DNA from: Ostreococcus lucimarinus
Taxonomy: Eukaryota
Strand: one strand, 5' to 3'
Length of the DNA stretch: 64,000 nt
Assembly: GCA_000092065.1 (NCBI GenBank)
Contig: CP000589.1
In this document: positions 1 through 64,000 of the stretch, piece by piece
How positions within the stretch are numbered: position 1 is the first letter of the stretch
Layout: every line of letters starts with the position of its first letter
The notes under the pieces: model-generated
Databases searched by the model: none
What the model saw: the letters and a program-made list of their open reading frames with translations, nothing else
What the model was told of the DNA's origin: nothing
Program-made: the position numbers and the translations under genes

Positions 1-8
1 TCAGAGCA

Positions 9-1154
9 GTGGCGCAAGGCACACAACGCGTCAGCGAAGCGCTCACGCCGCAAGAAATTGAAGCGAACGAAGCTAGAGACGCGGCGTCGACGACGTCTTC
101 GTCGGTGGAAAGTGAGACCACAACCGACGAGAGGCAGGCGCAGCTCGACGCGATCGAAGCGTTGGCCGCAAAGCAATCGCAAGAGTTGCTTGAACGCCAA
201 CGCGCGAATCAAGAGCGTTTGAAAAGACTGCAGCTCGAGTACCAAGCCGCCAAGGCGGAGCTCGCAAAGGTTGAAAAGAAAAGCACGGCAAAAATGGCTG
301 CAAAAGTTGTCAAAGTTGACGACCGCGCGACGTCCACCGACGCCGAGGAAGACGAGAAGGAACGCATTCGTTCTGAGACAAACATCATCAAGGCTCGTAC
401 ATCTCTCAAGAAAGCCGCTCAAAAGGCGAAGAGTGACGCCCGAAAGTCTGAAAAAGAAGCGCGCGTACAGGAAAAGCGCCAAGTGGAGGAGACTGGCGTA
501 ACAACTAAGGACGCGGTGAACGGTGCAAATCTCTTCGCCGGCTTCGTCGCCTCGGCGCTTAAAACCGTCGCCACGCTGGGCGGAGCGGAAGTTTTGCGTC
601 GTCGTCAAGAGGCTGATCGCGATGCGTCGAAAGCGCGCTTACTTTTGGAATTGGTGGATGTCGACGGCGGCCGCGAATGTAGTCCAGACACGCTCGAGCG
701 CATCAACGAGGCAATCGCCACGCTCGAGGCGTTGAATCCCACAAAAAAAGGAGCGAAGAGCACTCTGATGCTCGGCCTTTGGAGCTGCGCGTTCACGAAT
801 TGTCCGCAGATTCTGGGAACGGAAGGCATCAACATGATGAAACAGAAGGGCGCGACCACATTCTTTAGCTACGATCTCGACACCGAGCGGTGCGAAATCG
901 ACCGAGGGTGGCCTCTGAGACGTCTGCGAGCGAGCGTATCGTACAGAACTGATTCTTCGTTCGAGCTCGATATTCCCCTGGCTCCCATATCTAAAGTGTT
1001 CGGGATTTCGTTATCCAACGAAGAGCGCAACTACTCCGCCCTGACGGTGACGTATCTCGATCCGGACATGCAAATTTGCCGAGGTCGCGACGATACCGTG
1101 TACGTCTTCGTGCAAAACGACCCGACGCACAGGCTCGATCTCATCGGCGATTAA
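9..1154 (+). CDS. PAP/fibrillin-family (plastid lipid-associated) protein; 5' end open to the window edge
   Basis: The C-terminal ~200 aa carry a fibrillin-domain pattern: LEALNPTKKGAKSTLMLGLWSCAFTN, ILGTEG, YLDPDMQICRG. The N-terminal half is Ala/Glu/Lys-rich coiled coil. The frame stays open to nt 1; the track start at 9 is GTG, and the first in-frame ATG is at 294. Confidence 0.55.
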   Translation: MAQGTQRVSEALTPQEIEANEARDAASTTSSSVESETTTDERQAQLDAIEALAAKQSQELLERQRANQERLKRLQLEYQAAKAELAKVEKKSTAKMAAKVVKVDDRATSTDAEEDEKERIRSETNIIKARTSLKKAAQKAKSDARKSEKEARVQEKRQVEETGVTTKDAVNGANLFAGFVASALKTVATLGGAEVLRRRQEADRDASKARLLLELVDVDGGRECSPDTLERINEAIATLEALNPTKKGAKSTLMLGLWSCAFTNCPQILGTEGINMMKQKGATTFFSYDLDTERCEIDRGWPLRRLRASVSYRTDSSFELDIPLAPISKVFGISLSNEERNYSALTVTYLDPDMQICRGRDDTVYVFVQNDPTHRLDLIGD

Positions 1155-1330
1155 CGCGACGCGCGAAGCGTTCGTTCCTCGCCTCGCCTTAGCTCTCGCG
1201 TTGTGATAGAGGTGCCCGCAATCGTCCCTCAACTCCCCCCCGGTGCCCGGATTTTCAGAGAATCGCGATCGCGCGCAGAACTCGGAGACGAGCGCGCGCC
1301 GGCGCGGCGCCACCGCGCGTCGCGCGCGCG

Positions 1331-3892
1331 ATGTCGAACCCGCTCGAAGAACGCTTCCGCAGGTCATGGTTCGAACACCTCAGTCGCCTTCGAGAAGTCG
1401 AAGCCGCGTGCGCGCCGGAGATCGAAGGCGATCCGGCCCTCCGGTACAGCGTGCCCCGGATCGTCTGCATCGGTGAAGAGTCCTCTGGGAAATCCTCCAC
1501 GCTCGAGCGCGTGGCGATGATGAGCGTGTTTCCGAGCGACGAGAGACTGTGCACGCGGGTGCCGATCGAGCTGCGGCTGAGGCATCGCGATCGGGAGAGT
1601 TTGGCAAAGGAGGAAGAGCGGTTTAGGGACGGGTACGTCGTCATGAAAATGGCGCCGGGCGAGGATTCCAAGTTAAACGCGGACGTTTCCTCACAGATGC
1701 ATCCCGATGAAGTTCCGGCGCAAGTTCGCACGTGGATGGAAGAGCTAGTCGCGGCGGCGAACGGCAAAGTGACGGGCGTGACGGATGACCGGATAATCAT
1801 CGAGCTGTACTCTCCGCTGTGCGTCAACCTGGATTTGATCGATTTACCTGGGATCGTGGCTGGGAGCATACCAGGGGAGCCTACGGACATGATGGACCGC
1901 ACGAGAAATCTATCGGCATCGTTCTTGAATGATAAGGCGCATCCACATACGTTTGTCATCGCCGTCGCATCGGCGCGCGAGGCGAGAATTCGTAACTCGC
2001 AAGCGATGGAATTGGTGCAGCGTTACAATAAAGTGCAATTCACTATTGGTGCTTTGACGATGGCGGATCTTTCAGCAGACAGTCGCCGTGAATCACCATA
2101 TACGAGACTGATCGAACGTTTGAATGCACAAGCGGACGATACGCCGGAGCTCGGTCTTGGGTACGTGGCTCTCAAGAATCGCGACACCGTTACGGCGACA
2201 CGAGAAAACCAATCGAGAGAAGAACTCGAGAAGGCCAACCAAGATGAAAAAGAATGGTTTGCTGAGCATCTTTCCGGACATACTGAACGCTGTGGCATTG
2301 AAAGTCTCGTCGATAGACTCGTGCAAAAAGTTGACGAGTACACCAGGGGGCCATGGATCGTAGCCGAGCGCGAGCGCATCGAGACTGAGCTCGTGAAAGT
2401 GCGACAAGAATTAAGCGACATGGGCGAGTTCCTGCCGAACGATTTGAATGAACTTATTTCTTACTTTTCCAGTGAGATAGAGAAGCAGTGTAAACCTTCG
2501 TTTGAAACACTTCTTGAGTTTGTTCCAACGGTGACATCCGGCAGCGCCGGACTGCAAGATATCTACGACGCCGCAAACTTTACGATTTGGCAACACAGCG
2601 ATATCCACTCGCTAATGCCGTCAATTTCTCCAACCACTTTAAAGACATTCGACGGTCGAATGTTCTACGGCGAACCCACCTTTACAAAAAGATGGTCGCC
2701 GTTTGTGAAAATCACGCACAAACATCTTTTTGGGCAAGACACGCAGACACCTGAGACACCGTCCCATGCCTCATCAAATGGCGTTTGGACAATGCGGCGT
2801 GACGCTATAAACACAATTTCAGATCACTTCAATCAGACTTTTTGTAACGGTAGCCTGCTATTCGTTGGCCGACGTTGCTCATACGACGACGATGGTTGCG
2901 GTGGTGACAAGTTGGTTGGATTCTTTATCACACAGGACATGATACAACAAAGAAGACACGATATTCAGACCATGTTGGCGGCGTTGGGCAAGCGTGTGCC
3001 AACAGACAACCGTTCTCCTTGGACGAAGAGAGAGAACCATGAGAGCGATTCTCAGGATTCGAATTCTCAGTCACCAAATAATGTTGGAACAGGCACTGGT
3101 TTTGATTTTGCTCCGAACCTTTTTACTCAGCGTGCAGAGCGCGGACCGTTTCGTCGCGCGCGACGTTCAACGCGCGGCGGTCTCGAACAAGATGGGGAAG
3201 TAGTTGTTCTTTACCACCCTGCACGACCAGCTTTCAGAGCGAAGTTAGAGATATCTGAGGACCTGGAGAAATATTATGAGAACGTCTTGCATCTGCGCGA
3301 GTCTGTCGTTCGGATTTTCCAGACGAATGCTCGCGCCTTCTTTAAATCATCAATCACGGACGTATTGGACGTTCTGAAAGCAAAGGATGCGCGATTTTCT
3401 GTGTTTTTCGAATCGCTCTCTGTGATTCTTGATGATTGGTGCGAGGTGTGTGTTCGGAACGTAACCACTGAATTTGCTGAGTGGCTTACGAGGACAGGAG
3501 CCGTATCAGAGAATCGTGATGCGCATTTTCAAATCACCGCTTCGTATTTTACTAACTCGATAACACGCAAAATGCGCGAAATGATATTCTTTCATTACGC
3601 TGATTCAAGCATTGCCAAAGTTTTCGAATCAGGCGAGCTCAATGAAATCATGCGGCGGCACTGCGACGAGCATAACATCGATGTAGACGATCTTTACGTT
3701 GAAAACTGTGTTGAACAGCGTAAGAAAGCGGTGATGAAAATGGAAATGCTGACAACCATGAAGAACAGCCTACATCAAATATTTACGAGTGAAGTGGACG
3801 AACAAAGTAACGAACAACTTCCAAACACGCCAGAAGCAGATGCGGCACCTGTCCCGACTCTCTCGCACTCTCTCAGTCGAACTTCGATCTGA
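1331..3892 (+). CDS. dynamin-family large GTPase
   Basis: G1 P-loop PRIVCIGEESSGKSSTLE, G3 LIDLPGI and a G4-like TMAD lie in the first ~300 aa of an 853-aa uninterrupted ORF. The 3' half has clearly lower GC than the 5' end. Confidence 0.75.
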   Translation: MSNPLEERFRRSWFEHLSRLREVEAACAPEIEGDPALRYSVPRIVCIGEESSGKSSTLERVAMMSVFPSDERLCTRVPIELRLRHRDRESLAKEEERFRDGYVVMKMAPGEDSKLNADVSSQMHPDEVPAQVRTWMEELVAAANGKVTGVTDDRIIIELYSPLCVNLDLIDLPGIVAGSIPGEPTDMMDRTRNLSASFLNDKAHPHTFVIAVASAREARIRNSQAMELVQRYNKVQFTIGALTMADLSADSRRESPYTRLIERLNAQADDTPELGLGYVALKNRDTVTATRENQSREELEKANQDEKEWFAEHLSGHTERCGIESLVDRLVQKVDEYTRGPWIVAERERIETELVKVRQELSDMGEFLPNDLNELISYFSSEIEKQCKPSFETLLEFVPTVTSGSAGLQDIYDAANFTIWQHSDIHSLMPSISPTTLKTFDGRMFYGEPTFTKRWSPFVKITHKHLFGQDTQTPETPSHASSNGVWTMRRDAINTISDHFNQTFCNGSLLFVGRRCSYDDDGCGGDKLVGFFITQDMIQQRRHDIQTMLAALGKRVPTDNRSPWTKRENHESDSQDSNSQSPNNVGTGTGFDFAPNLFTQRAERGPFRRARRSTRGGLEQDGEVVVLYHPARPAFRAKLEISEDLEKYYENVLHLRESVVRIFQTNARAFFKSSITDVLDVLKAKDARFSVFFESLSVILDDWCEVCVRNVTTEFAEWLTRTGAVSENRDAHFQITASYFTNSITRKMREMIFFHYADSSIAKVFESGELNEIMRRHCDEHNIDVDDLYVENCVEQRKKAVMKMEMLTTMKNSLHQIFTSEVDEQSNEQLPNTPEADAAPVPTLSHSLSRTSI

Positions 3893-3969
3893 TACTTTTG
3901 TGGAACCCGTGGAGTAAAGAGTCGTAACAACAATGAATCAAATATACAACATGTTTTCTATGTTTTCTT

Positions 3970-5787
3970 CTACAAAAGTCCCGCGCGCGTTATCTCGAGC
4001 AACTCGTCCCCTGGCGCCGAGCGCACGTGAAAGTTCACCAGCGTCGGTTGCATGTACGCGATGGAAATGGACATCGCGAACGGGTACACGGGATGAAAAA
4101 CGTACTGCACGCGTCGCTTGCTTCGTCCGTTATTCGCCAGGGAGTTGTTCAGCATTAACTTGAAACTCACGCGACGCCGTTGACCCTGTTGCGCGCTGAC
4201 GAATTTAATGCCAAAGTCCACGTGCGGCTGCAAGCGGTCGATGGCGGTGATCGTGCGCTCGTCGTAAGAGAAGAGCCTCTTGTCAAAGTACGGCGACAGC
4301 GACCTGAACTGCGGTGGGTAATCTTGCGTACGGAACAAGCGCGTGGCGATGGTGTTGAACGCATCCTCATCGTCGTCATCGATCTCCGCCGTGGACGTGT
4401 TACACACAGCCAGCGCCTCTCCTTGGCTCCCCGCGAAGCGCGCCCAGGGAAAATCGCCGCGCGGCGGAGCGTTTAACTCTTCGTCCACCATTCCATTCGT
4501 ATCGCTCATGCTCGTCGCCGTCTGCGTAAATGCATTCTTACTCAGATCGAAGACACCATACATCGTCGGCCCGATGACGTTGTCCCCGCGCCGCGCCAGC
4601 GCGTACTCGGGCGTGCCAAACTTGATGAGGAGCAAATTCGCGTCCAGGATGCGCACGCGAAGCATCACCAACGACACGTATCGCTCAAAGTTTCGGTGCA
4701 ACAGTCGCAGCGCGTCCGGGCTCGACGATCGTCGCGCGTCGTGATATAACGATGTCACCAAACGCTGCGTCAATCCGGTGAGCATCGACCGCCCCGAGGC
4801 GGCGAATCCCGTCGCGCGCGTTCGCGCCTTCTCCGCCGCTTGCGGTTCGGCGTCCATCCAAGCCCGCTCGCGCGCGTCTTGTGCGGCTACAGTTTCCTTG
4901 TCCTCGTTCGTGATGTGCTCACCGATCGATGCGACTTCTTCGAATCGTCCCTCTTCGTGCACTCGCAGAAAAATCACGCGCTGATGCTTCATCGACAACA
5001 CCGCGAGCGTGTCGCCTCGAAGACTCACCGCGCCGTTCCGCGGCAGGTGCATGAAATCGTCTCGAAACGTGAACGAGTCCAATTTCTCGCCCGTCTTCGT
5101 GCGCACGAGATGTAACACGATGCGCTGCATCGAAGGCGCTCCCGAAATCCCGCCCGACGTCTCCTGCGTCTCCGTTCCGCGTCGCCCTCTCGCTCGCGCC
5201 GCCGCTCGCGCCGGCGCCCCGTCTTCGTCCTCTCGCATCGCCCCTCCCGCGGCGACCGACGACCCATCCAACGGCGTCGCGCTCGCCGCGACGATGTACT
5301 CCCCATCGTGCACCTCGAGCATGAAATCCTTCACGATCGCGTCGTCTCCATCGCTCAGATGCGTCGTCCACTTCTCTTCAAAGTACGACCAAAACGATCC
5401 CATCGCCCGCTCCGTCGCCTCGCTCGCCACCACCTCCCCTCGCTTATCCCGCCTCAGGCACGCCCGCATTCCCCTGAACGCGTACCCCACCAGCTCTTGC
5501 TGATGTCTCGACACGCACAGCAGCATCGACCCGTCGTTCGTGAACTTTCTCGGCGCCACGTCGGGAAAATCGCACACGCGACACGTCGCGTTCGGCGTCA
5601 CCCCGCTCGCGTACACTCGCCGCGCGTTCGCGTGATCGTTCCCCGCGCCTCGTCCCAGCGCCGCGCGATCGAGCGTCCACCTGAAGACGCTCGCGCGCGA
5701 CGTCTCCGCGTCGCCGTCGCGTCTTCCGCGCGCCATCCCGTCGCCATCGTCGCCGTCGTCGTCGTCGCGCCGCCGCTTCTTATCCAT
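3970..5787 (-). CDS. DET1: DET1 (de-etiolated 1) homolog
   Basis: Full-length colinear similarity to plant and animal DET1: VFRWTLDRA, CDFPDVAPRKFTNDGSMLLCVSRHQQELVGY, DDFMHLPRNGAVSL, LLLIKFG, SPYFDKRLFSYDE, QYVFHPVYPFAMSI, VNFHVR. The track ORF 3970..7017 overruns by ~410 Arg-rich codons. Start set to ATG 5787 (MDKKRRRDDDD); alternative ATG at 5736. Confidence 0.8.
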   Translation of the reverse strand: MDKKRRRDDDDGDDGDGMARGRRDGDAETSRASVFRWTLDRAALGRGAGNDHANARRVYASGVTPNATCRVCDFPDVAPRKFTNDGSMLLCVSRHQQELVGYAFRGMRACLRRDKRGEVVASEATERAMGSFWSYFEEKWTTHLSDGDDAIVKDFMLEVHDGEYIVAASATPLDGSSVAAGGAMREDEDGAPARAAARARGRRGTETQETSGGISGAPSMQRIVLHLVRTKTGEKLDSFTFRDDFMHLPRNGAVSLRGDTLAVLSMKHQRVIFLRVHEEGRFEEVASIGEHITNEDKETVAAQDARERAWMDAEPQAAEKARTRATGFAASGRSMLTGLTQRLVTSLYHDARRSSSPDALRLLHRNFERYVSLVMLRVRILDANLLLIKFGTPEYALARRGDNVIGPTMYGVFDLSKNAFTQTATSMSDTNGMVDEELNAPPRGDFPWARFAGSQGEALAVCNTSTAEIDDDDEDAFNTIATRLFRTQDYPPQFRSLSPYFDKRLFSYDERTITAIDRLQPHVDFGIKFVSAQQGQRRRVSFKLMLNNSLANNGRSKRRVQYVFHPVYPFAMSISIAYMQPTLVNFHVRSAPGDELLEITRAGLL

Positions 5788-6184
5788 CGCGTCGTCGCCT
5801 CGCGCGCGCGGTCGCGGTGCGCCGTCGTCGCGCGCGCGCGCTCGCTCGCGCGTCGCCTCGCGCGACGCGTCGCGCGCGCGGCGTATCGTATTTTCGCGCG
5901 CTCGGCGTTCGCGTCGCGCGCGTCGCGCGCGGTCGCGCGCGCGGTGTGCGGCGCCGACGCGACGACCGACGTCACCGCGGGACGTTTCGAGCGTTTCGCC
6001 GTCGATTCGCGTCGACGCGCGCGTCGCGACGCGCGCGACGCGAACGCGCGCGCGCGCGCGGTCCGCGACGGAGAAAAATTTCGCGCGCGCGGTCGCGCGC
6101 CGTCGCGCGCGGACGCGCGTCGCGCGCGCGTCGCGACGCGTCGCGACGCGCCGTCGTCGCGAATGCGCGAATTCGCGACGCGCG
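5788..6184. promoter_or_regulatory. CpG-saturated bidirectional spacer between DET1 (minus) and the GT4 gene (plus)
   Basis: ~400 bp that is almost entirely CGCG/GCGC with no coding signal. It lies between two divergently oriented start codons. Both strands carry only Arg/Ala-rich pseudo-ORFs. Confidence 0.4.
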
Positions 6185-7615
6185 ATGCGATCCGCGTCCG
6201 CGCGCGTCGCGCGATCCGCGACGCGCGGCGCGCGGTGTCGACGCCGACGCGCGCGCGTCGCGCGATCGACGCGCGCCGCGAGGCCGACGGCGCCGTCGAT
6301 CGCGTTCGTCGGGTGGGAGTGGATCGAACCGTCGTCCTCGGCGGCGGGCGCGCGGTCCGTCGCGCTCGTCGCGGAGGCGCTGCGGCGAGGGTGGCGCGTG
6401 ACGTGCGTCGCCAGCGCGGAGGCGCGCGCGGGGCAGGAGGACGCGCTCCGCGCGATGGGCGCCGAGACGCGCCGGATGAAGGCGAATCGAGGGGATGAAT
6501 TGCGCGCGCTCGTCGAGGCGGCGAGACCGGATTGCGTCGTGTTCGATAGGTTCCTCGCGGAGGAGGCGTACGCGGGGAGGCTGCGGGAGATCGCGCCGAG
6601 CGTGGTGCGAGTGCTCGACATGCAGGACGCGCACGCGCTGCGAAGGGCGAGGGAACGCGCGGCGAAGGCGGCGAAGACGCGCGGCGAAGACGCGGCGAAG
6701 GAGGTTTTGAAGAGCGCGCCGAACGCGAGGGACGAGGATTTGATGCGCGAGATCGCGAGCGTGCAGAGGAGCGATTTAACTCTGGTGTGCTCGCCCGTGG
6801 AAAAGGAGTGGTTGACGCGCGAGTGCGGCGTGGCGGAGAGGAAATTACGCTTGGCGTCCTTCTTCGTCGATTCCGTCGACGCCGAGGCGATGAAGAGGGA
6901 TTTTAGCGCGCGGAAGGATTTCGCCACCATCGGTACGTTCATGCATAAACCAAACGTAGATTCTGTAGAGTGGTTGTGCGAAGAGGTGTGGCCGTTGGTG
7001 CGCAAACAGCTCCCCAACGCGACGATGCGCGTGTACGGATCTTACGCCACCGAAAACCATCGTCGACGATTTCACAAACCAGCGCAAGGATTCTTGTTCG
7101 AAGGTTTCGCGGAGGACTTGGGCGAGACGTTGCGCGCGCATCGCGTGTTGCTCGCCCCGCTTCGGTTCGGCGCCGGTATCAAAGGCAAGATTCTCGACGC
7201 GTGGCGATACGGATTACCCGCGTGCACGACGCCCATCGGCTCCGAGGGATGCGTGCCGGACGTCGTCGAGTTTTGGTCGCCCACTTCGAGCGCGCCGATA
7301 GACCCCGAGCACGGGTGGGGCGGGTTTGGCGATTTCACAAACCCGCAAGATATCGCCGACGCCGCCGTTCGTCTTCACGAAGACGAAAATTTGTGGCGTC
7401 TCGCTCGCGGAAACGGCGCCGACCTCCTCGATCGCCTCTTCTCCGCCCGCGTCAACTTACCCGACGTCTTCGACGCCATCGAGCGCGTCATCGACGATGT
7501 CGATGCCGTTCGAGACGCGGATTATTTCGGCCAGTGCTTATGGCGAGAAGACGTGCGTTCGACGACGTACTTTTCCAAATGGATCGAAGCGAAAGAAACC
7601 GGCGCGACGAATTAG
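6185..7615 (+). CDS. GT-B glycosyltransferase (GT1/GT4-like)
   Basis: C-terminal GT-B donor-binding pattern RVLLAPLRFGAGIKGKILDAWRYGLPACTTPIGSEG, preceded by an N-terminal Rossmann-like half (IAFVGWEWIEPSS...). Which upstream ATG is the true start is uncertain; 6185 is the ORF start. Confidence 0.6.
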   Translation: MRSASARVARSATRGARCRRRRARVARSTRAARPTAPSIAFVGWEWIEPSSSAAGARSVALVAEALRRGWRVTCVASAEARAGQEDALRAMGAETRRMKANRGDELRALVEAARPDCVVFDRFLAEEAYAGRLREIAPSVVRVLDMQDAHALRRARERAAKAAKTRGEDAAKEVLKSAPNARDEDLMREIASVQRSDLTLVCSPVEKEWLTRECGVAERKLRLASFFVDSVDAEAMKRDFSARKDFATIGTFMHKPNVDSVEWLCEEVWPLVRKQLPNATMRVYGSYATENHRRRFHKPAQGFLFEGFAEDLGETLRAHRVLLAPLRFGAGIKGKILDAWRYGLPACTTPIGSEGCVPDVVEFWSPTSSAPIDPEHGWGGFGDFTNPQDIADAAVRLHEDENLWRLARGNGADLLDRLFSARVNLPDVFDAIERVIDDVDAVRDADYFGQCLWREDVRSTTYFSKWIEAKETGATN

Positions 7616-7654
7616 TTTCTAGTCTTGAATTGTATCGTGATAGATGGTCGTTAA

Positions 7655-9139
7655 TTAAATCGTGCAAATCGGGTTGTTCTTCACCGACGTGATTTGCATC
7701 TTCGAGCCGAACAAGTCGCGAATGTTGTCGATGCCGTACATGATCATCGTCGGTCGCTCGAGCGAGAGACCCCAGGCGATGACGTTGACGTCCTCGGGCA
7801 GACCCATCGGCTCGAGCATCTCCGGACGAAACATCCCGGAGTTACCGACCTCGACCCACTTGTCGAGCATCGGGTGGAAGGCGAAAATTTCCATTGAAGG
7901 CTCGGTGTACGGGTTGAACGCGGGCTTGAATCGAAGCTGCGTCATCCCGAGACGCTCAAAGAATTGATACAACACGCCGATGAGATCGCCGAGCGTGAGA
8001 TCTTTGTCGCAAATAACACCCTCGACTTGGTGGAACTCGGCGAGGTGCGTGCGATCGACGGCTTCGTTGCGAAACACGCGATCGATGGAGAACATTCGCG
8101 CCGGCTTGAAACCGGTTTGCGCGATGTCGTACAGCATGCGCGCGCTCACCGCGGTGGTGTGCGTGCGAAGAATATTCTTATCCGCCTCTGCGCGCTTCCA
8201 CGCGTACTGATGACCGATCGAACCGTTCCCCCCGGTCTCGTGCATCTTACGCACGCGTTCCACGTAATCCTCCGGCGCAAAGTTCATCGTCGCCGGCGTC
8301 TTCATAAAAAACGTGTCGTGCGCGTCTCGCGCCGGGTGCTGTTGCGGTTGAATCAGCGTGTCAAAATTCCAAAATCCACTCTCCACGAAGTTATTCGTCG
8401 GCATCTCCGAGAACCCCAACGAGAAGAAAATCTCCCGAAACGCCTGTCGAACCTTGAGCAACGGGTGCACGTGCCCGCTCGCCGGCTGCGCCCCCGCCCC
8501 CGGCACCAAATTATACGCCTTAAACGCCTGTCCCCTCCACGACCCTTCATTCATCATCTCCTTCGTCAAATCCGCCGGCAGCACCTTGCGCTCGAGCGCG
8601 AACTCCGCCCCCTTCGTCAATTCGTACTCTTTCCACCGCTCCTCCTTGGCCAATTTTCGCTTCTTCGTCAGCGTCTCCAGCGTCTTCGCATCCACGGTTT
8701 CTCCACCCCTCAGCGCTCGCAGCGCCTCCCGCACGTCATCCTCGATCGTCTCCACCCGTCGCTCCACCCTCGGCGTCGCTCCCTTCACCATCGCCAACCA
8801 ATTCCTTTGCATCGCCTGCTTGAACCCGACGTCCGCCGCCCCCGGTCCCGCGCGCGTCCTGAACGCGTCCAGCTCGATCCCCTCCTCCGGCACGCACGCG
8901 AACGCGCGCGCCTCGGGCGATCCCTCATCGACGCACCGCTCGCCCTCCGCCGTCAGCGTCGTCCTGGAGCGCTCGATCGCGCGCGCGACGACCATGTTCG
9001 CCGCCGTCAGCCGCTTGACGACGCCGACGACCGCCTGATGATCGACGCCGTGGCGCGCGCTCGCGGACGCGGTGTCCGCGATGCCGTCGCGGGCGATCGC
9101 GGCGAGGACATCGCGCTCGATCGCGTCGGCGTCGGACAT
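7655..9139 (-). CDS. FARSA: phenylalanine--tRNA ligase alpha subunit (cytosolic type)
   Basis: Class II aaRS core motifs: FKPAFNPYTEPSMEIFAF, GNSGMFRPEML, HQVEGV. The N-terminus HQAVVGVVKRL matches the FARSA N-domain. The track ORF (to 9565) overruns; start set to ATG 9139 (MSDADAIERD). Confidence 0.85.
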   Translation of the reverse strand: MSDADAIERDVLAAIARDGIADTASASARHGVDHQAVVGVVKRLTAANMVVARAIERSRTTLTAEGERCVDEGSPEARAFACVPEEGIELDAFRTRAGPGAADVGFKQAMQRNWLAMVKGATPRVERRVETIEDDVREALRALRGGETVDAKTLETLTKKRKLAKEERWKEYELTKGAEFALERKVLPADLTKEMMNEGSWRGQAFKAYNLVPGAGAQPASGHVHPLLKVRQAFREIFFSLGFSEMPTNNFVESGFWNFDTLIQPQQHPARDAHDTFFMKTPATMNFAPEDYVERVRKMHETGGNGSIGHQYAWKRAEADKNILRTHTTAVSARMLYDIAQTGFKPARMFSIDRVFRNEAVDRTHLAEFHQVEGVICDKDLTLGDLIGVLYQFFERLGMTQLRFKPAFNPYTEPSMEIFAFHPMLDKWVEVGNSGMFRPEMLEPMGLPEDVNVIAWGLSLERPTMIMYGIDNIRDLFGSKMQITSVKNNPICTI

Positions 9140-9299
9140 CGTCCGCGGCTCGCGCGCGGCTCGAGCGTCGCGCGATGGCGCGCGATGGCGGATCGACAGA
9201 CCCTCGAACGCGCCATCGACGGTTCGTGACTCAAGAAGAGAGGGGGTCGACGACGCGGGCACGCGACGCACCGCATCGGCGCGACCGCAGACGGCGACG

Positions 9300-10568
9300 A
9301 TGGCGCGCGCGCGCGCGAGCGATCGGCGGCGACCCGCGGCGGCGCTCGCGGTGGCGCTGACGCTCGCGTGCGTCGCGCGCGCGACGACGCGAGGCGCGGC
9401 GCCACCGACGCGCGTCGAAAAGATGACGACGCGACGCGCGGCGCGCGACGCGTTCGCGTCGACGACGAGCGGCGACGCGAGGACGCTCGACGACGCGCGA
9501 CGCGCGTTCGCGTTCGCGAGCGATCGCAAGGCGCACGCGCTGGTGACGGGCGGCGCGGGATTCATCGGGTCGCACTGCGCCGAGGCGCTGCTGCGGCGCG
9601 GCTACGCGGTGACGACGGTGGATAACATGAGCCGAGGGAACGCGGGCGCGGTCGAGGCGCTGCGAAGGATGGCGCCGAAGGGAAGCCTGCGAGCGGTGCG
9701 AGGGGATCTGGGCGTCGTCGAGGACGTGGACGCGGCGTTCGGGAACACGAACATGCCGGTGGACGCGGTGTTTCACTTCGCGGCCATCGCGTACGTGGGG
9801 GAGTCGATGGCGGATCCGGTGAGGTATTACTCGAACATCACGACGAACACGGTGAATTTATTGCGAGTGATGCAGGCGAAAGATGTGAGGAAGATGATTT
9901 ACAGCTCGACGTGCGCGACGTACGGGAACGTGGAGAAGTTGCCCATCACCGAGTCGACGCCGACGAGGCCGATTAATCCGTACGGCAAGTCCAAGTTGTA
10001 CGCCGAAAACGCGATCAAGGATTACGCGCTGGCGAATCCAAAGTTTAAGGCGTCGATTTTGCGGTATTTCAACGTGTTCGGGGGCGATCCCGAGGGCGTG
10101 TTGGGCGAGTTGCCGCGCGCGGAGTTGCGCGAGCACGGGAGAATTTCCGGCGCGTGCTTCGACGCGGCGATGAAGAACATCGACAAGCTCACGGTGATGG
10201 GGACGAAGCACCCGACGCGGGACGGGACGACGATACGAGACTTTGTGCACGTCGTAGATTTAGTGGACGCGCACATAGCGGTGGCGGAAAAGAACAAATT
10301 TGATAATCCTCCGTCGTTGTACAACGTCGGCACGGGGAGCGGCGTGAGCATGCGAGAGTTCGTGGAGACGTGTAAAAAGGTGACGGGCGTCGACATAGAG
10401 ATTCACTATCGCGCTGAACCTCGGCCCGGAGATTACGCCGAGGTGTACGCGAACGTGGACAAGATCAAACACGAGCTCGGGTGGGAGGCAAAGTACACGG
10501 ATTTGCACGAGAGCCTGACGCACGCGTGGAAGTTTAGAAAAACGAAGGGCGACACCTGGGAATTGTAA
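9300..10568 (+). CDS. membrane-anchored UDP-sugar 4-epimerase (extended SDR; UDP-Xyl/UDP-Ara 4-epimerase-like)
   Basis: Rossmann VTGGAGFIGSH and catalytic YGKSK (YxxxK) fit the UDP-glucose 4-epimerase family. The N-terminal signal-anchor MARARASDRRRPAAALAVALTLACVA resembles Golgi type-II UDP-Xyl/UDP-Ara 4-epimerases (MUR4-like). Track ORF starts at 9072; start set to ATG 9300. Confidence 0.8.
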   Translation: MARARASDRRRPAAALAVALTLACVARATTRGAAPPTRVEKMTTRRAARDAFASTTSGDARTLDDARRAFAFASDRKAHALVTGGAGFIGSHCAEALLRRGYAVTTVDNMSRGNAGAVEALRRMAPKGSLRAVRGDLGVVEDVDAAFGNTNMPVDAVFHFAAIAYVGESMADPVRYYSNITTNTVNLLRVMQAKDVRKMIYSSTCATYGNVEKLPITESTPTRPINPYGKSKLYAENAIKDYALANPKFKASILRYFNVFGGDPEGVLGELPRAELREHGRISGACFDAAMKNIDKLTVMGTKHPTRDGTTIRDFVHVVDLVDAHIAVAEKNKFDNPPSLYNVGTGSGVSMREFVETCKKVTGVDIEIHYRAEPRPGDYAEVYANVDKIKHELGWEAKYTDLHESLTHAWKFRKTKGDTWEL

Positions 10569-10605
10569 ACGAGCTGTAATTGTACTACCGTAGCAACGAA
10601 TTTTT

Positions 10606-11538
10606 CTACAAATCGCTAAGTGTCTGCGCGAACGCGCCCTCTAACATCGCCATCTCTTCGAACACATCGTCTCGAGACCCGTCGAGCGCGCGCGCGTCGC
10701 GTAAGAGCGCGCGTCGCGCTTCGTTCGCCGCCGCCGCGACGGCGGCTCGTCGGGCGTCCGCGGCGTCGGCGACGACGCGCGACACGCTCGCGCGCGCACG
10801 AACATCGAGCGCGTGCAACGCCGACTTCGCCGTCTCCGCGCGCGCGGCCTCGCGTTCGAGCTCGCGTTCCGCTTCGCTCGCCGGAACATCCGGCGCCGGT
10901 CCCCAAAACTCGAGCGCGCGCGACCACGCGGCGTCCACGTCCGTCTCCTCCGTCGCGTCCACGACGAACGCCGGAAACGTCGCCCCATCTCCCGGCGTCG
11001 TCACCGCCGGCGCCTCGAACGCGCGCGTCATGCGTTCGAACACCTCCTCCGGAACCGCCTCCGCGCCCTCGCGATTTCGATTTCGCCGTCTCGCCTCCTT
11101 CGTCGGCGCCGTCACGTGCGCGCACGCGCAGCTCGCCCTCGCCTCCCTCGCCGCGCGAAACACCTCCCACCGCATTCCTCTGTAATACATGTTATCGTCC
11201 ACGATCACCACCGTCTTCACGCCGTCTTCTCGCGCGTTTCCTCGTCTCGTCGCCGCGTCGACGTCCGCCGCCGCCTCGGCGCGCGCCGCTCGCCACCGCG
11301 CCGGCTCGAACGCCGTCGTCCCGTCCTCGCGCGTCATCGCGCGCAGCTCGCGCGCGTCGTAACGCGCGTGATGCGCGTCGTGCCCGCTCTCGCGCGCGCG
11401 TCGCGCGAGCGCGCGCGCGAGCGTCGTCTTCCCGACCCCCGGCAGGCCGCACAGGACGAGCACGAGCGTCTTGGACGCGTCCTCGCGCGGCGCGCGCGCC
11501 GCTCGCGGACGCGACGCGGCGTCCGAGGCGGTGGCCAT
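10606..11538 (-). CDS. PSTK: PSTK/KTI12-family P-loop kinase, closest to O-phosphoseryl-tRNA(Sec) kinase
   Basis: Walker A LVLVLCGLPGVGKTTLARAL (PSTK: LCGLPAAGKSTFARAL) and VVIVDDNMYYRGMRWEVF (PSTK: LDDNFYYQSMRYEV). Start set to ATG 11538 (MATASD), which avoids overlap with the divergent neighbour; track ORF runs to 11649. Confidence 0.55.
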   Translation of the reverse strand: MATASDAASRPRAARAPREDASKTLVLVLCGLPGVGKTTLARALARRARESGHDAHHARYDARELRAMTREDGTTAFEPARWRAARAEAAADVDAATRRGNAREDGVKTVVIVDDNMYYRGMRWEVFRAAREARASCACAHVTAPTKEARRRNRNREGAEAVPEEVFERMTRAFEAPAVTTPGDGATFPAFVVDATEETDVDAAWSRALEFWGPAPDVPASEAERELEREAARAETAKSALHALDVRARASVSRVVADAADARRAAVAAAANEARRALLRDARALDGSRDDVFEEMAMLEGAFAQTLSDL

Positions 11539-11616
11539 CGCGCGCGCCGCGCGCGGCGGCGCGCGCCGCGCCGCGCGCGACGCGGCGCGACGCAGCGCGC
11601 CGCAGAGCGCGACGCG

Positions 11617-12498
11617 ATGTCCCGCGGCGGCAGGAAGACGCACGCGCACGACGATCAGTACGGCGAGGTCGGACGCGGCGACGACGGCGACGCGCGCGAC
11701 GACGGCGCGCGATCGACCGGCGGCGCGGGCGCGCGGAAGGGCGCGAAGGGGAGCGTGGCGTACGTTCGAAGATTGCCAAAATTTCTAGAGGCGCACGCGG
11801 GACTTCTGGGCGCGACGACGACGACGCGCGACGACGACGACGCGCGAGCGACGGTGAACGACGCGGTGAACGCGCGGACGGAGGCGGTGCGCGGCGAGAC
11901 GGACGCGAGGGCGCGGACGGGGGCGGCGCCGCGGCGGTCGGCGTTGAGCGCGCTGGGATTCGACGACGACGAGTCGATCGCGGAGATGGCCGCGGTGCAC
12001 AAGGGCGAGGGGAACAGGGCGTTTCAAGAGAAGCGATTCGAAGACGCGGTGGCGTCGTTTTCGCGCGCGGCGGCGCTGGAGCCGAAAAATTGGGTGTTTT
12101 TTAGTAATCGGAGCGCCGCGTACGCCGAGCTTGGGCGGTACGACGACGCGTTGGATGACGCGAAGGAGACGATTCGATTGAACTGCGAGTGGACGAAGGG
12201 GTACGTTCGACTCGCGACGGCGTGCTCGGCGCTGGGTAGGTTGTCCGAGGCGACCGCGGCGTGGAGGAGGGCGTGCGAATTGGACGACGAGAACGCGTCT
12301 TTGCGGGAATCGCTCGCAAAAGCGGAAGCGGCGGAAGAGTCGTCCTTGAAGGAAGGCAAGTTCAAGTTTCAAGGGTCGAAGCGTAAAGAGACGGCCGGCG
12401 ACGGTGAAGACGTCGCCGGAGGCGATGTGACGGAGGCGAAGAAGAAGAAAAAGAAGCCGCCTCCCGCGACGCTGTCGTTTGCGGATGACGACGGGTGA
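11617..12498 (+). CDS. TPR-repeat protein (Hop/STI1-like TPR unit) with acidic/Lys-rich tail
   Basis: Three canonical TPR units: KGEGNRAFQEKRFEDAVASFSRAAALEPKNWVFFSNRSAAYAELGRYDDALDDAKETIRLNCEWTKGYVRLATACSALGRLSEA. Track ORF (from 10813) has an Arg-rich junk N-terminus antisense to the PSTK gene; start set to ATG 11617. Confidence 0.55.
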   Translation: MSRGGRKTHAHDDQYGEVGRGDDGDARDDGARSTGGAGARKGAKGSVAYVRRLPKFLEAHAGLLGATTTTRDDDDARATVNDAVNARTEAVRGETDARARTGAAPRRSALSALGFDDDESIAEMAAVHKGEGNRAFQEKRFEDAVASFSRAAALEPKNWVFFSNRSAAYAELGRYDDALDDAKETIRLNCEWTKGYVRLATACSALGRLSEATAAWRRACELDDENASLRESLAKAEAAEESSLKEGKFKFQGSKRKETAGDGEDVAGGDVTEAKKKKKKPPPATLSFADDDG

Positions 12499-12540
12499 GT
12501 TACGGTAGAAGTATTAATAATGTACCATGCGAAACGATTA

Positions 12541-14775
12541 TCAATCTACATCCTTTAACGAAGAGGCCGCGCGCGCGGACGTATTTTCGACGGTCGCGCT
12601 CTCCGATCGCGCGACGGATAAAACTTCGAGTTTTGCCTTCATGTCGGCGAGTTTCTTGGCTTGCTCCTCGGCACGCTTTTCCTTCATTCGCTTTTGCAAC
12701 CGACCAACCTTGTACAAGTCTTCGTAATTCGTTATCACCGCCACGTCCGGGTTCTCGCGTATGGCCTTGTCTTCCGCCGTTTCCTCGTCTTCCGATTCGG
12801 TGTCCCAACCGAAATCGTCGTCGTCGCGCGTGAAATCCGCCTTCGCAATGATTTCCCAATCTCTGGCGAGATCGTTTGGCACGGGCGCGATGGATCCTTC
12901 GGGTACGCGCGCGTCACCGCTCGGCATTTTTGACTCATGAGAGCTAGCGTGCACGCGAAGCGCGTATGGACTCGAGCCCATGAGCACGTCTCGACACGAC
13001 ACGACAAGACGGTAAAAGCCATCCTCGACGGGCTCGTACGAAGCCACGAATCGCCCGCGTCCGTCGTCTTCAATCTTCACTCCATCCTTAGTTTTGATTT
13101 CGTGTCCGTTGACGTCGGTGACCGAGATTTGCAAAGGAAGCTGCTCGCTTAAGTTTCCAAACACATCGTTATCGAATTCATCGCGAGCCTTGATCGTAAA
13201 CGATGCGCGCTGTGAAACCGCGGCTCGCCTCGTACCATCGCCTTCGACGACGCAATGCTTTGCGCTCGCACGCGCGGGCTCGACCACGACGTCGTATGGA
13301 GAGTTTCCGCACTGTTCGTCGTTTCCAATGATGACTTCGCACTGATACGCGCCGGCGACCGTGCACGTGTAGTACGCCACATACGTCCCGTCGCCGTTAT
13401 CCGTCACGGTGCCGTATTCGACGAGTTCGTCGTCCGTCTCCATGGAATCCACGTGTGTTAGCTTGACGGTAAATATATCTCCCCCGCTCAAGCGTTTATT
13501 CTTCAACTCATCCTTCGCCTCGATGCCAATCATGCTCGCTTCCCCCGCGCGCGCTTTCACGACGCCCGGCCCGAAAACTTTCGTAAACGCCGGTTCGGCG
13601 GTACTTTGGCACCAGCAATCGCGTTCCCATTCGCCGCGATACTTTGTGCCATCGGCGAAGACGCACACGCCGTAACCGTGTCGCTCGTCTCGCACCCACT
13701 CGCCTTGATATTCATCACCGTTGGCGTACGTGCACGCGCCTTTGCCGTGTCGCTTACCGTCACACCACTCGCCCTGGTAAATTGTGCCGTCGGCGTACAA
13801 TCGCTTGCCTTTGCCGTTTTCGGCGTCTTCGTCGAACGCGCCGCGATACTCCTCACCGAGGTCGGTGAATTTGCAAACGCCCTGTCCTTTTCGACGACCC
13901 CCTTCAAAGTCTCCAACGTACTCGAACGTCGCTGTTTTCAACACGCCCTTGCCGTGATACTGATCGTCTCGCCACTCGCCGTCGTACGTCGATCCCGTGG
14001 CGAGTTCGCACTTGCCTCGCCCGTGCCTGAGATCGTCGCGCCACTGCCCTATGTACTTGTACGACCCAACGGCGGCAAACTTACCGCGACCATGCCGATA
14101 ATCACCGCGCCACTCTCCGTCGTACTCCACCGATCCGTCCTTCGCCGCGTACCTTCCGCGCACTCGCGATCCCGAAAGCGTCGCGCCGTTAAACGTGGAC
14201 CCGTCCGCGTACGTATACATCCCATTACCCTCGACGATATCATCCACCCATTCGCCCTCGTACACGTCCCCGCTCGCGAAACGTTGCGTACCCCACCCCC
14301 AGCGATGATCATTCTTCCACTCACCCTCGTACACGTCGCCGTTGACGTACTCGCACCTCCCTCGCCCGCACGTCTTGTCGTCTTCCCATTCGCCCTCGTA
14401 CTTCAATCCCGACTTGAATGTCATCGTCCCTCGTCCGTGTCGCTTATCGTCCCTCCAGTACCCATCGTACACGTCCCCAGTGCTACACACGTGTCTCCCT
14501 CGTCCGTGTCGCGTCTCATCGACGCACTCGCCCACGTACTCGTCGCCGTTCGTGTACTCGAGCGCGCGCTCGTCGTAATACCGAGGCTCGAGCGCTTCCG
14601 CCTCATCCACGATCGCGCGCGACTCCGCGTCGTCCTCGGCGCGCGCGAGCATTTCCCTTCGCACCGCGCGCAACCGCTCGAGCTCCGCGCGCATCTCCTC
14701 CGTCGTCCGTTTCTTCCCTCCATCATCCGCCTCCGCCTCGCGCGTCCCGACGATTCGTCCATGATCGACGCTCGC

Positions 14776-14808
<33 letters not shown>

Positions 14809-14841
14809 CGCGTCCTCGTCGCGCAATTCTTCGATGATCAT
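12541..14841 (-). CDS. MORN-repeat protein with C-terminal filamin/ABP280-type Ig repeats
   Basis: At least 14 tandem MORN units (YEGEWKNDHRWGWG, YDGEWRGDYRHGRG, YQGEWCDGKRHGKG and similar). Two filamin-like repeats follow (FGPGVVKARAGEASMIGIEAKD...SPYDVVVEP; CVVEGDGTRRAAVSQRASFTIKARD...SPYALRV). Start set to ATG 14841 (MIIEELRDED); track ORF runs to 16038 through a Pro/Ser/Arg-rich region. Confidence 0.7.
14777..14810. repeat. 9-bp tandem repeat (CGCCGTCCG) x3 inside a coding sequence
   Basis: gacgccgtccgcgccgtccgcgccgtccgcgcc encodes GADGADGADG near the N-terminus of the MORN protein (minus strand). Confidence 0.7.
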
Positions 14842-15243
14842 TTCCCTCGACCGAACGCGCGCGCGCGTCGCGCCGTCGCGTCGCCGTGTCGCGCGCGCGC
14901 CGCGTTCGCGCGCGCCGTCGTCTCGAGCGTTACGCGTGCGTTTCTCGCGCGCGCTCGACGAGTCGACGCCGTCGCGCGCGCGCGCCGTCGCGCGCGCGTC
15001 GCGCGTCGCGCGCCATCGACGCGAGAAATTTCGCGTCGTCGGTTCGTCGCGCGCCGTCGTCGCGCGCGGCGTCGCGCGCGCGCGACGGCGTCGATTCGTC
15101 GCGTCGCGTCGCGCGTCTCTCGCGCGTCGCCTCGACCGCTCGAGGTCGCGCGCGCGATCGAGCGAGGGGTCGTCACTCGCGCGCGCACGACGCGGCGACG
15201 TCGGCGCGCGGGCGAGCGCGCGCGCGCGATCGACGCGCGTCGC

Positions 15244-15266
15244 GGTCGGTCGGTCGGTCGGTCGCG

Positions 15267-15297
<31 letters not shown>

Positions 15298-15349
15298 AAC
15301 GCGACGAAAGTTTGGATTGGATTGGATTGGACTGGTTTGGATTGGATTC
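15244..15349. repeat. compound microsatellite cluster: (GGTC)5, (GACGC)5, (TTGGA)6-7 with one variant unit
   Basis: Read directly from the sequence: ggtcggtcggtcggtcggtcg, then gcgacgcgacgcgacgcgacgcgacg, then ttggattggattggattggactggtttggattggatt. It lies in the 512-bp head-to-head spacer between the MORN gene (ATG 14841, minus) and the hypothetical gene at 15354. Confidence 0.8.
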
Positions 15350-15353
15350 GACG

Positions 15354-16220
15354 ATGTCGGACGCGGTGGCGGGCGCGGATGAGACCGTGGGGCGACGGAC
15401 GACGCGACGGGGCGCGGACGGCGGCGCGGGGAGCGCGCAGGCGGCGGCGAGGCGGGAAACGATCGAGATGCGGACGGAGCGGTACGCGAATTGTAGGGTG
15501 CATAAGAATTGCGGGGACGCGTACTGCGAGTTTCGGAAGCTGGCGTGGGAGTTTCGAGCGGTGCGGGATCGAGCAGAGGCGAAAGGGTCGAAGGCGAAGG
15601 CGGTCGCGGAGGCGTGGGTGAGAGCGGCGATGAAGGAGGACGACGCGTGGAATGAGGCGGCGGAGAGGGAGCGGAAGAGGTTGCGGGCGGAGGCGGCAAA
15701 GGTGACGAAGGCGATGGAGCTCGCGGCGAGAAGCGCGCCGACGGAGCGAGAATTGAGACGCGCGCGGGCAAAAGAGTTGAAGCGTCTCGATGGAGACGCC
15801 GATGTGAGCGAAGAACCGTCGCGCGCGGGGACGCCACCGCCGGAGACGGAGGAGGAAAAGAAGACACGACAGGCGATGGAGATTTACGAGAAGCGCATGC
15901 AGCGCGTGCGCGACTTGACCAAACGCCGCGCCATGCTCTTGGCTCGCGCCAGTACGGTGGTGGTGCACCCGGGAACAAACAAGGTGATCGCGTTGTCAAC
16001 GCCCGAAGAGCTGTCAATCGTGCTGAAGATTGAGGCAAAGAAGAAGGCGCAGATGGAACAGAGGCGGCGTCAACGCGGCTTGAAGCGTCCGATGAAGGGT
16101 CCGAACATTGGCGACATGTACAGAATGCCGCGTCTTTTCGAGGAAGTCTGGCTGTATGAAGACAGCAACGTGGACGAACCGACTATTTCGGATTTGATTC
16201 ACATGAACATAGGAATGTAG
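15354..16220 (+). CDS. hypothetical Lys/Glu-rich coiled-coil protein
   Basis: The 3' two-thirds of track ORF 14886..16220 have normal codon usage and charged coiled-coil character (KRLRAEAAKVTKAMELAARS...). No family recognised. Start set to ATG 15354 (MSDAVAGAD), downstream of the microsatellite cluster. Confidence 0.4.
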   Translation: MSDAVAGADETVGRRTTRRGADGGAGSAQAAARRETIEMRTERYANCRVHKNCGDAYCEFRKLAWEFRAVRDRAEAKGSKAKAVAEAWVRAAMKEDDAWNEAAERERKRLRAEAAKVTKAMELAARSAPTERELRRARAKELKRLDGDADVSEEPSRAGTPPPETEEEKKTRQAMEIYEKRMQRVRDLTKRRAMLLARASTVVVHPGTNKVIALSTPEELSIVLKIEAKKKAQMEQRRRQRGLKRPMKGPNIGDMYRMPRLFEEVWLYEDSNVDEPTISDLIHMNIGM

Positions 16221-16259
16221 CTCTCTACCAATACAATTAAAGAGAATTCTAAAGACTCT

Positions 16260-18359
16260 TCACGACGACTTTTCTCGCTCGACGATTTCGTCAATCTTAC
16301 GGAACTGCCACGGCCATCGCACGTTGTACAGGAACTGTCGCTGATCGAATCTATTGTCGTCCGGCGAGTAATTTTCAGCGTGATACGACGGCGTGAGCGT
16401 TGTCATCTTGTGCCTGTTGCACGAATAAAAGAAGAAAAATTTCTTCACCTTTTCGGCGATTTCGCTCGCAGAGAGCCCGCGATCCGCCCACTCCACGGTG
16501 TACAGACGCTTGAACATCGCCACTGGTCCAAGACGGGCGATTTTACGCAACCTTCCGTAAACACCGAGATCGTCGTAACTCATACCCATGTCCTCTTCGT
16601 CGGTTTGTACGTAGTCATCGCGAATAGGTTCGAGTTCCGCGGTAGGCGGCGCCTTTTCGACTTCTGCGAGCGTGGGATATCCCAAATTCATCGCCCCCCA
16701 GCGCAAGAACGATCGCAAATCGGCTTTGCTGATGCCGCCAATCGGATTTACGTCGGCACTCGAGCAATCGTACTTGGTCATGTATCCTCTCAATCCCTCG
16801 TCCACGTTCGCGCTCCCCAACACGAGCAAAAAGCCAGATTTACCTCGAACCCAAGGCAAAAGTTGCGCGAAAAGGAAGGACAAAACCATGCGCACGCGAG
16901 CTTGGATGTTTTGAAGCGCCAAGTTTTCCGCGTTTGACCCGCCGTCCACCTTAAATTTCGGCGTTTTCCCAGTCACCGTGGTGAAGAATGTTACGACGGC
17001 TGTCACCACGACGTCGATGGCGACGCTCAAATGCGAGGCGCCGATATCATTCGCGAGCGCCGCCGCGCGCGCGCGCGTCTCCGCGCTGCTGTTGTCCGTG
17101 CCAAGGTAAACAGTCGTAAATATCATCTTCGCCAACTCTTCGGCGCTCGGGATCGGGACGTCGCTCGCAAGTTGGGCGACGCGACGAATATCGTCGGCGA
17201 CAATCGCGTCCCCCGCGCTCGCCGCCCTGGTGACTAGTTGACACATGCTTCCGACGATGGCGGCCGTGCTGGCCGAGTCGGCGCCTCCGGAAAGCGGCAA
17301 AAAGTATCCGCTCGCGCCCGAGCGCCTGAGATAATCCCACAACCAGCACGCTGGCCCGAGCGCGATTTCCTCCTCGGGCGCATGAAACGAAATTGCCCGC
17401 TTCGGCGTCACCTTGAGATTCTCAGAAACGCACAGCTTGCCCGATACACGCACGGTAGGTATGCGCTTCACACTCGCCGCTTGTACACTCATCGATTGAA
17501 ACGCTCCTCGATGCGATTGAACTTCATCGAGATCCACCGTCGCGGCGACGACTTCGACGTCGCTCACGTCGAATTGTTTCCCTTGCGCCACGATTTCCCC
17601 ATTCACCGCGATGCACGCGCATCCATCGTAGTACAATCGCCCACCGTCACACCCGCGCTGATTGGAGTACAAATACACCCCACCCGCCTTCCCACTCGCG
17701 CTCTTGATCAAATTCATCCTGGCGTCCAACTTTCTCAATTGGTGGTGCGACCCGCTCCCGTTGCTCACGATTTCAATCCCATTCAACGCCAACGCGATGT
17801 GCGGCGCGTCGGGCGTCCACAACTCCTCACACGTCTCGCATCCTAATCCCGCGTCGTCGAACACCACCGCTCCGTCCCCGAACGCCACGCTCGTTTTCCC
17901 GTCCATTCCGAACCTCGCGCAACTCTCCGGCAGCGTAAACTCCTCCACTTCGTTCGCGCGCGTCCACGCCGTGAACCACCGCGACTCGCGATAATTCCCA
18001 TCATCCGCCAGCGCTCTCTTCGGTCGCACGAACGCGATCGCGCCGTCGACGATGATGACTCGACAATTATACCTCGCCCCGCGCGTCGTCGCCGGCGCGC
18101 CGACGTCCACCACCGCCCCGCGCATCAATTCCTTCTCCTCGCACAGCTTCGCGATCACCTCCCACGCGTGCGTCTCCGTGTCGCGCTCGTGAAAGTGATC
18201 CTCGCACCCGTACCCGCACGTCTCGAGCTCGGGCCCGACGCGATAGCGCGCGCCGAGTCTTTTCGCGCGCAGGATGCTCTCTCGAATCCGCGCGTAATTT
18301 CCATCAAAGTCCAGCGCCCACTGGTTCAGCGCGCAGCACGCGACGGCGACGACGCGCAT
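16260..18359 (-). CDS. QNS1: glutamine-dependent NAD+ synthetase
   Basis: An N-terminal CN-hydrolase domain (MRVVAVACCALNQWALDFDGN...GPELETCGY) is followed by an NAD-synthase domain with the PP-loop FLPLSGGADSAS. Track ORF extends to 19097; start set to ATG 18359. Confidence 0.85.
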   Translation of the reverse strand: MRVVAVACCALNQWALDFDGNYARIRESILRAKRLGARYRVGPELETCGYGCEDHFHERDTETHAWEVIAKLCEEKELMRGAVVDVGAPATTRGARYNCRVIIVDGAIAFVRPKRALADDGNYRESRWFTAWTRANEVEEFTLPESCARFGMDGKTSVAFGDGAVVFDDAGLGCETCEELWTPDAPHIALALNGIEIVSNGSGSHHQLRKLDARMNLIKSASGKAGGVYLYSNQRGCDGGRLYYDGCACIAVNGEIVAQGKQFDVSDVEVVAATVDLDEVQSHRGAFQSMSVQAASVKRIPTVRVSGKLCVSENLKVTPKRAISFHAPEEEIALGPACWLWDYLRRSGASGYFLPLSGGADSASTAAIVGSMCQLVTRAASAGDAIVADDIRRVAQLASDVPIPSAEELAKMIFTTVYLGTDNSSAETRARAAALANDIGASHLSVAIDVVVTAVVTFFTTVTGKTPKFKVDGGSNAENLALQNIQARVRMVLSFLFAQLLPWVRGKSGFLLVLGSANVDEGLRGYMTKYDCSSADVNPIGGISKADLRSFLRWGAMNLGYPTLAEVEKAPPTAELEPIRDDYVQTDEEDMGMSYDDLGVYGRLRKIARLGPVAMFKRLYTVEWADRGLSASEIAEKVKKFFFFYSCNRHKMTTLTPSYHAENYSPDDNRFDQRQFLYNVRWPWQFRKIDEIVEREKSS

Positions 18360-18582
18360 GTCGAACCTTTTCGCGCGTCGTTTCGCGCGCGATTCGGCGC
18401 GCGCCGTTCTCGCGCGTCGGCGCGCGGCGCGCGAATCGTCGAATTTCCGGGAAATCGCACCACCGGACGCGTCAGAGACCGACGCGCGTCGGACCGTCGG
18501 CGACGGACGCGCCGCGCGCGCGCGCGAGGCGTCGCGCATGACCCGCGCGCGCGCGCGGACGTGATCGAGCGACGCGCGCGCG

Positions 18583-20637
18583 ATGCGCCGCCGCGCTCGC
18601 GAACGCGACCGCGCGCGAAGCGCCGCGGCATCGCGCGTCGTCGCGCTCGCGCTCGCGCTCGCGGGCGCGGCGAACGCGCGCGCGCGCGCGGCGAACGCGG
18701 GCGGGGGCGGACGACCGTCGTTCGAGGCGGCGGTGCTGCCGCCGAGCGCGTTCGCGGGACGGACGAGCGCGGTGACGGTGCACGGTTTGAACTTTTTGCC
18801 GGGCCGGGACGCGGCGTGCGCGGATTGTAACGCGAACGGCGCCGCGACGACGCGGTGCGCGTTCGGAGACGCGAGGGATAACGGTGCGGTGAGCGCGTTC
18901 GATGGCTCGGACGCGAGCGCGTTTGAGTGCGCGGTGAACGCGGTGGACGGGGCGACGGGGACGCCGAGGCTGGGCTTCGCGCGCGGGAGTTGGAGCGCGA
19001 ACGGAGGGTACGATTGGGCGGTGTTCGGGGGCGAGAGCGGGGGGGGGGAGGATGGCAGCGTGCACTTCATGAAGATACCGAGCGTGGATGACGTCATCGC
19101 GAGCGTGGCACCGATGGGAATGCCGACGTACGCGACGGGTGGAGATTTCGCGCGAGGCGCGCTCGGGTGTTACTTTGAGTCCAGAAACGACGCGGGGTCG
19201 TGGGTGATGCGGGCGACGGGGACGGCGGCGGAGGCGGCCGAACACAGAGGGCTGTTTGTGAGCTCCGCGCTGTATCGATGCGAATCGCCGACGTACGAGA
19301 GGACGACGCCGTCCAAGGCGACGCTGGCGCGGTTCGCCGTCGGCGTCTTGGGAAACGACGGCGGCTCGCTGACGAATGTGGTGAGTTATAAGGAAAACTA
19401 CTGGCTCACCCCGGGCGCGGCGACCGTGAGTAGTGGGACGTACGGTCTCACTGGGGGAGAGACGATCAGCGTCGGAGTGAGCGATTCGGATGGAGATTGG
19501 GCAAACATCGGTTGTCTCGTGGGAACGACGCGCGTGAGCGCGCGGTCGGTGTCTACGTCCACGGTGACGTGCGTAGCCCCTGCGCGCGCGGAGGATGATA
19601 TTGCGAACGTGCCGATCATGGTTGGCGTACGGTATGCCGAACAGAGCGCGTCGGTCGTGACGAGATCGACGGACGTGACGACGTACTCGGGCGGTACGCC
19701 AAAGCCGACGAGCCCGTACGAACTCCTCAACGACGAGTTATTCCTATTCGGTCGCGGGAAACAAGTCATGCAAGTTTCTTCAGAAGAAGATTTCACGTGC
19801 GTGTTGACTACGGTTGTCGACAACGTGACTTCGGTGTTCAAATCGACGACGGCGAACGCGTCTCCCTTTGACCAAATCTTAAACTGTCTCCTTCCTTTGA
19901 ACGTCGAGGTGGGATTCGTGGCGATGGGCATCACCGGTGGGAAATACGAGGGCGTGACGCAAGTCATGTTCGTCGATCCACCGCGGGCGATCAGCGCGTC
20001 GCCAAGACGAAGCCCGAGCGAAGGCGGTGGCATCGTGTGGGTGTACGGCTCGAATTTGAACGCCGGCACCGATCCGTACTCGTCGTGCGTGTTCACTGCC
20101 GACGAGTCGTCGAGTTTCAAATGGGCAGTGGGAACCGGCGCTCGCGCGAGTTCCGCTCTCGTCGCGTGCGAGCTACCGCCCGCGGCGTCCGTGGTGGTGC
20201 AGAACAATCAGCGAACAACGGCGGTGGCCGTCGTCATGCGTCCTGCTTCGGCGAGCGCGAACGCCTTGGATTCGGGAGCTTCGATCGAGTATGCCGTAAA
20301 CGTCGCGTCGGCGTCCATATCTCCAGTGCGTGGATCGTTAGAAGGAGGGACACCCGTGCGCCTGGATCCGACTATGACGTGGGTCGTGTCGCAAAGCTCG
20401 TCGGGGACGCCAGATACGGATGATTTCGGCACGGGTGGGTGTCGCTTCAGCGCTGTCACCGTGTCCGCGCGCGTCGCCGACTCGGGAGCGATCGAGTGCG
20501 TGTCACCGTCGCTAGGTAACTTTCCGTACGCCAACGCACCGGTCGCGATCGCGGTGGATTGGCGAACGAGCTCGTCGCCCCTCGTCTTCTTTACGAGTAC
20601 GAACACGTTTCTCAACTTTTCATACGTTCGATTCTAG
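18583..20637 (+). CDS. secreted protein with IPT/TIG (Ig-like) repeats
   Basis: Signal-peptide-like N-terminus (RVVALALALAGAANA) followed by repeated IPT/TIG-like modules: TSAVTVHGLNF, GGETISVGVSDSDG, GGIVWVYGSNLN, GGTPVRLDP. Rich in Ser/Thr/Gly. Confidence 0.5.
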   Translation: MRRRARERDRARSAAASRVVALALALAGAANARARAANAGGGGRPSFEAAVLPPSAFAGRTSAVTVHGLNFLPGRDAACADCNANGAATTRCAFGDARDNGAVSAFDGSDASAFECAVNAVDGATGTPRLGFARGSWSANGGYDWAVFGGESGGGEDGSVHFMKIPSVDDVIASVAPMGMPTYATGGDFARGALGCYFESRNDAGSWVMRATGTAAEAAEHRGLFVSSALYRCESPTYERTTPSKATLARFAVGVLGNDGGSLTNVVSYKENYWLTPGAATVSSGTYGLTGGETISVGVSDSDGDWANIGCLVGTTRVSARSVSTSTVTCVAPARAEDDIANVPIMVGVRYAEQSASVVTRSTDVTTYSGGTPKPTSPYELLNDELFLFGRGKQVMQVSSEEDFTCVLTTVVDNVTSVFKSTTANASPFDQILNCLLPLNVEVGFVAMGITGGKYEGVTQVMFVDPPRAISASPRRSPSEGGGIVWVYGSNLNAGTDPYSSCVFTADESSSFKWAVGTGARASSALVACELPPAASVVVQNNQRTTAVAVVMRPASASANALDSGASIEYAVNVASASISPVRGSLEGGTPVRLDPTMTWVVSQSSSGTPDTDDFGTGGCRFSAVTVSARVADSGAIECVSPSLGNFPYANAPVAIAVDWRTSSSPLVFFTSTNTFLNFSYVRF

Positions 20638-20678
20638 CTCATCGATTAGCACATGTATTTCAGCAGCGTCTAGATCCA

Positions 20679-22385
20679 CTAAATCTCGCTATCGCTCGAG
20701 CTCAACGCACCCTTGGTCGTGATCGCAATCGCCAAAGCGCGCTTCAACGTCGCCACTTCAGCGTATCCAGGCTCATCGCCGTAGTCGTGCAAGAGTAACA
20801 AAAAGTCATCCGTCTTCATCGACATGATATATTGCTCGGAAAGCGCTTCATTGATCTGCACTCGAGGGTCGTTGAATGTGGGATCACCGCGCTTTCTCGC
20901 CGCGTGCTCGACAAAATCTACGACGACTTCGTCGAGAGTGACGTACGGCACGTTGAGAATGTTCATTTCGGAACGGAATTCAGACACATACATTTGGCCG
21001 ACGTACTTGAGCATCGCCGATGTCGTGCCGGGTGTGGAGACGACGTTTCTAGGATCGATACCACTCTTACGAATCGCGGCCGACTCCATATCGTCTGACT
21101 CGAATTGATTGTACTTGCCCGCAAGCGTCGTCGTCGTCGTCGTCCTCGTCTCCTTTGCGTCGAATTCAAACGAGGACGTCGAATCTTCTCTGGCGTTGAA
21201 CGAACTCGGCGTTCGCGCGTCTTCATAGATCGACTCGTCCACGGTGTTGTCAAACTCCCAATAATCACTCATTCCCGGCGTCGCTTGCGGCACGCGCGTC
21301 GACTTCGAGGACGCGGGCGTGTCCTCGAAAGGATTTCCTCGCGCCGCCGTCGACTTTTTCGCCGTCGATGTGAATCGCCACGCTTCGTCTCGCACCGCCG
21401 CAATTTCCGCGTCCGTGGGCGATGGATAATCGTCCATATCGTTGAACACGTGCTTACCGCGCCAGCTTCCGATCGCGCCCGCGGGTGTTGACGGATTCAC
21501 GTCGTTCGAACGCTTCTCCAAGCTCGGCAGCGGATCGAGCTCGACGACGTGCGGCTCGGGCGACGCCGCCATCGGCGACGCGCGCGCGAACGGATTCACC
21601 GGCACGATCGGCGACGGCATCTCATCGGGAATAACGCGCGGACCCAGCTTCGCCCGCCCCGCGTCGATGATATCCGCTTCGATCGCCCGCAGTTCCTTCG
21701 CGAACCCGTCCGCGAGCGTCTCGAGCAACGTCTCGCACTCGAGTTCGACGTCCACCTGATACTGCGCCTCCGTCTCGCTCGCGCGCTCGTACGCCGACCA
21801 CGCGCGAAACGCCACGAGCGCCGAGCACTTCCTCTCCACGCGCCCCTCCAAAATCACATCCTTCCTCGCGCACGACCGCAGCGTAATTTTTCCGTCTCTC
21901 CGCGTTCCGCCCGCGAGCGCCCACTGCGCCTCCCGCGTCACCGCCTTCGTCTCGAACCGCATCACCGTCTCCCCCTTGTGCACGGTGACGTACTTCCCAT
22001 AACACCCAGCGTCAAAATTCCCATCGCGCACGACGAACGCGTACTTCGCGCCCTCTTTACCGTTCCCTCCCTCGTCCCCGCGCGTTATTCGAACCGCCGT
22101 CAACCGCGGCGCCGTCGTCTCGTCCAACACCGCCTCCCCGAACGCCTCCCGCGCGCTCCTCGCGCCGCGCACTCGTCGCACGACGATCACGTCTCCATCG
22201 CTCAGCGGGTCCTCGCGCGCGCGCGCCTCCGCGTCGCGCCGCAGCGCCTCGAACGCGTCGTCGTTCTTCGCTCGACGCGCCGCCTCGCCGAGCTCCAGCG
22301 TCGCCTCGCCCATCGCGCGCGTCGCGCCGTCGCGCGCGCCGGCGCGCGCGTTTCGTTTCTTCGCCGCGAGGTCTCGCGCGTCCAC
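20679..22385 (-). CDS. hypothetical protein with a PH-like N-terminal region, a Thr6 tract and a conserved-looking C-terminal globular domain
   Basis: 568-aa ORF with ordinary codon usage. C-terminus YVGQMYVSEFRSEMNILNVPYVTLDEVVVDFVEHAARKRG...FLLLLHDYGDEPGYAEVATLKRALAIAI. No confident family assignment. Confidence 0.45.
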   Translation of the reverse strand: MDARDLAAKKRNARAGARDGATRAMGEATLELGEAARRAKNDDAFEALRRDAEARAREDPLSDGDVIVVRRVRGARSAREAFGEAVLDETTAPRLTAVRITRGDEGGNGKEGAKYAFVVRDGNFDAGCYGKYVTVHKGETVMRFETKAVTREAQWALAGGTRRDGKITLRSCARKDVILEGRVERKCSALVAFRAWSAYERASETEAQYQVDVELECETLLETLADGFAKELRAIEADIIDAGRAKLGPRVIPDEMPSPIVPVNPFARASPMAASPEPHVVELDPLPSLEKRSNDVNPSTPAGAIGSWRGKHVFNDMDDYPSPTDAEIAAVRDEAWRFTSTAKKSTAARGNPFEDTPASSKSTRVPQATPGMSDYWEFDNTVDESIYEDARTPSSFNAREDSTSSFEFDAKETRTTTTTTLAGKYNQFESDDMESAAIRKSGIDPRNVVSTPGTTSAMLKYVGQMYVSEFRSEMNILNVPYVTLDEVVVDFVEHAARKRGDPTFNDPRVQINEALSEQYIMSMKTDDFLLLLHDYGDEPGYAEVATLKRALAIAITTKGALSSSDSEI

Positions 22386-22472
22386 GGGCGCGTCGCGTCG
22401 CGCTCTGGCGCGCGATCGATCGCGCTGGATGATTTTGAATTCAAATCGAGCCGTCTCACTCGCGCGCGCGCG

Positions 22473-23426
22473 ATGCCGCGCGCGCGCCGCGCCGCGACGC
22501 GCGCCGCGGACGAGAGCGCGCGCGACGAAAAAAAATCACCGCCCGCTCGCGCGACGCGCGCGCGCGGCGCGACGCCGGCGCGCGCGCCGCCGCCGCCGCG
22601 ACCGACCGACCGACCGCGACGACGCGCGACGGCGACGACGACGACGACGCGCGCGACGCGCGCGCGGTCGAACGCGCGGTCGCGCGCGGTGCTCTTGGTC
22701 GCGCTCGCGGCGGCGCTCGCGCTCGGCGCGCTGCGCGCGCGACGCGCGACGACGACGGGACGCGGCGGCGGCGCGGACGCCGACGCGGCGGCGCGCGCGA
22801 CGACGCTGCGGCGCGCGCTCGACGCGGTGACGCGAAGCGCGAGCGCGGTGGAGTTCTTCGTCGAGGACGTGGCGACGCGACGGGCGTCGCACAAGGCGCC
22901 GACGGTGCTGGTGGCGGCGAACACGCCGGAGGGGTTGCGCGCGGCGCGGGCGAGTCTGGAGGCGACGCTGCGGAGGGGCGCGCGCGGGCGGTGCGCGATG
23001 ACGCTGGACTGCGCGGCGGCGAACCTGCGGGAGTTGGACGCGGACGAGGCGCGAGGGCGGTTGCAGCGCGCGCTGGCGCGACACTTGGCGGGATGTTCGC
23101 GCGACGAGGACGGCGCCGTCGTGGTGCTGCACGACGTCGCGAACATGTCGCCCGAGCACGTCCCGGCGTTGCTTCCCGCGCTGAGCGAAGACGGGGCGTA
23201 CGCGTACGATGGGGAATCGATCTCGACGACGAGAGGCGTGTTCGTTCTCACCGCGCACCTGCCGGCGACTCGAGCGGCGGCGGCGGCGCCGACGGACGAG
23301 AAGACGTTCACGAACGCGGCGAAGATGGCTTTATTGGACGCCATGCGCGCGAAAACTAGCGACGACGACGCCACGGCGTTGGCGTTTAGACGTAGAATAG
23401 ACGTCGCCGTTCCGGCGAACGCGTGA
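22473..23426 (+). CDS. single-pass membrane protein with a torsin/LAP1-like degenerate AAA+ fold (no Walker A)
   Basis: TM helix AVLLVALAAALALGAL, then VLVAANTPEGL in place of a P-loop, a Walker-B-like AVVVLHDVANM and a sensor-1-like GVFVLTAHL. These sit in the same spacing as torsin (LHGWTGTGKN...IFIFDEMDKM...FIFLSN). Start set to ATG 22473; track ORF begins at 21549. Confidence 0.4.
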   Translation: MPRARRAATRAADESARDEKKSPPARATRARGATPARAPPPPRPTDRPRRRATATTTTTRATRARSNARSRAVLLVALAAALALGALRARRATTTGRGGGADADAAARATTLRRALDAVTRSASAVEFFVEDVATRRASHKAPTVLVAANTPEGLRAARASLEATLRRGARGRCAMTLDCAAANLRELDADEARGRLQRALARHLAGCSRDEDGAVVVLHDVANMSPEHVPALLPALSEDGAYAYDGESISTTRGVFVLTAHLPATRAAAAAPTDEKTFTNAAKMALLDAMRAKTSDDDATALAFRRRIDVAVPANA

Positions 23427-24129
23427 CGGCGCGTAAAATGTAACCGTAACCGTTACTATTTTCAACCGCACGTACTGTAACTGTTTTCAAAAATCCGCGC
23501 GTCGACGCGGCACCGCGCGCGACGTCGCGGGAACGAACCGCGACGACGACGCGATCGTGACGTGCACGATCCATCGCCGTCGCGTCGGCGCGTCCATCAT
23601 CGCGGACGCGGCGCCGAACGAATCGGCGTTTTCGCGTCCCGAGTCACTCCGCCTTCGTCCCCGCGCGCCGCGCGTCGTCCCGCGACCGCGCGCGCGCCGC
23701 CGCGCGTTCGCCTACCGCGCGTTCTCGCCGAGCGCGCGCTCCACGGCGCTCAAGATGCGCTCAATCTTCACCGGATCGTCGACGTACCCGTCGCCTCGCG
23801 TCAACTTTGAGTGCACTAATTCGCCGGCGACTTTGACCTCGAGCGCGCCGCTCGTCGTCGGCGTCGGCTCCGCGGCCACGGAGGCTCGCGGAAATTTCGC
23901 CACGATGGCGCGCTCGATCGCCGTCGCGAAGCGCAGGTAGCCTCAGCCGCCTCAGTAAGTGATGTGTACGAGAGGATTCATCACGACGAGCGTCGCGAGT
24001 CGCGAAGTGACGACGAGTCGAGCGAGGACTGAAGGAATGTCGGAATACCGATGTTCGCGCGCGTGTCTAATGATATGGTTTCTAAAGCTACTGCGGCGCT
24101 GGCTACGGTGCGCGCGGCGCGCGCGGTGG

Positions 24130-26157
24130 TCAGAGAATGACGACGCGTTTAGCTTCTTTGCGCCTGGACGGCCTGGACGGCGCCGTCGCGACGCGAACGT
24201 CGTTGTGAGGAATGACCAAGGCGACCGTGTCTTCGAGCGCGCGGTTCGCCGTTTCGAGGACGGCGTACTTGACGTAAATCGCACCCACGACGCACACGAC
24301 GGCGAAGAAGACGTGGATGGCAGACGCGCCGAAGGCGTCGAGGGCGAGTTCGTACGCGAACGTCTCTACGAAGACGTACGACCAGTACAGCGTGAGCGTG
24401 AGCGAGATTGCCGTACCGCGCGCGTGCTGAGGGAACAGCTCAGCGGCGATGAGCATCGGTATCGCCGCCATGCCAAGTCCGTAGAAGAAGGCAAATGAGA
24501 TGATGGCGACGTCGAGCGCGTCCCGCGCCGAGCCCAAGGCGTAGCCGGCGGCGGCGCTCGCCATGGCGAGGTTGCAGAGACACATACCCGCTAAAGATGC
24601 CAGCATGCACGGCTTCCGCCCCATGTAATCTACCATTCTCGAACACACCATGATGCCGAACAAGAGCGTGACGACGTATGCGATCCGAGTCTCCGTCGAC
24701 GACGGCACCGCGCCGTTCGACGGAATTTCGCCGTCGTCGTGCACGGCGAGCGACAGTCCGCCGAGCTGTTGGATCCCGACGAGCGCACAAGCGATCATCA
24801 TCGATCTCGATAGATGCGAGTCAAGCAATAGATCGTACCACCTGAACGCGGCAAACGCGCCGGGTGGTGAAGTCTTTGCATTTTCGCGAGCGACGATGTT
24901 CGCGACATCCTCCATTGCCTCGCGTTCCTTATACGCCCCTCGAAGCGTTGTGAACGCTTCCACCGCCTCGATGCGCATTTCTCGCGCCAGCAACCATCTT
25001 GGAGATTCCACTACGCATATAATGGCGATGATCAGAGCGATGACGTTGAACATAGCGCACACGCCGGCTAAGTGTCTCCAGTGCATCGTCACCGGACTCA
25101 ACGGGCTCAGATACATGAACAACACACCCTTTACGATGGCCAAATTAGGCAAGATCGCGTGCGCACCGCGCATAGATTTTGAACTAGCCTCAATGAGTAA
25201 CAAGGGCGCCGCAGTGGTGACAATACCCACAGAAATGCCCGCGAGCACCCTCCCAACCATCGCCGTCGTCGAAAACGCAGGCGCGCAAGCCGCCAGCGCC
25301 CACCCTAAGATCGCCGGTATCGTCGCCGCAACAACCGTTCGGCGCCTACCAAACCTATCGCACCCCCAACCCGCGCGCGCTGCGCCCACAATCGCCCCCA
25401 GGAAGAGCGCCGCTTGTAAAGTGGCGATTTCGTCCTCGTTCGCGCCATCCGTCCCGCACGCCGCCGTCTCGCCACCGCACGACATCGTCTTCCTAGCCGC
25501 AAACGGAAACCCGATAGCCAACCCCACGGTGAAGCACGTGAGCGATACCGATGCCGTCGCCGCCCACGTGCGCCAGGTTTTCGGCACCATCGCCGCGACG
25601 ACGCTCGATGTCGAGTGCAGGTTCGCTCCCGACACCCGAGCGCTCACGCCGACGCCGCGTTCAACTTCATCCAGCGTCCGCAGCGCGTCCCGCGTCAACC
25701 GCGTGTACCCTCGCGCGCTCGTGCTCTCCACGAACATCCGATTCGCGCGTGCATCGCCGGCGTCATCGTCATCGCTCGACGTCGTCGACGACTCGCCGCC
25801 GTCAACACCCCGCGATTTTTTGCTCGACGACAGCGTCGTGCGCGCGTCGTCCGCGTGCGTCGTCCCGGTGTCGCTCGTCGCGTACCCTCGATCATTTCGC
25901 AGTAATTCCTCGCGTTCGCCGTCGTTGGCGCGTCCGACTTTCGGCGCGCCGCTGAAGAGCGTCTTCAACATCCCAGAGACTGAAGCGCGCGGGGACGCGC
26001 TGGAATCTCGACTCGCGCTCGCGCGACGCGCGCGTCTCTCGCGCCTGCGCGACTCGCGACCGTCGCGACGATCATCTCTCGCTTTCTTCTCGGCGCGCGC
26101 CTTCTGGAACAGGCGCGCCTTGTTGGCGAGCTCGAGTTCCTCCTTGCTCGGCGGCAT
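24130..26157 (-). CDS. MFS sugar/solute transporter with hydrophilic N-terminal extension
   Basis: 12-TM MFS layout with the sugar-porter signatures GWGCDRFGRRR, VVESPRWLL and AELFPQHARG. Start set to ATG 26157 (MPPSKEELEL), which avoids overlap with the upstream CLPTM1 stop at 26249; track ORF runs to 26337. Confidence 0.75.
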   Translation of the reverse strand: MPPSKEELELANKARLFQKARAEKKARDDRRDGRESRRRERRARRASASRDSSASPRASVSGMLKTLFSGAPKVGRANDGEREELLRNDRGYATSDTGTTHADDARTTLSSSKKSRGVDGGESSTTSSDDDDAGDARANRMFVESTSARGYTRLTRDALRTLDEVERGVGVSARVSGANLHSTSSVVAAMVPKTWRTWAATASVSLTCFTVGLAIGFPFAARKTMSCGGETAACGTDGANEDEIATLQAALFLGAIVGAARAGWGCDRFGRRRTVVAATIPAILGWALAACAPAFSTTAMVGRVLAGISVGIVTTAAPLLLIEASSKSMRGAHAILPNLAIVKGVLFMYLSPLSPVTMHWRHLAGVCAMFNVIALIIAIICVVESPRWLLAREMRIEAVEAFTTLRGAYKEREAMEDVANIVARENAKTSPPGAFAAFRWYDLLLDSHLSRSMMIACALVGIQQLGGLSLAVHDDGEIPSNGAVPSSTETRIAYVVTLLFGIMVCSRMVDYMGRKPCMLASLAGMCLCNLAMASAAAGYALGSARDALDVAIISFAFFYGLGMAAIPMLIAAELFPQHARGTAISLTLTLYWSYVFVETFAYELALDAFGASAIHVFFAVVCVVGAIYVKYAVLETANRALEDTVALVIPHNDVRVATAPSRPSRRKEAKRVVIL

Positions 26158-26248
26158 CGCCGCGCGAGGCGCGAACTGAGGACGACGCGAGCGAACGGGC
26201 TGTCGTATTATTCTCGAGCTATCGAAATCTAACTTTCTATCGAGCGCG

Positions 26249-27973
26249 TCATCGCTCCTTCTTACTCTCGTTTTCGGTCGCATCGTCCTTCTTACTCTCG
26301 TCTTCGGCGCCGGCGTCGGCGACGTAGCCGAATTCATTCGCGCGAGTTTCGTCGACGCGATAGACGCGTCTCTGATACAAGAATAAGAGGAAGATGACGT
26401 CGTCTCTGAAGACGGAAATGCGGTGAAGTGTGGGCATCTTGATGACGAAGGCGAATAAGTCGTCGATGATGGTGTTTAGGAACTTGTAGCCCATCTGTTT
26501 CCACGGCATAGCGGCGACGCTCTTGAGTTTGTAGTTGACGTACAGCTGAGGCGTCATGCTGATGAAACCAAAAGTATAGACAGCCCCGACGAGCGTACTC
26601 AGGACGAACGACCACCAACCTTTGTGTTCGTGCGTGCGCAGGCTGTACACGGCGTATACTCCCACGAGTGGATATAGCGCGTACGACAAATAGCGCATGG
26701 CGTCCGCGTCGTGTCGAGCGGTGTCGCTCTTGAGCGCGCTCGCCTTGTCGGCGACGCGAAGCCGCGGAAAGCGTCCGTCTCGATCAACAGAGACGTCCAT
26801 CGCGCGCGTCACCTTCCAAAACTCAATAACGACGCCCAAACCACTGGAAATAAGTATCATCCACGACGTTTCGTTGTCGCACAGGTACAAAAAGATGACG
26901 AGCTGACAAAAGGCGTTCAAAAGAACGCTTCGAGCGGACAATCCTTCGAGACTTTTGCGATTTCGCCAAAACTGCACGTCGTGTTTGAATGCAAAGAAAT
27001 CAAATATCGTGTGTAGCAAACTCACAACTGTCGTCACCGCGAGCAACGTCGGATTTCCTTCGAGAAACACGCGCTTCATGTTGTCCGCGTCGTGTTCTCC
27101 CGCCGCGCCGAACGCGCGTTGCGTCGACCACGTCTGCTCCATGGACTCTTCCATCTGCCAACGAAACTGAGAAATCGTCTCGAGGTTCAAGTTTATCTTC
27201 ATCTCGCGCGCGCTCGTTTCGTTCAGCTCGCGCAGATGGCTCTTGATGATCCAAAACTCGTTAAAATACACCGTGGGATAGTATCCCGACCGCCGCTCGT
27301 CCGAAAATCGCATTCGCCTCGCCAGGATGTCTGGAATCGTCGCCCCGCGATACGCCGCGAAATCATCCACCACGGTCAACGTCGCGTTGGGTTTATAATA
27401 CGCCTGATAATACTCCATCCCATCTTCCAACCCCTCCGTCCCGTCCTCGCGCGGCTCCGCCCGCGCCGAATCCTCGCCCAAGAGCTTCCTCCTTCGCGCG
27501 ACTCTTCGTCTTCGCCAAATCGTCGCGTCGAAAGACACTCGCAAAACGTCCCCATCGTCGTACCCCTCGTCCGCCGGATCCAGCGACGCGCCTAAACGCG
27601 AAACGATCGCGTGCAATTTCACGCTCACGTTTCTCGCCACCGCGTCCACGAGCGCGACCCCGAGATCCAACTCGACGTCGCGCGTCGCCGACGCCAGCGG
27701 CGCCGTCGTCCCCCACAGCGGCGTCTCCGCGTGAAAATTCACGCTCGACGCCTCGTAATCCTCCGCGAGCGCGTGCACGCGCACGTCAACGACTTCGTCC
27801 CGGCGCCACAGGTTCCGACAGACGTCCGCGTACGCCGTCGTCGTCGTCGTCGTCGTCGCGACGTCTTGGAACGCTTTCGGCGCGGAAACCGTCGTCAAGC
27901 TTCGCGTCAGGCGCACGGCGAAGCCGTACATCGCCGCGAGGCGCGCGATCTTGAGCGCGCTCTGCGCTCGCGA

Positions 27974-28007
<34 letters not shown>

Positions 28008-28036
28008 TCGGTCGACATCGCGGCGCGGCGCGGCAC
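26249..28036 (-). CDS. CLPTM1: CLPTM1-family membrane protein (cleft lip and palate transmembrane protein 1-like)
   Basis: C-terminal block LYVNYKLKSVAAMPWKQMGYKFLNTIIDDLFAFVIKMPTLHRISVFRDDVIFLLFLYQRRVYRVDETRANEFG is diagnostic of CLPTM1/DUF1663. Contains a Thr7 tract. Confidence 0.8.
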
Positions 28037-28985
28037 ACGATGACGCCGCTCGAAGACGAAATCGCGTCGAGAATCGCGCGACAGCGCGCGCTGGCGCGCG
28101 CGAACGCCGCGGAGTTGGCGTGCGCGACGCTCGCGTTGACGCCGCGCGCGCGGCTGCGCGAGGCGCGGGCCGCGGCGGAAGAGATGGCGAACGCGTCGGC
28201 GGACGCGGCGACCGTTAGAGCGCGCGTTCGCGATTGGCGCGACGCGCAGAGGCGCGCCGAGGACGCGCGCGCGAAGGAAACGACGCGAGCGATGGACAGT
28301 GAACGACGCGCGCGCGCGCGGGAGGCGACGGTGGCGCGAGAGGCGCGAGAGACGAGGATCAGAGCGCGCGCGGCGTCGAAGGCGCGGCGACGCGCCGAAG
28401 CGGAGGCGGCGAACGCGCGAGCGGCGAACGCGCGAGCGACGAGTCGCGCGGCGAACGAGGCGATGATTTCGTTATTTCAGGTGCGCATCGCGACGCGCGA
28501 ATGGGTCGGTGAACGACGGAGGGACTGACGACGCGCTCGTTTCGTTTGGTTCGCGCGCGAGGCAGGCTCGAGACGCGCAAACGGTACGACGACGCCGCGA
28601 CGCCATCGCGGCGTTAGACGTGGAAATAGCCGAGCGCGAATTGCGATTGGAAACTGCGACGGCGCGCGCGCGCCCGTTCGTGCACCGCTCGAGAGAACGC
28701 TTGTCGAGTTGGACGGAGGCCGCCGCGCGCCGTTTCGTGGCGACGACGCTCGAGCGCGAGCGCGTCGAGGATCTCGACGTTTTCGCGCGCGCCGCGCGTC
28801 AGGGGTGGGTCTTAGACGCGCACAAGTACCGTCGCACCGCGCCGCGTTGGCGCGTGTTAGATCCTCGATGCGGCGGCGTCGTCATTCGCGAGTATTAAGT
28901 CGCGCGTCTGGGTAGTTAGAGTAGCTCGTCCCGAACAACAGTCGTTGATCGTCCGACTTCAGACGCCGCCTCTCGCCTCGCCACG

Positions 28986-31820
28986 ATGCGCGCGAACCGC
29001 GACCGCGCGTTTCACGGCATACACTCCGACGCCACCGTCGCCGGAAGCGACGGCGCCGCGCCGCGTCGTCGCGACGAGCGCGAGCTCACCGAGCTCGACG
29101 TCTTCGGGACGCTCAAGGAAAAGCACCACAAAAACACCGTGAAAACGATGCGCGCGATGTACGCGGACGTCCGCGAGCGACGGCGAAGGGCGATGGAAGA
29201 TTTAACGCCGCTCCAACGCCGGGCGCGGGCGAGCGGAGGCGTGAATCCGTTCGATTGGTCGGATGGACACGTGGGACACTTTTACGAGTTCATGGTGGCG
29301 GAGAACGCGGCGAGCGAACGAGGAGCGAAGTCGCGCGCCATGGTGTTCGAGAGACAGGATGAGTCGGGACAAAACGTGGTGGAGGAATTATTCGATAGTT
29401 TTAGGGCGGACTACGCGGATCGGTGGCGGGCGGAGGTGGTGTGCGGGATCGACGCGAGCGCGGGGGCGTGCGAGCGGTATAGGGACGCCGCGGCGGAGGC
29501 GTGCGAAGCGTTGCTGGGAGACGACGACGCACGAGAGATGGGGGCGTGCGAGACGTATTTGCACACGTATGGGATCGTGCACGAGCATTGGCACGTGGAA
29601 GATTACGTGCAGGCCAGGAATACGTTGGGATACTCAAAGCCAAAGATGGAGGCGCCAAAGCGATATCCGGCGAATTTGTGGGGAGACTCGGTCTTGGCGC
29701 GCTCGAGAAACGGGGAATGTTCGGCCTGTAGTACTCAAGTGATCACTCTTCAAGGATATGTCGACGTGGATGTGGGGACGACCTATTCTTTAGGCGCCGA
29801 GCGAGAGGACAAGTGGGTGTTCGACGCCGAGCGATGGGCGCACGACGTACCAATGACAAAGTTCAAAATTGCGAAGACGTGTTGCACGAACGCGCAATTC
29901 GCGTGCTTTGTCGAAACAGGAGGTTATGCCGACAGAAGTCTTTGGAGTCACGAAGGGTGGCGATGGGTGGAAAAACGACGCGCCGCGGGTGAATTGTTGG
30001 CGCCTCTCGGTTGGAAAGTGTCGCCGTGCGTGAAATTCTTAAGCAACGGCGAAGAAGCACCCGCGTGTGAGAGTTGGCGATGTGCGTACTTTGATGAAGC
30101 GCCACGCGCACTACATCCGCAGCACCCTGTGTGCCACGTGTCGTGGTACGAAGCCGAGGCGTATTGTAACTGGATTGGCGCACGTTTACCGACTGAGGCG
30201 GAATGGGAAGCAGCCGCGAGAACGACGACGAGTTGGTCGACGGACAAACAAACCACAAAGCGTCGCACGTATCCGTGGGGTGAAGAATCTCCTTCAGAAG
30301 ACAAAGCAAATCTTGGTGGACACTTTGGAGGTACTATTGATGTCAGTGCTTTGGGTGCGGGCGATAGCGCGCACGGTTGCCGACAGATGTTGGGCAACGT
30401 TTGGGAATGGACGGCGTCGGCTTTCCTGCCTTTTCCCGGTTTTCAAATGGACTACCCGTATCGCGAAAACAGCTGTCCGTGGTTTGGGTATAGAAAAGTC
30501 GTCAAAGGCGGGTGTTGGGCGACGAGCGCGCCCATCGCGCGTGCGGCATATAGACACTCGTTTTGGCCGCACATGCACAACACGTTCAGTGGATTTCGCG
30601 CCGCTATCGGTGGCTCGCAAAAGCGCGCGCTTTGCATTCTTCCGCAAAAAATACAGAGCGGCGCAAAATGTGGCAACGTGGTCACGATGGAAAGAATTTC
30701 TTCGCATCTCGAGAAGAATCACATCATGAGCATCACGCGTTCGATTTTTGATCTGCCGCAGTCAAAGGAGGATTTGGCGAACATAATACACGCGATGAAC
30801 GTCGATTTGATCATCGTCTTGCACGCTTTCAAGTGCGGTGCCGTGATCGATACCGTACAGGCATATAAAGACATGCTCCCGCCTATCGTTCTAGTGCTCG
30901 GCGGCACCGACGTCAACGTGGATTCTCGAAAGTCTGCGCTCGCTGAGGAACAATTTCGCCGACGCGTTGACGTCGCGACAAAAGTTGTCTCGTTTTCCTT
31001 GTCCATGATAGAAGCCGCACCCAAAGGTGCGTTGAAATTTATCGAGTCGGACTCGACATCTAAAACCAAACTGATACCGCAAGGAGTCATGCTCCCGAGC
31101 ACGTTGAAGGCTTCAAAGCGCAAAAGGCTTGCAGATGAAACTGTGGAAACACCCGGCGAGCTTCAAGGCACCTCGCGGCCTGCGGACCTATCGATACCGA
31201 TCATGTTCCTACCTGCGGGATTACGCCCAGTCAAGGACGTGTGCTTCATAAACGACGCATTGACTGCGTATAACTCAAATGGAATCAAAGCACATCTGAC
31301 TGTGTGCGGCCCTTTCCTCGATTCGGCGTACGCGAAACGCGTGCGATGTCAGTTTGACGGTCGTTCCGATTGTACCTTGCTAGCAGGTGTCGATCGCGCG
31401 ACGCTTGTAAGGTTCATCGGCGAGGCGAAAGTTTTGTTGAACACCTCGGTATCGGAAGGTCAAAGCGGAACCATCGCTGAAGCGATGATGGTGGGGACTT
31501 TAGTCTTCGCGCGAGATATTCCAGGCAATCGTCAGCTCTTTGAGTTGTGCGAAGCGAGAGCGCTCGCAGCACTCGGTCCTGCGACGATAAAGGAGATGAA
31601 GGGCGATGGATGGGAGGTTCACCCGGTGGGAGTACTATTCTCGACTCCAGAGGGTTGCATGCGCGCTTTCGAAGCATTAGGTCTCGAAAGAGAGTCGACC
31701 GAAGACGTGGATGTATCGTTGATTAGACTCCGCGCGCGCGAAGGCGTCGCCGAACTGTCATTGAACGAAGCGAAGCGTTGGACGGAAATTTTAGACGAAA
31801 TCACCGCGCACGGTTCATGA
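28986..31820 (+). CDS. EgtB/OvoA-type iron-dependent sulfoxide synthase (DinB_2 + FGE-sulfatase) fused to a C-terminal GT4 glycosyltransferase domain
   Basis: N-domain: GHVGHFYEF and HEHWHVE (HX3HXE iron-ligand motif of EgtB/OvoA). FGE-sulfatase domain: VCHVSWYEAEAYCNWIGARLPTEAEWEAAAR, GNVWEWTASAFLPFPGFQ, VVKGGCWATS. C-terminal ~390 aa GT-B: LIIVLHAF...IVLVLGGTD and LLNTSVSEGQSGTIAEAMMVGTLVFARDIPGNRQLF. Single uninterrupted 944-aa ORF. Confidence 0.8.
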   Translation: MRANRDRAFHGIHSDATVAGSDGAAPRRRDERELTELDVFGTLKEKHHKNTVKTMRAMYADVRERRRRAMEDLTPLQRRARASGGVNPFDWSDGHVGHFYEFMVAENAASERGAKSRAMVFERQDESGQNVVEELFDSFRADYADRWRAEVVCGIDASAGACERYRDAAAEACEALLGDDDAREMGACETYLHTYGIVHEHWHVEDYVQARNTLGYSKPKMEAPKRYPANLWGDSVLARSRNGECSACSTQVITLQGYVDVDVGTTYSLGAEREDKWVFDAERWAHDVPMTKFKIAKTCCTNAQFACFVETGGYADRSLWSHEGWRWVEKRRAAGELLAPLGWKVSPCVKFLSNGEEAPACESWRCAYFDEAPRALHPQHPVCHVSWYEAEAYCNWIGARLPTEAEWEAAARTTTSWSTDKQTTKRRTYPWGEESPSEDKANLGGHFGGTIDVSALGAGDSAHGCRQMLGNVWEWTASAFLPFPGFQMDYPYRENSCPWFGYRKVVKGGCWATSAPIARAAYRHSFWPHMHNTFSGFRAAIGGSQKRALCILPQKIQSGAKCGNVVTMERISSHLEKNHIMSITRSIFDLPQSKEDLANIIHAMNVDLIIVLHAFKCGAVIDTVQAYKDMLPPIVLVLGGTDVNVDSRKSALAEEQFRRRVDVATKVVSFSLSMIEAAPKGALKFIESDSTSKTKLIPQGVMLPSTLKASKRKRLADETVETPGELQGTSRPADLSIPIMFLPAGLRPVKDVCFINDALTAYNSNGIKAHLTVCGPFLDSAYAKRVRCQFDGRSDCTLLAGVDRATLVRFIGEAKVLLNTSVSEGQSGTIAEAMMVGTLVFARDIPGNRQLFELCEARALAALGPATIKEMKGDGWEVHPVGVLFSTPEGCMRAFEALGLERESTEDVDVSLIRLRAREGVAELSLNEAKRWTEILDEITAHGS

Positions 31821-31938
31821 AGTAACTTATCATTTATTATTTCACGTATTATTTCCTCACCTAGTGCATCGCCGCGGCTAAGCAACCGAAGTTCACGACC
31901 GCCATTTCGTATTATTCGTTCGCTGACTATTTCTCTCT

Positions 31939-34452
31939 TCAGAGATGGTGCTCCTGCTGGCTCTTTCGCCTCTGAAACGACGCGAGAATATCCAGTTTTG
32001 CCCGTGTTTTCTCAGAGAATGGTGGCGCCGTGTTGTCGCCACCAGTGGATTGTGTCTGTCCAGGCAAGTAGTTTGCGTTAGCAGGTACGAGCGCGCCGAA
32101 CGGCTCGTAGTTCTTCAGAAGCCTCTCTAACTGTTCTGGACTTGCGTGTGTTGGAATCGGGGGATGATACAAACCCAAACGCCCTTTCGACATCAACTCG
32201 CTCTTCTCGCACTGGTACATGCGACACAGGAATGCTGTGCGAACTCGTCGTGATCGAGTCTCTGTTACTTCTGGCGATTGTGTGACTCGCATTTCGGGCA
32301 TCTCGTGGTCTGTTTTATCGTCCGTCGACCCGCCGTGTAGACCCGCGTTTTTAACGAAAGAAACATCATCTGTGGAATTCGCGAGCTGAGTCTGCGCAAT
32401 ACACAATCGCCTGATTCTTCGAATGGGAATGAGAGCGACCGCCCAGATACCAATGTTCGCCCAGAGTGTGGTAGAGATTCCGTCATCAAAGCGATAAAAC
32501 ACAAGACAGCCAAACAGGATTTGCAGCAGGTTGATCACTCGAGCAGTAATCGTGATGCCGAAGGAGTCCTCGCGGAGTTTCGGCGGCGCCGTGGTGAGAT
32601 ACAAACCTTGGTACTTTTTGCTCCAGTACAGCACGAATATCCCAAAGACGCCTACGGCGTAACTCACGGGAAGTGCCGGCGCGTAAATTGCCGATAGACC
32701 GAGAATCTTGAGCAACTCGGCGTACGAACGCGCCAGCTGGAAAGCTGGAGGTTGCACAAGACTCTCTTGCATCGACAACGTCTTCGACATTGGGGCGAGT
32801 ATTTTCACTTGGATAATGTGTTTGATGTTCATGTTCCTTAAAGGTAACAAGAGAACGTTGAACACTTGCAAATAGAACGCATATTCGACGAAACCACCGG
32901 GAACGTACCAGTTACACACACCATCTGCCTTCGACGAGCATCGATTGGTGATGATCGGAACGACGACGTAGTTGAGCAAGTTAACAAACGTCAACGTCGC
33001 GATCAGCATGTTTGTCTCAATCGTTTTCGTCTTATAAACCTCAAGTTGCGCGAGATAAACCGTCAATCGATCCAGCAAACCGTTAATGATAACCACTACG
33101 AGTGACGTGGAAGATGCGACGAGTTGCAGTCTGATGGACGAAGTCGTCGAAGCCGTAGATTGGAAAGCGACCTCGTTCGTAATGGTTTCGAGTTGATTAC
33201 TACGCAAGACCTCGAAAACGTACTGAATAACGCCTCCAACGCACAAAGCGCCCGCGAGCACGAACTTCGCCCCGATGGCGGTAGCCACAACCTCCCAGTT
33301 ACTGTCTCGTCGACGAAGGTGCTGCCAGTTGATATCGCTCGGTTCGGGCGCGCGAGTGACGATGAGTCGACGTCCGTTAAAGTCTGGTGAATGTTTGCCG
33401 GTGCATCGATCGATGATCGATTCTCCGTAATCGCCGCAGTGATCTTCGCAACAGTTGATCGCGTGCTGCTCGTAATTGAACGTCACCACGGCGCTCCCCA
33501 GATGCGAGTTGCCGTTTTCCCCGAGCGCCACGACCTTCGCCTTGAGTTCGGCAATTTTTGCATCCAACTTTACTAACGCTTCTCGCGTTGGTTTCGTACC
33601 TTTGAGTGCGATCATTCGATACAATTGTCGACGCAATAAGATGGATTTATTGATCTTCTCGTCCATGTTCGCGCCTTCGTTGTCATCGAGAATCGCCTGA
33701 ATTTCGTTTCTTCGCTGCACGGCGTTTTTGATTTCTCTCTCCATAGTCACGAGTCGTCGAGTGTTCGTAAGATGACAAACAGAAACAACCTCGCCGTAAT
33801 GCGAGAAAAAATCCGCGATTTGCTGTCGAGTCCACTCGTTCCCTTTTCCGAGCCCGGTGACGAGCACCGAGTAGTCGCTCGCGGTCACCACACTCGACTT
33901 GATGATCGCCGCCGCCGTCGCGCGATTACGAGTGTAAAACATGTCAAAGAGTAAAAACACCACAGTCACGACGATTGAAACCGCCTGAAACTCCTTAGGC
34001 GTTTTATTCACAGTGGCGGCGACCCGAGGTACGCAACACACCGCGGTCTGCGTCGTCGTCAGCACCTTCTCGAGCGTGCACGGATAGTGCGTCTGGCACG
34101 CATTCGTCGCGTCAAACGTCCCGATCGCTCCTTCGTAATCGCATCGCATCGGGCAGTTATAAAAACTCGCCAACGTCGGGACTCCACACCTCGACCCTTG
34201 ACTCGTGCTCAGCACAAAGCCGCCCGTCTCGTACGTCCTCGCGCACGTCGTCGTCGCGTCGGCTCCCGCCGTCGCGTCCCACCCCGTCACCGCGTACGAC
34301 GCCGTGAACGCCCTATCCGTCACGTTCGTCGTCAACGAGTACGCGTTGATTCCCGCGAGCACCACCGCGAGCAAACCGAACTGCAGCACCGTGTCCAGGT
34401 ACAGCGCCAGCGACACGCTGCTCGCGCCCACGCGTCTGTGACTCGCCGTCAT
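31939..34452 (-). CDS. CSC1/OSCA/TMEM63-family stress-gated cation channel (DUF221)
   Basis: TM0-TM2, then the cytosolic RRM-like domain (ASDYSVLVTGL...SAVVTFNYEQHAINC), then GRRLIVTRAPEPSDINWQHL (OSCA APEPxDVxWxNL) and the 7-TM RSN1 core. Start set to ATG 34452 (MTASHRRVGASSVSLALYL, immediately at TM0); track ORF extends to 34758. Confidence 0.8.
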   Translation of the reverse strand: MTASHRRVGASSVSLALYLDTVLQFGLLAVVLAGINAYSLTTNVTDRAFTASYAVTGWDATAGADATTTCARTYETGGFVLSTSQGSRCGVPTLASFYNCPMRCDYEGAIGTFDATNACQTHYPCTLEKVLTTTQTAVCCVPRVAATVNKTPKEFQAVSIVVTVVFLLFDMFYTRNRATAAAIIKSSVVTASDYSVLVTGLGKGNEWTRQQIADFFSHYGEVVSVCHLTNTRRLVTMEREIKNAVQRRNEIQAILDDNEGANMDEKINKSILLRRQLYRMIALKGTKPTREALVKLDAKIAELKAKVVALGENGNSHLGSAVVTFNYEQHAINCCEDHCGDYGESIIDRCTGKHSPDFNGRRLIVTRAPEPSDINWQHLRRRDSNWEVVATAIGAKFVLAGALCVGGVIQYVFEVLRSNQLETITNEVAFQSTASTTSSIRLQLVASSTSLVVVIINGLLDRLTVYLAQLEVYKTKTIETNMLIATLTFVNLLNYVVVPIITNRCSSKADGVCNWYVPGGFVEYAFYLQVFNVLLLPLRNMNIKHIIQVKILAPMSKTLSMQESLVQPPAFQLARSYAELLKILGLSAIYAPALPVSYAVGVFGIFVLYWSKKYQGLYLTTAPPKLREDSFGITITARVINLLQILFGCLVFYRFDDGISTTLWANIGIWAVALIPIRRIRRLCIAQTQLANSTDDVSFVKNAGLHGGSTDDKTDHEMPEMRVTQSPEVTETRSRRVRTAFLCRMYQCEKSELMSKGRLGLYHPPIPTHASPEQLERLLKNYEPFGALVPANANYLPGQTQSTGGDNTAPPFSEKTRAKLDILASFQRRKSQQEHHL

Positions 34453-34772
34453 CGAAAATCGCCGCGCGCTCGACGGCACCTGCACGCCGCGATGATCGAC
34501 GTCGTACTCCAGCACGCCCGCGCGCGCGTGCGCCCGCCTCGCGGCGGTCATCGCCGCGTCCGCGCGCGCCACCGGTCCGTCCTCGAGCGCGCCGAACGTC
34601 GTCGCCGCGCGCGACGTCGCGCGCGTCGCCCGGCGCTCGACCGCGCGCAGCTCCACGACGTCGGCGTCCGCGCCGTCGACGACGACGACGTCCGCGACGT
34701 CGTCCGTCGCCGCGGCCGTCGCCATGTCGACGCGCGTCGATCGGTGTCGTCGGCACACGACCGCGCGCGGCG

Positions 34773-35360
34773 ATGCGACGATGCGCGCGACGCGCGCTCG
34801 AGCGCGCGACGCGCGCGGCGACGGCGACGACGCGTCGAGGACGCGCGTCGTCGTCGGGCGACGCGCCGTCGAAGGCGACGAAGGCGACGACGACGACGCG
34901 CGACGACGGCGGGACGGAGAATCCGCTGCGCGGGGTGATGTTCCCGTGGGAGCGCGCGGTGCTGCACAGCGAGCGCTGGGCGGGGGAGCTGAAGCCGTGG
35001 CAGAAGGCGTACTGGGCGGCGTTCGCGCTGGGGTGCGCGTTCGTCGTCGGCGCGCGGGCGAAGCGGTATCACGACGATCAGGAGAGCGAAGAAGCGCGAC
35101 GGCGAACGATGGAGGCGAATAAACGCGCGCTGCGGGGCGCGCTCGAGGGGAGGAGTTTCATCGGCGCGAGCGGGGAGGACGAGGAGGACGAGGACGAAGA
35201 CCCGTTCGATGGGATGAGCCCGGAGGAAATCGAGGCGTTGGTGAAACGAGAGGCGGGACCGAGCGGGGACGTGTACGACGGGATGACGCCGGAGGAGATT
35301 AACGAGCACGAGGAAAAGTTTCGCGGGAAGGGAAATTTGACGTGGAAGACGAAGGCGTGA
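34773..35360 (+). CDS. hypothetical small single-TM protein with acidic C-terminus
   Basis: 195-aa ORF with coding-like composition in its 3' two-thirds. TM segment KAYWAAFALGCAFVVGA followed by an EDEEDEDED tail. No family recognised. Confidence 0.35.
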   Translation: MRRCARRALERATRAATATTRRGRASSSGDAPSKATKATTTTRDDGGTENPLRGVMFPWERAVLHSERWAGELKPWQKAYWAAFALGCAFVVGARAKRYHDDQESEEARRRTMEANKRALRGALEGRSFIGASGEDEEDEDEDPFDGMSPEEIEALVKREAGPSGDVYDGMTPEEINEHEEKFRGKGNLTWKTKA

Positions 35361-35458
35361 GCGCGACGCGGGTGTTTCGCTCGCGCGGCTGGTGTGTTGT
35401 AATCTAGTTCTATTTCTATTCTAATCTAAACGCGGCGCGCGCTGTGCGCGCGCTGAAT

Positions 35459-36394
35459 TCAACGCGCCCCGTTCGCGTTGAGCTCGCGCGCGAGCTCGCG
35501 CAGCCGCCGCTCGCGATCGCAATCGCGCCAACAGTCTGCGCATTCGCACGAGCCGCCGTATTCGCGCGGAACTGAGCTCAAATCAGCCTCGCGTTTCACC
35601 TTGCTCGTAAATTCATCGAGCGTGCTGCAGACGACGATTTGTTTCAGCGTGCGCTCGGAGATGAGCGGCTTGCAAGTATTGAAAATGAATGCGAAACTCG
35701 CCGGCGGGTGCACGATGTAAATTTTGTGAATGCGCTCGACGAAGGCGCGCTTGGACACTTGAGACATGACGCGCAAAAAATCGAACACCTCGAAACCGAT
35801 ATCATTCATACCAAGTCGACTCATATCGACGATTCGAATCGTCTTGCCGCGGGGCCACGGTCTGGTGTCGATATGTTCGAATAAAAACGTCATCACGAAG
35901 GACACGTGTTCGACGACGGCGTGCACGGGATCGTCATCTGGTCTTCCTATCTCCTCCGCCTCTCGCCGGACCGCGTCGAGCAAATGTCCAAACTGTCCCG
36001 GCTTTTCTATCTGTATCGAGCACGCGTTCTGACCTTTGCCCGTCATGTGAAACGCGTGCGGATAGTATCGCTTGATGATTTTAAAGTACGGCTTCGGCGT
36101 GCGCAAAATGAAATCGATATCGAACCGCTCGCGCCACTCCGCGAACAACCGCGCCTTCTCCACGCGCCTCTCTGGATCGTCCGTCGAGCGCAGGATTCGA
36201 TCTGGGATCCCGTCGACGTCCACCGCGATCGCTCTGACCTCGTCCGCGTTCGCCGTCGCCTTTGGCGTCCTCGCCTTGGCGACGCTTTTGGAGAACACCA
36301 CGCGCAGCGCGCGGACCACCGCGGCGAGCGCGTTCGAGAAGAACCGCAAAATCATGATTCCTAGCACGAAGACGACGTGCGTGATGGACTGCAT
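35459..36394 (-). CDS. SEC14/CRAL-TRIO lipid-transfer protein with N-terminal hydrophobic segment
   Basis: CRAL-TRIO core: YYPHAFHMTGKGQNACSIQIEKPG, IRIVDMSRLG, FDFLRVMSQVSKRAFVERIHKIYIVHPPASFAFIFNTCKPLISERT. N-terminus MQSITHVVFVLGIMILRFF is signal/anchor-like. Confidence 0.75.
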   Translation of the reverse strand: MQSITHVVFVLGIMILRFFSNALAAVVRALRVVFSKSVAKARTPKATANADEVRAIAVDVDGIPDRILRSTDDPERRVEKARLFAEWRERFDIDFILRTPKPYFKIIKRYYPHAFHMTGKGQNACSIQIEKPGQFGHLLDAVRREAEEIGRPDDDPVHAVVEHVSFVMTFLFEHIDTRPWPRGKTIRIVDMSRLGMNDIGFEVFDFLRVMSQVSKRAFVERIHKIYIVHPPASFAFIFNTCKPLISERTLKQIVVCSTLDEFTSKVKREADLSSVPREYGGSCECADCWRDCDRERRLRELARELNANGAR

Positions 36395-36617
36395 GGCGAC
36401 TGCGATGTTTCTGACGCCGGTGCGGAATGTGACCGAGCGCGGTGCTTCGACGCGCGCGCGCGCGCAGAACGCGCGCGCGCAGAACGCGCGCGCGCGTCGA
36501 TGCCGACGCGCGGATGCGCCGCGGTCGTCGGCGCGTTTCGCGAGCTCGGTCGATTCGGCGGTGCGCGCGCCGCGCAGTGGCGACGCGGTTCGCGCGCTAT
36601 CGACTGTTTCTATTCTA

Positions 36618-38021
36618 TTACAAGTACGCTTTACGAGCTCGAAGCGCGCCCACGACGGATGGCTTGAACCCGGTAGGCTGCGCGTCGAGCTTTTGCACCA
36701 CCATGATCTTTTCTTTCAACGACGCGAGCCTGATTCGACCGCAAAACTCTTCGAGACGCTTGCGAATGGAGGCTTCGATGGACTCTCGTTCGCGAGCGTC
36801 GGCGGCGACGTACGCCGTCGCCGTCGTTCCGGCGAAGGCGTCGAGCGGAGCGTTGCGAAGATACGCCGACGCCGCGCCGGTGGGATCGGATATCTGAATC
36901 TTTACTCGCCATAGCGGCGGGCGGGCATCCTCTTGAACTTCTAACCTCCCAGTCCTCGTTATCCACGCGTGCACGGTGGCCATCGCGGATTTATCGTCGA
37001 GCGACGCTCGCGCCGCCCGTAAACATCCGAGGTACGTCCACAGCCCTTTTACCGCGCTCTCGTTCACGCGTTGCACCAACGCCATCGTACGATCGTCTAA
37101 CGCGGGCGCAGACGACGACGGCACAGACGATCGTTCGCGACTGGAGAAAATCGGTTCGCCCGACGCTTGAAGGCTCGATCGCGTCGATCGCCGCGGAGAC
37201 GCGACCGCGCCCATCGCCCTCGCGTCGCCCGCGAGCGCGTCGTCCTCGCCGCCGATCTCCAAAATATCCACCACTTGTGAGTCTGGCACGACCCCGCGCG
37301 CCGCATTCGGCGTCACCACCACCCTCGGCGCCGCGCCCTCGACGTCCCTCGCGCCGTCGAGCGCGCGCGCCTCGTTCGCCTCCTCCTCCCACGCCGCGCG
37401 CGTCGCCGCCTTCACGCGATCGCCCTCTCCCACCCCAGGTCGATTCGGCGCTTCAAACACCGCCATCGCTCGCGTTCTCGCGCGCTCTAACCGTTCCACG
37501 ACCCCCCCCAACAGTTCCGTCGTCGCTCGTTCCAGCCAAATCGTTCCGTCTTCGCCGACGTACGGATCCGTCAGCGCGATTTTCGCCCCCGCTCGCATCC
37601 CCTCTCCGCTCAGCCGCGGCACCGCTTCGTACTCCACCGCGAACATCCTTCGCGCGCCGTCCGTCAGGCTCAGCGTCAGGCATCGCTGCGCGTGCGATCG
37701 TCGACACTGTTCGTCCGCGCGTCGTCGTCGCGCGTCGCGCCCGACGTCTCGCCACTCATCCATCTGCACCACGAATCGTCCTCGCGCGCGCGCGCCCGCG
37801 ACGCGCGGCGCGCGCGACAGTCCCCCGCCCAGCGCGCAGACGTTAAAGTCGCTTCGCAGCGCCGCGCTCGCGCACGCGCGCGTCGTCGTCGCCGTCGCCG
37901 GCGTCGCGACGTCCATCGCGCGCGCGACGACGTCGCGCCACGCCTCGCGCGTCTCCGGCCATCCCGCGGCGTCGCGCGCGAGCCACGCGTCGAGGGCGTC
38001 GCGCGACGTCGCGCGCGCCAT
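36618..38021 (-). CDS. RMI1: RMI1-like (RecQ-mediated genome instability 1) OB-fold protein
   Basis: An N-terminal DUF1767-like helix bundle (MARATSRDALDAWLARDAAGW) is followed by the OB-fold block RCLTLSLTDGARRMFAVEYEAVPRLS...GAKIALTDPYVGEDGTIWLERATTELLGG, which parallels RMI1 (LQLTDGIVQIQGMEYQPIP...GTKILIYG...LKPENVKVLGG). Track ORF overruns to 38846; start set to ATG 38021. Confidence 0.55.
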   Translation of the reverse strand: MARATSRDALDAWLARDAAGWPETREAWRDVVARAMDVATPATATTTRACASAALRSDFNVCALGGGLSRAPRVAGARARGRFVVQMDEWRDVGRDARRRRADEQCRRSHAQRCLTLSLTDGARRMFAVEYEAVPRLSGEGMRAGAKIALTDPYVGEDGTIWLERATTELLGGVVERLERARTRAMAVFEAPNRPGVGEGDRVKAATRAAWEEEANEARALDGARDVEGAAPRVVVTPNAARGVVPDSQVVDILEIGGEDDALAGDARAMGAVASPRRSTRSSLQASGEPIFSSRERSSVPSSSAPALDDRTMALVQRVNESAVKGLWTYLGCLRAARASLDDKSAMATVHAWITRTGRLEVQEDARPPLWRVKIQISDPTGAASAYLRNAPLDAFAGTTATAYVAADARERESIEASIRKRLEEFCGRIRLASLKEKIMVVQKLDAQPTGFKPSVVGALRARKAYL

Positions 38022-38150
38022 CGCGTCGCGCGTCGCGTCGCGTCGCGTCGTCGTCGGTCGTCGCGAAGTGCGGCGAAAGTTTAAACTTTGGCGCAGCTGT
38101 CGGCACACGCGCGCGCGCGCCGGCGACGCACCGGACGCCGCGCGCGCGCG

Positions 38151-38783
38151 ATGCGCGTCGCGACGCTCGCGCGCGGCGCGGCGCGGCGCGGCGCGGCGTC
38201 GGCGCGCGCGCGCACGACGTACGCGACGAACGAGGACGACGCGCTGTCGAATCTGCTCACGCCGAGACAAAAACTGCGCCGCGCCGCGCTGCTGGCGCTG
38301 ACGACGTGCGCGGCGGGGGCGTACGTGTCGTACTTTGCGACACCGATCGTCGCGGACGGGAGCGCGCGGTCGTGCGCGGCGCTGACGCGGTCGAGGGATG
38401 GGTTCATGGCGCGCGCGGGCGCGGCGCGGGCGCGCGCGATGTGGGCGTTGGGCGACGTCGGGAACGCGCGAGGCGCGCTTCTGGCGAACGACGCGCTGGG
38501 AGCGTGCGTGGAGACGGCGTGCCGACGAGGGATGGACGCGAGGGCGCGCGAGGCGGCGAGCGCGATGTTGAGGGACGCGTGCGAGGACGCGCGCGGAATC
38601 GAGGCGCTGCGACGGTGGAGGACGACGTTGGAGACGTGCGCGCGAGAGCGCGGCGACGGCGAGCGACGAGAGTGGTGGTGGACGAGGACGCGTGCGACGA
38701 GCGGCGAGGACGCGGGCGATGGCGGAGGGTTGGACGCGACGCGCGCGAACGTGGCGGCGACGTTGGAGAAGTTGCGATCGTGA
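38151..38783 (+). CDS. hypothetical helical-repeat protein with targeting-peptide-like N-terminus
   Basis: Fills the gap between RMI1 and PUS3. ARM/HEAT-like helices (ARAMWALGDVGNARGALLANDALGACVETACRRG...). Weak evidence only; track ORF starts at 38088. Confidence 0.3.
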   Translation: MRVATLARGAARRGAASARARTTYATNEDDALSNLLTPRQKLRRAALLALTTCAAGAYVSYFATPIVADGSARSCAALTRSRDGFMARAGAARARAMWALGDVGNARGALLANDALGACVETACRRGMDARAREAASAMLRDACEDARGIEALRRWRTTLETCARERGDGERREWWWTRTRATSGEDAGDGGGLDATRANVAATLEKLRS

Positions 38784-38897
38784 GGCGGTTCGCCAAACGG
38801 CGCGAGGGCGCGGCGGCGATCGGTAGGTTCGCCTTCGGACAGCCATTCCGGTGTATGATTATTAACTAAACTGTGTTCTAAGTGCTAAGTACGCGCG

Positions 38898-40187
38898 CTA
38901 TTTGCTCTCGACGCGCGCGCGTCGCTCCTCGAACGTCGCCTCGGTGGGTCTGTCGCTCAGGCGCTGGTGACGAGATTTCGCAACGCTCACGTTTCCCGCG
39001 CACGTCACGGCTGCGAGTTCGCGCGCGAGCGCAGAGCCATCGCGATCGTTGGCACTCGCAGCGCGCGTACGGTGCGCGCGCGAGCGCGCCAGATGCGCCC
39101 AAATTTCCTCTTGAATCGCCGCGCGAACGCGTTGCGCGTGCATCTGGCCGGCGACGTGCGTCTCGAGTTGCGCCAACGCGCTGTCGCTCACGTGCATGCG
39201 CTCGGCATCCAAACGCGCCTTGTCGTACCCACTTCGCCAAAGTAAAAGCGCGTGCTCGGGCGCCATCGGGTACTGCGGCTTTCTCGGCGTGCGTTCGAGA
39301 TCGAGCAACTCGGTCACGACGGTCGGAGATTCGTGACCGAGACCAACCATAAATAACACAGACGCCATGCACCGCACTTGATGCCACAAGAATGCGGTGC
39401 CTCGAACGTTGATGTACATCAGTTTTCCATCGTGCGACTCCTCGATCGTGCACTCGAGCACGTTTCGCGTGAAACTCTTTACGTTTTCCGCGTCCATGCG
39501 ACAAAAGTTTCTAAAATCGTGCACACCCTCAAACGCGCGCGCGGCCTCGCGCATGGCGCCCAAGTCTAATCCATTCGTCTTTTCAAAGAAGTATTTGTAC
39601 TGGCGCCACTCGCAATCGAACCGGGCGTTCAACTCATCATCCACCGGCGCCCATCCCAACGCTCGCACGTCGTTCGGCAGCGCGCGGTTCAGCAGCGCCA
39701 CGTAATCTAATTCCTCATCCACGCCTTCCGCCCCGTTCGAGCGCGCGCGCAGCGTCACAATTTGTCCCAATCCCGACACTCCGCGATCGGTGCGACCGCA
39801 CCGCGCGTAATCCGCGACTTTGAACACGTCGCGCGCGCTCTCCACGAGCTTCGTCTTCGCCAACGCGTCGAACAGCGCCTGTTCCACCGTCCGCGGCGCC
39901 GCCGCGTTCGCCGCGCCCTGGCTCGCGAAACCGTGATAATCCCATCCCAGGTAGCACACGTGCAGGGCGATCTTGCGCGCGGCGTGCTTGCTGAAGTCGA
40001 ACGCGCGATGTTTCGAGACGCCTCGGGCCGGCGGCGTCGGCGGCGAACGAAGCGCCGCGACGCGCGCGGCGATGCGCTCGACTCGACGCGGGTCGAGCGA
40101 CGCGGCGGTGCTATCGCTCGTCGACGCCGCGAGGCACTCGGCCTCGATGTCGTCGAGCGCGCGCTCGATGTCGTCGAGCGCGCGCAT
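38898..40187 (-). CDS. PUS3: tRNA pseudouridine synthase, TruA family (Pus3/Deg1-like)
   Basis: KIALHVCYLGWDYHGFASQ, the catalytic-Asp loop ARCGRTDRGVSGLGQIV, and HDFRNFC. The N-terminus carries a 21-bp in-frame tandem duplication (RALDDIE x2). Confidence 0.8.
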   Translation of the reverse strand: MRALDDIERALDDIEAECLAASTSDSTAASLDPRRVERIAARVAALRSPPTPPARGVSKHRAFDFSKHAARKIALHVCYLGWDYHGFASQGAANAAAPRTVEQALFDALAKTKLVESARDVFKVADYARCGRTDRGVSGLGQIVTLRARSNGAEGVDEELDYVALLNRALPNDVRALGWAPVDDELNARFDCEWRQYKYFFEKTNGLDLGAMREAARAFEGVHDFRNFCRMDAENVKSFTRNVLECTIEESHDGKLMYINVRGTAFLWHQVRCMASVLFMVGLGHESPTVVTELLDLERTPRKPQYPMAPEHALLLWRSGYDKARLDAERMHVSDSALAQLETHVAGQMHAQRVRAAIQEEIWAHLARSRAHRTRAASANDRDGSALARELAAVTCAGNVSVAKSRHQRLSDRPTEATFEERRARVESK

Positions 40188-40265
40188 CGAGAAGTGCGGC
40201 GTCGCGACGCGCTCGTTCGCGGCTTCACGATTCCATTACCTAACGCGCGTTCTACGAAAGCGCGG

Positions 40266-41450
40266 CTAAAATCTCGCTAAAATCTCGAGGAGAATCGGTT
40301 GGACTTTCTTCCGACTCGCCTTGACGTCGAGCTGCGCGCGCGCGGATTTGAACACGCCGAAGTCGTTTTCGGGAAGACGCAGCGGCGCGAGCGGCGTTCG
40401 CTCGCCCAAGTCGCGCATGACGGCTTCGAGCTCGATCGAGCACGCGCTCGATTTCGTGACATCGATCTGACGCGCGAACGCGCCGTCGGCGTCGGCGTCT
40501 TCGAACGAGGACATCATAAATAACACGTCGATGCGCCGCGCGTCGACGAAGGCGACGATTTCATCGTTGACGGATGAAGCGTCCTGTCGCGCCAGCAAAT
40601 CCTGAAACCGCACGCCGAACGACGCGATGCCGACCTCGAGCGACCCCATCGTCCACTGCTTGTAATCTTTCGCCAAGAGTTGCGCGCACGAAAACGAGCT
40701 CTGATCGTGACGCGCGCGAGAGAGCGATTCGTACTCCGCTCGCGTCGCGTCCTCGTCCCATCCCAAAATATCTCGCAGCGATTCCGCAGCGGCAAAGTCC
40801 ACGGGTGCCGCCCGCGTCGTCGTCGCGTCCAGCATTCTCGTGTCCAACACGATCGCTCCCAGAAGCAAACGCGCGACGTCTCGCGCGACGCCCTCGTCCG
40901 CGGCTTTCGCCACGACGTCCCTGTACACCAAACTCGAGCACGATCCGATCAACTCGATGACCCTATCCGCCCGTTCCGCGTACATCCCCGAATCCTCGTG
41001 ATGATCAATCACCCGAACCACGCGCGCTTGCCACGCGTCCGGAAACAACCGCGCGCTCAGCGCGTTATGATCCACCAACGTCACGCTTCGCGGCGTCGCC
41101 TTCGTCGCCGCCGCCGCGACGTCCTCCGCGCACGTCAAATCGCCCAACTTCACCCCCGCGTTCGCCAGCGCCAAGACCACGTCGGGTCGTAATTTCAGTT
41201 CTTCCCTCGCGCACGACACGATCGGCACCGCGCGCGTTTCGCGCTCGCCATCGTCGCGTCCGCGCTTCGCGCTCGCCGCTCGCGCCGTCGCCACCGCGCA
41301 CGCCACCGAGTCCAAATCGCACGCCTCGTTCCCCACGCTCACGTCGCACGCCCCCGGATCGCGCGCGAACGCCTCCTTGGCGTCGCGCAGGAACGTTCGC
41401 AGCGCGTTCGCCTCGCGCGCGCCGTCGTCGACGTTCGCGCGCGTCGCCAT
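40266..41450 (-). CDS. PPX1: DHH-family exopolyphosphatase (PPX1/prune-like)
   Basis: DHH motifs VGNEACDLDSVACA and VIDHHED, a Gly-rich motif VLDTRML, and KDYKQW (yeast PPX1 KDYKQF). Colinear with yeast Ppx1 over ~390 aa. Confidence 0.8.
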   Translation of the reverse strand: MATRANVDDGAREANALRTFLRDAKEAFARDPGACDVSVGNEACDLDSVACAVATARAASAKRGRDDGERETRAVPIVSCAREELKLRPDVVLALANAGVKLGDLTCAEDVAAAATKATPRSVTLVDHNALSARLFPDAWQARVVRVIDHHEDSGMYAERADRVIELIGSCSSLVYRDVVAKAADEGVARDVARLLLGAIVLDTRMLDATTTRAAPVDFAAAESLRDILGWDEDATRAEYESLSRARHDQSSFSCAQLLAKDYKQWTMGSLEVGIASFGVRFQDLLARQDASSVNDEIVAFVDARRIDVLFMMSSFEDADADGAFARQIDVTKSSACSIELEAVMRDLGERTPLAPLRLPENDFGVFKSARAQLDVKASRKKVQPILLEILARF

Positions 41451-41681
41451 TCGTTCGTTCGTTCGTTCGCGCGCGCGTCTCGCGCGCGCGCGCGCGCCGA
41501 CGCGCCGAAGCGCGACGGTCGAGGACGCGCGCGCGCGCGTGGTCGCCGTCGCGCCCGCGCGCGCGCGTCGCGTTCGCGTCCGCGCGACGCCGCGCGCGTG
41601 AGTGCGGTCGTCGCCTCACACATCGCGACTCGCCGCGCGCGCCGCGCCGCGCCGCGCCGCGCGACGCGCGCGAGCGACGAC

Positions 41682-43283
41682 ATGACCGTCGCGCGCGACG
41701 CCGACGCGCGCCCGCGCGCGCGCGCGGCGACGGAGAGCCTGAAGCGGGCGCAAGAGGCGATTTGGGAAATCTTAGCCTCGGCCGATTCGAGCGACGACGA
41801 CGACGCGTCGAGCGACGCGCCGGACGAATCGATCGCGCGCGAGCGGTCGACGTTCGATATCGCGTCGCCCGCGGGAGCGGCGCGGGAAGGCGCGCGCGAG
41901 GCGGGGACGGGGACGCCGGTGGGCGCGCGACTGGACGCCGCGGCGCTGGCGCTGGAGCGGCGGCGCGCGGAGGCGCTGGACGCGGCGGCGAGCGATGAAC
42001 GCGCGGCGGCGATGGAACTGAGAGAGGCGCGAGAGGCGTTGGAGCGCGCGCAGACGACGGGGCGAGGGCTGGAGGCGCTGGAACGCGCGGTGGCGGAGAG
42101 GGATTTGGAGATATTTAAGCGGGACGACGAGTTGCGAGCGCTCAGAGAGGAAGTCGGGCGGTTGCGGACGCGCGAGGACGACGCGGGAGAGACGATGATG
42201 GTGAGCGCGTCGATAGCGGATGCGAATACGCGCGCGGCGAACGCGGAGGAGGGCGCGAGGGCGATGCGTGAGGCGCTGAAGGACGCGGAGACGAAGAACG
42301 CGCGCGAACGCGCGGCGCTCATGGATGAGCTTCGCGAGTCGCGCGCGCTGGCGGCCAAACACGCGAGAGAGGCGCACGCGCGCGAGGAGGCGAACGCGTC
42401 GAGCAGTGGACGCATCGATGAGGTGGTTTTCATGAGGAAAGAGCTGGACGCGATGGCGAAGAAGGTATCCATCGCCGAAGCCGTTGCCGAGAAGCTCGAA
42501 AGAATCGTCGCCCAAAAATCAGAAGAGGTGTTCAACGCAACGCAAGAGCGAGACGCGCTGCGAAAGAAGCTGAAGACGACGAGCGAGACGATAGATTCGC
42601 TGGAGCGCGAGTGGCTTGAGTTCAATCGCCAAGGTCTGAGCGCGCAAAAAGCGCTGAGCGCCGAAAACGAAGAGCTACACAAGATTGTCGACGACTTGAA
42701 ATCCGCCGAAAAAGATGGCTTCGCCGAAGCCGCGGGCGAAATAGAAGAGTTGAAGGCGCGATTGCGGACGTTTGAGAGCGAATCTGGCGTATCCAACAGA
42801 AGTGTCGATAGAAATCTCGCGCGCGAGTCCATCACATCCTTGAGATCCAAGGTGCGCGAGCTCAAGGGCGACATCGAAGCCAAGGACGCCCAAATCGAAG
42901 ACTTGCGAAACGCGCTGTCGCAAAAGTCCATCATCGAAGCCGTGAACGCGGAGAAGGATGCCGTCATCACCGCGCTGCAAGCACAAATCAACGCGAGTAA
43001 CTCTGCCGCACCTCGATCGGATTCTGAATTCGCCGTGTCCACGCAGAACGACGGCGATATCGACGTCTTGGATGAGTTACAAACCGTCGCGAAGACGCTT
43101 CGTCGAGAAAACGCGGGGCTGCGGCGAGAACTCGAAGACGTCGACCCGGACGTTCTAGAAGAGTGCATCGCGCTGAGTCGACGCGTGACGGCTCAAAACT
43201 CTCTACTCGCGAGCTACGAGGAGCGCTTGGTGCGCTACACCGACCAACTAGGGATTCCGTTCACGCCCGAGGCGCGCCCGTAG
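41682..43283 (+). CDS. long coiled-coil protein
   Basis: About 530 aa of heptad-rich Ala/Glu/Arg/Lys/Leu sequence with no globular domain. Start set to ATG 41682 (MTVARDAD); track ORF starts at 41598. Confidence 0.5.
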   Translation: MTVARDADARPRARAATESLKRAQEAIWEILASADSSDDDDASSDAPDESIARERSTFDIASPAGAAREGAREAGTGTPVGARLDAAALALERRRAEALDAAASDERAAAMELREAREALERAQTTGRGLEALERAVAERDLEIFKRDDELRALREEVGRLRTREDDAGETMMVSASIADANTRAANAEEGARAMREALKDAETKNARERAALMDELRESRALAAKHAREAHAREEANASSSGRIDEVVFMRKELDAMAKKVSIAEAVAEKLERIVAQKSEEVFNATQERDALRKKLKTTSETIDSLEREWLEFNRQGLSAQKALSAENEELHKIVDDLKSAEKDGFAEAAGEIEELKARLRTFESESGVSNRSVDRNLARESITSLRSKVRELKGDIEAKDAQIEDLRNALSQKSIIEAVNAEKDAVITALQAQINASNSAAPRSDSEFAVSTQNDGDIDVLDELQTVAKTLRRENAGLRRELEDVDPDVLEECIALSRRVTAQNSLLASYEERLVRYTDQLGIPFTPEARP

Positions 43284-43348
43284 CTTTCGTCGGCGTCGGC
43301 GTAGCCGTGTTGTAACCGCCCTCCATCGCGCGGCGCACCTCGCGCGCC

Positions 43349-44623
43349 ATGGCGAACAACCGAAACGCATCGCCGACTCGAGTCGAAGGAACAATCGCGC
43401 GCGACCGCGGCGACGTGTCGTCGCGCGCGACCGCGACCTCGAGCGCGTCCGCGCGCGACGCGAAGGTCGCCGCCGCCGGCGCTCGAATGCGCGACGTCGC
43501 CGAGGCCGACGACGCGCCGCCGAGGCCGTGGCGACCGGACGACGACGGCGCGGGCGGTGATGACGCGCGCGCGGACGTCGACGACCCGGACGAGTGGTTG
43601 CGCGGACAACTCGCGGGCATGCCCATCGAGAAGGATTACCCAGAGCTCGTCGACGCCGCCGTGCGGTGCATGGGCGAGTGGAAGAAGCGCATGCCGAAGA
43701 GCGTGTGGTTGCGCGTGACGAAATCGGGAAGGTTAGCGAAGGAACTGAACGAGTCCGCGCCGGTGCTGGCGAAAACGATGGAGTACGTGCGGGATATAGA
43801 TGTGCGGACGCCGAGCGAACGCGTCGTCGTCGTGGACTTGTGCTCGGGATTCGGATACCTGGCGATGTTTCTTTCTGAGATTTTGCCAAAGGAGAAAGTG
43901 GCGGAGATCGTGCTGGTTGATAAGATGTGGAGCATGATGAACCGGACACCTAAGCCGCATCACATCTCGTGGAGTCACATTTACGGTGAAGGCGATTGGA
44001 AGTACGATTGGCCAATTGAACTGTCGACGCGAAAAGTTGATTTAAAGGATTACGCCCAGGTGAATCAGATGAGCGTGCACTTGTTCTCACGTTGGAACGG
44101 ACCGTTCATCGTGCTTGGAATCCATCTGTGCGGTACGCTTTCCATCAAAGCGGTGGAAATGTTCAACAAAAACTCCAACGTGAAGCACTTGATTTTGAAG
44201 CCCTGTTGTCTTCCCGATTGGTCGTGGACGTACCGCGCCGAAAGCGGATACTTCCCGCCCGTGGGCGCGCATAAACACTTGATCCCGACGAAGGCGGTGT
44301 GTAGCAAAGGGAAATGGAAGAAAAACAAATGGATTGGCCCACCGCGATCGCATTTGAAGATAAAGTTTGAGTCCTGGAACGATCACTTGTGTCGATCGAT
44401 CAACGACGAAGACGGCAATATTTCGACAAGCTTGCAGGAAATTCAGGTGCAAGCGAGCCACTTTCAAAACCTCTTCATATTCGGCGATCGCCAGCGTATC
44501 CGAAAGTGCCACGTCCGCGAGGCAACGGGCGTCGAATTTCCGACGCCAAGCGGCGTCGACGCCAAACGCTGGTCTCCGACGGGAACCGGCTACGGCACGC
44601 ACACACGAACGCTAGCGAACTAG
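43349..44623 (+). CDS. class I SAM-dependent methyltransferase, TRM13/Methyltransf_32-like
   Basis: Motif I VVVDLCSGFGYLAMFLSE and the downstream GIHLCGTLSIKAVEMF (compare TRM13 GKHLCGxATDL). The 3' 700 bp have conspicuously lower GC. True start may be a downstream ATG (for example MRDVAEADD at ~43487). Confidence 0.6.
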   Translation: MANNRNASPTRVEGTIARDRGDVSSRATATSSASARDAKVAAAGARMRDVAEADDAPPRPWRPDDDGAGGDDARADVDDPDEWLRGQLAGMPIEKDYPELVDAAVRCMGEWKKRMPKSVWLRVTKSGRLAKELNESAPVLAKTMEYVRDIDVRTPSERVVVVDLCSGFGYLAMFLSEILPKEKVAEIVLVDKMWSMMNRTPKPHHISWSHIYGEGDWKYDWPIELSTRKVDLKDYAQVNQMSVHLFSRWNGPFIVLGIHLCGTLSIKAVEMFNKNSNVKHLILKPCCLPDWSWTYRAESGYFPPVGAHKHLIPTKAVCSKGKWKKNKWIGPPRSHLKIKFESWNDHLCRSINDEDGNISTSLQEIQVQASHFQNLFIFGDRQRIRKCHVREATGVEFPTPSGVDAKRWSPTGTGYGTHTRTLAN

Positions 44624-44670
44624 AATGTGAAACGAACAAAACATTAGCTGAAATCGACAACGCTACTCCG

Positions 44671-45333
44671 CTACGACTGAAAAATCTCGGGCTTTAAAAT
44701 CCCAACGAACGGCAACTCGCGGTACTTCCCTCGATAATCCAACCCGTACCCCACGACGAATTCGTCCGGACACATGAACGCCGCCGCGATTTTCATATCC
44801 TTTTCCCGCATCCACTTCGCGCACGCCTCGTCCCGTCTCGCCTGTTTATCCATCAACGCGATGACCGCCACCTCCTCCGCCCCTCTCGCGTACAATTCCT
44901 TCGCCAACGCCACCACCGTCTTCCCCGTATCGATTATATCCTCGATTATCACGCACCGTTTCCCTCGCACCGTCGCCTCGCTCGGCGCGTGCGCCGTCTT
45001 CGCCTCGCCGCTCACCGTTCCGTCCCCGTACGACGCGCACGTCGCGCACGCGATCACCGGTCGATCGTACGGTCGATCGAGCTCCGCGCGCAGCGTCCGC
45101 TGCGTGACGTACGTCTGTCGCAGCAAATCGCTCGCGAACATCATCGCGCCCGTCGTCACCGGGACGAAGACTGAAAACTCATTCATTCGCATCACGACGA
45201 GCGCCGCGAGCGTCTCGAGCGCGCCCTCGATGGCGGTCGCGTCGAAGAGCACGGACGCGACGTCCGGGTCGTCCACGGGGAGCCCCGCGACGCGCGGGAC
45301 GCGATCGGCGGCGTCCGGGATGCGATCGGACAT
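44671..45333 (-). CDS. hypoxanthine-guanine phosphoribosyltransferase
   Basis: PRPP-binding loop RCVIIEDIIDTGKT and the type-I PRTase fold; 220 aa. Track ORF overruns to 45798; start set to ATG 45333 (MSDRIPD). Confidence 0.85.
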   Translation of the reverse strand: MSDRIPDAADRVPRVAGLPVDDPDVASVLFDATAIEGALETLAALVVMRMNEFSVFVPVTTGAMMFASDLLRQTYVTQRTLRAELDRPYDRPVIACATCASYGDGTVSGEAKTAHAPSEATVRGKRCVIIEDIIDTGKTVVALAKELYARGAEEVAVIALMDKQARRDEACAKWMREKDMKIAAAFMCPDEFVVGYGLDYRGKYRELPFVGILKPEIFQS

Positions 45334-45370
45334 CGGCAGTGAGTGACGCGCCGACGGCCGCGCGAGCGCG
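45334..45370. promoter_or_regulatory. 37-bp head-to-head spacer between HGPRT (minus) and GRX3 (plus) start codons
   Basis: The ATG of HGPRT is at 45333 (minus strand) and the ATG of GRX3 is at 45371. Sequence between them: cagtgagtgacgcgccgacggccgcgcgagcgcg. Confidence 0.4.
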
Positions 45371-46369
45371 ATGGCGACCGAGCTCGCGAGCGCCGAGGCG
45401 TACGACGCGTGGATCGCGGCGAACGCGCGCGGGATCGTGCACTTCTGGGCGCCGTGGTGCGAGCCGTGCGCGGCGATGGACGTGCTGCTGGAGACGCTCG
45501 CGAAAAGGCACCCGGACGTGGCGATCGCGAGGTGCGACGCGGAGGCGGTGGAGGCGGTCGCGGCGCGCGAAAACGTGAGCGCGGTGCCGTTCTTCGTGTT
45601 CGCGCGCGATGGAAGACGCGTGGACGCGGTGGAGGGAGCGGACGCGGCGACGGTGACGAATAAGACGCGACAGTACTTTCCGGCGAACGCGAACGCGACG
45701 ACGACGACGAACGCGGCGATGGCGAAGGCGAGCGGGACGACGGATTTAAAGACGCGATTGAAGAGCCTGATCGAATCGCAGCCCGTGGTGTTGTTCATGA
45801 AGGGTCACCCCGAAGAGCCGAAGTGTGGGTTCAGTCGTAAAGTCGTCGACGCGTTGGCGGCTGCGAATGTGAAATTCGGTTCGTTCAACATCTTAGCCGA
45901 CGAGGAGGTGCGGCAAGGGCTGAAAGAACACGCCGATTGGCCGACGTATCCGATGTTGTTCGTCGACGGTGAGTTTGTCGGTGGATGCGACATCGTCTTG
46001 GAGATGGCGGAGGCGGGCGAGCTCGCCGAGGCGTGCGCGGCGTCGAACGGCAAAGTGAAGAACGCTCTGGACGAGCGCATCAAGAGCATGCTCGGCGCGC
46101 AAGACGTCATCCTGTTCATGAAGGGATCGCGCGAGGCGCCGCGATGCGGCTTTTCCGCAAAAGTCGTCAGCGCGTTGAACGCGACTGGCGTCGACTACGA
46201 AACGTTTGACATTCTCGGCGACGAACCGATTCGTCAGGGACTCAAGGCGTATTCCAATTGGCCCACGTACCCGCAACTGTACTACAAATCCGAACTCATC
46301 GGCGGATGCGACATCATTCTCGAGCTCGCCGAATCCGGCGAACTCGCGAGCGAGCTCGGCGTTAAATAG
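45371..46369 (+). CDS. GRX3: monothiol glutaredoxin Grx3/PICOT type (Trx domain + two CGFS Grx domains)
   Basis: N-terminal thioredoxin-like domain with WAPWCEPC, then two Grx modules each with KCGFS/RCGFS active sites and the WPTYPQLY glutathione-binding motif. Confidence 0.9.
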   Translation: MATELASAEAYDAWIAANARGIVHFWAPWCEPCAAMDVLLETLAKRHPDVAIARCDAEAVEAVAARENVSAVPFFVFARDGRRVDAVEGADAATVTNKTRQYFPANANATTTTNAAMAKASGTTDLKTRLKSLIESQPVVLFMKGHPEEPKCGFSRKVVDALAAANVKFGSFNILADEEVRQGLKEHADWPTYPMLFVDGEFVGGCDIVLEMAEAGELAEACAASNGKVKNALDERIKSMLGAQDVILFMKGSREAPRCGFSAKVVSALNATGVDYETFDILGDEPIRQGLKAYSNWPTYPQLYYKSELIGGCDIILELAESGELASELGVK

Positions 46370-46447
46370 CAGGCGTCGTCGCGACGATGCGTATTATATC
46401 TCTCTCTCCACACTAAAACTCCCTACGTCGCGCTACGTCGCGTCCGC

Positions 46448-47047
46448 CTAAACTACTCCCTCCTCGCTCTCGCGCGCGAAAATCATGTGCGTGCTCTCGT
46501 CCTCATCGTAATTCAAAGCTTCAAAGAATCCGACCAACCGTCTCGGCGCGCGAACGCCGACGTCGTAAATCTCCCGCTCTCTCAACGTCTCACCGAGCGC
46601 GCGCACGATCGCGCCGCCCACTCCCCTCCCTCGCCACTCCTCTCGCACGCACACGCGCTCCACCGTCGCGACGAACGCCCCGTCGGACGCGCACGCCGCG
46701 TATCCGACCAACGCGCCGCTCTCCCTCGCGAACGCCCCCGCGAACGTTCGCTGCGCCTCGGGCGCCGCGATCGCCCGCTCGATCGCGCGCGCGTCCCACG
46801 TCGACGCGCGCGCGTCCTCGCACGCCGCCATCGCGTCCACGACCGCGCGCGCGCGCAGCTCCGCCTCCGTCAGCGCGCGACACTCGACGAGCGCGAGCGC
46901 CTCGCGGTGTCGTCTTCGCGCGCGCGCCGCGCCGTCGTCGCGCGCGAGACCGAGCCAGCGCGCGAGCGACGCGCGCGGCGGCGTCCTCGCGCGCGCGCGC
47001 CGCGCGCGCGCTGCGCCGCGCGCGTCGAGCGCGCGCGCCGCGCGCAT
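46448..47047 (-). CDS. GNAT-family N-acetyltransferase
   Basis: Acetyl-CoA-binding motif A VREEWRGRGVGGAIVRAL within a ~150-aa GNAT fold at the C-terminus. Track ORF overruns to 47746; start set to ATG 47047. Confidence 0.6.
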   Translation of the reverse strand: MRAARALDARGAARARRARARTPPRASLARWLGLARDDGAARARRRHREALALVECRALTEAELRARAVVDAMAACEDARASTWDARAIERAIAAPEAQRTFAGAFARESGALVGYAACASDGAFVATVERVCVREEWRGRGVGGAIVRALGETLREREIYDVGVRAPRRLVGFFEALNYDEDESTHMIFARESEEGVV

Positions 47048-47223
47048 GTCTGCCGAGCCCCCCTCGACGAATCTCGACGAATCGGCGACGCGCGGCGCCG
47101 CACAGCGCGACGCCGTCCATCCCTCGCGGTCACCCGCGGTCGCGCGCGCGTCGCGCGTCGCGCGGCGAACGGCGAACGGCGCCGCGGCGACGAGACGCGG
47201 CGGCGCGGGACGAATCTTCGCGC

Positions 47224-47251
47224 GAAACGAAACGAATCGAATCGAATCGAT
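47224..47251. repeat. (GAAAC)2(GAATC)3-4 pentanucleotide microsatellite
   Basis: gaaacgaaacgaatcgaatcgaatcga lies in the GNAT/PMCA head-to-head spacer, ~50 bp upstream of the PMCA ATG. Coordinates are +/-1. Confidence 0.7.
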
Positions 47252-47293
47252 CGCGAACGATCGACGACGCGCGCCGACGCGGAGTCGCGCGCG

Positions 47294-50200
47294 ATGACGG
47301 GCGTGAACGCGGCGACGTTCGAGGCGTGGGTGACGGATCGAGACGGGAAGGCGCTCGCGAGCGCGGGCGGCGTCGACGCGATCGCGGCGGCGCTCGGATG
47401 CGATCTGAAGCGCGGTCTGTGCGATCGCGCGTGGGCGTCGGAGGAGCGAAAGGAGAGCTACGGGGTGAATGAGTTCGAATATCCGCCGCCGAAGTCGTTC
47501 TGGGAGCTGTGTAAGGACGCGCTCGGGGACCTGACGGTGCGGATCCTGATCGCGGCGAGCGTGGTGTCGCTCGCGGTGGGCGCGGGGATGAAGAGTCATC
47601 GCGAGGAGTACGGGTACTTGGAGGGGATCGCGATCGTACTCGTCGTTTTCGTCGTCGTGTTCTTGCAAGCGTTCATCGATTACGCCAAGGAGATGAAGTT
47701 TCGACAGTTGAACTCGGTCAAGGATAATTATCAAGTCAAAGTGCATCGCGACGGGAAGAGCGTGGCGGTGCCGGCGGGTGAAATCATGGTCGGTGATTTG
47801 GTGGAGCTCGCGGCGGGGGATAAAGTTCCGGCCGACGCTCTGTTCGTCGAGGGCTCTAAATTTAAGGCGAACGAGGCGGCGATGACGGGCGAACCCATCG
47901 ACATTTCCAAGTCGCGCGAAAAAGACCCTTGGGTGCTTTCGGGGACGTCCATCTCCGAGGGATCGGGTAAGGCGTTGATCATTGCCGTCGGCTCAAGATC
48001 GCAATGGGGCGTCATCCTGAAGACGTTGATCGTCGAACCGAGCGATACGCCGCTTCAGGAGCGGCTCGAGCGACTCGTCCTCCTCATCGGTAACTTCGGC
48101 ATCGGCGCCGCTGTGCTGACTTTCCTCGCGAGCATGATTCGCTGGATCGCCGACAGCGCCAAGAGTGGAAAATGGGACGGTACGCTCGTCCTCGAGTTTC
48201 TCATCAACGCCGTGACGATCGTCGTGGTCGCGATTCCGGAGGGTTTGCCTCTTGCAATTACTCTCGGCTTGGCGTTCGCCATGCGAAAAATGATGGCGGA
48301 CCAGAATCTCGTGCGTCGCTTGGAGGCGTGTGAAACCATGGGAAGCGCCACGCAGCTCAACGCAGACAAAACCGGTACGTTGACACAGAACAGGATGACG
48401 GTCACCGCGTGCTGGCTCGGCGGCAAAGTTTGCGAGCAAGTTCCGCCACCGAGCGTGAGCGAAACCTTCTCGGACACGCTCTGCCAATCCATGGCGGTTA
48501 ACTCTGACGCCAACTTGAGCTACAAAGATAACGGCACGGTGGAACACCTCGGCAGTAAAACTGAGTGTGCCTTGCTTCAGCTCGTCGAGCAGATGCAGCC
48601 GCCTACCGACGACACGCAGACGTACATTAAGCTTCGCGAAAAGTTTCCCGTTGCGCAACTGTACCATTTTACTTCGGCGCGTAAGCGTATGTCCACCGCC
48701 ATTTCGAATGGCTCGGGCACGCGTTTGCACGTCAAGGGTGCGTCTGAGATTGTCGTCAAGCTGTGTACGAAGATGATGGGCGCGGATGGCAAGGTTTCGT
48801 CTCTCACAACGCCCATGCTCAAGGAGGCAGAGGCGGCGATTGAAGCCTTTGCGCGTCAAGGTTTGCGCACGCTGTGCATCGCGTACACCGATCTCGGGAA
48901 GTCACCGAGTAGTCTCGGTGAAACGCCGCCGGAGAGCGATCTCACGTTGCTCGGAATCATGGGCATCAAGGATCCGATTCGCCCCGAAACTGCCGAAGCG
49001 GTGCGCTTGCTACGCGGCGCGGGCGTGACGGTCCGTATGGTCACCGGCGATAACGCCATCACCGCCGAAGCTATCGCGCGAGAGGCAGGTATTCTCGAAG
49101 ATGGCGATGATGGTCTCGTGCTTGAGGGTCCAGATTTCCGTAAGATGTCTGATGCGGAGAAGGAAGCCATCGCCATGCGCATTCGCGTCCTCGCGCGTTC
49201 CTCGCCGTCTGACAAGTTGGTTCTGTGCAACTTGCAAAGAAAACTCGGTGAGGTGGTCGCCGTGACGGGGGACGGTACCAACGACGCTCCGGCACTCAAA
49301 GATGCGGACGTCGGGTTCGCCCTCGGCATCGCTGGCACCGAAATTGCGAAGGAGGCGTGCGACATTGTCATTCTCGATGACAACATCAAGTCCATGGCCA
49401 AGGCCGTGCTTTGGGGTCGTAACGTCTACCAATCGATTCGCAAATTTTTGCAGTTTCAACTCGTCGTCAACGTCGTGGCGGTCAGCTTGAACTTGATCGC
49501 CGCCATCGCGGGCATCAAAGAGCTGCCGCTCGCTGCGGTTCCATTGCTATGGGTGAACATGATCATGGACTCGATGGGCGCCCTCGCGCTCGCCACGGAG
49601 CCTCCGTCACCGGAGCTCATGAAGCGTAAGCCTTTCGGGCGCACGGCGCCTCTCATCAATAAACACATGTGGCGCAACATCATCGGCGTGTCCGTGTATC
49701 AATTGACCGTGTGCATGGTTTTCATGTTCGACGGGAAGAGGCTCCTCGACATTCCGTGCAAGTACGTCGCGGCGTCGGGATCAGTGGCGGCGCACTACGA
49801 TTGCCATCATCAAACGTTGGAGCTGAATGGTTTCATATTCAACGCATTTGTCTTCATGCAAGTGTTTTCTGAAATCAATTCTCGACGCATCGCCGATGTG
49901 AATGTCTTCGCGAACATTCACAACTCGCCCATTTTCTGCGGCATCATCGCGCTCACCGTCGGTGTGCAAGTGCTCTTCATTCAAGCCGTCGGCGGCACCG
50001 TAGTTGGTCCGGCGATCGGATTTGTTGAGCAAAACACAAAGGAGTGGATCACCGCGATCATTCTCGGTGTCATCATCCTCCCCGTGGGCGTAGTCACGAG
50101 ACTGTTACCCTTGAAATGGTTCCCCGGGATCACGGATGAAGAGAGCAACGCGCGCGCCATGGCGGAAGGCCACGCTCGTGTGGCTGCGGCGCAAGCCAGA

Positions 50201-50449
50201 GTGACGAGCGAAGCCAAGGACGTCGCCATCAGCATGCCATCCATGGACCGCCGTGCGTCCATGGAGCGACGTGGTTTGGCCGGTATCACCGAAAAAGTCG
50301 TCGGCTCGCGTTTGAGCTCTCGTCAAAGTCGTCTCTCCGACGTCTCGGATTCGAGCGCGCCCATTCGACGAGAAAAGTCATTTAAAGTCTTCGCGCACGC
50401 CGTCATCGCGGCGAACAGGCTTCAGCAAAAGCCCGGCGCCAGCAAGTAA
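47294..50449 (+). CDS. plasma-membrane-type Ca2+-transporting P-type ATPase (P2B, PMCA/ACA-like)
   Basis: Phosphorylation motif DKTGTLTQN, plus TGES, KGASE, the hinge VTGDGTNDAPALKDADVGFALG, and the 10-TM layout. Track ORF begins at GTG 46487 through Arg-rich junk; start set to ATG 47294 (MTGVNAATFEAW), which is in frame with the track ORF. Confidence 0.9.
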   Translation: MTGVNAATFEAWVTDRDGKALASAGGVDAIAAALGCDLKRGLCDRAWASEERKESYGVNEFEYPPPKSFWELCKDALGDLTVRILIAASVVSLAVGAGMKSHREEYGYLEGIAIVLVVFVVVFLQAFIDYAKEMKFRQLNSVKDNYQVKVHRDGKSVAVPAGEIMVGDLVELAAGDKVPADALFVEGSKFKANEAAMTGEPIDISKSREKDPWVLSGTSISEGSGKALIIAVGSRSQWGVILKTLIVEPSDTPLQERLERLVLLIGNFGIGAAVLTFLASMIRWIADSAKSGKWDGTLVLEFLINAVTIVVVAIPEGLPLAITLGLAFAMRKMMADQNLVRRLEACETMGSATQLNADKTGTLTQNRMTVTACWLGGKVCEQVPPPSVSETFSDTLCQSMAVNSDANLSYKDNGTVEHLGSKTECALLQLVEQMQPPTDDTQTYIKLREKFPVAQLYHFTSARKRMSTAISNGSGTRLHVKGASEIVVKLCTKMMGADGKVSSLTTPMLKEAEAAIEAFARQGLRTLCIAYTDLGKSPSSLGETPPESDLTLLGIMGIKDPIRPETAEAVRLLRGAGVTVRMVTGDNAITAEAIAREAGILEDGDDGLVLEGPDFRKMSDAEKEAIAMRIRVLARSSPSDKLVLCNLQRKLGEVVAVTGDGTNDAPALKDADVGFALGIAGTEIAKEACDIVILDDNIKSMAKAVLWGRNVYQSIRKFLQFQLVVNVVAVSLNLIAAIAGIKELPLAAVPLLWVNMIMDSMGALALATEPPSPELMKRKPFGRTAPLINKHMWRNIIGVSVYQLTVCMVFMFDGKRLLDIPCKYVAASGSVAAHYDCHHQTLELNGFIFNAFVFMQVFSEINSRRIADVNVFANIHNSPIFCGIIALTVGVQVLFIQAVGGTVVGPAIGFVEQNTKEWITAIILGVIILPVGVVTRLLPLKWFPGITDEESNARAMAEGHARVAAAQARVTSEAKDVAISMPSMDRRASMERRGLAGITEKVVGSRLSSRQSRLSDVSDSSAPIRREKSFKVFAHAVIAANRLQQKPGASK

Positions 50450-50596
50450 TCACTCCTTCTTGAGTTTCGTGTTCTAGTACATCAGTCAATTTTTATACCA
50501 CGCAATTTCCAGTCCGAGCTCTCGCGTCTCTGACGACAACTGTTTCCGCCCAACCGTCTGTTTCTGATTCCCGCATTCCGAGGCGGGCGACGCGGC

Positions 50597-52120
50597 ATGC
50601 GCGTCCCCGCGCGCGATGGGATCAAGCGCGTAATCATCATCGCCTTCTTCTTCGCCGCATCCGCCGTGGAATTCGGCACGTATCCCGTCGCGTCCGTCGT
50701 CGAGTTTCGCGTGCAGGCGCCCAGATTTCCGACGAGTTCGCACCGGAAAAGCTTTCTGAGCGCGCGCGCGCGCGAGCGAGCCACCGCGACGGCATCCGCG
50801 ACGCGATTCGGAGAAGCGTTCGGGTATTCGTGGACCGTAGAGGCGCGTACGCGCGAGACGGACGGTCGGAATGAGGTGGAGGTACGGGCGGCGAGAACGC
50901 GAGGACTCGGGCTGACGTCGACGCGAATGTTCGCGTTCACGGTCGTGACGCGCACGGGAGTATCTGCGCAAAGCATGCGAGATAGACTTGTCGGGACGAG
51001 CGGGCGCGAATTGCCGACGTCGGCGCACATTGAGCAGTCGCTGGTGGAGTCGACGCTGTCGACGGCGGAGTTGACGAAGATCCCGGGGGCGTCTGGGGAA
51101 CATGGCGATGTAGACCTCGTGATACGCGTGCGTTTGTGGAGTAATCCGTTTCACGTGGTGTTCAAGGACGAGGTGTACGATGTGGCGACGATTTTGGGGT
51201 TGACGACGTACGCCAGCGTGTTAATTTTACGCGGGCTGTCTGAGTTGCGAGACGAACGCGAGAGGCGCCGAGCGGCGAGGAAAGTTCGATTGATGCGTTC
51301 GGAGATTGCGCAATTAGAATCAGTGGCGAACGAAAAGGCGGACAAGCTGCGCATCTTGTCGGCTATTGCACGAGTCCCATTTGTCGCGGTGTTTGAGACG
51401 GTTCAAATTCCAATGAGAGTCGTCGACTGGACCGCGTCTGCCATCTCTGACATTCTCATCGAGACGGCAAATTTGGTGCTGATTGTCATCTTACTTTTGA
51501 TGCCCCCGTCGCGCGAAAACGCGCCGATGGCTTCAAGCGAGAATCACGCGAAGCAGGCGACGGGTTCGAAGCATAATCGAAAACATCGTCAAAGACCGCC
51601 GCGCTCGCCGAAACGCAGAAGTGAACTCGACCCCAAGAGCGAGCACGCTCGTAAAGAGTCGATGGACATATTACTGAAACGTTTCGTCATTGCCGAGGAA
51701 GACATGGACGAGGAACGTCAGCGCGCGGCGAAAGATGCGATCGGTCATGCCCAGGCGCAGATGCGCGCGAAAATGAAGCGCGATCGAATCACCGACATGC
51801 GGCTGAGAGATTCAAAGCAGCGTGAAGGTGAAGATTTCGCGGCGGAACTTTTCGCCAATGTCCCAGGCTTATCCGTAGGCACGCGCGACATGAGACCAAT
51901 GTCGTCATCTTCATCGGACACGCACGAGCGCCAGGCGAGCTGGGAGCTGCACAATCGTCAAAAAAGCTTAATTCACCACATGCTGCAAGAAATCGACGGT
52001 TTGGAACTGCCGCCGGATTCCAAAACAACCGTACCGATCGAAGAACCGGTGACGCCGAAGAGCTCGCACACCAAAAATCCAAGCTTTGCTCGCGTATGGA
52101 ATGCCCCGACGGGGTTCTAG
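50597..52120 (+). CDS. hypothetical membrane protein (lineage-specific)
   Basis: 507-aa ORF with moderate-GC coding composition. Signal/TM-like N-terminus (VIIIAFFFAASAV), an internal TM (LVLIVILLLM), and a basic C-terminal region. No family recognised. Confidence 0.4.
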   Translation: MRVPARDGIKRVIIIAFFFAASAVEFGTYPVASVVEFRVQAPRFPTSSHRKSFLSARARERATATASATRFGEAFGYSWTVEARTRETDGRNEVEVRAARTRGLGLTSTRMFAFTVVTRTGVSAQSMRDRLVGTSGRELPTSAHIEQSLVESTLSTAELTKIPGASGEHGDVDLVIRVRLWSNPFHVVFKDEVYDVATILGLTTYASVLILRGLSELRDERERRRAARKVRLMRSEIAQLESVANEKADKLRILSAIARVPFVAVFETVQIPMRVVDWTASAISDILIETANLVLIVILLLMPPSRENAPMASSENHAKQATGSKHNRKHRQRPPRSPKRRSELDPKSEHARKESMDILLKRFVIAEEDMDEERQRAAKDAIGHAQAQMRAKMKRDRITDMRLRDSKQREGEDFAAELFANVPGLSVGTRDMRPMSSSSSDTHERQASWELHNRQKSLIHHMLQEIDGLELPPDSKTTVPIEEPVTPKSSHTKNPSFARVWNAPTGF

Positions 52121-52232
52121 CCGCCTACCGGCGCATGTATTCTATCATTTATTTCTTGTCATTTTTTCCATGCCCGACATCTCGCCCGACGTGTGCCTCC
52201 CCGCGCTCCGGCGGCACTCATCCTCGCGCGAC

Positions 52233-53246
52233 ATGAGACTTCGCGTGCGCACGCCCGACGGGGCGCAGCACGTTATCGACGCCGACGACGATTGCACGTG
52301 CGGTGCGCTCAAACGCGTCATTCAAGACGCCACCGGCGTCGAAACGCGCGCGCAAAAGTGGAAACTCGGTTTCCCACCGGTCGACGTTGACGTGGACGAT
52401 GAAGCCGCGTTGTGCGCATCGTTGGGCGTACGCGGAGGCGAGACGCTCGCCGTGACGGCGATTGCACTCGAAGACGCGGCGGTGGCGAGTTCTGACGCGA
52501 TGGCGGCGGCGCCGACGACGTACGCGAGCATGGCAAACATGGACGAAGACGAGGCGTTCGCGCGAGCGCTGGCGATGAGCATGAACGAAGGAGTCGACGG
52601 CATCTCGACGTCTACGAGTGATTTCATACGACTGGAGGACATGCACGCAATCAGGCGAGTGATCGCGAGTGACAATAGCTGTTTATTCAACGCCGTCGGG
52701 TACTGTTGCGAGAAGTCTCTTCGCGAGTCGACTCGGCTGAGGAAAGTCATCGTGGACGCCATACGCGCCGATCCGGCGACGTTCGACGAGGCGTTTTTAG
52801 GAAAAGCCCCGACGGAATACGCAGACTGGATTTCCAAGCCGAACAGTTGGGGTGGCCAAGTGGAGCTGTTCATTCTCGCCAAGGCGTTGCGCGTGGAAAT
52901 CGCGGCGTACGACATTCAAACCGAACGCTGCGACGTCTACGGCCAAGACGCCGACTACGAAGACCGTATCATGGTCATTTACGACGGTTTACACTACGAT
53001 TCCATCGTGTTAAACCCATCTTCCATCGGTGCTGACGTCGAGAAAGACGTTTCCCGCGTCCCCGCGTCGACGCCCGCGCTCGCCTCCGTCGCCGCTCTCG
53101 TCCGCTCGCAGCACGCAGCCAAAAAGTTCACCGACACCGCCAATTTCTCTCTCCGCTGTCTCGTCTGCCAGAAAGGTCTCACCGGCCAAGCCGAGGCCGT
53201 GGCGCACGCGAAATCAACCGGGCACGCCAACTTCGGCGAGTATTAA
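52233..53246 (+). CDS. OTU1: OTU-domain ubiquitin thioesterase (OTU1/YOD1-like) with N-terminal UBX-like fold and C-terminal C2H2 zinc finger
   Basis: Catalytic Cys-box IASDNSCLFNAV, NSWGGQVELFILAKAL, His-box GLHYDSI, and a C-terminal zinc finger CLVCQKGLTGQAEAVAHAKSTGH. Start set to ATG 52233 (MRLRVRTPDG, like yeast MKLKVT); track ORF starts at 52086. Confidence 0.8.
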   Translation: MRLRVRTPDGAQHVIDADDDCTCGALKRVIQDATGVETRAQKWKLGFPPVDVDVDDEAALCASLGVRGGETLAVTAIALEDAAVASSDAMAAAPTTYASMANMDEDEAFARALAMSMNEGVDGISTSTSDFIRLEDMHAIRRVIASDNSCLFNAVGYCCEKSLRESTRLRKVIVDAIRADPATFDEAFLGKAPTEYADWISKPNSWGGQVELFILAKALRVEIAAYDIQTERCDVYGQDADYEDRIMVIYDGLHYDSIVLNPSSIGADVEKDVSRVPASTPALASVAALVRSQHAAKKFTDTANFSLRCLVCQKGLTGQAEAVAHAKSTGHANFGEY

Positions 53247-53573
53247 CCGCGTCGCCTCTTCACGTATGCCTTTCAGTGCGATGTCAATTAGAGCGGTTTT
53301 TGAAATTCTTTTCTTCTGTCCTTCGCGTCGCCATTCGCCGCCGCGCGAACGCCGAACCGCACACGTCCGCGCCTTCGCGCCGACGCACGCGCACCGTCAC
53401 CGCGCATCGCGCGCTCCACCGGCGCGCGCGAGCGTCCGCGCGATTCCGCGACGCGCGCGATCGATCTCCCGCCGAGCGACAGGTTGCAGATTTGAAAATC
53501 GCGCGCGCGAAAACGCACGGCGACGCGACGACGCGGGACGCGGGCGACGTCGTAGAGCGAAGACACCGCGCGG

Positions 53574-56500
53574 TTGAACGCGCCGAGCGCGATGCACATC
53601 AAACAAGTGATCGTCGAAGGGTTTAAAACCTACCGCGAACAGACGGTGGTGGATTTCGACGACGGGTTGAATTGCATCGTCGGCGCCAACGGGTCGGGAA
53701 AATCAAACTTGTTTCACGCGATTCGGTTCGTGCTGAGCGATGTGTTCGGGAATTTGCGAGCCGAAGAGAGACAGAGACTGTTGCACGAGGGAGCGGGGCA
53801 CGCGGTGATGTCGGCGTACGTGGAGATTGTGTTCGATAACGCCGACGGACGCTTGCCGGTGGAGCGGGAGGAGGTGCGCCTGCGAAGAAATATTGGTTTG
53901 AAGAAGGATGAATATTATCTCGACAAGAAGCACGTGACGCGCGCTGAAGTGGTTAACTTACTCGAGAGCGCTGGTTTCAGCCGAACGAACCCTTATTACG
54001 TCGTACAACAAGGGAAAATTATGAAGATGGCGACGATGCAAGACGAGGAGCGTTTGGACTTATTGAAGGAGATCGGGGGCACGAGCGTCTTCGAGGCGAA
54101 GCGCAAAGAGTCCCTTAAGGGCTTGGACGAGACTAAATCGAAGCGAGAACAAGTGCAAGAGACCGTTGAGTTCATCGAAAGCCGTCTGGCGGAGCTCGAT
54201 GAGGAGAAAGACGAGTTGCAAAAGTATACCGACTTGGACAAGACGCGACGGTCTTTGGAGTACACCATTTACGAGCAAGACTTGAGTGATGCGAGAAGCA
54301 AATTGGATGAGATTGAGCAACAACGAAGCGCGACGAACGAGTCGAGCCGCGTGGATGACGACAAAATGAACACGATGAGTGAAAACTTGCGCACGCATGA
54401 AAAGGAGCTCAAGGATAGCTCGCGCGCCGCCGCGCAACTGAAGCGCGAGCTCACGACGGCGGAGGAAGAGTTGCGCGGCATCGTCGCCCGACGAACCACC
54501 GCTGAGCTGGACGTGAAAGATTTGCGCGAAACGATTCAAACCGGCGAAGAGTCGTTGGCCGGTATCGCAGGTCAAAAGACGGATGTCGAAAAGGCGACGT
54601 TGGAGACGCAAAAGAAGCTCGACGCTGTGCGTGAAAAGTATAACGCCGAAGTTGCCGTGGAAGAAGCCAAGGATCGTGAAATCGCCGAGATCGAACGTCG
54701 CTCACAAAGCTTGTACCAAAAGCAAGGTCGCAGCGAACGTTTTAAGACGAAGGGTGAACGCGATACGTGGTTGAAGAGCCAAATCAAAGACGCCACCGCG
54801 ACGAAGAAACAAAAGACGAAGGAGGTGGAGACGCTCGAAAATGACTTGAAGGAAATTCGCGCCACGCAATCCAGTGACGAGAAGGACCGCGCTTCCATGG
54901 AAGCCGAACTCATCGTTGAAGAAGAAAAGTTGGCGGATTTCGAGGCGCAGTACAAGAAGGCGATGACGGAGCGAAACGAGGCCCAGAACGCTCGCAAGGA
55001 TCTTCAGCGCAAAGACAACGAGGTCGACAACTCGCTGGCGTCTTGCGAAGAGGAAGTGAAGAAGCGAGACAAGCAGCTCGAGTTTTCTATGCCTCGTGAC
55101 CTTCAACGTGGTATGGCTGCCGTTCAGCGTATCGTCAAGGAACACAACATCGAAGGCGTGCACGGCCCTCTCATCGAGCTCATGGAGACTGACGAGCGAT
55201 TTCACAGCGCTATCGAAGCCAGCGCGGGTAATCAGCTCTTTCACATCGTCGTCGATCATGATGAGATTGGTAGTCGAGTCATCGAGTTCTTGAACAAAGA
55301 GAAAGGTGGTCGTGTTACGTTTTTGCCGCTCAATCGCATGAACCCACCGAACGTTACATACCCCGAAGGCAGTGATGCCTTTCCTCTTCTCTCAAAGCTC
55401 AAGTACGACGCAAAATTTGACGCCGCGTTCAAGCAAGTCTTTGCGCGTGTTTTGATTTGTCGGAACATTGACGTCGCCGTTTCCAAGGCGCTTTCTTCGC
55501 AACTCAACTGTGTCACCATGGATGGGGACACCGTGAGCAACAAAGGTTCCATGAGTGGTGGTTACCAAGACACGAGCCGAAGCCGAATCGCCGCCATGAC
55601 GGCGCTGCGCGAATTGAACGTTAACCGTGATGATCTCAAAGAAACCAGCGCTGGCGTGAAAAAGTCTCTCCAAGCTGCGGAACAAAAGATGTCAGCCGTT
55701 CTCGGTGATATCAGTCGACTCGAGTCGCAAAGACGTCACAGTGCTCAGCGTGTGGATCGATTAAAGCATGAGTTGCGCTTCTACGGAGACACGGGCACGC
55801 GAGCCAGCTCTCTTCTTGAACAGACGGAAAAGAGCATCGCCGTTATGCGAGCTGATATCGAACAAGTGGACACACACATCGCCGATCTGACTAGTGAGAT
55901 CGGTTCGAGTCTGGACGCAACCTTGAGTCAAGCTGAAGTTCAAGAGCTTGAAAAGCTCACCTCTCACGCGACGACGCTCAAGCAAGAAAAAGTCACCATC
56001 GCCGCTCGCCGACTCGACGTGTACACGCAGTTGAGCGAACTCCAGACGGCTCTCGAAACCAACCTGAACCGCCGTGCGAAACGCATCGCCCTGACGTCTG
56101 GCGAACTTGACATCAACAGCTTACGCGCCGAGCTCGCCAAGCTCGAAGGTCAGTTGAAGACGGTGCAAAACGACGAAGCCATCGTGCGTAAAAACTACGA
56201 CGGCATCGCGGAAAAGCTTCGAACGGTGCAAGCGAATATTGAAGCGGCGAATACAGAGATTGAAAAGCTTCGAGCGTTCAAAGAGTCGATGAGCTCGTCT
56301 TTAGGCGAACGTGAAAAGGTCATGGAAACTCTCATGTCCAAGGCTGCGACGCTGTCGCAAAAGCGCGAAGCACTTCAGAAGAAGATTCGAGAACTCGGCT
56401 CGCTTCCATCCGACGCCTTCGACCGTTACCGCGGTGAGTCGCTCAAATCCCTGCACAAGCTGTTGAGCAAAACGAACAACCAGCTGTCCAAGCTCGGTCA

Positions 56501-57221
56501 CGTTAACAAGAAAGCGCTCGACCAATACCAGCAGTTTACCGAACAGCGAGAAGAGCTCGAGAAGCGTCGTTCCGAAATTAACAAGGCGTTTGACAGCATC
56601 ACTCAACTCATCGATCATTTAGATCACAAGAAGGATGAAGCGATCGAACGTACTTTCAAACAGGTCAGCATGAATTTCAAGGACGTCTTCCATCGACTCG
56701 TCCCCGGTGGCCGCGGTGAACTCGTCATGCAACGCAAGCGCGCGGCGAACCGGGACCCGGAGGAAGAGGGCGAACCGGCGGCTAATCCGACCACGTTCAG
56801 CGAGAAGTATAGCGGCGTGAAGATCAAGGTGAGCTTCGGACAAGGTGAAACTATGCAGATGAAGCAGTTGTCTGGCGGGCAAAAGACTGTCGTCGCTGTT
56901 GCGCTCATCTTTGCCATTCAACGCTGCGATCCGATGCCGTTTTACCTCTTCGACGAAATCGACGCCGCGCTCGACCCGCAGTACCGCACCGCCGTGGCGC
57001 ACATGGTCAAAGGTCAGGCGAACAATAAGACGCAATTCATCGCCACGACTTTCCGTCCAGAAATCGTGAAAGAAGCGACTTGCATTCAAGGCGTGTCTCA
57101 CTCTCACAAGGTGTCCACAGTTCAAAAGGTCGCCTTGGAGGAAGCTCTCCAATTTGTTGGCGAAGACACCGCGCAAGTGCAACAAGTCGCTCCGACCGAA
57201 CGCGGTCCCCCGACGCCGTAG
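53574..57221 (+). CDS. SMC3: structural maintenance of chromosomes protein 3 (cohesin SMC3)
   Basis: N-terminus MHIKQVIVEGFKTYREQTVVDFDDGLNCIVGANGSGKSNLFHAIRFVLSD is near-identical in pattern to SMC3 (MYIKQVIIQGFRSYRDQT...). Long coiled coils, a hinge (GVHGPLIELME), and the C-terminal signature LSGGQKTVVAVALIFAIQRCDPMPFYLFDEIDAALD. 1215 aa without interruption. Confidence 0.9.
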   Translation: MNAPSAMHIKQVIVEGFKTYREQTVVDFDDGLNCIVGANGSGKSNLFHAIRFVLSDVFGNLRAEERQRLLHEGAGHAVMSAYVEIVFDNADGRLPVEREEVRLRRNIGLKKDEYYLDKKHVTRAEVVNLLESAGFSRTNPYYVVQQGKIMKMATMQDEERLDLLKEIGGTSVFEAKRKESLKGLDETKSKREQVQETVEFIESRLAELDEEKDELQKYTDLDKTRRSLEYTIYEQDLSDARSKLDEIEQQRSATNESSRVDDDKMNTMSENLRTHEKELKDSSRAAAQLKRELTTAEEELRGIVARRTTAELDVKDLRETIQTGEESLAGIAGQKTDVEKATLETQKKLDAVREKYNAEVAVEEAKDREIAEIERRSQSLYQKQGRSERFKTKGERDTWLKSQIKDATATKKQKTKEVETLENDLKEIRATQSSDEKDRASMEAELIVEEEKLADFEAQYKKAMTERNEAQNARKDLQRKDNEVDNSLASCEEEVKKRDKQLEFSMPRDLQRGMAAVQRIVKEHNIEGVHGPLIELMETDERFHSAIEASAGNQLFHIVVDHDEIGSRVIEFLNKEKGGRVTFLPLNRMNPPNVTYPEGSDAFPLLSKLKYDAKFDAAFKQVFARVLICRNIDVAVSKALSSQLNCVTMDGDTVSNKGSMSGGYQDTSRSRIAAMTALRELNVNRDDLKETSAGVKKSLQAAEQKMSAVLGDISRLESQRRHSAQRVDRLKHELRFYGDTGTRASSLLEQTEKSIAVMRADIEQVDTHIADLTSEIGSSLDATLSQAEVQELEKLTSHATTLKQEKVTIAARRLDVYTQLSELQTALETNLNRRAKRIALTSGELDINSLRAELAKLEGQLKTVQNDEAIVRKNYDGIAEKLRTVQANIEAANTEIEKLRAFKESMSSSLGEREKVMETLMSKAATLSQKREALQKKIRELGSLPSDAFDRYRGESLKSLHKLLSKTNNQLSKLGHVNKKALDQYQQFTEQREELEKRRSEINKAFDSITQLIDHLDHKKDEAIERTFKQVSMNFKDVFHRLVPGGRGELVMQRKRAANRDPEEEGEPAANPTTFSEKYSGVKIKVSFGQGETMQMKQLSGGQKTVVAVALIFAIQRCDPMPFYLFDEIDAALDPQYRTAVAHMVKGQANNKTQFIATTFRPEIVKEATCIQGVSHSHKVSTVQKVALEEALQFVGEDTAQVQQVAPTERGPPTP

Positions 57222-57328
57222 ATACGCACGTTAGAGAAACATTGATGCGAATGACTGTATAGATGAACCCATAGTGATACCAGTATAATGAGAAACTAAA
57301 CCATGTTACAAGTGAGCGCTACGTGATG

Positions 57329-58318
57329 CTAGTTGCTAATTTTGCTCGCTTGGAGTCGTTTTTTAATCGTGCAGTTCGCGATGAGCGCATCTAAGTCGTC
57401 CTTCCATCCCAGCATTGAGCACAGCTCGGCGACGCCGTCGTCGCACTGACCCAAGAACAACGCGTCACGATAATTTGTCGCCTCATCAAAGTCAAATCCC
57501 GTGCCCCGACCGAGCCCAGCCATCCGATATAATTTCGTGACGCGCGTGTTCTGCGCCTCGCCGCAACGTTCGAGATTAATCAAGAGCCTCGGTACGTGCT
57601 CCTTCGGCCTTTCGATCAAACCGGCGAACGGATGGACGACTAAACTCGTTCCGATGACGATGAGCAAGTCGCACACCTCGAAGTCTTTTTGCGCGCACTC
57701 GAAGAATCGACGCGGAAGATTTTCGCCAAAAAACACGATATCCGGCTTGACAAACTCGCCACATTTGGCGCACGTCATCGGCGTTCCCGCACGACACGCT
57801 CTCTCCACTTCGTAGATGTTGGCGTCGTGTCCATTCAAACACTTCGCGCTGTCGAAATTACCGTGTGCGGCGACGACTTTATCCTTCGGCAGCCCCGTGG
57901 CGCACTCCAACGAATCGATGTTTTGCGTAAAGCATCGCCGCAACAGCCCGCGGTCGTGCAACAGCTTAATGAAATAATGCGTCGGCGTCGGGGCGTAGAG
58001 CCCCGGATACAGATCCTTCGCGAGCTTATAAAACGCCTCGGGCTTCTCCCTAAAGTACCCAAGCTCGAAAATCGCCTGCGGATACGGCAAATCGTACTCG
58101 CCCAATCGCGCGTACAACCCGCGCTCGCTTCGAAAATCCGGTATCCCCGCGCTCACCGATATCCCCGCTCCCGTCATCACCACCACGTTTTTCACCCCGC
58201 CGCGCTCGATGTGCTTCGCGATCCCGCGAAGATCGAACGTTTCGAGCGCCGTCGCCGCCGCCGCCGCGCTCGACTCGCCGAGTCGCTCCGCCGCCAGGCG
58301 TTCCATGAGCTCCAGCAT
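57329..58318 (-). CDS. SIRT2: NAD-dependent protein deacetylase, sirtuin class I (SIRT2/Hst2-like)
   Basis: GAGISVSAGIPDFRS, QNIDSLE, the catalytic HGNFDSAKC, a Zn ribbon CAKCGEFVKPDIVFFGE, and LLIVIGTSLVVHPFA. Start set to ATG 58318 (MLELMERL). Track ORF continues to 58852 through an acidic, poly-Asp/Ser region whose coding status is unclear. Confidence 0.8.
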   Translation of the reverse strand: MLELMERLAAERLGESSAAAAATALETFDLRGIAKHIERGGVKNVVVMTGAGISVSAGIPDFRSERGLYARLGEYDLPYPQAIFELGYFREKPEAFYKLAKDLYPGLYAPTPTHYFIKLLHDRGLLRRCFTQNIDSLECATGLPKDKVVAAHGNFDSAKCLNGHDANIYEVERACRAGTPMTCAKCGEFVKPDIVFFGENLPRRFFECAQKDFEVCDLLIVIGTSLVVHPFAGLIERPKEHVPRLLINLERCGEAQNTRVTKLYRMAGLGRGTGFDFDEATNYRDALFLGQCDDGVAELCSMLGWKDDLDALIANCTIKKRLQASKISN

Positions 58319-58387
58319 CTCCGTCGACTCCCGACCGAACCCGTACCCCGACGACGACGACGACGACCCGCTCGACGATGTTTCCGA

Positions 58388-58393
<6 letters not shown>

Positions 58394-58427
<34 letters not shown>
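58394..58427. repeat. (GTC)11 trinucleotide tract
   Basis: gtcgtcgtcgtcgtcgtcgtcgtcgtcgtcgtcg; it encodes poly-Asp on the minus strand, in frame with the sirtuin ORF extension, and lies in the SIRT2/RPN7 divergent spacer. Confidence 0.8.
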
Positions 58428-58428
<1 letters not shown>

Positions 58429-58655
58429 GCGCGCCGCCGTCGGCCCCGCGCGAGGCATCGACACCGTCGCGCGCCGCGCTCGCGTCGTCCGCGCCCGCGT
58501 CCGCGCGCCGCGCGCGCGCGCGCGCCTCGTCGTCGTCGCGCGCCTCGTCGTCGTCGCCCATCGCGCCGCGCGTCGTCGCGTCCTCGCCGGTCAATGCCGT
58601 CGCGCCGGCCGCGCCGCGCCACATCGACGCGCGCGCCGACCGCGCCGCCGACGCC

Positions 58656-59879
58656 ATGGGCGCGGACGTCGAGATGCGCGACGACGCGGACGCGACGACG
58701 GCGATCGCCGACGCGGACGCGGACGAGACGGCGCTCGACACGTCGCGCGACGACGACGTCGACCTCGCGCAGAAGATTTTCGATCTCGAGCTCGCCGAGG
58801 GCGCGCGCGACGAGACGGCGGCGGTGATGGCGATCGTCGAGCGACGGAACATGGCGGCGACGTACGCGACGCTGTGCGAGCGGTTCGCGTGGCGCGCGGA
58901 CGCGGCGCTGACGGCGAAGATGGCGGACGCGAACGCGAAGCGGTTGGGAGAGATCGAAGCGAAGATCGAAGACGCGAAGGAAAATCTCGGGGACGTGGAG
59001 ATACGGGACGCGATGTGCGAGCGGGCGGAGTTTTACGCGAGCGTGGGGGAGATGGAGAAGAGCGAACGGGCGTACGAGGAGACGGAGGCGAAGACGGCGT
59101 CGATCGGGCAAAAGATGGACTGCGCGTTCGCGCTGATGCGCGCGCGGTTTTCGAGGTTGGAGCTGCACGAGGTGAAGAAATTGATCGAAAAGATTAAGGA
59201 TATGCTGGATCAACCGGGCGGGGGGGATTGGGAACGAAAGAACCGGTTGAAGGTGTACGAAGGGTTGCACGCGGTGGCGACGAGGAATTTTGAAACGGCG
59301 ACAAAGCTGTTTTTGGACTCGTTGAGCACGTTCACGTCGTACGAGCTGTTGTCGTACGATGATTTCGTGTTCTACACCGTCGTCTGCGCCGTGGTTTCGC
59401 TGCCGCGCACCGAACTCAAGGCGAAGGTGATCGATTCGCCCGAGGTGTTGAGCGTGCTCAACCGATTGCCCGGTCTCGGCGACTTTTTAAACGCCCTGCA
59501 CAAGTGTGATTATCGCACCTTCATGTCGGCGTTCCCCGTCGTCGCCGCGCAAGTGGAAAAGTCGGTGTGGATGAATCCCCATTTCAGGTACTTTTTGCGC
59601 GAGGTGCGCGTCGTGGCGTACGCGCAATATTTGCAAAGCTACAAGAGCGTGACGGTGAAGAGCATGGCGGATAGTTTCAACGTGAGCGAAGACTTTATCG
59701 ATCGCGAGCTCTCGCACTTCATCGTTTCTGGTAGATTGAACTGCAAGATTGACAAGGTTTCGGGGGTGTTACAAACCAACCGACCGGACTTGAAGAACTC
59801 GCTGTACCAAACTTTGATCAAGGACGGCGACGCACTGTTGAACAACGTATCCAAACTCTCTCGAGTGATAGATCTTTAG
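58656..59879 (+). CDS. RPN7: 26S proteasome regulatory subunit RPN7/PSMD6 (PCI domain)
   Basis: Colinear with PSMD6: NMAATYATLCERFAW, NLGDVEIRDAM, GGDWERKNRLKVYEGL, FLDSLSTFTSYEL, HFRYFLREVRVVAYAQYLQSYKS, GRLNCKIDKVSGVLQTNRPD, KLSRVIDL. Start set to ATG 58656; track ORF begins at 58209, antisense to the sirtuin gene. Confidence 0.9.
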   Translation: MGADVEMRDDADATTAIADADADETALDTSRDDDVDLAQKIFDLELAEGARDETAAVMAIVERRNMAATYATLCERFAWRADAALTAKMADANAKRLGEIEAKIEDAKENLGDVEIRDAMCERAEFYASVGEMEKSERAYEETEAKTASIGQKMDCAFALMRARFSRLELHEVKKLIEKIKDMLDQPGGGDWERKNRLKVYEGLHAVATRNFETATKLFLDSLSTFTSYELLSYDDFVFYTVVCAVVSLPRTELKAKVIDSPEVLSVLNRLPGLGDFLNALHKCDYRTFMSAFPVVAAQVEKSVWMNPHFRYFLREVRVVAYAQYLQSYKSVTVKSMADSFNVSEDFIDRELSHFIVSGRLNCKIDKVSGVLQTNRPDLKNSLYQTLIKDGDALLNNVSKLSRVIDL

Positions 59880-60095
59880 ACGCGCGCCGGTGACGATTTG
59901 ACCACCTTGGCGATTTTAAATCAACCGTTTTCAAGCCATCAGACGAATTCTCCGCGCGCCGAAATCGGGCGTCTCTCAAACCAAGTCGCTTTTCGCGCGA
60001 ACGACGCGCGGGCGACGCTTTTTGTCACCGAAATTCAGCCTAAACCACCGCCCGCCTTCACTCCGCCGCGCAGCGCGCGTCGCGACTCGATCGCG

Positions 60096-61031
60096 ATGTA
60101 CGATGACAGCGACAGCGACAGCGACATCGCCTACGTCAGGCACGTCTTGCGGTACATGTACCCAGGATCGACGCCGAAAAACGGCCGAGTCATCGTGTTG
60201 CCGGCTGGGACGCTCGGCGACGGGAAGTACGGCGACGAGGAAATCGACGGCGAGTTCTGCGTCGCGCTCCTGATGGACGACGGCGTGAACGTCGATCGAT
60301 GGAGGGTGCGCGTGTACGATAACTCGTTCGACGGTTGGCGTTTACTCGGCGTTGGGATCACGAGCTTGTGTTGGAACCACGTCGGACCGTCGCTGCGCAG
60401 GTGCGAGCTACAGCTCGAGGAAAAGCCGCAGCCGGCGTCGACGTCGGCGATGGATGCGTTGGACTTGAACACGTGCCGAGCGCCGGCGGTGGGAGAGCAG
60501 AACGGTTATTTTGGCATAGGCATCTACAACGGAAAGAATACGCAGAATCTGGGCACGCTGTGGAGAAGCGCGTATCAACTGGGCGCGGCGTTCGCCTTCG
60601 TCATCGGGCGTCGATTCAAAAAAGAAGCGAGCGACACGCCAAAGTCATGGACACAGATTCCAACGTTTGAATACAGCGATTGGGATGATTTCGTGCGTAA
60701 ATCGCCCGTCAGTGCGGTGTGGGTCGGCGTTGAGATGGGCGGTACCCCGCTCGAAAATTTTGAGCACCCGCGAAACGCCGTGTACATACTCGGCAGCGAA
60801 GACACTGGGTTGAACACGACGATGCTTCGAGCATGTCAGCACCACATCGCATTACCAACCACTGGTACGCGGAGTCCGAGTTTCAACGTCGCCGTCACGG
60901 GCGCAATCATAATGTACGACCGCGAGCTCAAAAGGCGAGCCGCCGCGGCGAAGCTCGCCGCGCTCCCGACGCAAAATCGTCGAGACGGCATAGACAGCGT
61001 GAAACCACTCAAGTCGAGCGCCTCGCATTAG
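60096..61031 (+). CDS. SpoU/TrmH-family (SPOUT) RNA 2'-O-methyltransferase
   Basis: SPOUT motifs GYFGIGIYNGKNTQNLGTLWRSAYQLGAAF, VYILGSEDTGLNTTMLRACQHHIALP and SFNVAVTGAIIMYD. The track ORF starts at 59898, only 19 nt after the RPN7 stop; ATG 60096 (MYDDSDSD) is the more plausible start. Confidence 0.65.
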   Translation: MYDDSDSDSDIAYVRHVLRYMYPGSTPKNGRVIVLPAGTLGDGKYGDEEIDGEFCVALLMDDGVNVDRWRVRVYDNSFDGWRLLGVGITSLCWNHVGPSLRRCELQLEEKPQPASTSAMDALDLNTCRAPAVGEQNGYFGIGIYNGKNTQNLGTLWRSAYQLGAAFAFVIGRRFKKEASDTPKSWTQIPTFEYSDWDDFVRKSPVSAVWVGVEMGGTPLENFEHPRNAVYILGSEDTGLNTTMLRACQHHIALPTTGTRSPSFNVAVTGAIIMYDRELKRRAAAAKLAALPTQNRRDGIDSVKPLKSSASH

Positions 61032-61129
61032 TCTTTTTTAGCCTGTTTATAGTCTGTCATTCACGCTTCGTTCGCCCTCGCGTCGCGCCCTCGCGCCGCG
61101 CCGCGCCGCGCCCGGCGCGCCGGCGAGTT

Positions 61130-61157
61130 GGATAAGTGCGCGCCGAGAGCCTTATCC
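61130..61157. promoter_or_regulatory. inverted pair of GATAAG (I-box-like) cores ~190 bp upstream of the LOV-HK start
   Basis: GGATAAGtgcgcgccgagagcCTTATCC is a perfect 7-bp inverted repeat with a 14-bp spacer. It is the only AT-containing element in an otherwise pure-GC spacer. Confidence 0.3.
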
Positions 61158-61336
61158 GTACTTCGCGACGTCCGACGCCGCCCCGAAGGACTTCTGCGCG
61201 CCCGACGCGACGCGCGGGCGTCCAAGACGTGCGTTAGGGGCGTCTGGCGCGCCGCCGATCGCGCGCGCGTCGCGCGTCGCGCGCGAAGGCGTCGTAAAGC
61301 CGCGTGCGCGCGGCCGCCGCGACGTCGACGCGCGCG

Positions 61337-64000
61337 ATGTCGTGCCCGTTCGGCCACGATCGAGCGCCCGCGGCCGTCGCGACGGTGGACGACGATGACA
61401 TCACGAAAGTAATCGTCACCGACGGCGAGCGAGGGACGAAGCGACGGGCGGTGGAGGAGGCGACGAGGGAGGAAGACAAACCAGAGACGCCGAGGGCTGA
61501 CCCCGCGGCGCTCGAGGCGGCGCTCGAGGAGGAACGAGCGCGCAGAAAGCGCGCGGAGAACGAGTTGATGAGCTTGAAGGCGATGTATAGACAGTGCAAG
61601 GCGATGTCGACGGTGCAGAAGGATATCGCGGTGAAGGAATTAGCGATGGACTCGTGCGCGGAGGGTATCACCATCGCGGACTTTACGCAGCCGGACCAGC
61701 CGTTGATTTACGCAAACGTGGGATTCGAGGTAATGACGGGATACAGCGTGCAGGAGACCGTAGGGCACAATTGTCGATTCTTACAAGGGCCGGGGACGGA
61801 TCAAAACGAACTCAACAAGCTTCGGAATGCGATTAAGAAGGGCGAGGCGGTGACGGTGGTGTTGAAGAACTACAAAAAGTCTGGCGAAGAGTTTATGAAT
61901 CAGTTGTCGCTCACGCCAATTCGTGACGCAGACGGACAAGTGATGTACTACGTGGGAATCCAATCCGATGTCACCGAGCTGTTTAAGCGACGCGATGACG
62001 AGCTGAACGCGCTAAAAATGATGGCACGCGCCGAGGCGGCGACAGAAGCCAAGTCGAGATTTTTAGCGCACATGTCGCACGAGATTCGCACGCCTTTGAA
62101 TGGGCTCATCGCCGTGGGGCAATTATTAGAAGACACAAATTTGGATCGGTTGCAAAGGGAGTACGTATCTACGGTACGTACGAGTGGGGAAACGTTGCAA
62201 GCGCTCATCAGCGATATTCTTGACTTCAGCCGGGTCGAGGCAGATAAGCTCGTGCTCCAGTGCGAACCGTTCCACCCAGAGGTAGTCATCGGCAACGTTA
62301 TGGAGATAACAGCCATGCAGTCAGCGAAGAAGAAGATAAACATCGGTTACCACGTGGATATCGGGGTGCCCAAAATCGTCATGGGTGACGCGATGCGCTT
62401 GCAACAAGTGTTGCTGAATTCCATCAGTAACGCCATCAAGTTCACCGACGCAGGCAACATCATGATTCGACTTTACCTCGGCAGAGAGGACACGACGGAA
62501 GTCGCGAGGCAAGCGTTCTTGGAAGATGGCGAAGAAACGCACCACGCCAAGATGGTTCGCTCCTATTCCGCCGGTTCGCTCGCGTCGACACAAAAGGACT
62601 GGCTCGCGCCTCTCAAGTGCTTCCTGCACATGTGCCCGCATTTCTCGGGCAAGTTGAGCGAAGGTGGGAACAAGCCGACGGATGATATGACATCGGATAA
62701 TGAATCCTGGTTTTTGCACTTTTACGTCAAGGACACGGGCATGGGGTTAGATCAAAGCACAATTCATAAGATCTTTCAATCGTTTCAGCAGGTTGAAACG
62801 GGGGCGACGCGCAAATACGACGGCACTGGTCTCGGCTTGGCGATTTCGCGCAAATTGTGTGAAGCGATGGGCGGAACGATGTGGGCCGAAAGTCAAGGGC
62901 TCGGCAAGGGGTCGACTTTCCATTTTTGTATTAAGTGTAAGGCGGTTTCGGAGGATTGGATGAAAGAGAACCAAAAATCGCGCAAGCAACTCGCGAGCGG
63001 GGCGGAGTCGCTCCGGCAGCTCGAGCGCGATTTGAGCGTAGATTATGCGGCGCATTTCAAAAGACCAGGCGAAAAGCTGAGCGTGGTTCTTTACGACGAA
63101 TCTGACATGCTGCGGAGCACGTTGTCCGTGGTGTTGAAGCGATGGGGATTTGCCGTGACGGTTTACGGCAACGCGAAAGATCTCGTCGGTTACATGAGCA
63201 AAGCGATGGATGGTGAAGTTACCGATGTCGCCATTATCGCTGAGTTGAGCAACAACGCCGTAGATTTCATTTATGACTGGGCAAAAGGCAGAGGTTTGCT
63301 GAACGGAGTGAGCGCGGGGCAAGGAAACACGTTCAGTATCCAGTCAAGTGGAGATGACAAACGCCGTTCCAGCGACACGAGCAAGCTTCCACCTTTTGTC
63401 CTTTCGACTTGGCCAGTGGTGCAATCAACCGGCTTTGACACGTCGGACCCTCGGTGTGCGTGGGCAAAGGATAGCGTAGAGGGAACGGAGTCGAGCATTG
63501 ATTCCGTCAAGGGAACCGCCGTTCGAGATTTCTTCTCCTCCATACGATCGCATCTAATTTCGAGACCGGTGCGACACAACAGACTTCGTCGTACTCTCGA
63601 GACGGTTCTTGACGAAAAGGCTCATCACGCCGACGCCGCGGACACTGCGCGTACGGATAGTCCGACGCGAGCGTCTGGGTGCACTCGACGGAAGGTCGAT
63701 TTCGAAGATGGTGTCTCTGGCCAACATGTCTCTGGCCAACATTTGCGAATCTTACTTGCAGAGGATCATCCCGTGAACATGAAGGTCGCAAAAGCTGTGT
63801 TGAGCCGCCTCGGGCACTCCGACGTCACTGGGGCGAAGGATGGGGCGGACGCGTTGGCCAAGGTGCAGGCTGACCCCGCGGGACTCGACGCGTTCGACAT
63901 CGTTCTCATGGACTTACACATGCCAATCATGGGCGGTATCGAGTGTACGCAGCAGTTGCGAAAGCTTTACCCAGACTGCAAGGTGCCAATCATCGCCGTC
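61337..64000 (+). CDS. LOV-domain hybrid histidine kinase (LOV-HK-pseudoREC-REC), 3'-partial at window edge
   Basis: LOV core ITIADFTQPDQPLIYANVGFEVMTGYSVQETVGHNCRFLQGPGTDQ...YKKSGEEFMNQLSLTPIRDADGQVMYYVGIQSDVTE. H-box SHEIRTPLNG, N-box LLNSISNAIKFT, D/G1 DTGMGLD, G2 GTGLGLAISRKL. A degenerate receiver (VVLYDESDML...DVAIIAEL) is followed by a true receiver (ILLAEDHPVN...DIVLMDLHMP). The frame stays open to nt 64000. Not in the ORF track because no stop falls inside the window. Confidence 0.85.
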   Translation, partial: MSCPFGHDRAPAAVATVDDDDITKVIVTDGERGTKRRAVEEATREEDKPETPRADPAALEAALEEERARRKRAENELMSLKAMYRQCKAMSTVQKDIAVKELAMDSCAEGITIADFTQPDQPLIYANVGFEVMTGYSVQETVGHNCRFLQGPGTDQNELNKLRNAIKKGEAVTVVLKNYKKSGEEFMNQLSLTPIRDADGQVMYYVGIQSDVTELFKRRDDELNALKMMARAEAATEAKSRFLAHMSHEIRTPLNGLIAVGQLLEDTNLDRLQREYVSTVRTSGETLQALISDILDFSRVEADKLVLQCEPFHPEVVIGNVMEITAMQSAKKKINIGYHVDIGVPKIVMGDAMRLQQVLLNSISNAIKFTDAGNIMIRLYLGREDTTEVARQAFLEDGEETHHAKMVRSYSAGSLASTQKDWLAPLKCFLHMCPHFSGKLSEGGNKPTDDMTSDNESWFLHFYVKDTGMGLDQSTIHKIFQSFQQVETGATRKYDGTGLGLAISRKLCEAMGGTMWAESQGLGKGSTFHFCIKCKAVSEDWMKENQKSRKQLASGAESLRQLERDLSVDYAAHFKRPGEKLSVVLYDESDMLRSTLSVVLKRWGFAVTVYGNAKDLVGYMSKAMDGEVTDVAIIAELSNNAVDFIYDWAKGRGLLNGVSAGQGNTFSIQSSGDDKRRSSDTSKLPPFVLSTWPVVQSTGFDTSDPRCAWAKDSVEGTESSIDSVKGTAVRDFFSSIRSHLISRPVRHNRLRRTLETVLDEKAHHADAADTARTDSPTRASGCTRRKVDFEDGVSGQHVSGQHLRILLAEDHPVNMKVAKAVLSRLGHSDVTGAKDGADALAKVQADPAGLDAFDIVLMDLHMPIMGGIECTQQLRKLYPDCKVPIIAV

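Follow-up and report, generated by a model that had tools for sequence, protein, structure and literature searches.

The 3' end of the stretch of Ostreococcus DNA analysed here (64,000 nucleotides, hereafter the window) raises the question of whether the LOV histidine kinase (LOV-HK) encoded there is an unusual member of its family. An earlier note on this DNA had singled out a variant LOV core, a long insertion in the kinase and an extra degenerate receiver. We find that the gene is the expected, already known LOV-HK orthologue, and that the flagged oddities are standard in its lineage. The explanation taken as a whole, an orthologue of O. tauri LOV-HK with a light-to-Asp859 relay, a regulatory pseudo-receiver and a neutral His144, is in our view very probable. 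The conserved Cys-Pro motifs might be the sole feature of LOV-HK that is new.

The intronless reading frame begins with the ATG at nt 61337, is preceded by a stop 14 codons 5' of it in the same frame, and remains open for 888 codons up to the end of the window. The gene had been said to run off the window and indeed does, with 41 codons absent. These are supplied by contig L001/P0001 (99.8% nucleotide identity), and the extension in the 3' direction that the earlier note had proposed gives a full CDS of 929 aa. The domain order is LOV, HisKA, HATPase with an 81-aa insert, degenerate receiver and true receiver, and all the domain features described in the note are present in the sequence. The features are as follows, Pfam matches being counted above the curated cut-offs:

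61337..64000, + strand: LOV-HK CDS, single exon (888 of 929 codons; 3' end beyond the window)
61343..61363, + strand: N-terminal Cys-Pro motif SCPFGHD, listed as aa 3-9, in the disordered N-terminus (aa 1-53)
61502..61651, + strand: long N-terminal helices, aa 56-88 and 92-105 (helical in the AF2 model of the full-length protein)
61664..61978, + strand: LOV (PAS) domain, aa 110-214 (Pfam PAS_9, 68.8 bits; likeness to 1n9l)
61973..62242, + strand: signalling helix into DHp (aa 213-264) and DHp helix 2 (aa 271-302) (AF2, Pfam HisKA)
62264..62944, + strand: HATPase_c (CA) domain, aa 310-536 (Pfam, 80.5 bits, two stretches)
62471..62713, + strand: CA insert of 81 aa that separates the N and G1 boxes, aa 379-459 (orthologue alignment, AF2)
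62618..62644, + strand: second Cys-Pro motif CFLHMCPHF, aa 428-436, within the CA insert (orthologue conservation)
63068..63616, + strand: pseudo-receiver (REC-like), aa 578-760 (hhalign, AF2, Foldseek)
63617..63745, + strand: disordered linker, aa 761-803 (pLDDT <50 over aa 762-799)
63746..64000, + strand: canonical receiver, aa 804-888 of 804-925 (Pfam Response_reg)

Similarity to O. tauri LOV-HK (P0003) extends over the full length (73% amino acid identity, 100% coverage), and the gene neighbourhood (SpoU methylase -> LOV-HK <- AI-2E transporter) is shared by the window and L001-L004, four Ostreococcus-like loci. Both place the gene in the Mamiellales LOV-HK orthologue group, in agreement with its previous reading as a hybrid histidine kinase with a LOV sensor from an alga of the Mamiellales. 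To our knowledge, LOV-HK has been reported in all Mamiellales genomes, and the founding study of the O. tauri protein is said to be that of Djouani-Tahri et al. in Plant J in 2011. The O. tauri protein has the same domain order, the MSCPFGH N-terminus, MCPHF in the CA insert, a pseudo-receiver with VAVIAE and the true receiver; it differs by having GKNCRFLQG in place of GHNCRFLQG and by a 27% sequence divergence that lies mostly in disordered segments. Judged from these comparisons, the gene is the ordinary blue-light-sensing LOV-HK of a green picoalga, an Ostreococcus lineage other than O. tauri, and the orthologue of the O. tauri clock photoreceptor. A pseudogene or non-functional copy was ruled out: the ORF is intact, the catalytic residues are all invariant, and near-identical alleles are plentiful in metagenomes (182 members of a 90% cluster). 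No CCA1 evening element (AAATATCT) lies near the LOV-HK promoter (61031-61337), the window as a whole having just two matches, at 40766 and 42109.

The kinase core carries all the boxes of a HisKA-type sensor histidine kinase (H, N, G1, F and G2), confirming the full HisKA/HATPase, with HEIRTPLNG and the N, D and G boxes, that had been described. HisKA spans aa 238-302 (Pfam, 72.0 bits); within the H-box HEIRTPLNG (aa 248-256), the phospho-accepting His248 (nt 62078-62080) is invariant in 45 orthologues, as are the residues of the N, G1 (D), F and G2 boxes (N361, N365, D466, G468, G470, F480, G496, G498 and G500). Among solved structures, the best sequence match to this core comes from plant cytokinin-receptor-type kinases (AHK4/CRE1 class; 7p8e, E 1e-52), which have a large CA insert in the same place and the same order of CA domain, pseudo-receiver and receiver (PMC10779265). 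They differ in being membrane proteins with a CHASE sensor, where LOV-HK is a soluble protein whose sensor is a LOV domain.

The insertion of about 80 aa between the N and D boxes, which had been called unusually long, is real and measures 81 aa, but it is not unusual: every orthologue examined has it, and such inserts are known in cytokinin-receptor-type kinases. It ranges from 77 to 126 aa in 16 Mamiellales orthologues. Over this region 7p8e aligns throughout (188 vs 187 aa), while ETR1 is short by about 58 aa and the bacterial GacS by about 69 aa; cytokinin receptors are described as carrying a CA insert of more than 50 aa (PMC10779265). The insert is mostly of low confidence or disordered in the AF2 model (pLDDT 39-64), and taken in isolation it gave no meaningful Pfam match.

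Within this insert lies the second of two Cys-Pro motifs. The pattern CP-x0-2-H occurs only twice in the roughly 24,000 residues of the long ORFs of the window, both times in LOV-HK, and each Mamiellales orthologue contains one to three copies against 0.03-0.05 expected from shuffled sequences; none was found in the non-Mamiellales LOV-HKs compared. At the N-terminus, M-x-C-P-[FY] is invariant in six Ostreococcus lineages despite diverged flanks, and in the insert every Ostreococcus-like and Bathycoccus-like orthologue keeps [HL]HMCPHF. In a haem-regulatory motif, the CP dipeptide precedes a hydrophobic residue and the surrounding region is flexible (PMC10377097), a description that fits both SCPFGH (aa 2-7) and MCPHF (aa 432-436). 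A peptide containing CPHF binds haem with a KD of about 0.3 uM (PMC10377097, Table 1), and peptides with CPFH or CPHF do so with a KD of 0.3-0.6 uM (PMC10377097).

These observations would fit a haem-regulatory site, or another thiol-ligated metal or redox site, through which the kinase would integrate haem, iron or redox state with blue light. The enrichment over shuffled sequences, the rarity of the pattern in the window, the constancy of the N-terminal motif, the binding behaviour of the peptides and the location in low-pLDDT segments typical of haem-regulatory motifs (pLDDT about 30 for the N-terminus containing MSCPFGH) argue in this direction. However, the basis is motif resemblance, conservation does not extend to the His that comes after the N-terminal CP, the positions of the motifs shift among genera, the N-terminal MSC could be a lipidation or processing signal instead, and a small zinc site is another conceivable reading of C-x2-H-x-C-x-H in Ostreococcus. 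We therefore consider such a site unlikely, and it is a quite unlikely further step that Mamiellales LOV-HK would act as a dual-input sensor, with blue light perceived by the LOV domain and haem, a thiol-ligated metal or redox state perceived at the Cys-Pro motifs of the disordered N-terminus and of the ATP-lid insert modulating kinase activity or stability. The two competing readings of the motifs were also weighed. A zinc knuckle (C-x2-H-x-C-x-H, aa 428-435) was ranked low, the first Cys being absent in Bathycoccus-like sequences and the motif absent in Micromonas-like inserts. Lipidation at the N-terminal MSC was rejected as a common explanation, the CP motifs of Micromonas-like and Bathycoccus-like proteins being internal; it may apply to Ostreococcus alone. 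The Cys-Pro motifs are a lead toward an additional input to the clock photoreceptor, in the form of haem, a metal or redox state, and a dual-input LOV-HK, if true, would couple the circadian clock of the alga to its tetrapyrrole or iron status, in a way similar to that in which haem acts on the clock proteins of animals.

Downstream of the kinase, the earlier note had proposed a receiver-like domain lacking the phospho-Asp, and hhalign, AF2 and Foldseek agree on it. DVAIIAEL occupies aa 630-637, with Glu636 (nt 63242-63244) replacing the phospho-Asp. In a profile-profile comparison with the true receiver (hhalign), the probability was 90% and the E-value 1.6e-6 over only 60 columns, with E636 placed on D859, and weak matches to PDB profiles were nearly all receivers. 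The AF2 model has the (βα)5 topology (b1a1b2a2b3a3b4a4b5a5) with core pLDDT >90 and two disordered loop insertions, and the best 50 PDB matches retrieved with it by Foldseek were all CheY-like receivers (prob 1.00). From the profile-profile match and the predicted fold, we identify the segment as a degenerate receiver. The phospho-Asp position is occupied by E or Q in 31 of 31 Mamiellales sequences and never by D; with Glu636 there, the domain is predicted to be incapable of being phosphorylated. The note had suggested testing the downstream domains against HMM thresholds: the true receiver passes in Pfam, but the pseudo-receiver (aa 572-765) matches no Pfam family at E <= 10. It thus has the receiver fold and Glu at the phospho-Asp site, and falls outside the strict class of Bourret et al., where a pseudo-receiver is recognised as PF00072 but lacks the key residues.

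The extra degenerate receiver does not set the window gene apart, since it is conserved in every orthologue examined and known in cytokinin-receptor-type kinases and in ShkA. Together with the insert it is, on the evidence of the orthologue alignments, the standard build of the family rather than a peculiarity of this gene. One could see in it a decayed duplicate receiver, serving as a passive spacer with no role of its own, and the missing Pfam match, the two long disordered loops and a variability exceeding that of every other folded region are in keeping with this. Its predicted (βα)5 core of high confidence is not, nor is the pattern of conservation: W603, W692-P693, P744 and L750 are invariant in 45 sequences, in which the acidic pair, Thr691 and Lys/Arg743 are also kept at overall identities down to 37%. 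The residues retained across these sequences thus point to purifying selection on a specific surface of the pseudo-receiver, and the ShkA and cytokinin-receptor counterparts are functional. A passive spacer is accordingly a decidedly unlikely reading. By analogy with ShkA Rec1 and with the proposal made for cytokinin receptors, the pseudo-receiver most likely has a regulatory or docking function, holding the true receiver in position or in check.

The true receiver follows the disordered linker, as had been stated: Response_reg scores 56.5 bits where the domain is cut at the window end and 90.4 bits in the full-length copy. Its five active-site residues, namely the acidic pair E809/D810, the phospho-Asp D859 (nt 63911-63913), and T889 and K911, which lie just past the window end and were read from L001/P0001, are invariant in 45 orthologues.

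The arrangement as a whole finds its best structural match in Caulobacter ShkA (6qrj; full-length model, E 9.7e-29, 690 alignment columns), likewise a soluble hybrid kinase built as DHp-CA-Rec1(pseudo)-linker-Rec2. Unlike LOV-HK, ShkA is without a photosensor, is switched by c-di-GMP on Rec1, and is without the CA insert, which splits the alignment (243-377 and 460-530); the c-di-GMP switch and the DDR linker motif are features of ShkA, and the likeness of LOV-HK to it is one of domain order and fold. Plant cytokinin-receptor pseudo-receivers have no detectable sequence similarity to that of LOV-HK, the alignment having covered the kinase core and the true receiver only. Because of its pseudo-receiver and CA insert, the kinase half of LOV-HK is built like plant AHK/CHK and ShkA-type kinases, and autoinhibition and release are therefore worth considering in clock models; for the pseudo-receiver, an autoinhibitory role like that in ShkA is suggested by analogy. 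The published cartoon of LOV-HK depicts LOV-HK-REC only (PMC12704426, Fig. 2B legend), and the annotation can be extended beyond it with a pseudo-receiver, which is conserved, and a CA insert resembling that of cytokinin receptors.

At the other end of the protein, the LOV domain has the PAS fold, the flavin-contact residues (R147, R163, N178, N188 and Q209) and a core, GHNCRFLQG (aa 143-151, nt 61763-61789), which conforms to the GXNCRFLQ consensus and keeps the adduct Cys146, as the earlier note had seen. N145, C146, R147, F148, L149, Q150, N178, N188 and Q209 are invariant in 45 orthologues. The N-terminal helices preceding the core probably form, in the model, a coiled coil or A'alpha cap. 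The GHN core had been taken for a variant, and the Arg of GRN for a contact of the FMN phosphate; neither holds. Position X is free in the published consensus (PMC4428443), and the possibility that GHN is the lineage norm, raised in the note against its own claim, is essentially borne out: X is H in 18 of 45 orthologues, where it is the commonest residue, R in 11, N in 8, K in 5 and Q in 3, and His is fixed in the Micromonas/Mantoniella-like clade. The closest solved LOV domain, LOV1 of Chlamydomonas phototropin (1n9l, 8qi8), a Ser/Thr-kinase photoreceptor and not a two-component kinase, has the same nonapeptide (1n9l: 56% identity, TM 0.93 and rmsd 0.8 A to the model). In CrPhotLOV1 the phosphate ligands are Arg58, the Arg of NCR, and Arg74, not residue 55, and the corresponding R147 and R163 are both present here. 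That His144 in place of Arg loosens the phosphate contact and makes flavin binding or photocycle kinetics unusual is thus highly improbable, since the departure from the GRNCRFLQG of many LOV domains (R in 35 of 120 homologues) concerns a position that is free in the consensus, most often His in the orthologues, also His in a textbook functional LOV domain, and no ligand of the phosphate. His144, which is typical of the lineage and lies at a variable surface position, is probably neutral.

In two published papers, O. tauri LOV-HK is described as a blue-light photoreceptor feeding the circadian clock (PMC4343026, PMC12704426), and the parts of the Ostreococcus pathway are LOV-HK, Rhod-HK, HPt and TOC1 (PMC4343026, PMC12704426). 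In the mechanism that we propose for the window protein, blue light would induce the Cys146-FMN adduct, and the coiled-coil signalling helix would, in the manner of YF1-type LOV kinases, relay the resulting change, with an altered autophosphorylation of His248 as the outcome. The phosphoryl group would then pass intramolecularly from His248 to Asp859. Asp859 would in turn donate it to the one HPt protein, from which response regulators, TOC1 among them, would receive it.

In the AF2 model, a single helix (aa 213-264) joins the LOV core to DHp, and a continuous helix from the LOV core to DHp/CA is likewise found in YF1 (4gcz; match to the front half, E 2.5e-27) and other LOV histidine kinases (8a3u; bacterial EL346 and Brucella LOV-HK), which differ in being without a pseudo-receiver, a fused receiver and the CA insert. 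Compared with YF1, the LOV-DHp linker shows an approximate length match only (157 vs 154 aligned residues). EL346 and Brucella LOV-HK were far poorer matches (E 1e-15 to 1e-18, TM 0.25-0.36).

The LOV histidine kinase gene (LOV-HK) opens with an ATG at 61337 on the + strand, is preceded by an in-frame stop 14 codons upstream, and stays open for 888 codons to the end of the window. All strings quoted from it in the earlier note were found in this frame, and Pfam recognized four domains, each well above curated cut-offs. An AlphaFold2 (AF2) model of the full-length protein (mean pLDDT 71.7) completed the anatomy.

Features of the LOV-HK protein (61337-64000, + strand), in residues
1-53, disordered N-terminus (AF2)
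56-105, long helices (AF2)
110-211, LOV core (AF2)
111-214, PAS_9 (Pfam)
143-151, GHNCRFLQG of the LOV core
213-264, single helix from the LOV core through His248 (AF2)
238-302, HisKA (Pfam)
248-256, HEIRTPLNG, H box
271-302, second helix of the dimerisation/His domain (DHp; AF2)
310-536, catalytic ATP-binding (CA) domain (AF2)
two stretches, the last ending at 533, HATPase_c (Pfam)
582-760, pseudo-receiver (AF2)
630-637, DVAIIAEL of the receiver-like segment
762-799, disordered linker (AF2)
805-925, receiver (AF2)
805-886, Response_reg (Pfam)
807-863, LAEDHP...LMDLHMP of the receiver

The gene does run off the window, as had been noted, and its missing end was supplied by a metagenomic contig (L001) with 99.8% identity to the window across 3,574 nt. 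There the frame closes at codon 930, so that the complete protein has 929 aa; the window copy lacks the last 41 residues, among them receiver Thr889 and Lys911. Between window 61337-64000 and L001 911-3574 there are five nucleotide differences, four of them non-synonymous (L430M, T452K, H477R and T753A), two lying inside the CA insert and one just past it.

Over its full length the protein is 73% identical to the O. tauri LOV-HK (P0003, annotated as a signal-transduction histidine kinase), and its orthologues, Ostreococcus-, Micromonas/Mantoniella- and Bathycoccus-like, form a graded series to which it belongs. The gene lies between a SpoU-type methylase, upstream, and an AI-2E-family transporter that converges on it from downstream; L001 and three more Ostreococcus-like loci share this layout with the window. 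The genes upstream of LOV-HK, on its own strand, are tightly packed (58209-61031), as is typical for Ostreococcus:

58209-59879, + strand, 26S proteasome RPN7/PCI subunit
59898-61031, + strand, SpoU-family RNA methylase

O. tauri has just two histidine kinases, LOV-HK among them; LOV-HK is believed to act through a lone HPt protein on response regulators that include TOC1, and was found in all Mamiellales genomes examined (PMC4343026, PMC12704426). The identity to O. tauri, the shared neighbourhood and this literature thus identify the window gene as the LOV-HK orthologue to be expected in an Ostreococcus lineage distinct from O. tauri, and no new kind of system. It belongs to the Mamiellales LOV-HK orthologue group and shows each defining feature tested, except recognition of the pseudo-receiver by Pfam.

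The earlier note had singled out GHNCRFLQG as a His-for-Arg variant, on the premise that the Arg of GRN contacts the FMN phosphate. This premise is mistaken: in Chlamydomonas phototropin (CrPhot) LOV1 the phosphate is flanked by Arg58, the Arg of NCR directly after the reactive Cys57, and by Arg74 (bioRxiv 10.64898/2026.08.02.742302), and both have counterparts in the window LOV (R147 and R163). The same domain, the closest solved LOV (1n9l, 8qi8/9; 56% identity, 0.8 A superposition on the model), itself reads GHNCRFLQG. Moreover, the field consensus is GXNCRFLQ with X unspecified (PMC4428443), and the nonapeptide starts with GR in 35, GH in 30, GK in 23 and GN in 9 of 120 homologues, plus other forms. 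Among 45 curated full-length orthologues His is commonest at this position (H 18, R 11, N 8, K 5, Q 3), and N145, C146, R147, Q150, N178, N188 and Q209 are invariant. Lys stands here in O. tauri and Asn or His in other Ostreococcus lineages, and the Micromonas/Mantoniella-like sequences all have His, in substance a lineage norm. Given the free consensus position, the variability, the CrPhot LOV1 identity and the wrong phosphate ligand, His144 loses its interest. Two Ostreococcus-like sequences (P0005 and P0006) read GHNCRFLQD, with Asp for the otherwise near-invariant Gly after Gln.

The long insertion between the N and D boxes is real, at 81 aa (aa 379-459); in each of the 16 Mamiellales orthologues that were aligned its length falls within 77-126 aa, and AF2 models most of it with low confidence. 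It amounts to ~69 extra residues relative to bacterial GacS and ~58 relative to the ethylene receptor ETR1, but the plant cytokinin-receptor-type chain 7p8e, which of the solved structures best matches the sequence of the entire kinase core (E 1e-52), aligns end to end across it (188 versus 187 residues). Accordingly, although long by bacterial standards, the insert is a known trait of the plant-type kinase core and not a peculiarity.

As for the two downstream receivers proposed, Pfam matches the second and finds no receiver in the region of the first; a failed HMM threshold was one of the note's own grounds for refutation, and in the strict sense it applies to the first. Nevertheless, four independent lines from sequence comparison and modelling support a receiver fold for this degenerate segment. 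A profile of 52 orthologues matched the true-receiver profile (90% probability, E 1.6e-6) in register across beta1-alpha1-beta2-alpha2-beta3, which pairs D587/E588 with the acidic residues E809/D810 and Glu636 with the phospho-Asp D859. A PDB-sequence profile search gave weak matches only, almost exclusively receivers. AF2 on a 24-sequence alignment predicted a clean beta1-alpha1-...-beta5-alpha5 fold with core pLDDT >90 and two disordered loop insertions, and the top 50 Foldseek matches of this model in the PDB were all CheY-like receivers (probability 1.00).

In 31 Mamiellales sequences the phospho-acceptor site is Glu (27) or Gln (4), and nine distant Chloropicon-like relatives keep Asp. 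Thr691 and Lys/Arg743-Pro744 are kept across orthologues, and W603, W692-P693 and L750 are invariant, which points to selection acting on this domain. Possibly the module is, or once was, a second genuine receiver, with the Mamiellales copy having degenerated. In Chloropicon-like P0051-P0060 and P0069 (alignments A2/A3), beta3 still carries Asp (FVIIDKD) and both loop insertions are absent. The true receiver is canonical, as had been proposed, with all five catalytic residues invariant across orthologues. The linker between the two opens with K(A/T)HHAD..DTA (aa 761-775, nt ~63617-63661, columns ~1201-1216 of alignment A1), conserved in Ostreococcus-like sequences only.

The best PDB structural match to the LOV-HK model was full-length ShkA (DHp-CA-Rec1(pseudo)-Rec2; E 9.7e-29), followed by YF1 and other LOV kinases covering the front half. 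ShkA holds its true receiver in an obstructing position until this receiver is released by ligand binding to the pseudo-receiver. From the observed domain anatomy we infer that blue light would form a Cys146-FMN adduct, that the signalling helix would relay this change to the DHp and alter autophosphorylation of His248, and that the phosphoryl group would pass to Asp859, HPt and response regulators, with the non-phosphorylatable pseudo-receiver probably helping to dock or regulate the receiver. A literature search found no link between LOV-HK and pseudo-receiver terminology, and published cartoons are drawn LOV-HK-REC (PMC12704426); to recognize a pseudo-receiver and a cytokinin-receptor-like insert in LOV-HK may therefore refine its annotation slightly.

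The sole LOV-HK feature left without explanation is a set of Cys-Pro motifs:

61343-61363, + strand, MSCPFGH at the N-terminus
62618-62644, + strand, CFLHMCPHF inside the CA insert

Nearly every Mamiellales orthologue has 1-3 copies of CP-x(0-2)-H, versus 0.03-0.05 expected from shuffles, and non-Mamiellales LOV-HKs have none; this pair is the only one in ~24,000 residues of long window ORFs. Both motifs fall in low-confidence, presumably flexible segments and resemble haem-regulatory motifs, and for peptides with CPFH or CPHF the KD for ferric haem is sub-micromolar (PMC10377097 Table 1). From this resemblance of motifs a role in haem, metal or redox sensing is conceivable, if rather improbable.

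Metagenomic gene calls from three sister lineages lack the N-terminus, and the upstream DNA shows an exon 1 starting MPCPFAP, MSCPYGF or MSCPFAH. With these starts, six Ostreococcus lineages share an invariant M-x-C-P-[FY]; the His after it varies. Exon 1 ends ...GTKR at the donor AG|GTGCG, followed by a short 5' intron with acceptor CGCAG| (L002 nt 984-1200, L003 nt 937-1200 and L004 nt 1077-1200, Ostreococcus-like loci, versus window 61337-61460) that is absent from the window species and O. tauri LOV-HK. Owing to this intron, calls P0002, P0005, P0012 and probably others lack exon 1 and have wrong start codons. A second N-terminal block, (D/G)(I/L/V)T(K/R/E)(V/A)I(V/I)..G..GTKRR (aa 22-36, nt ~61400-61444, exon 1 of L002-L004), is conserved in an otherwise fast-diverging, disordered region; its basic GTKRR might direct nuclear localisation or mark a processing site.

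Elsewhere in the window, the evening-element core AAATATCT has only two matches, 40766-40773 (+) and 42109-42116 (-), neither of them near LOV-HK; 0.45 are expected, and two were reached in 10 of 100 shuffles. G+C is low at 2001-4000 (0.47) and 30001-34000 (0.51-0.53), against a window average of ~0.61.
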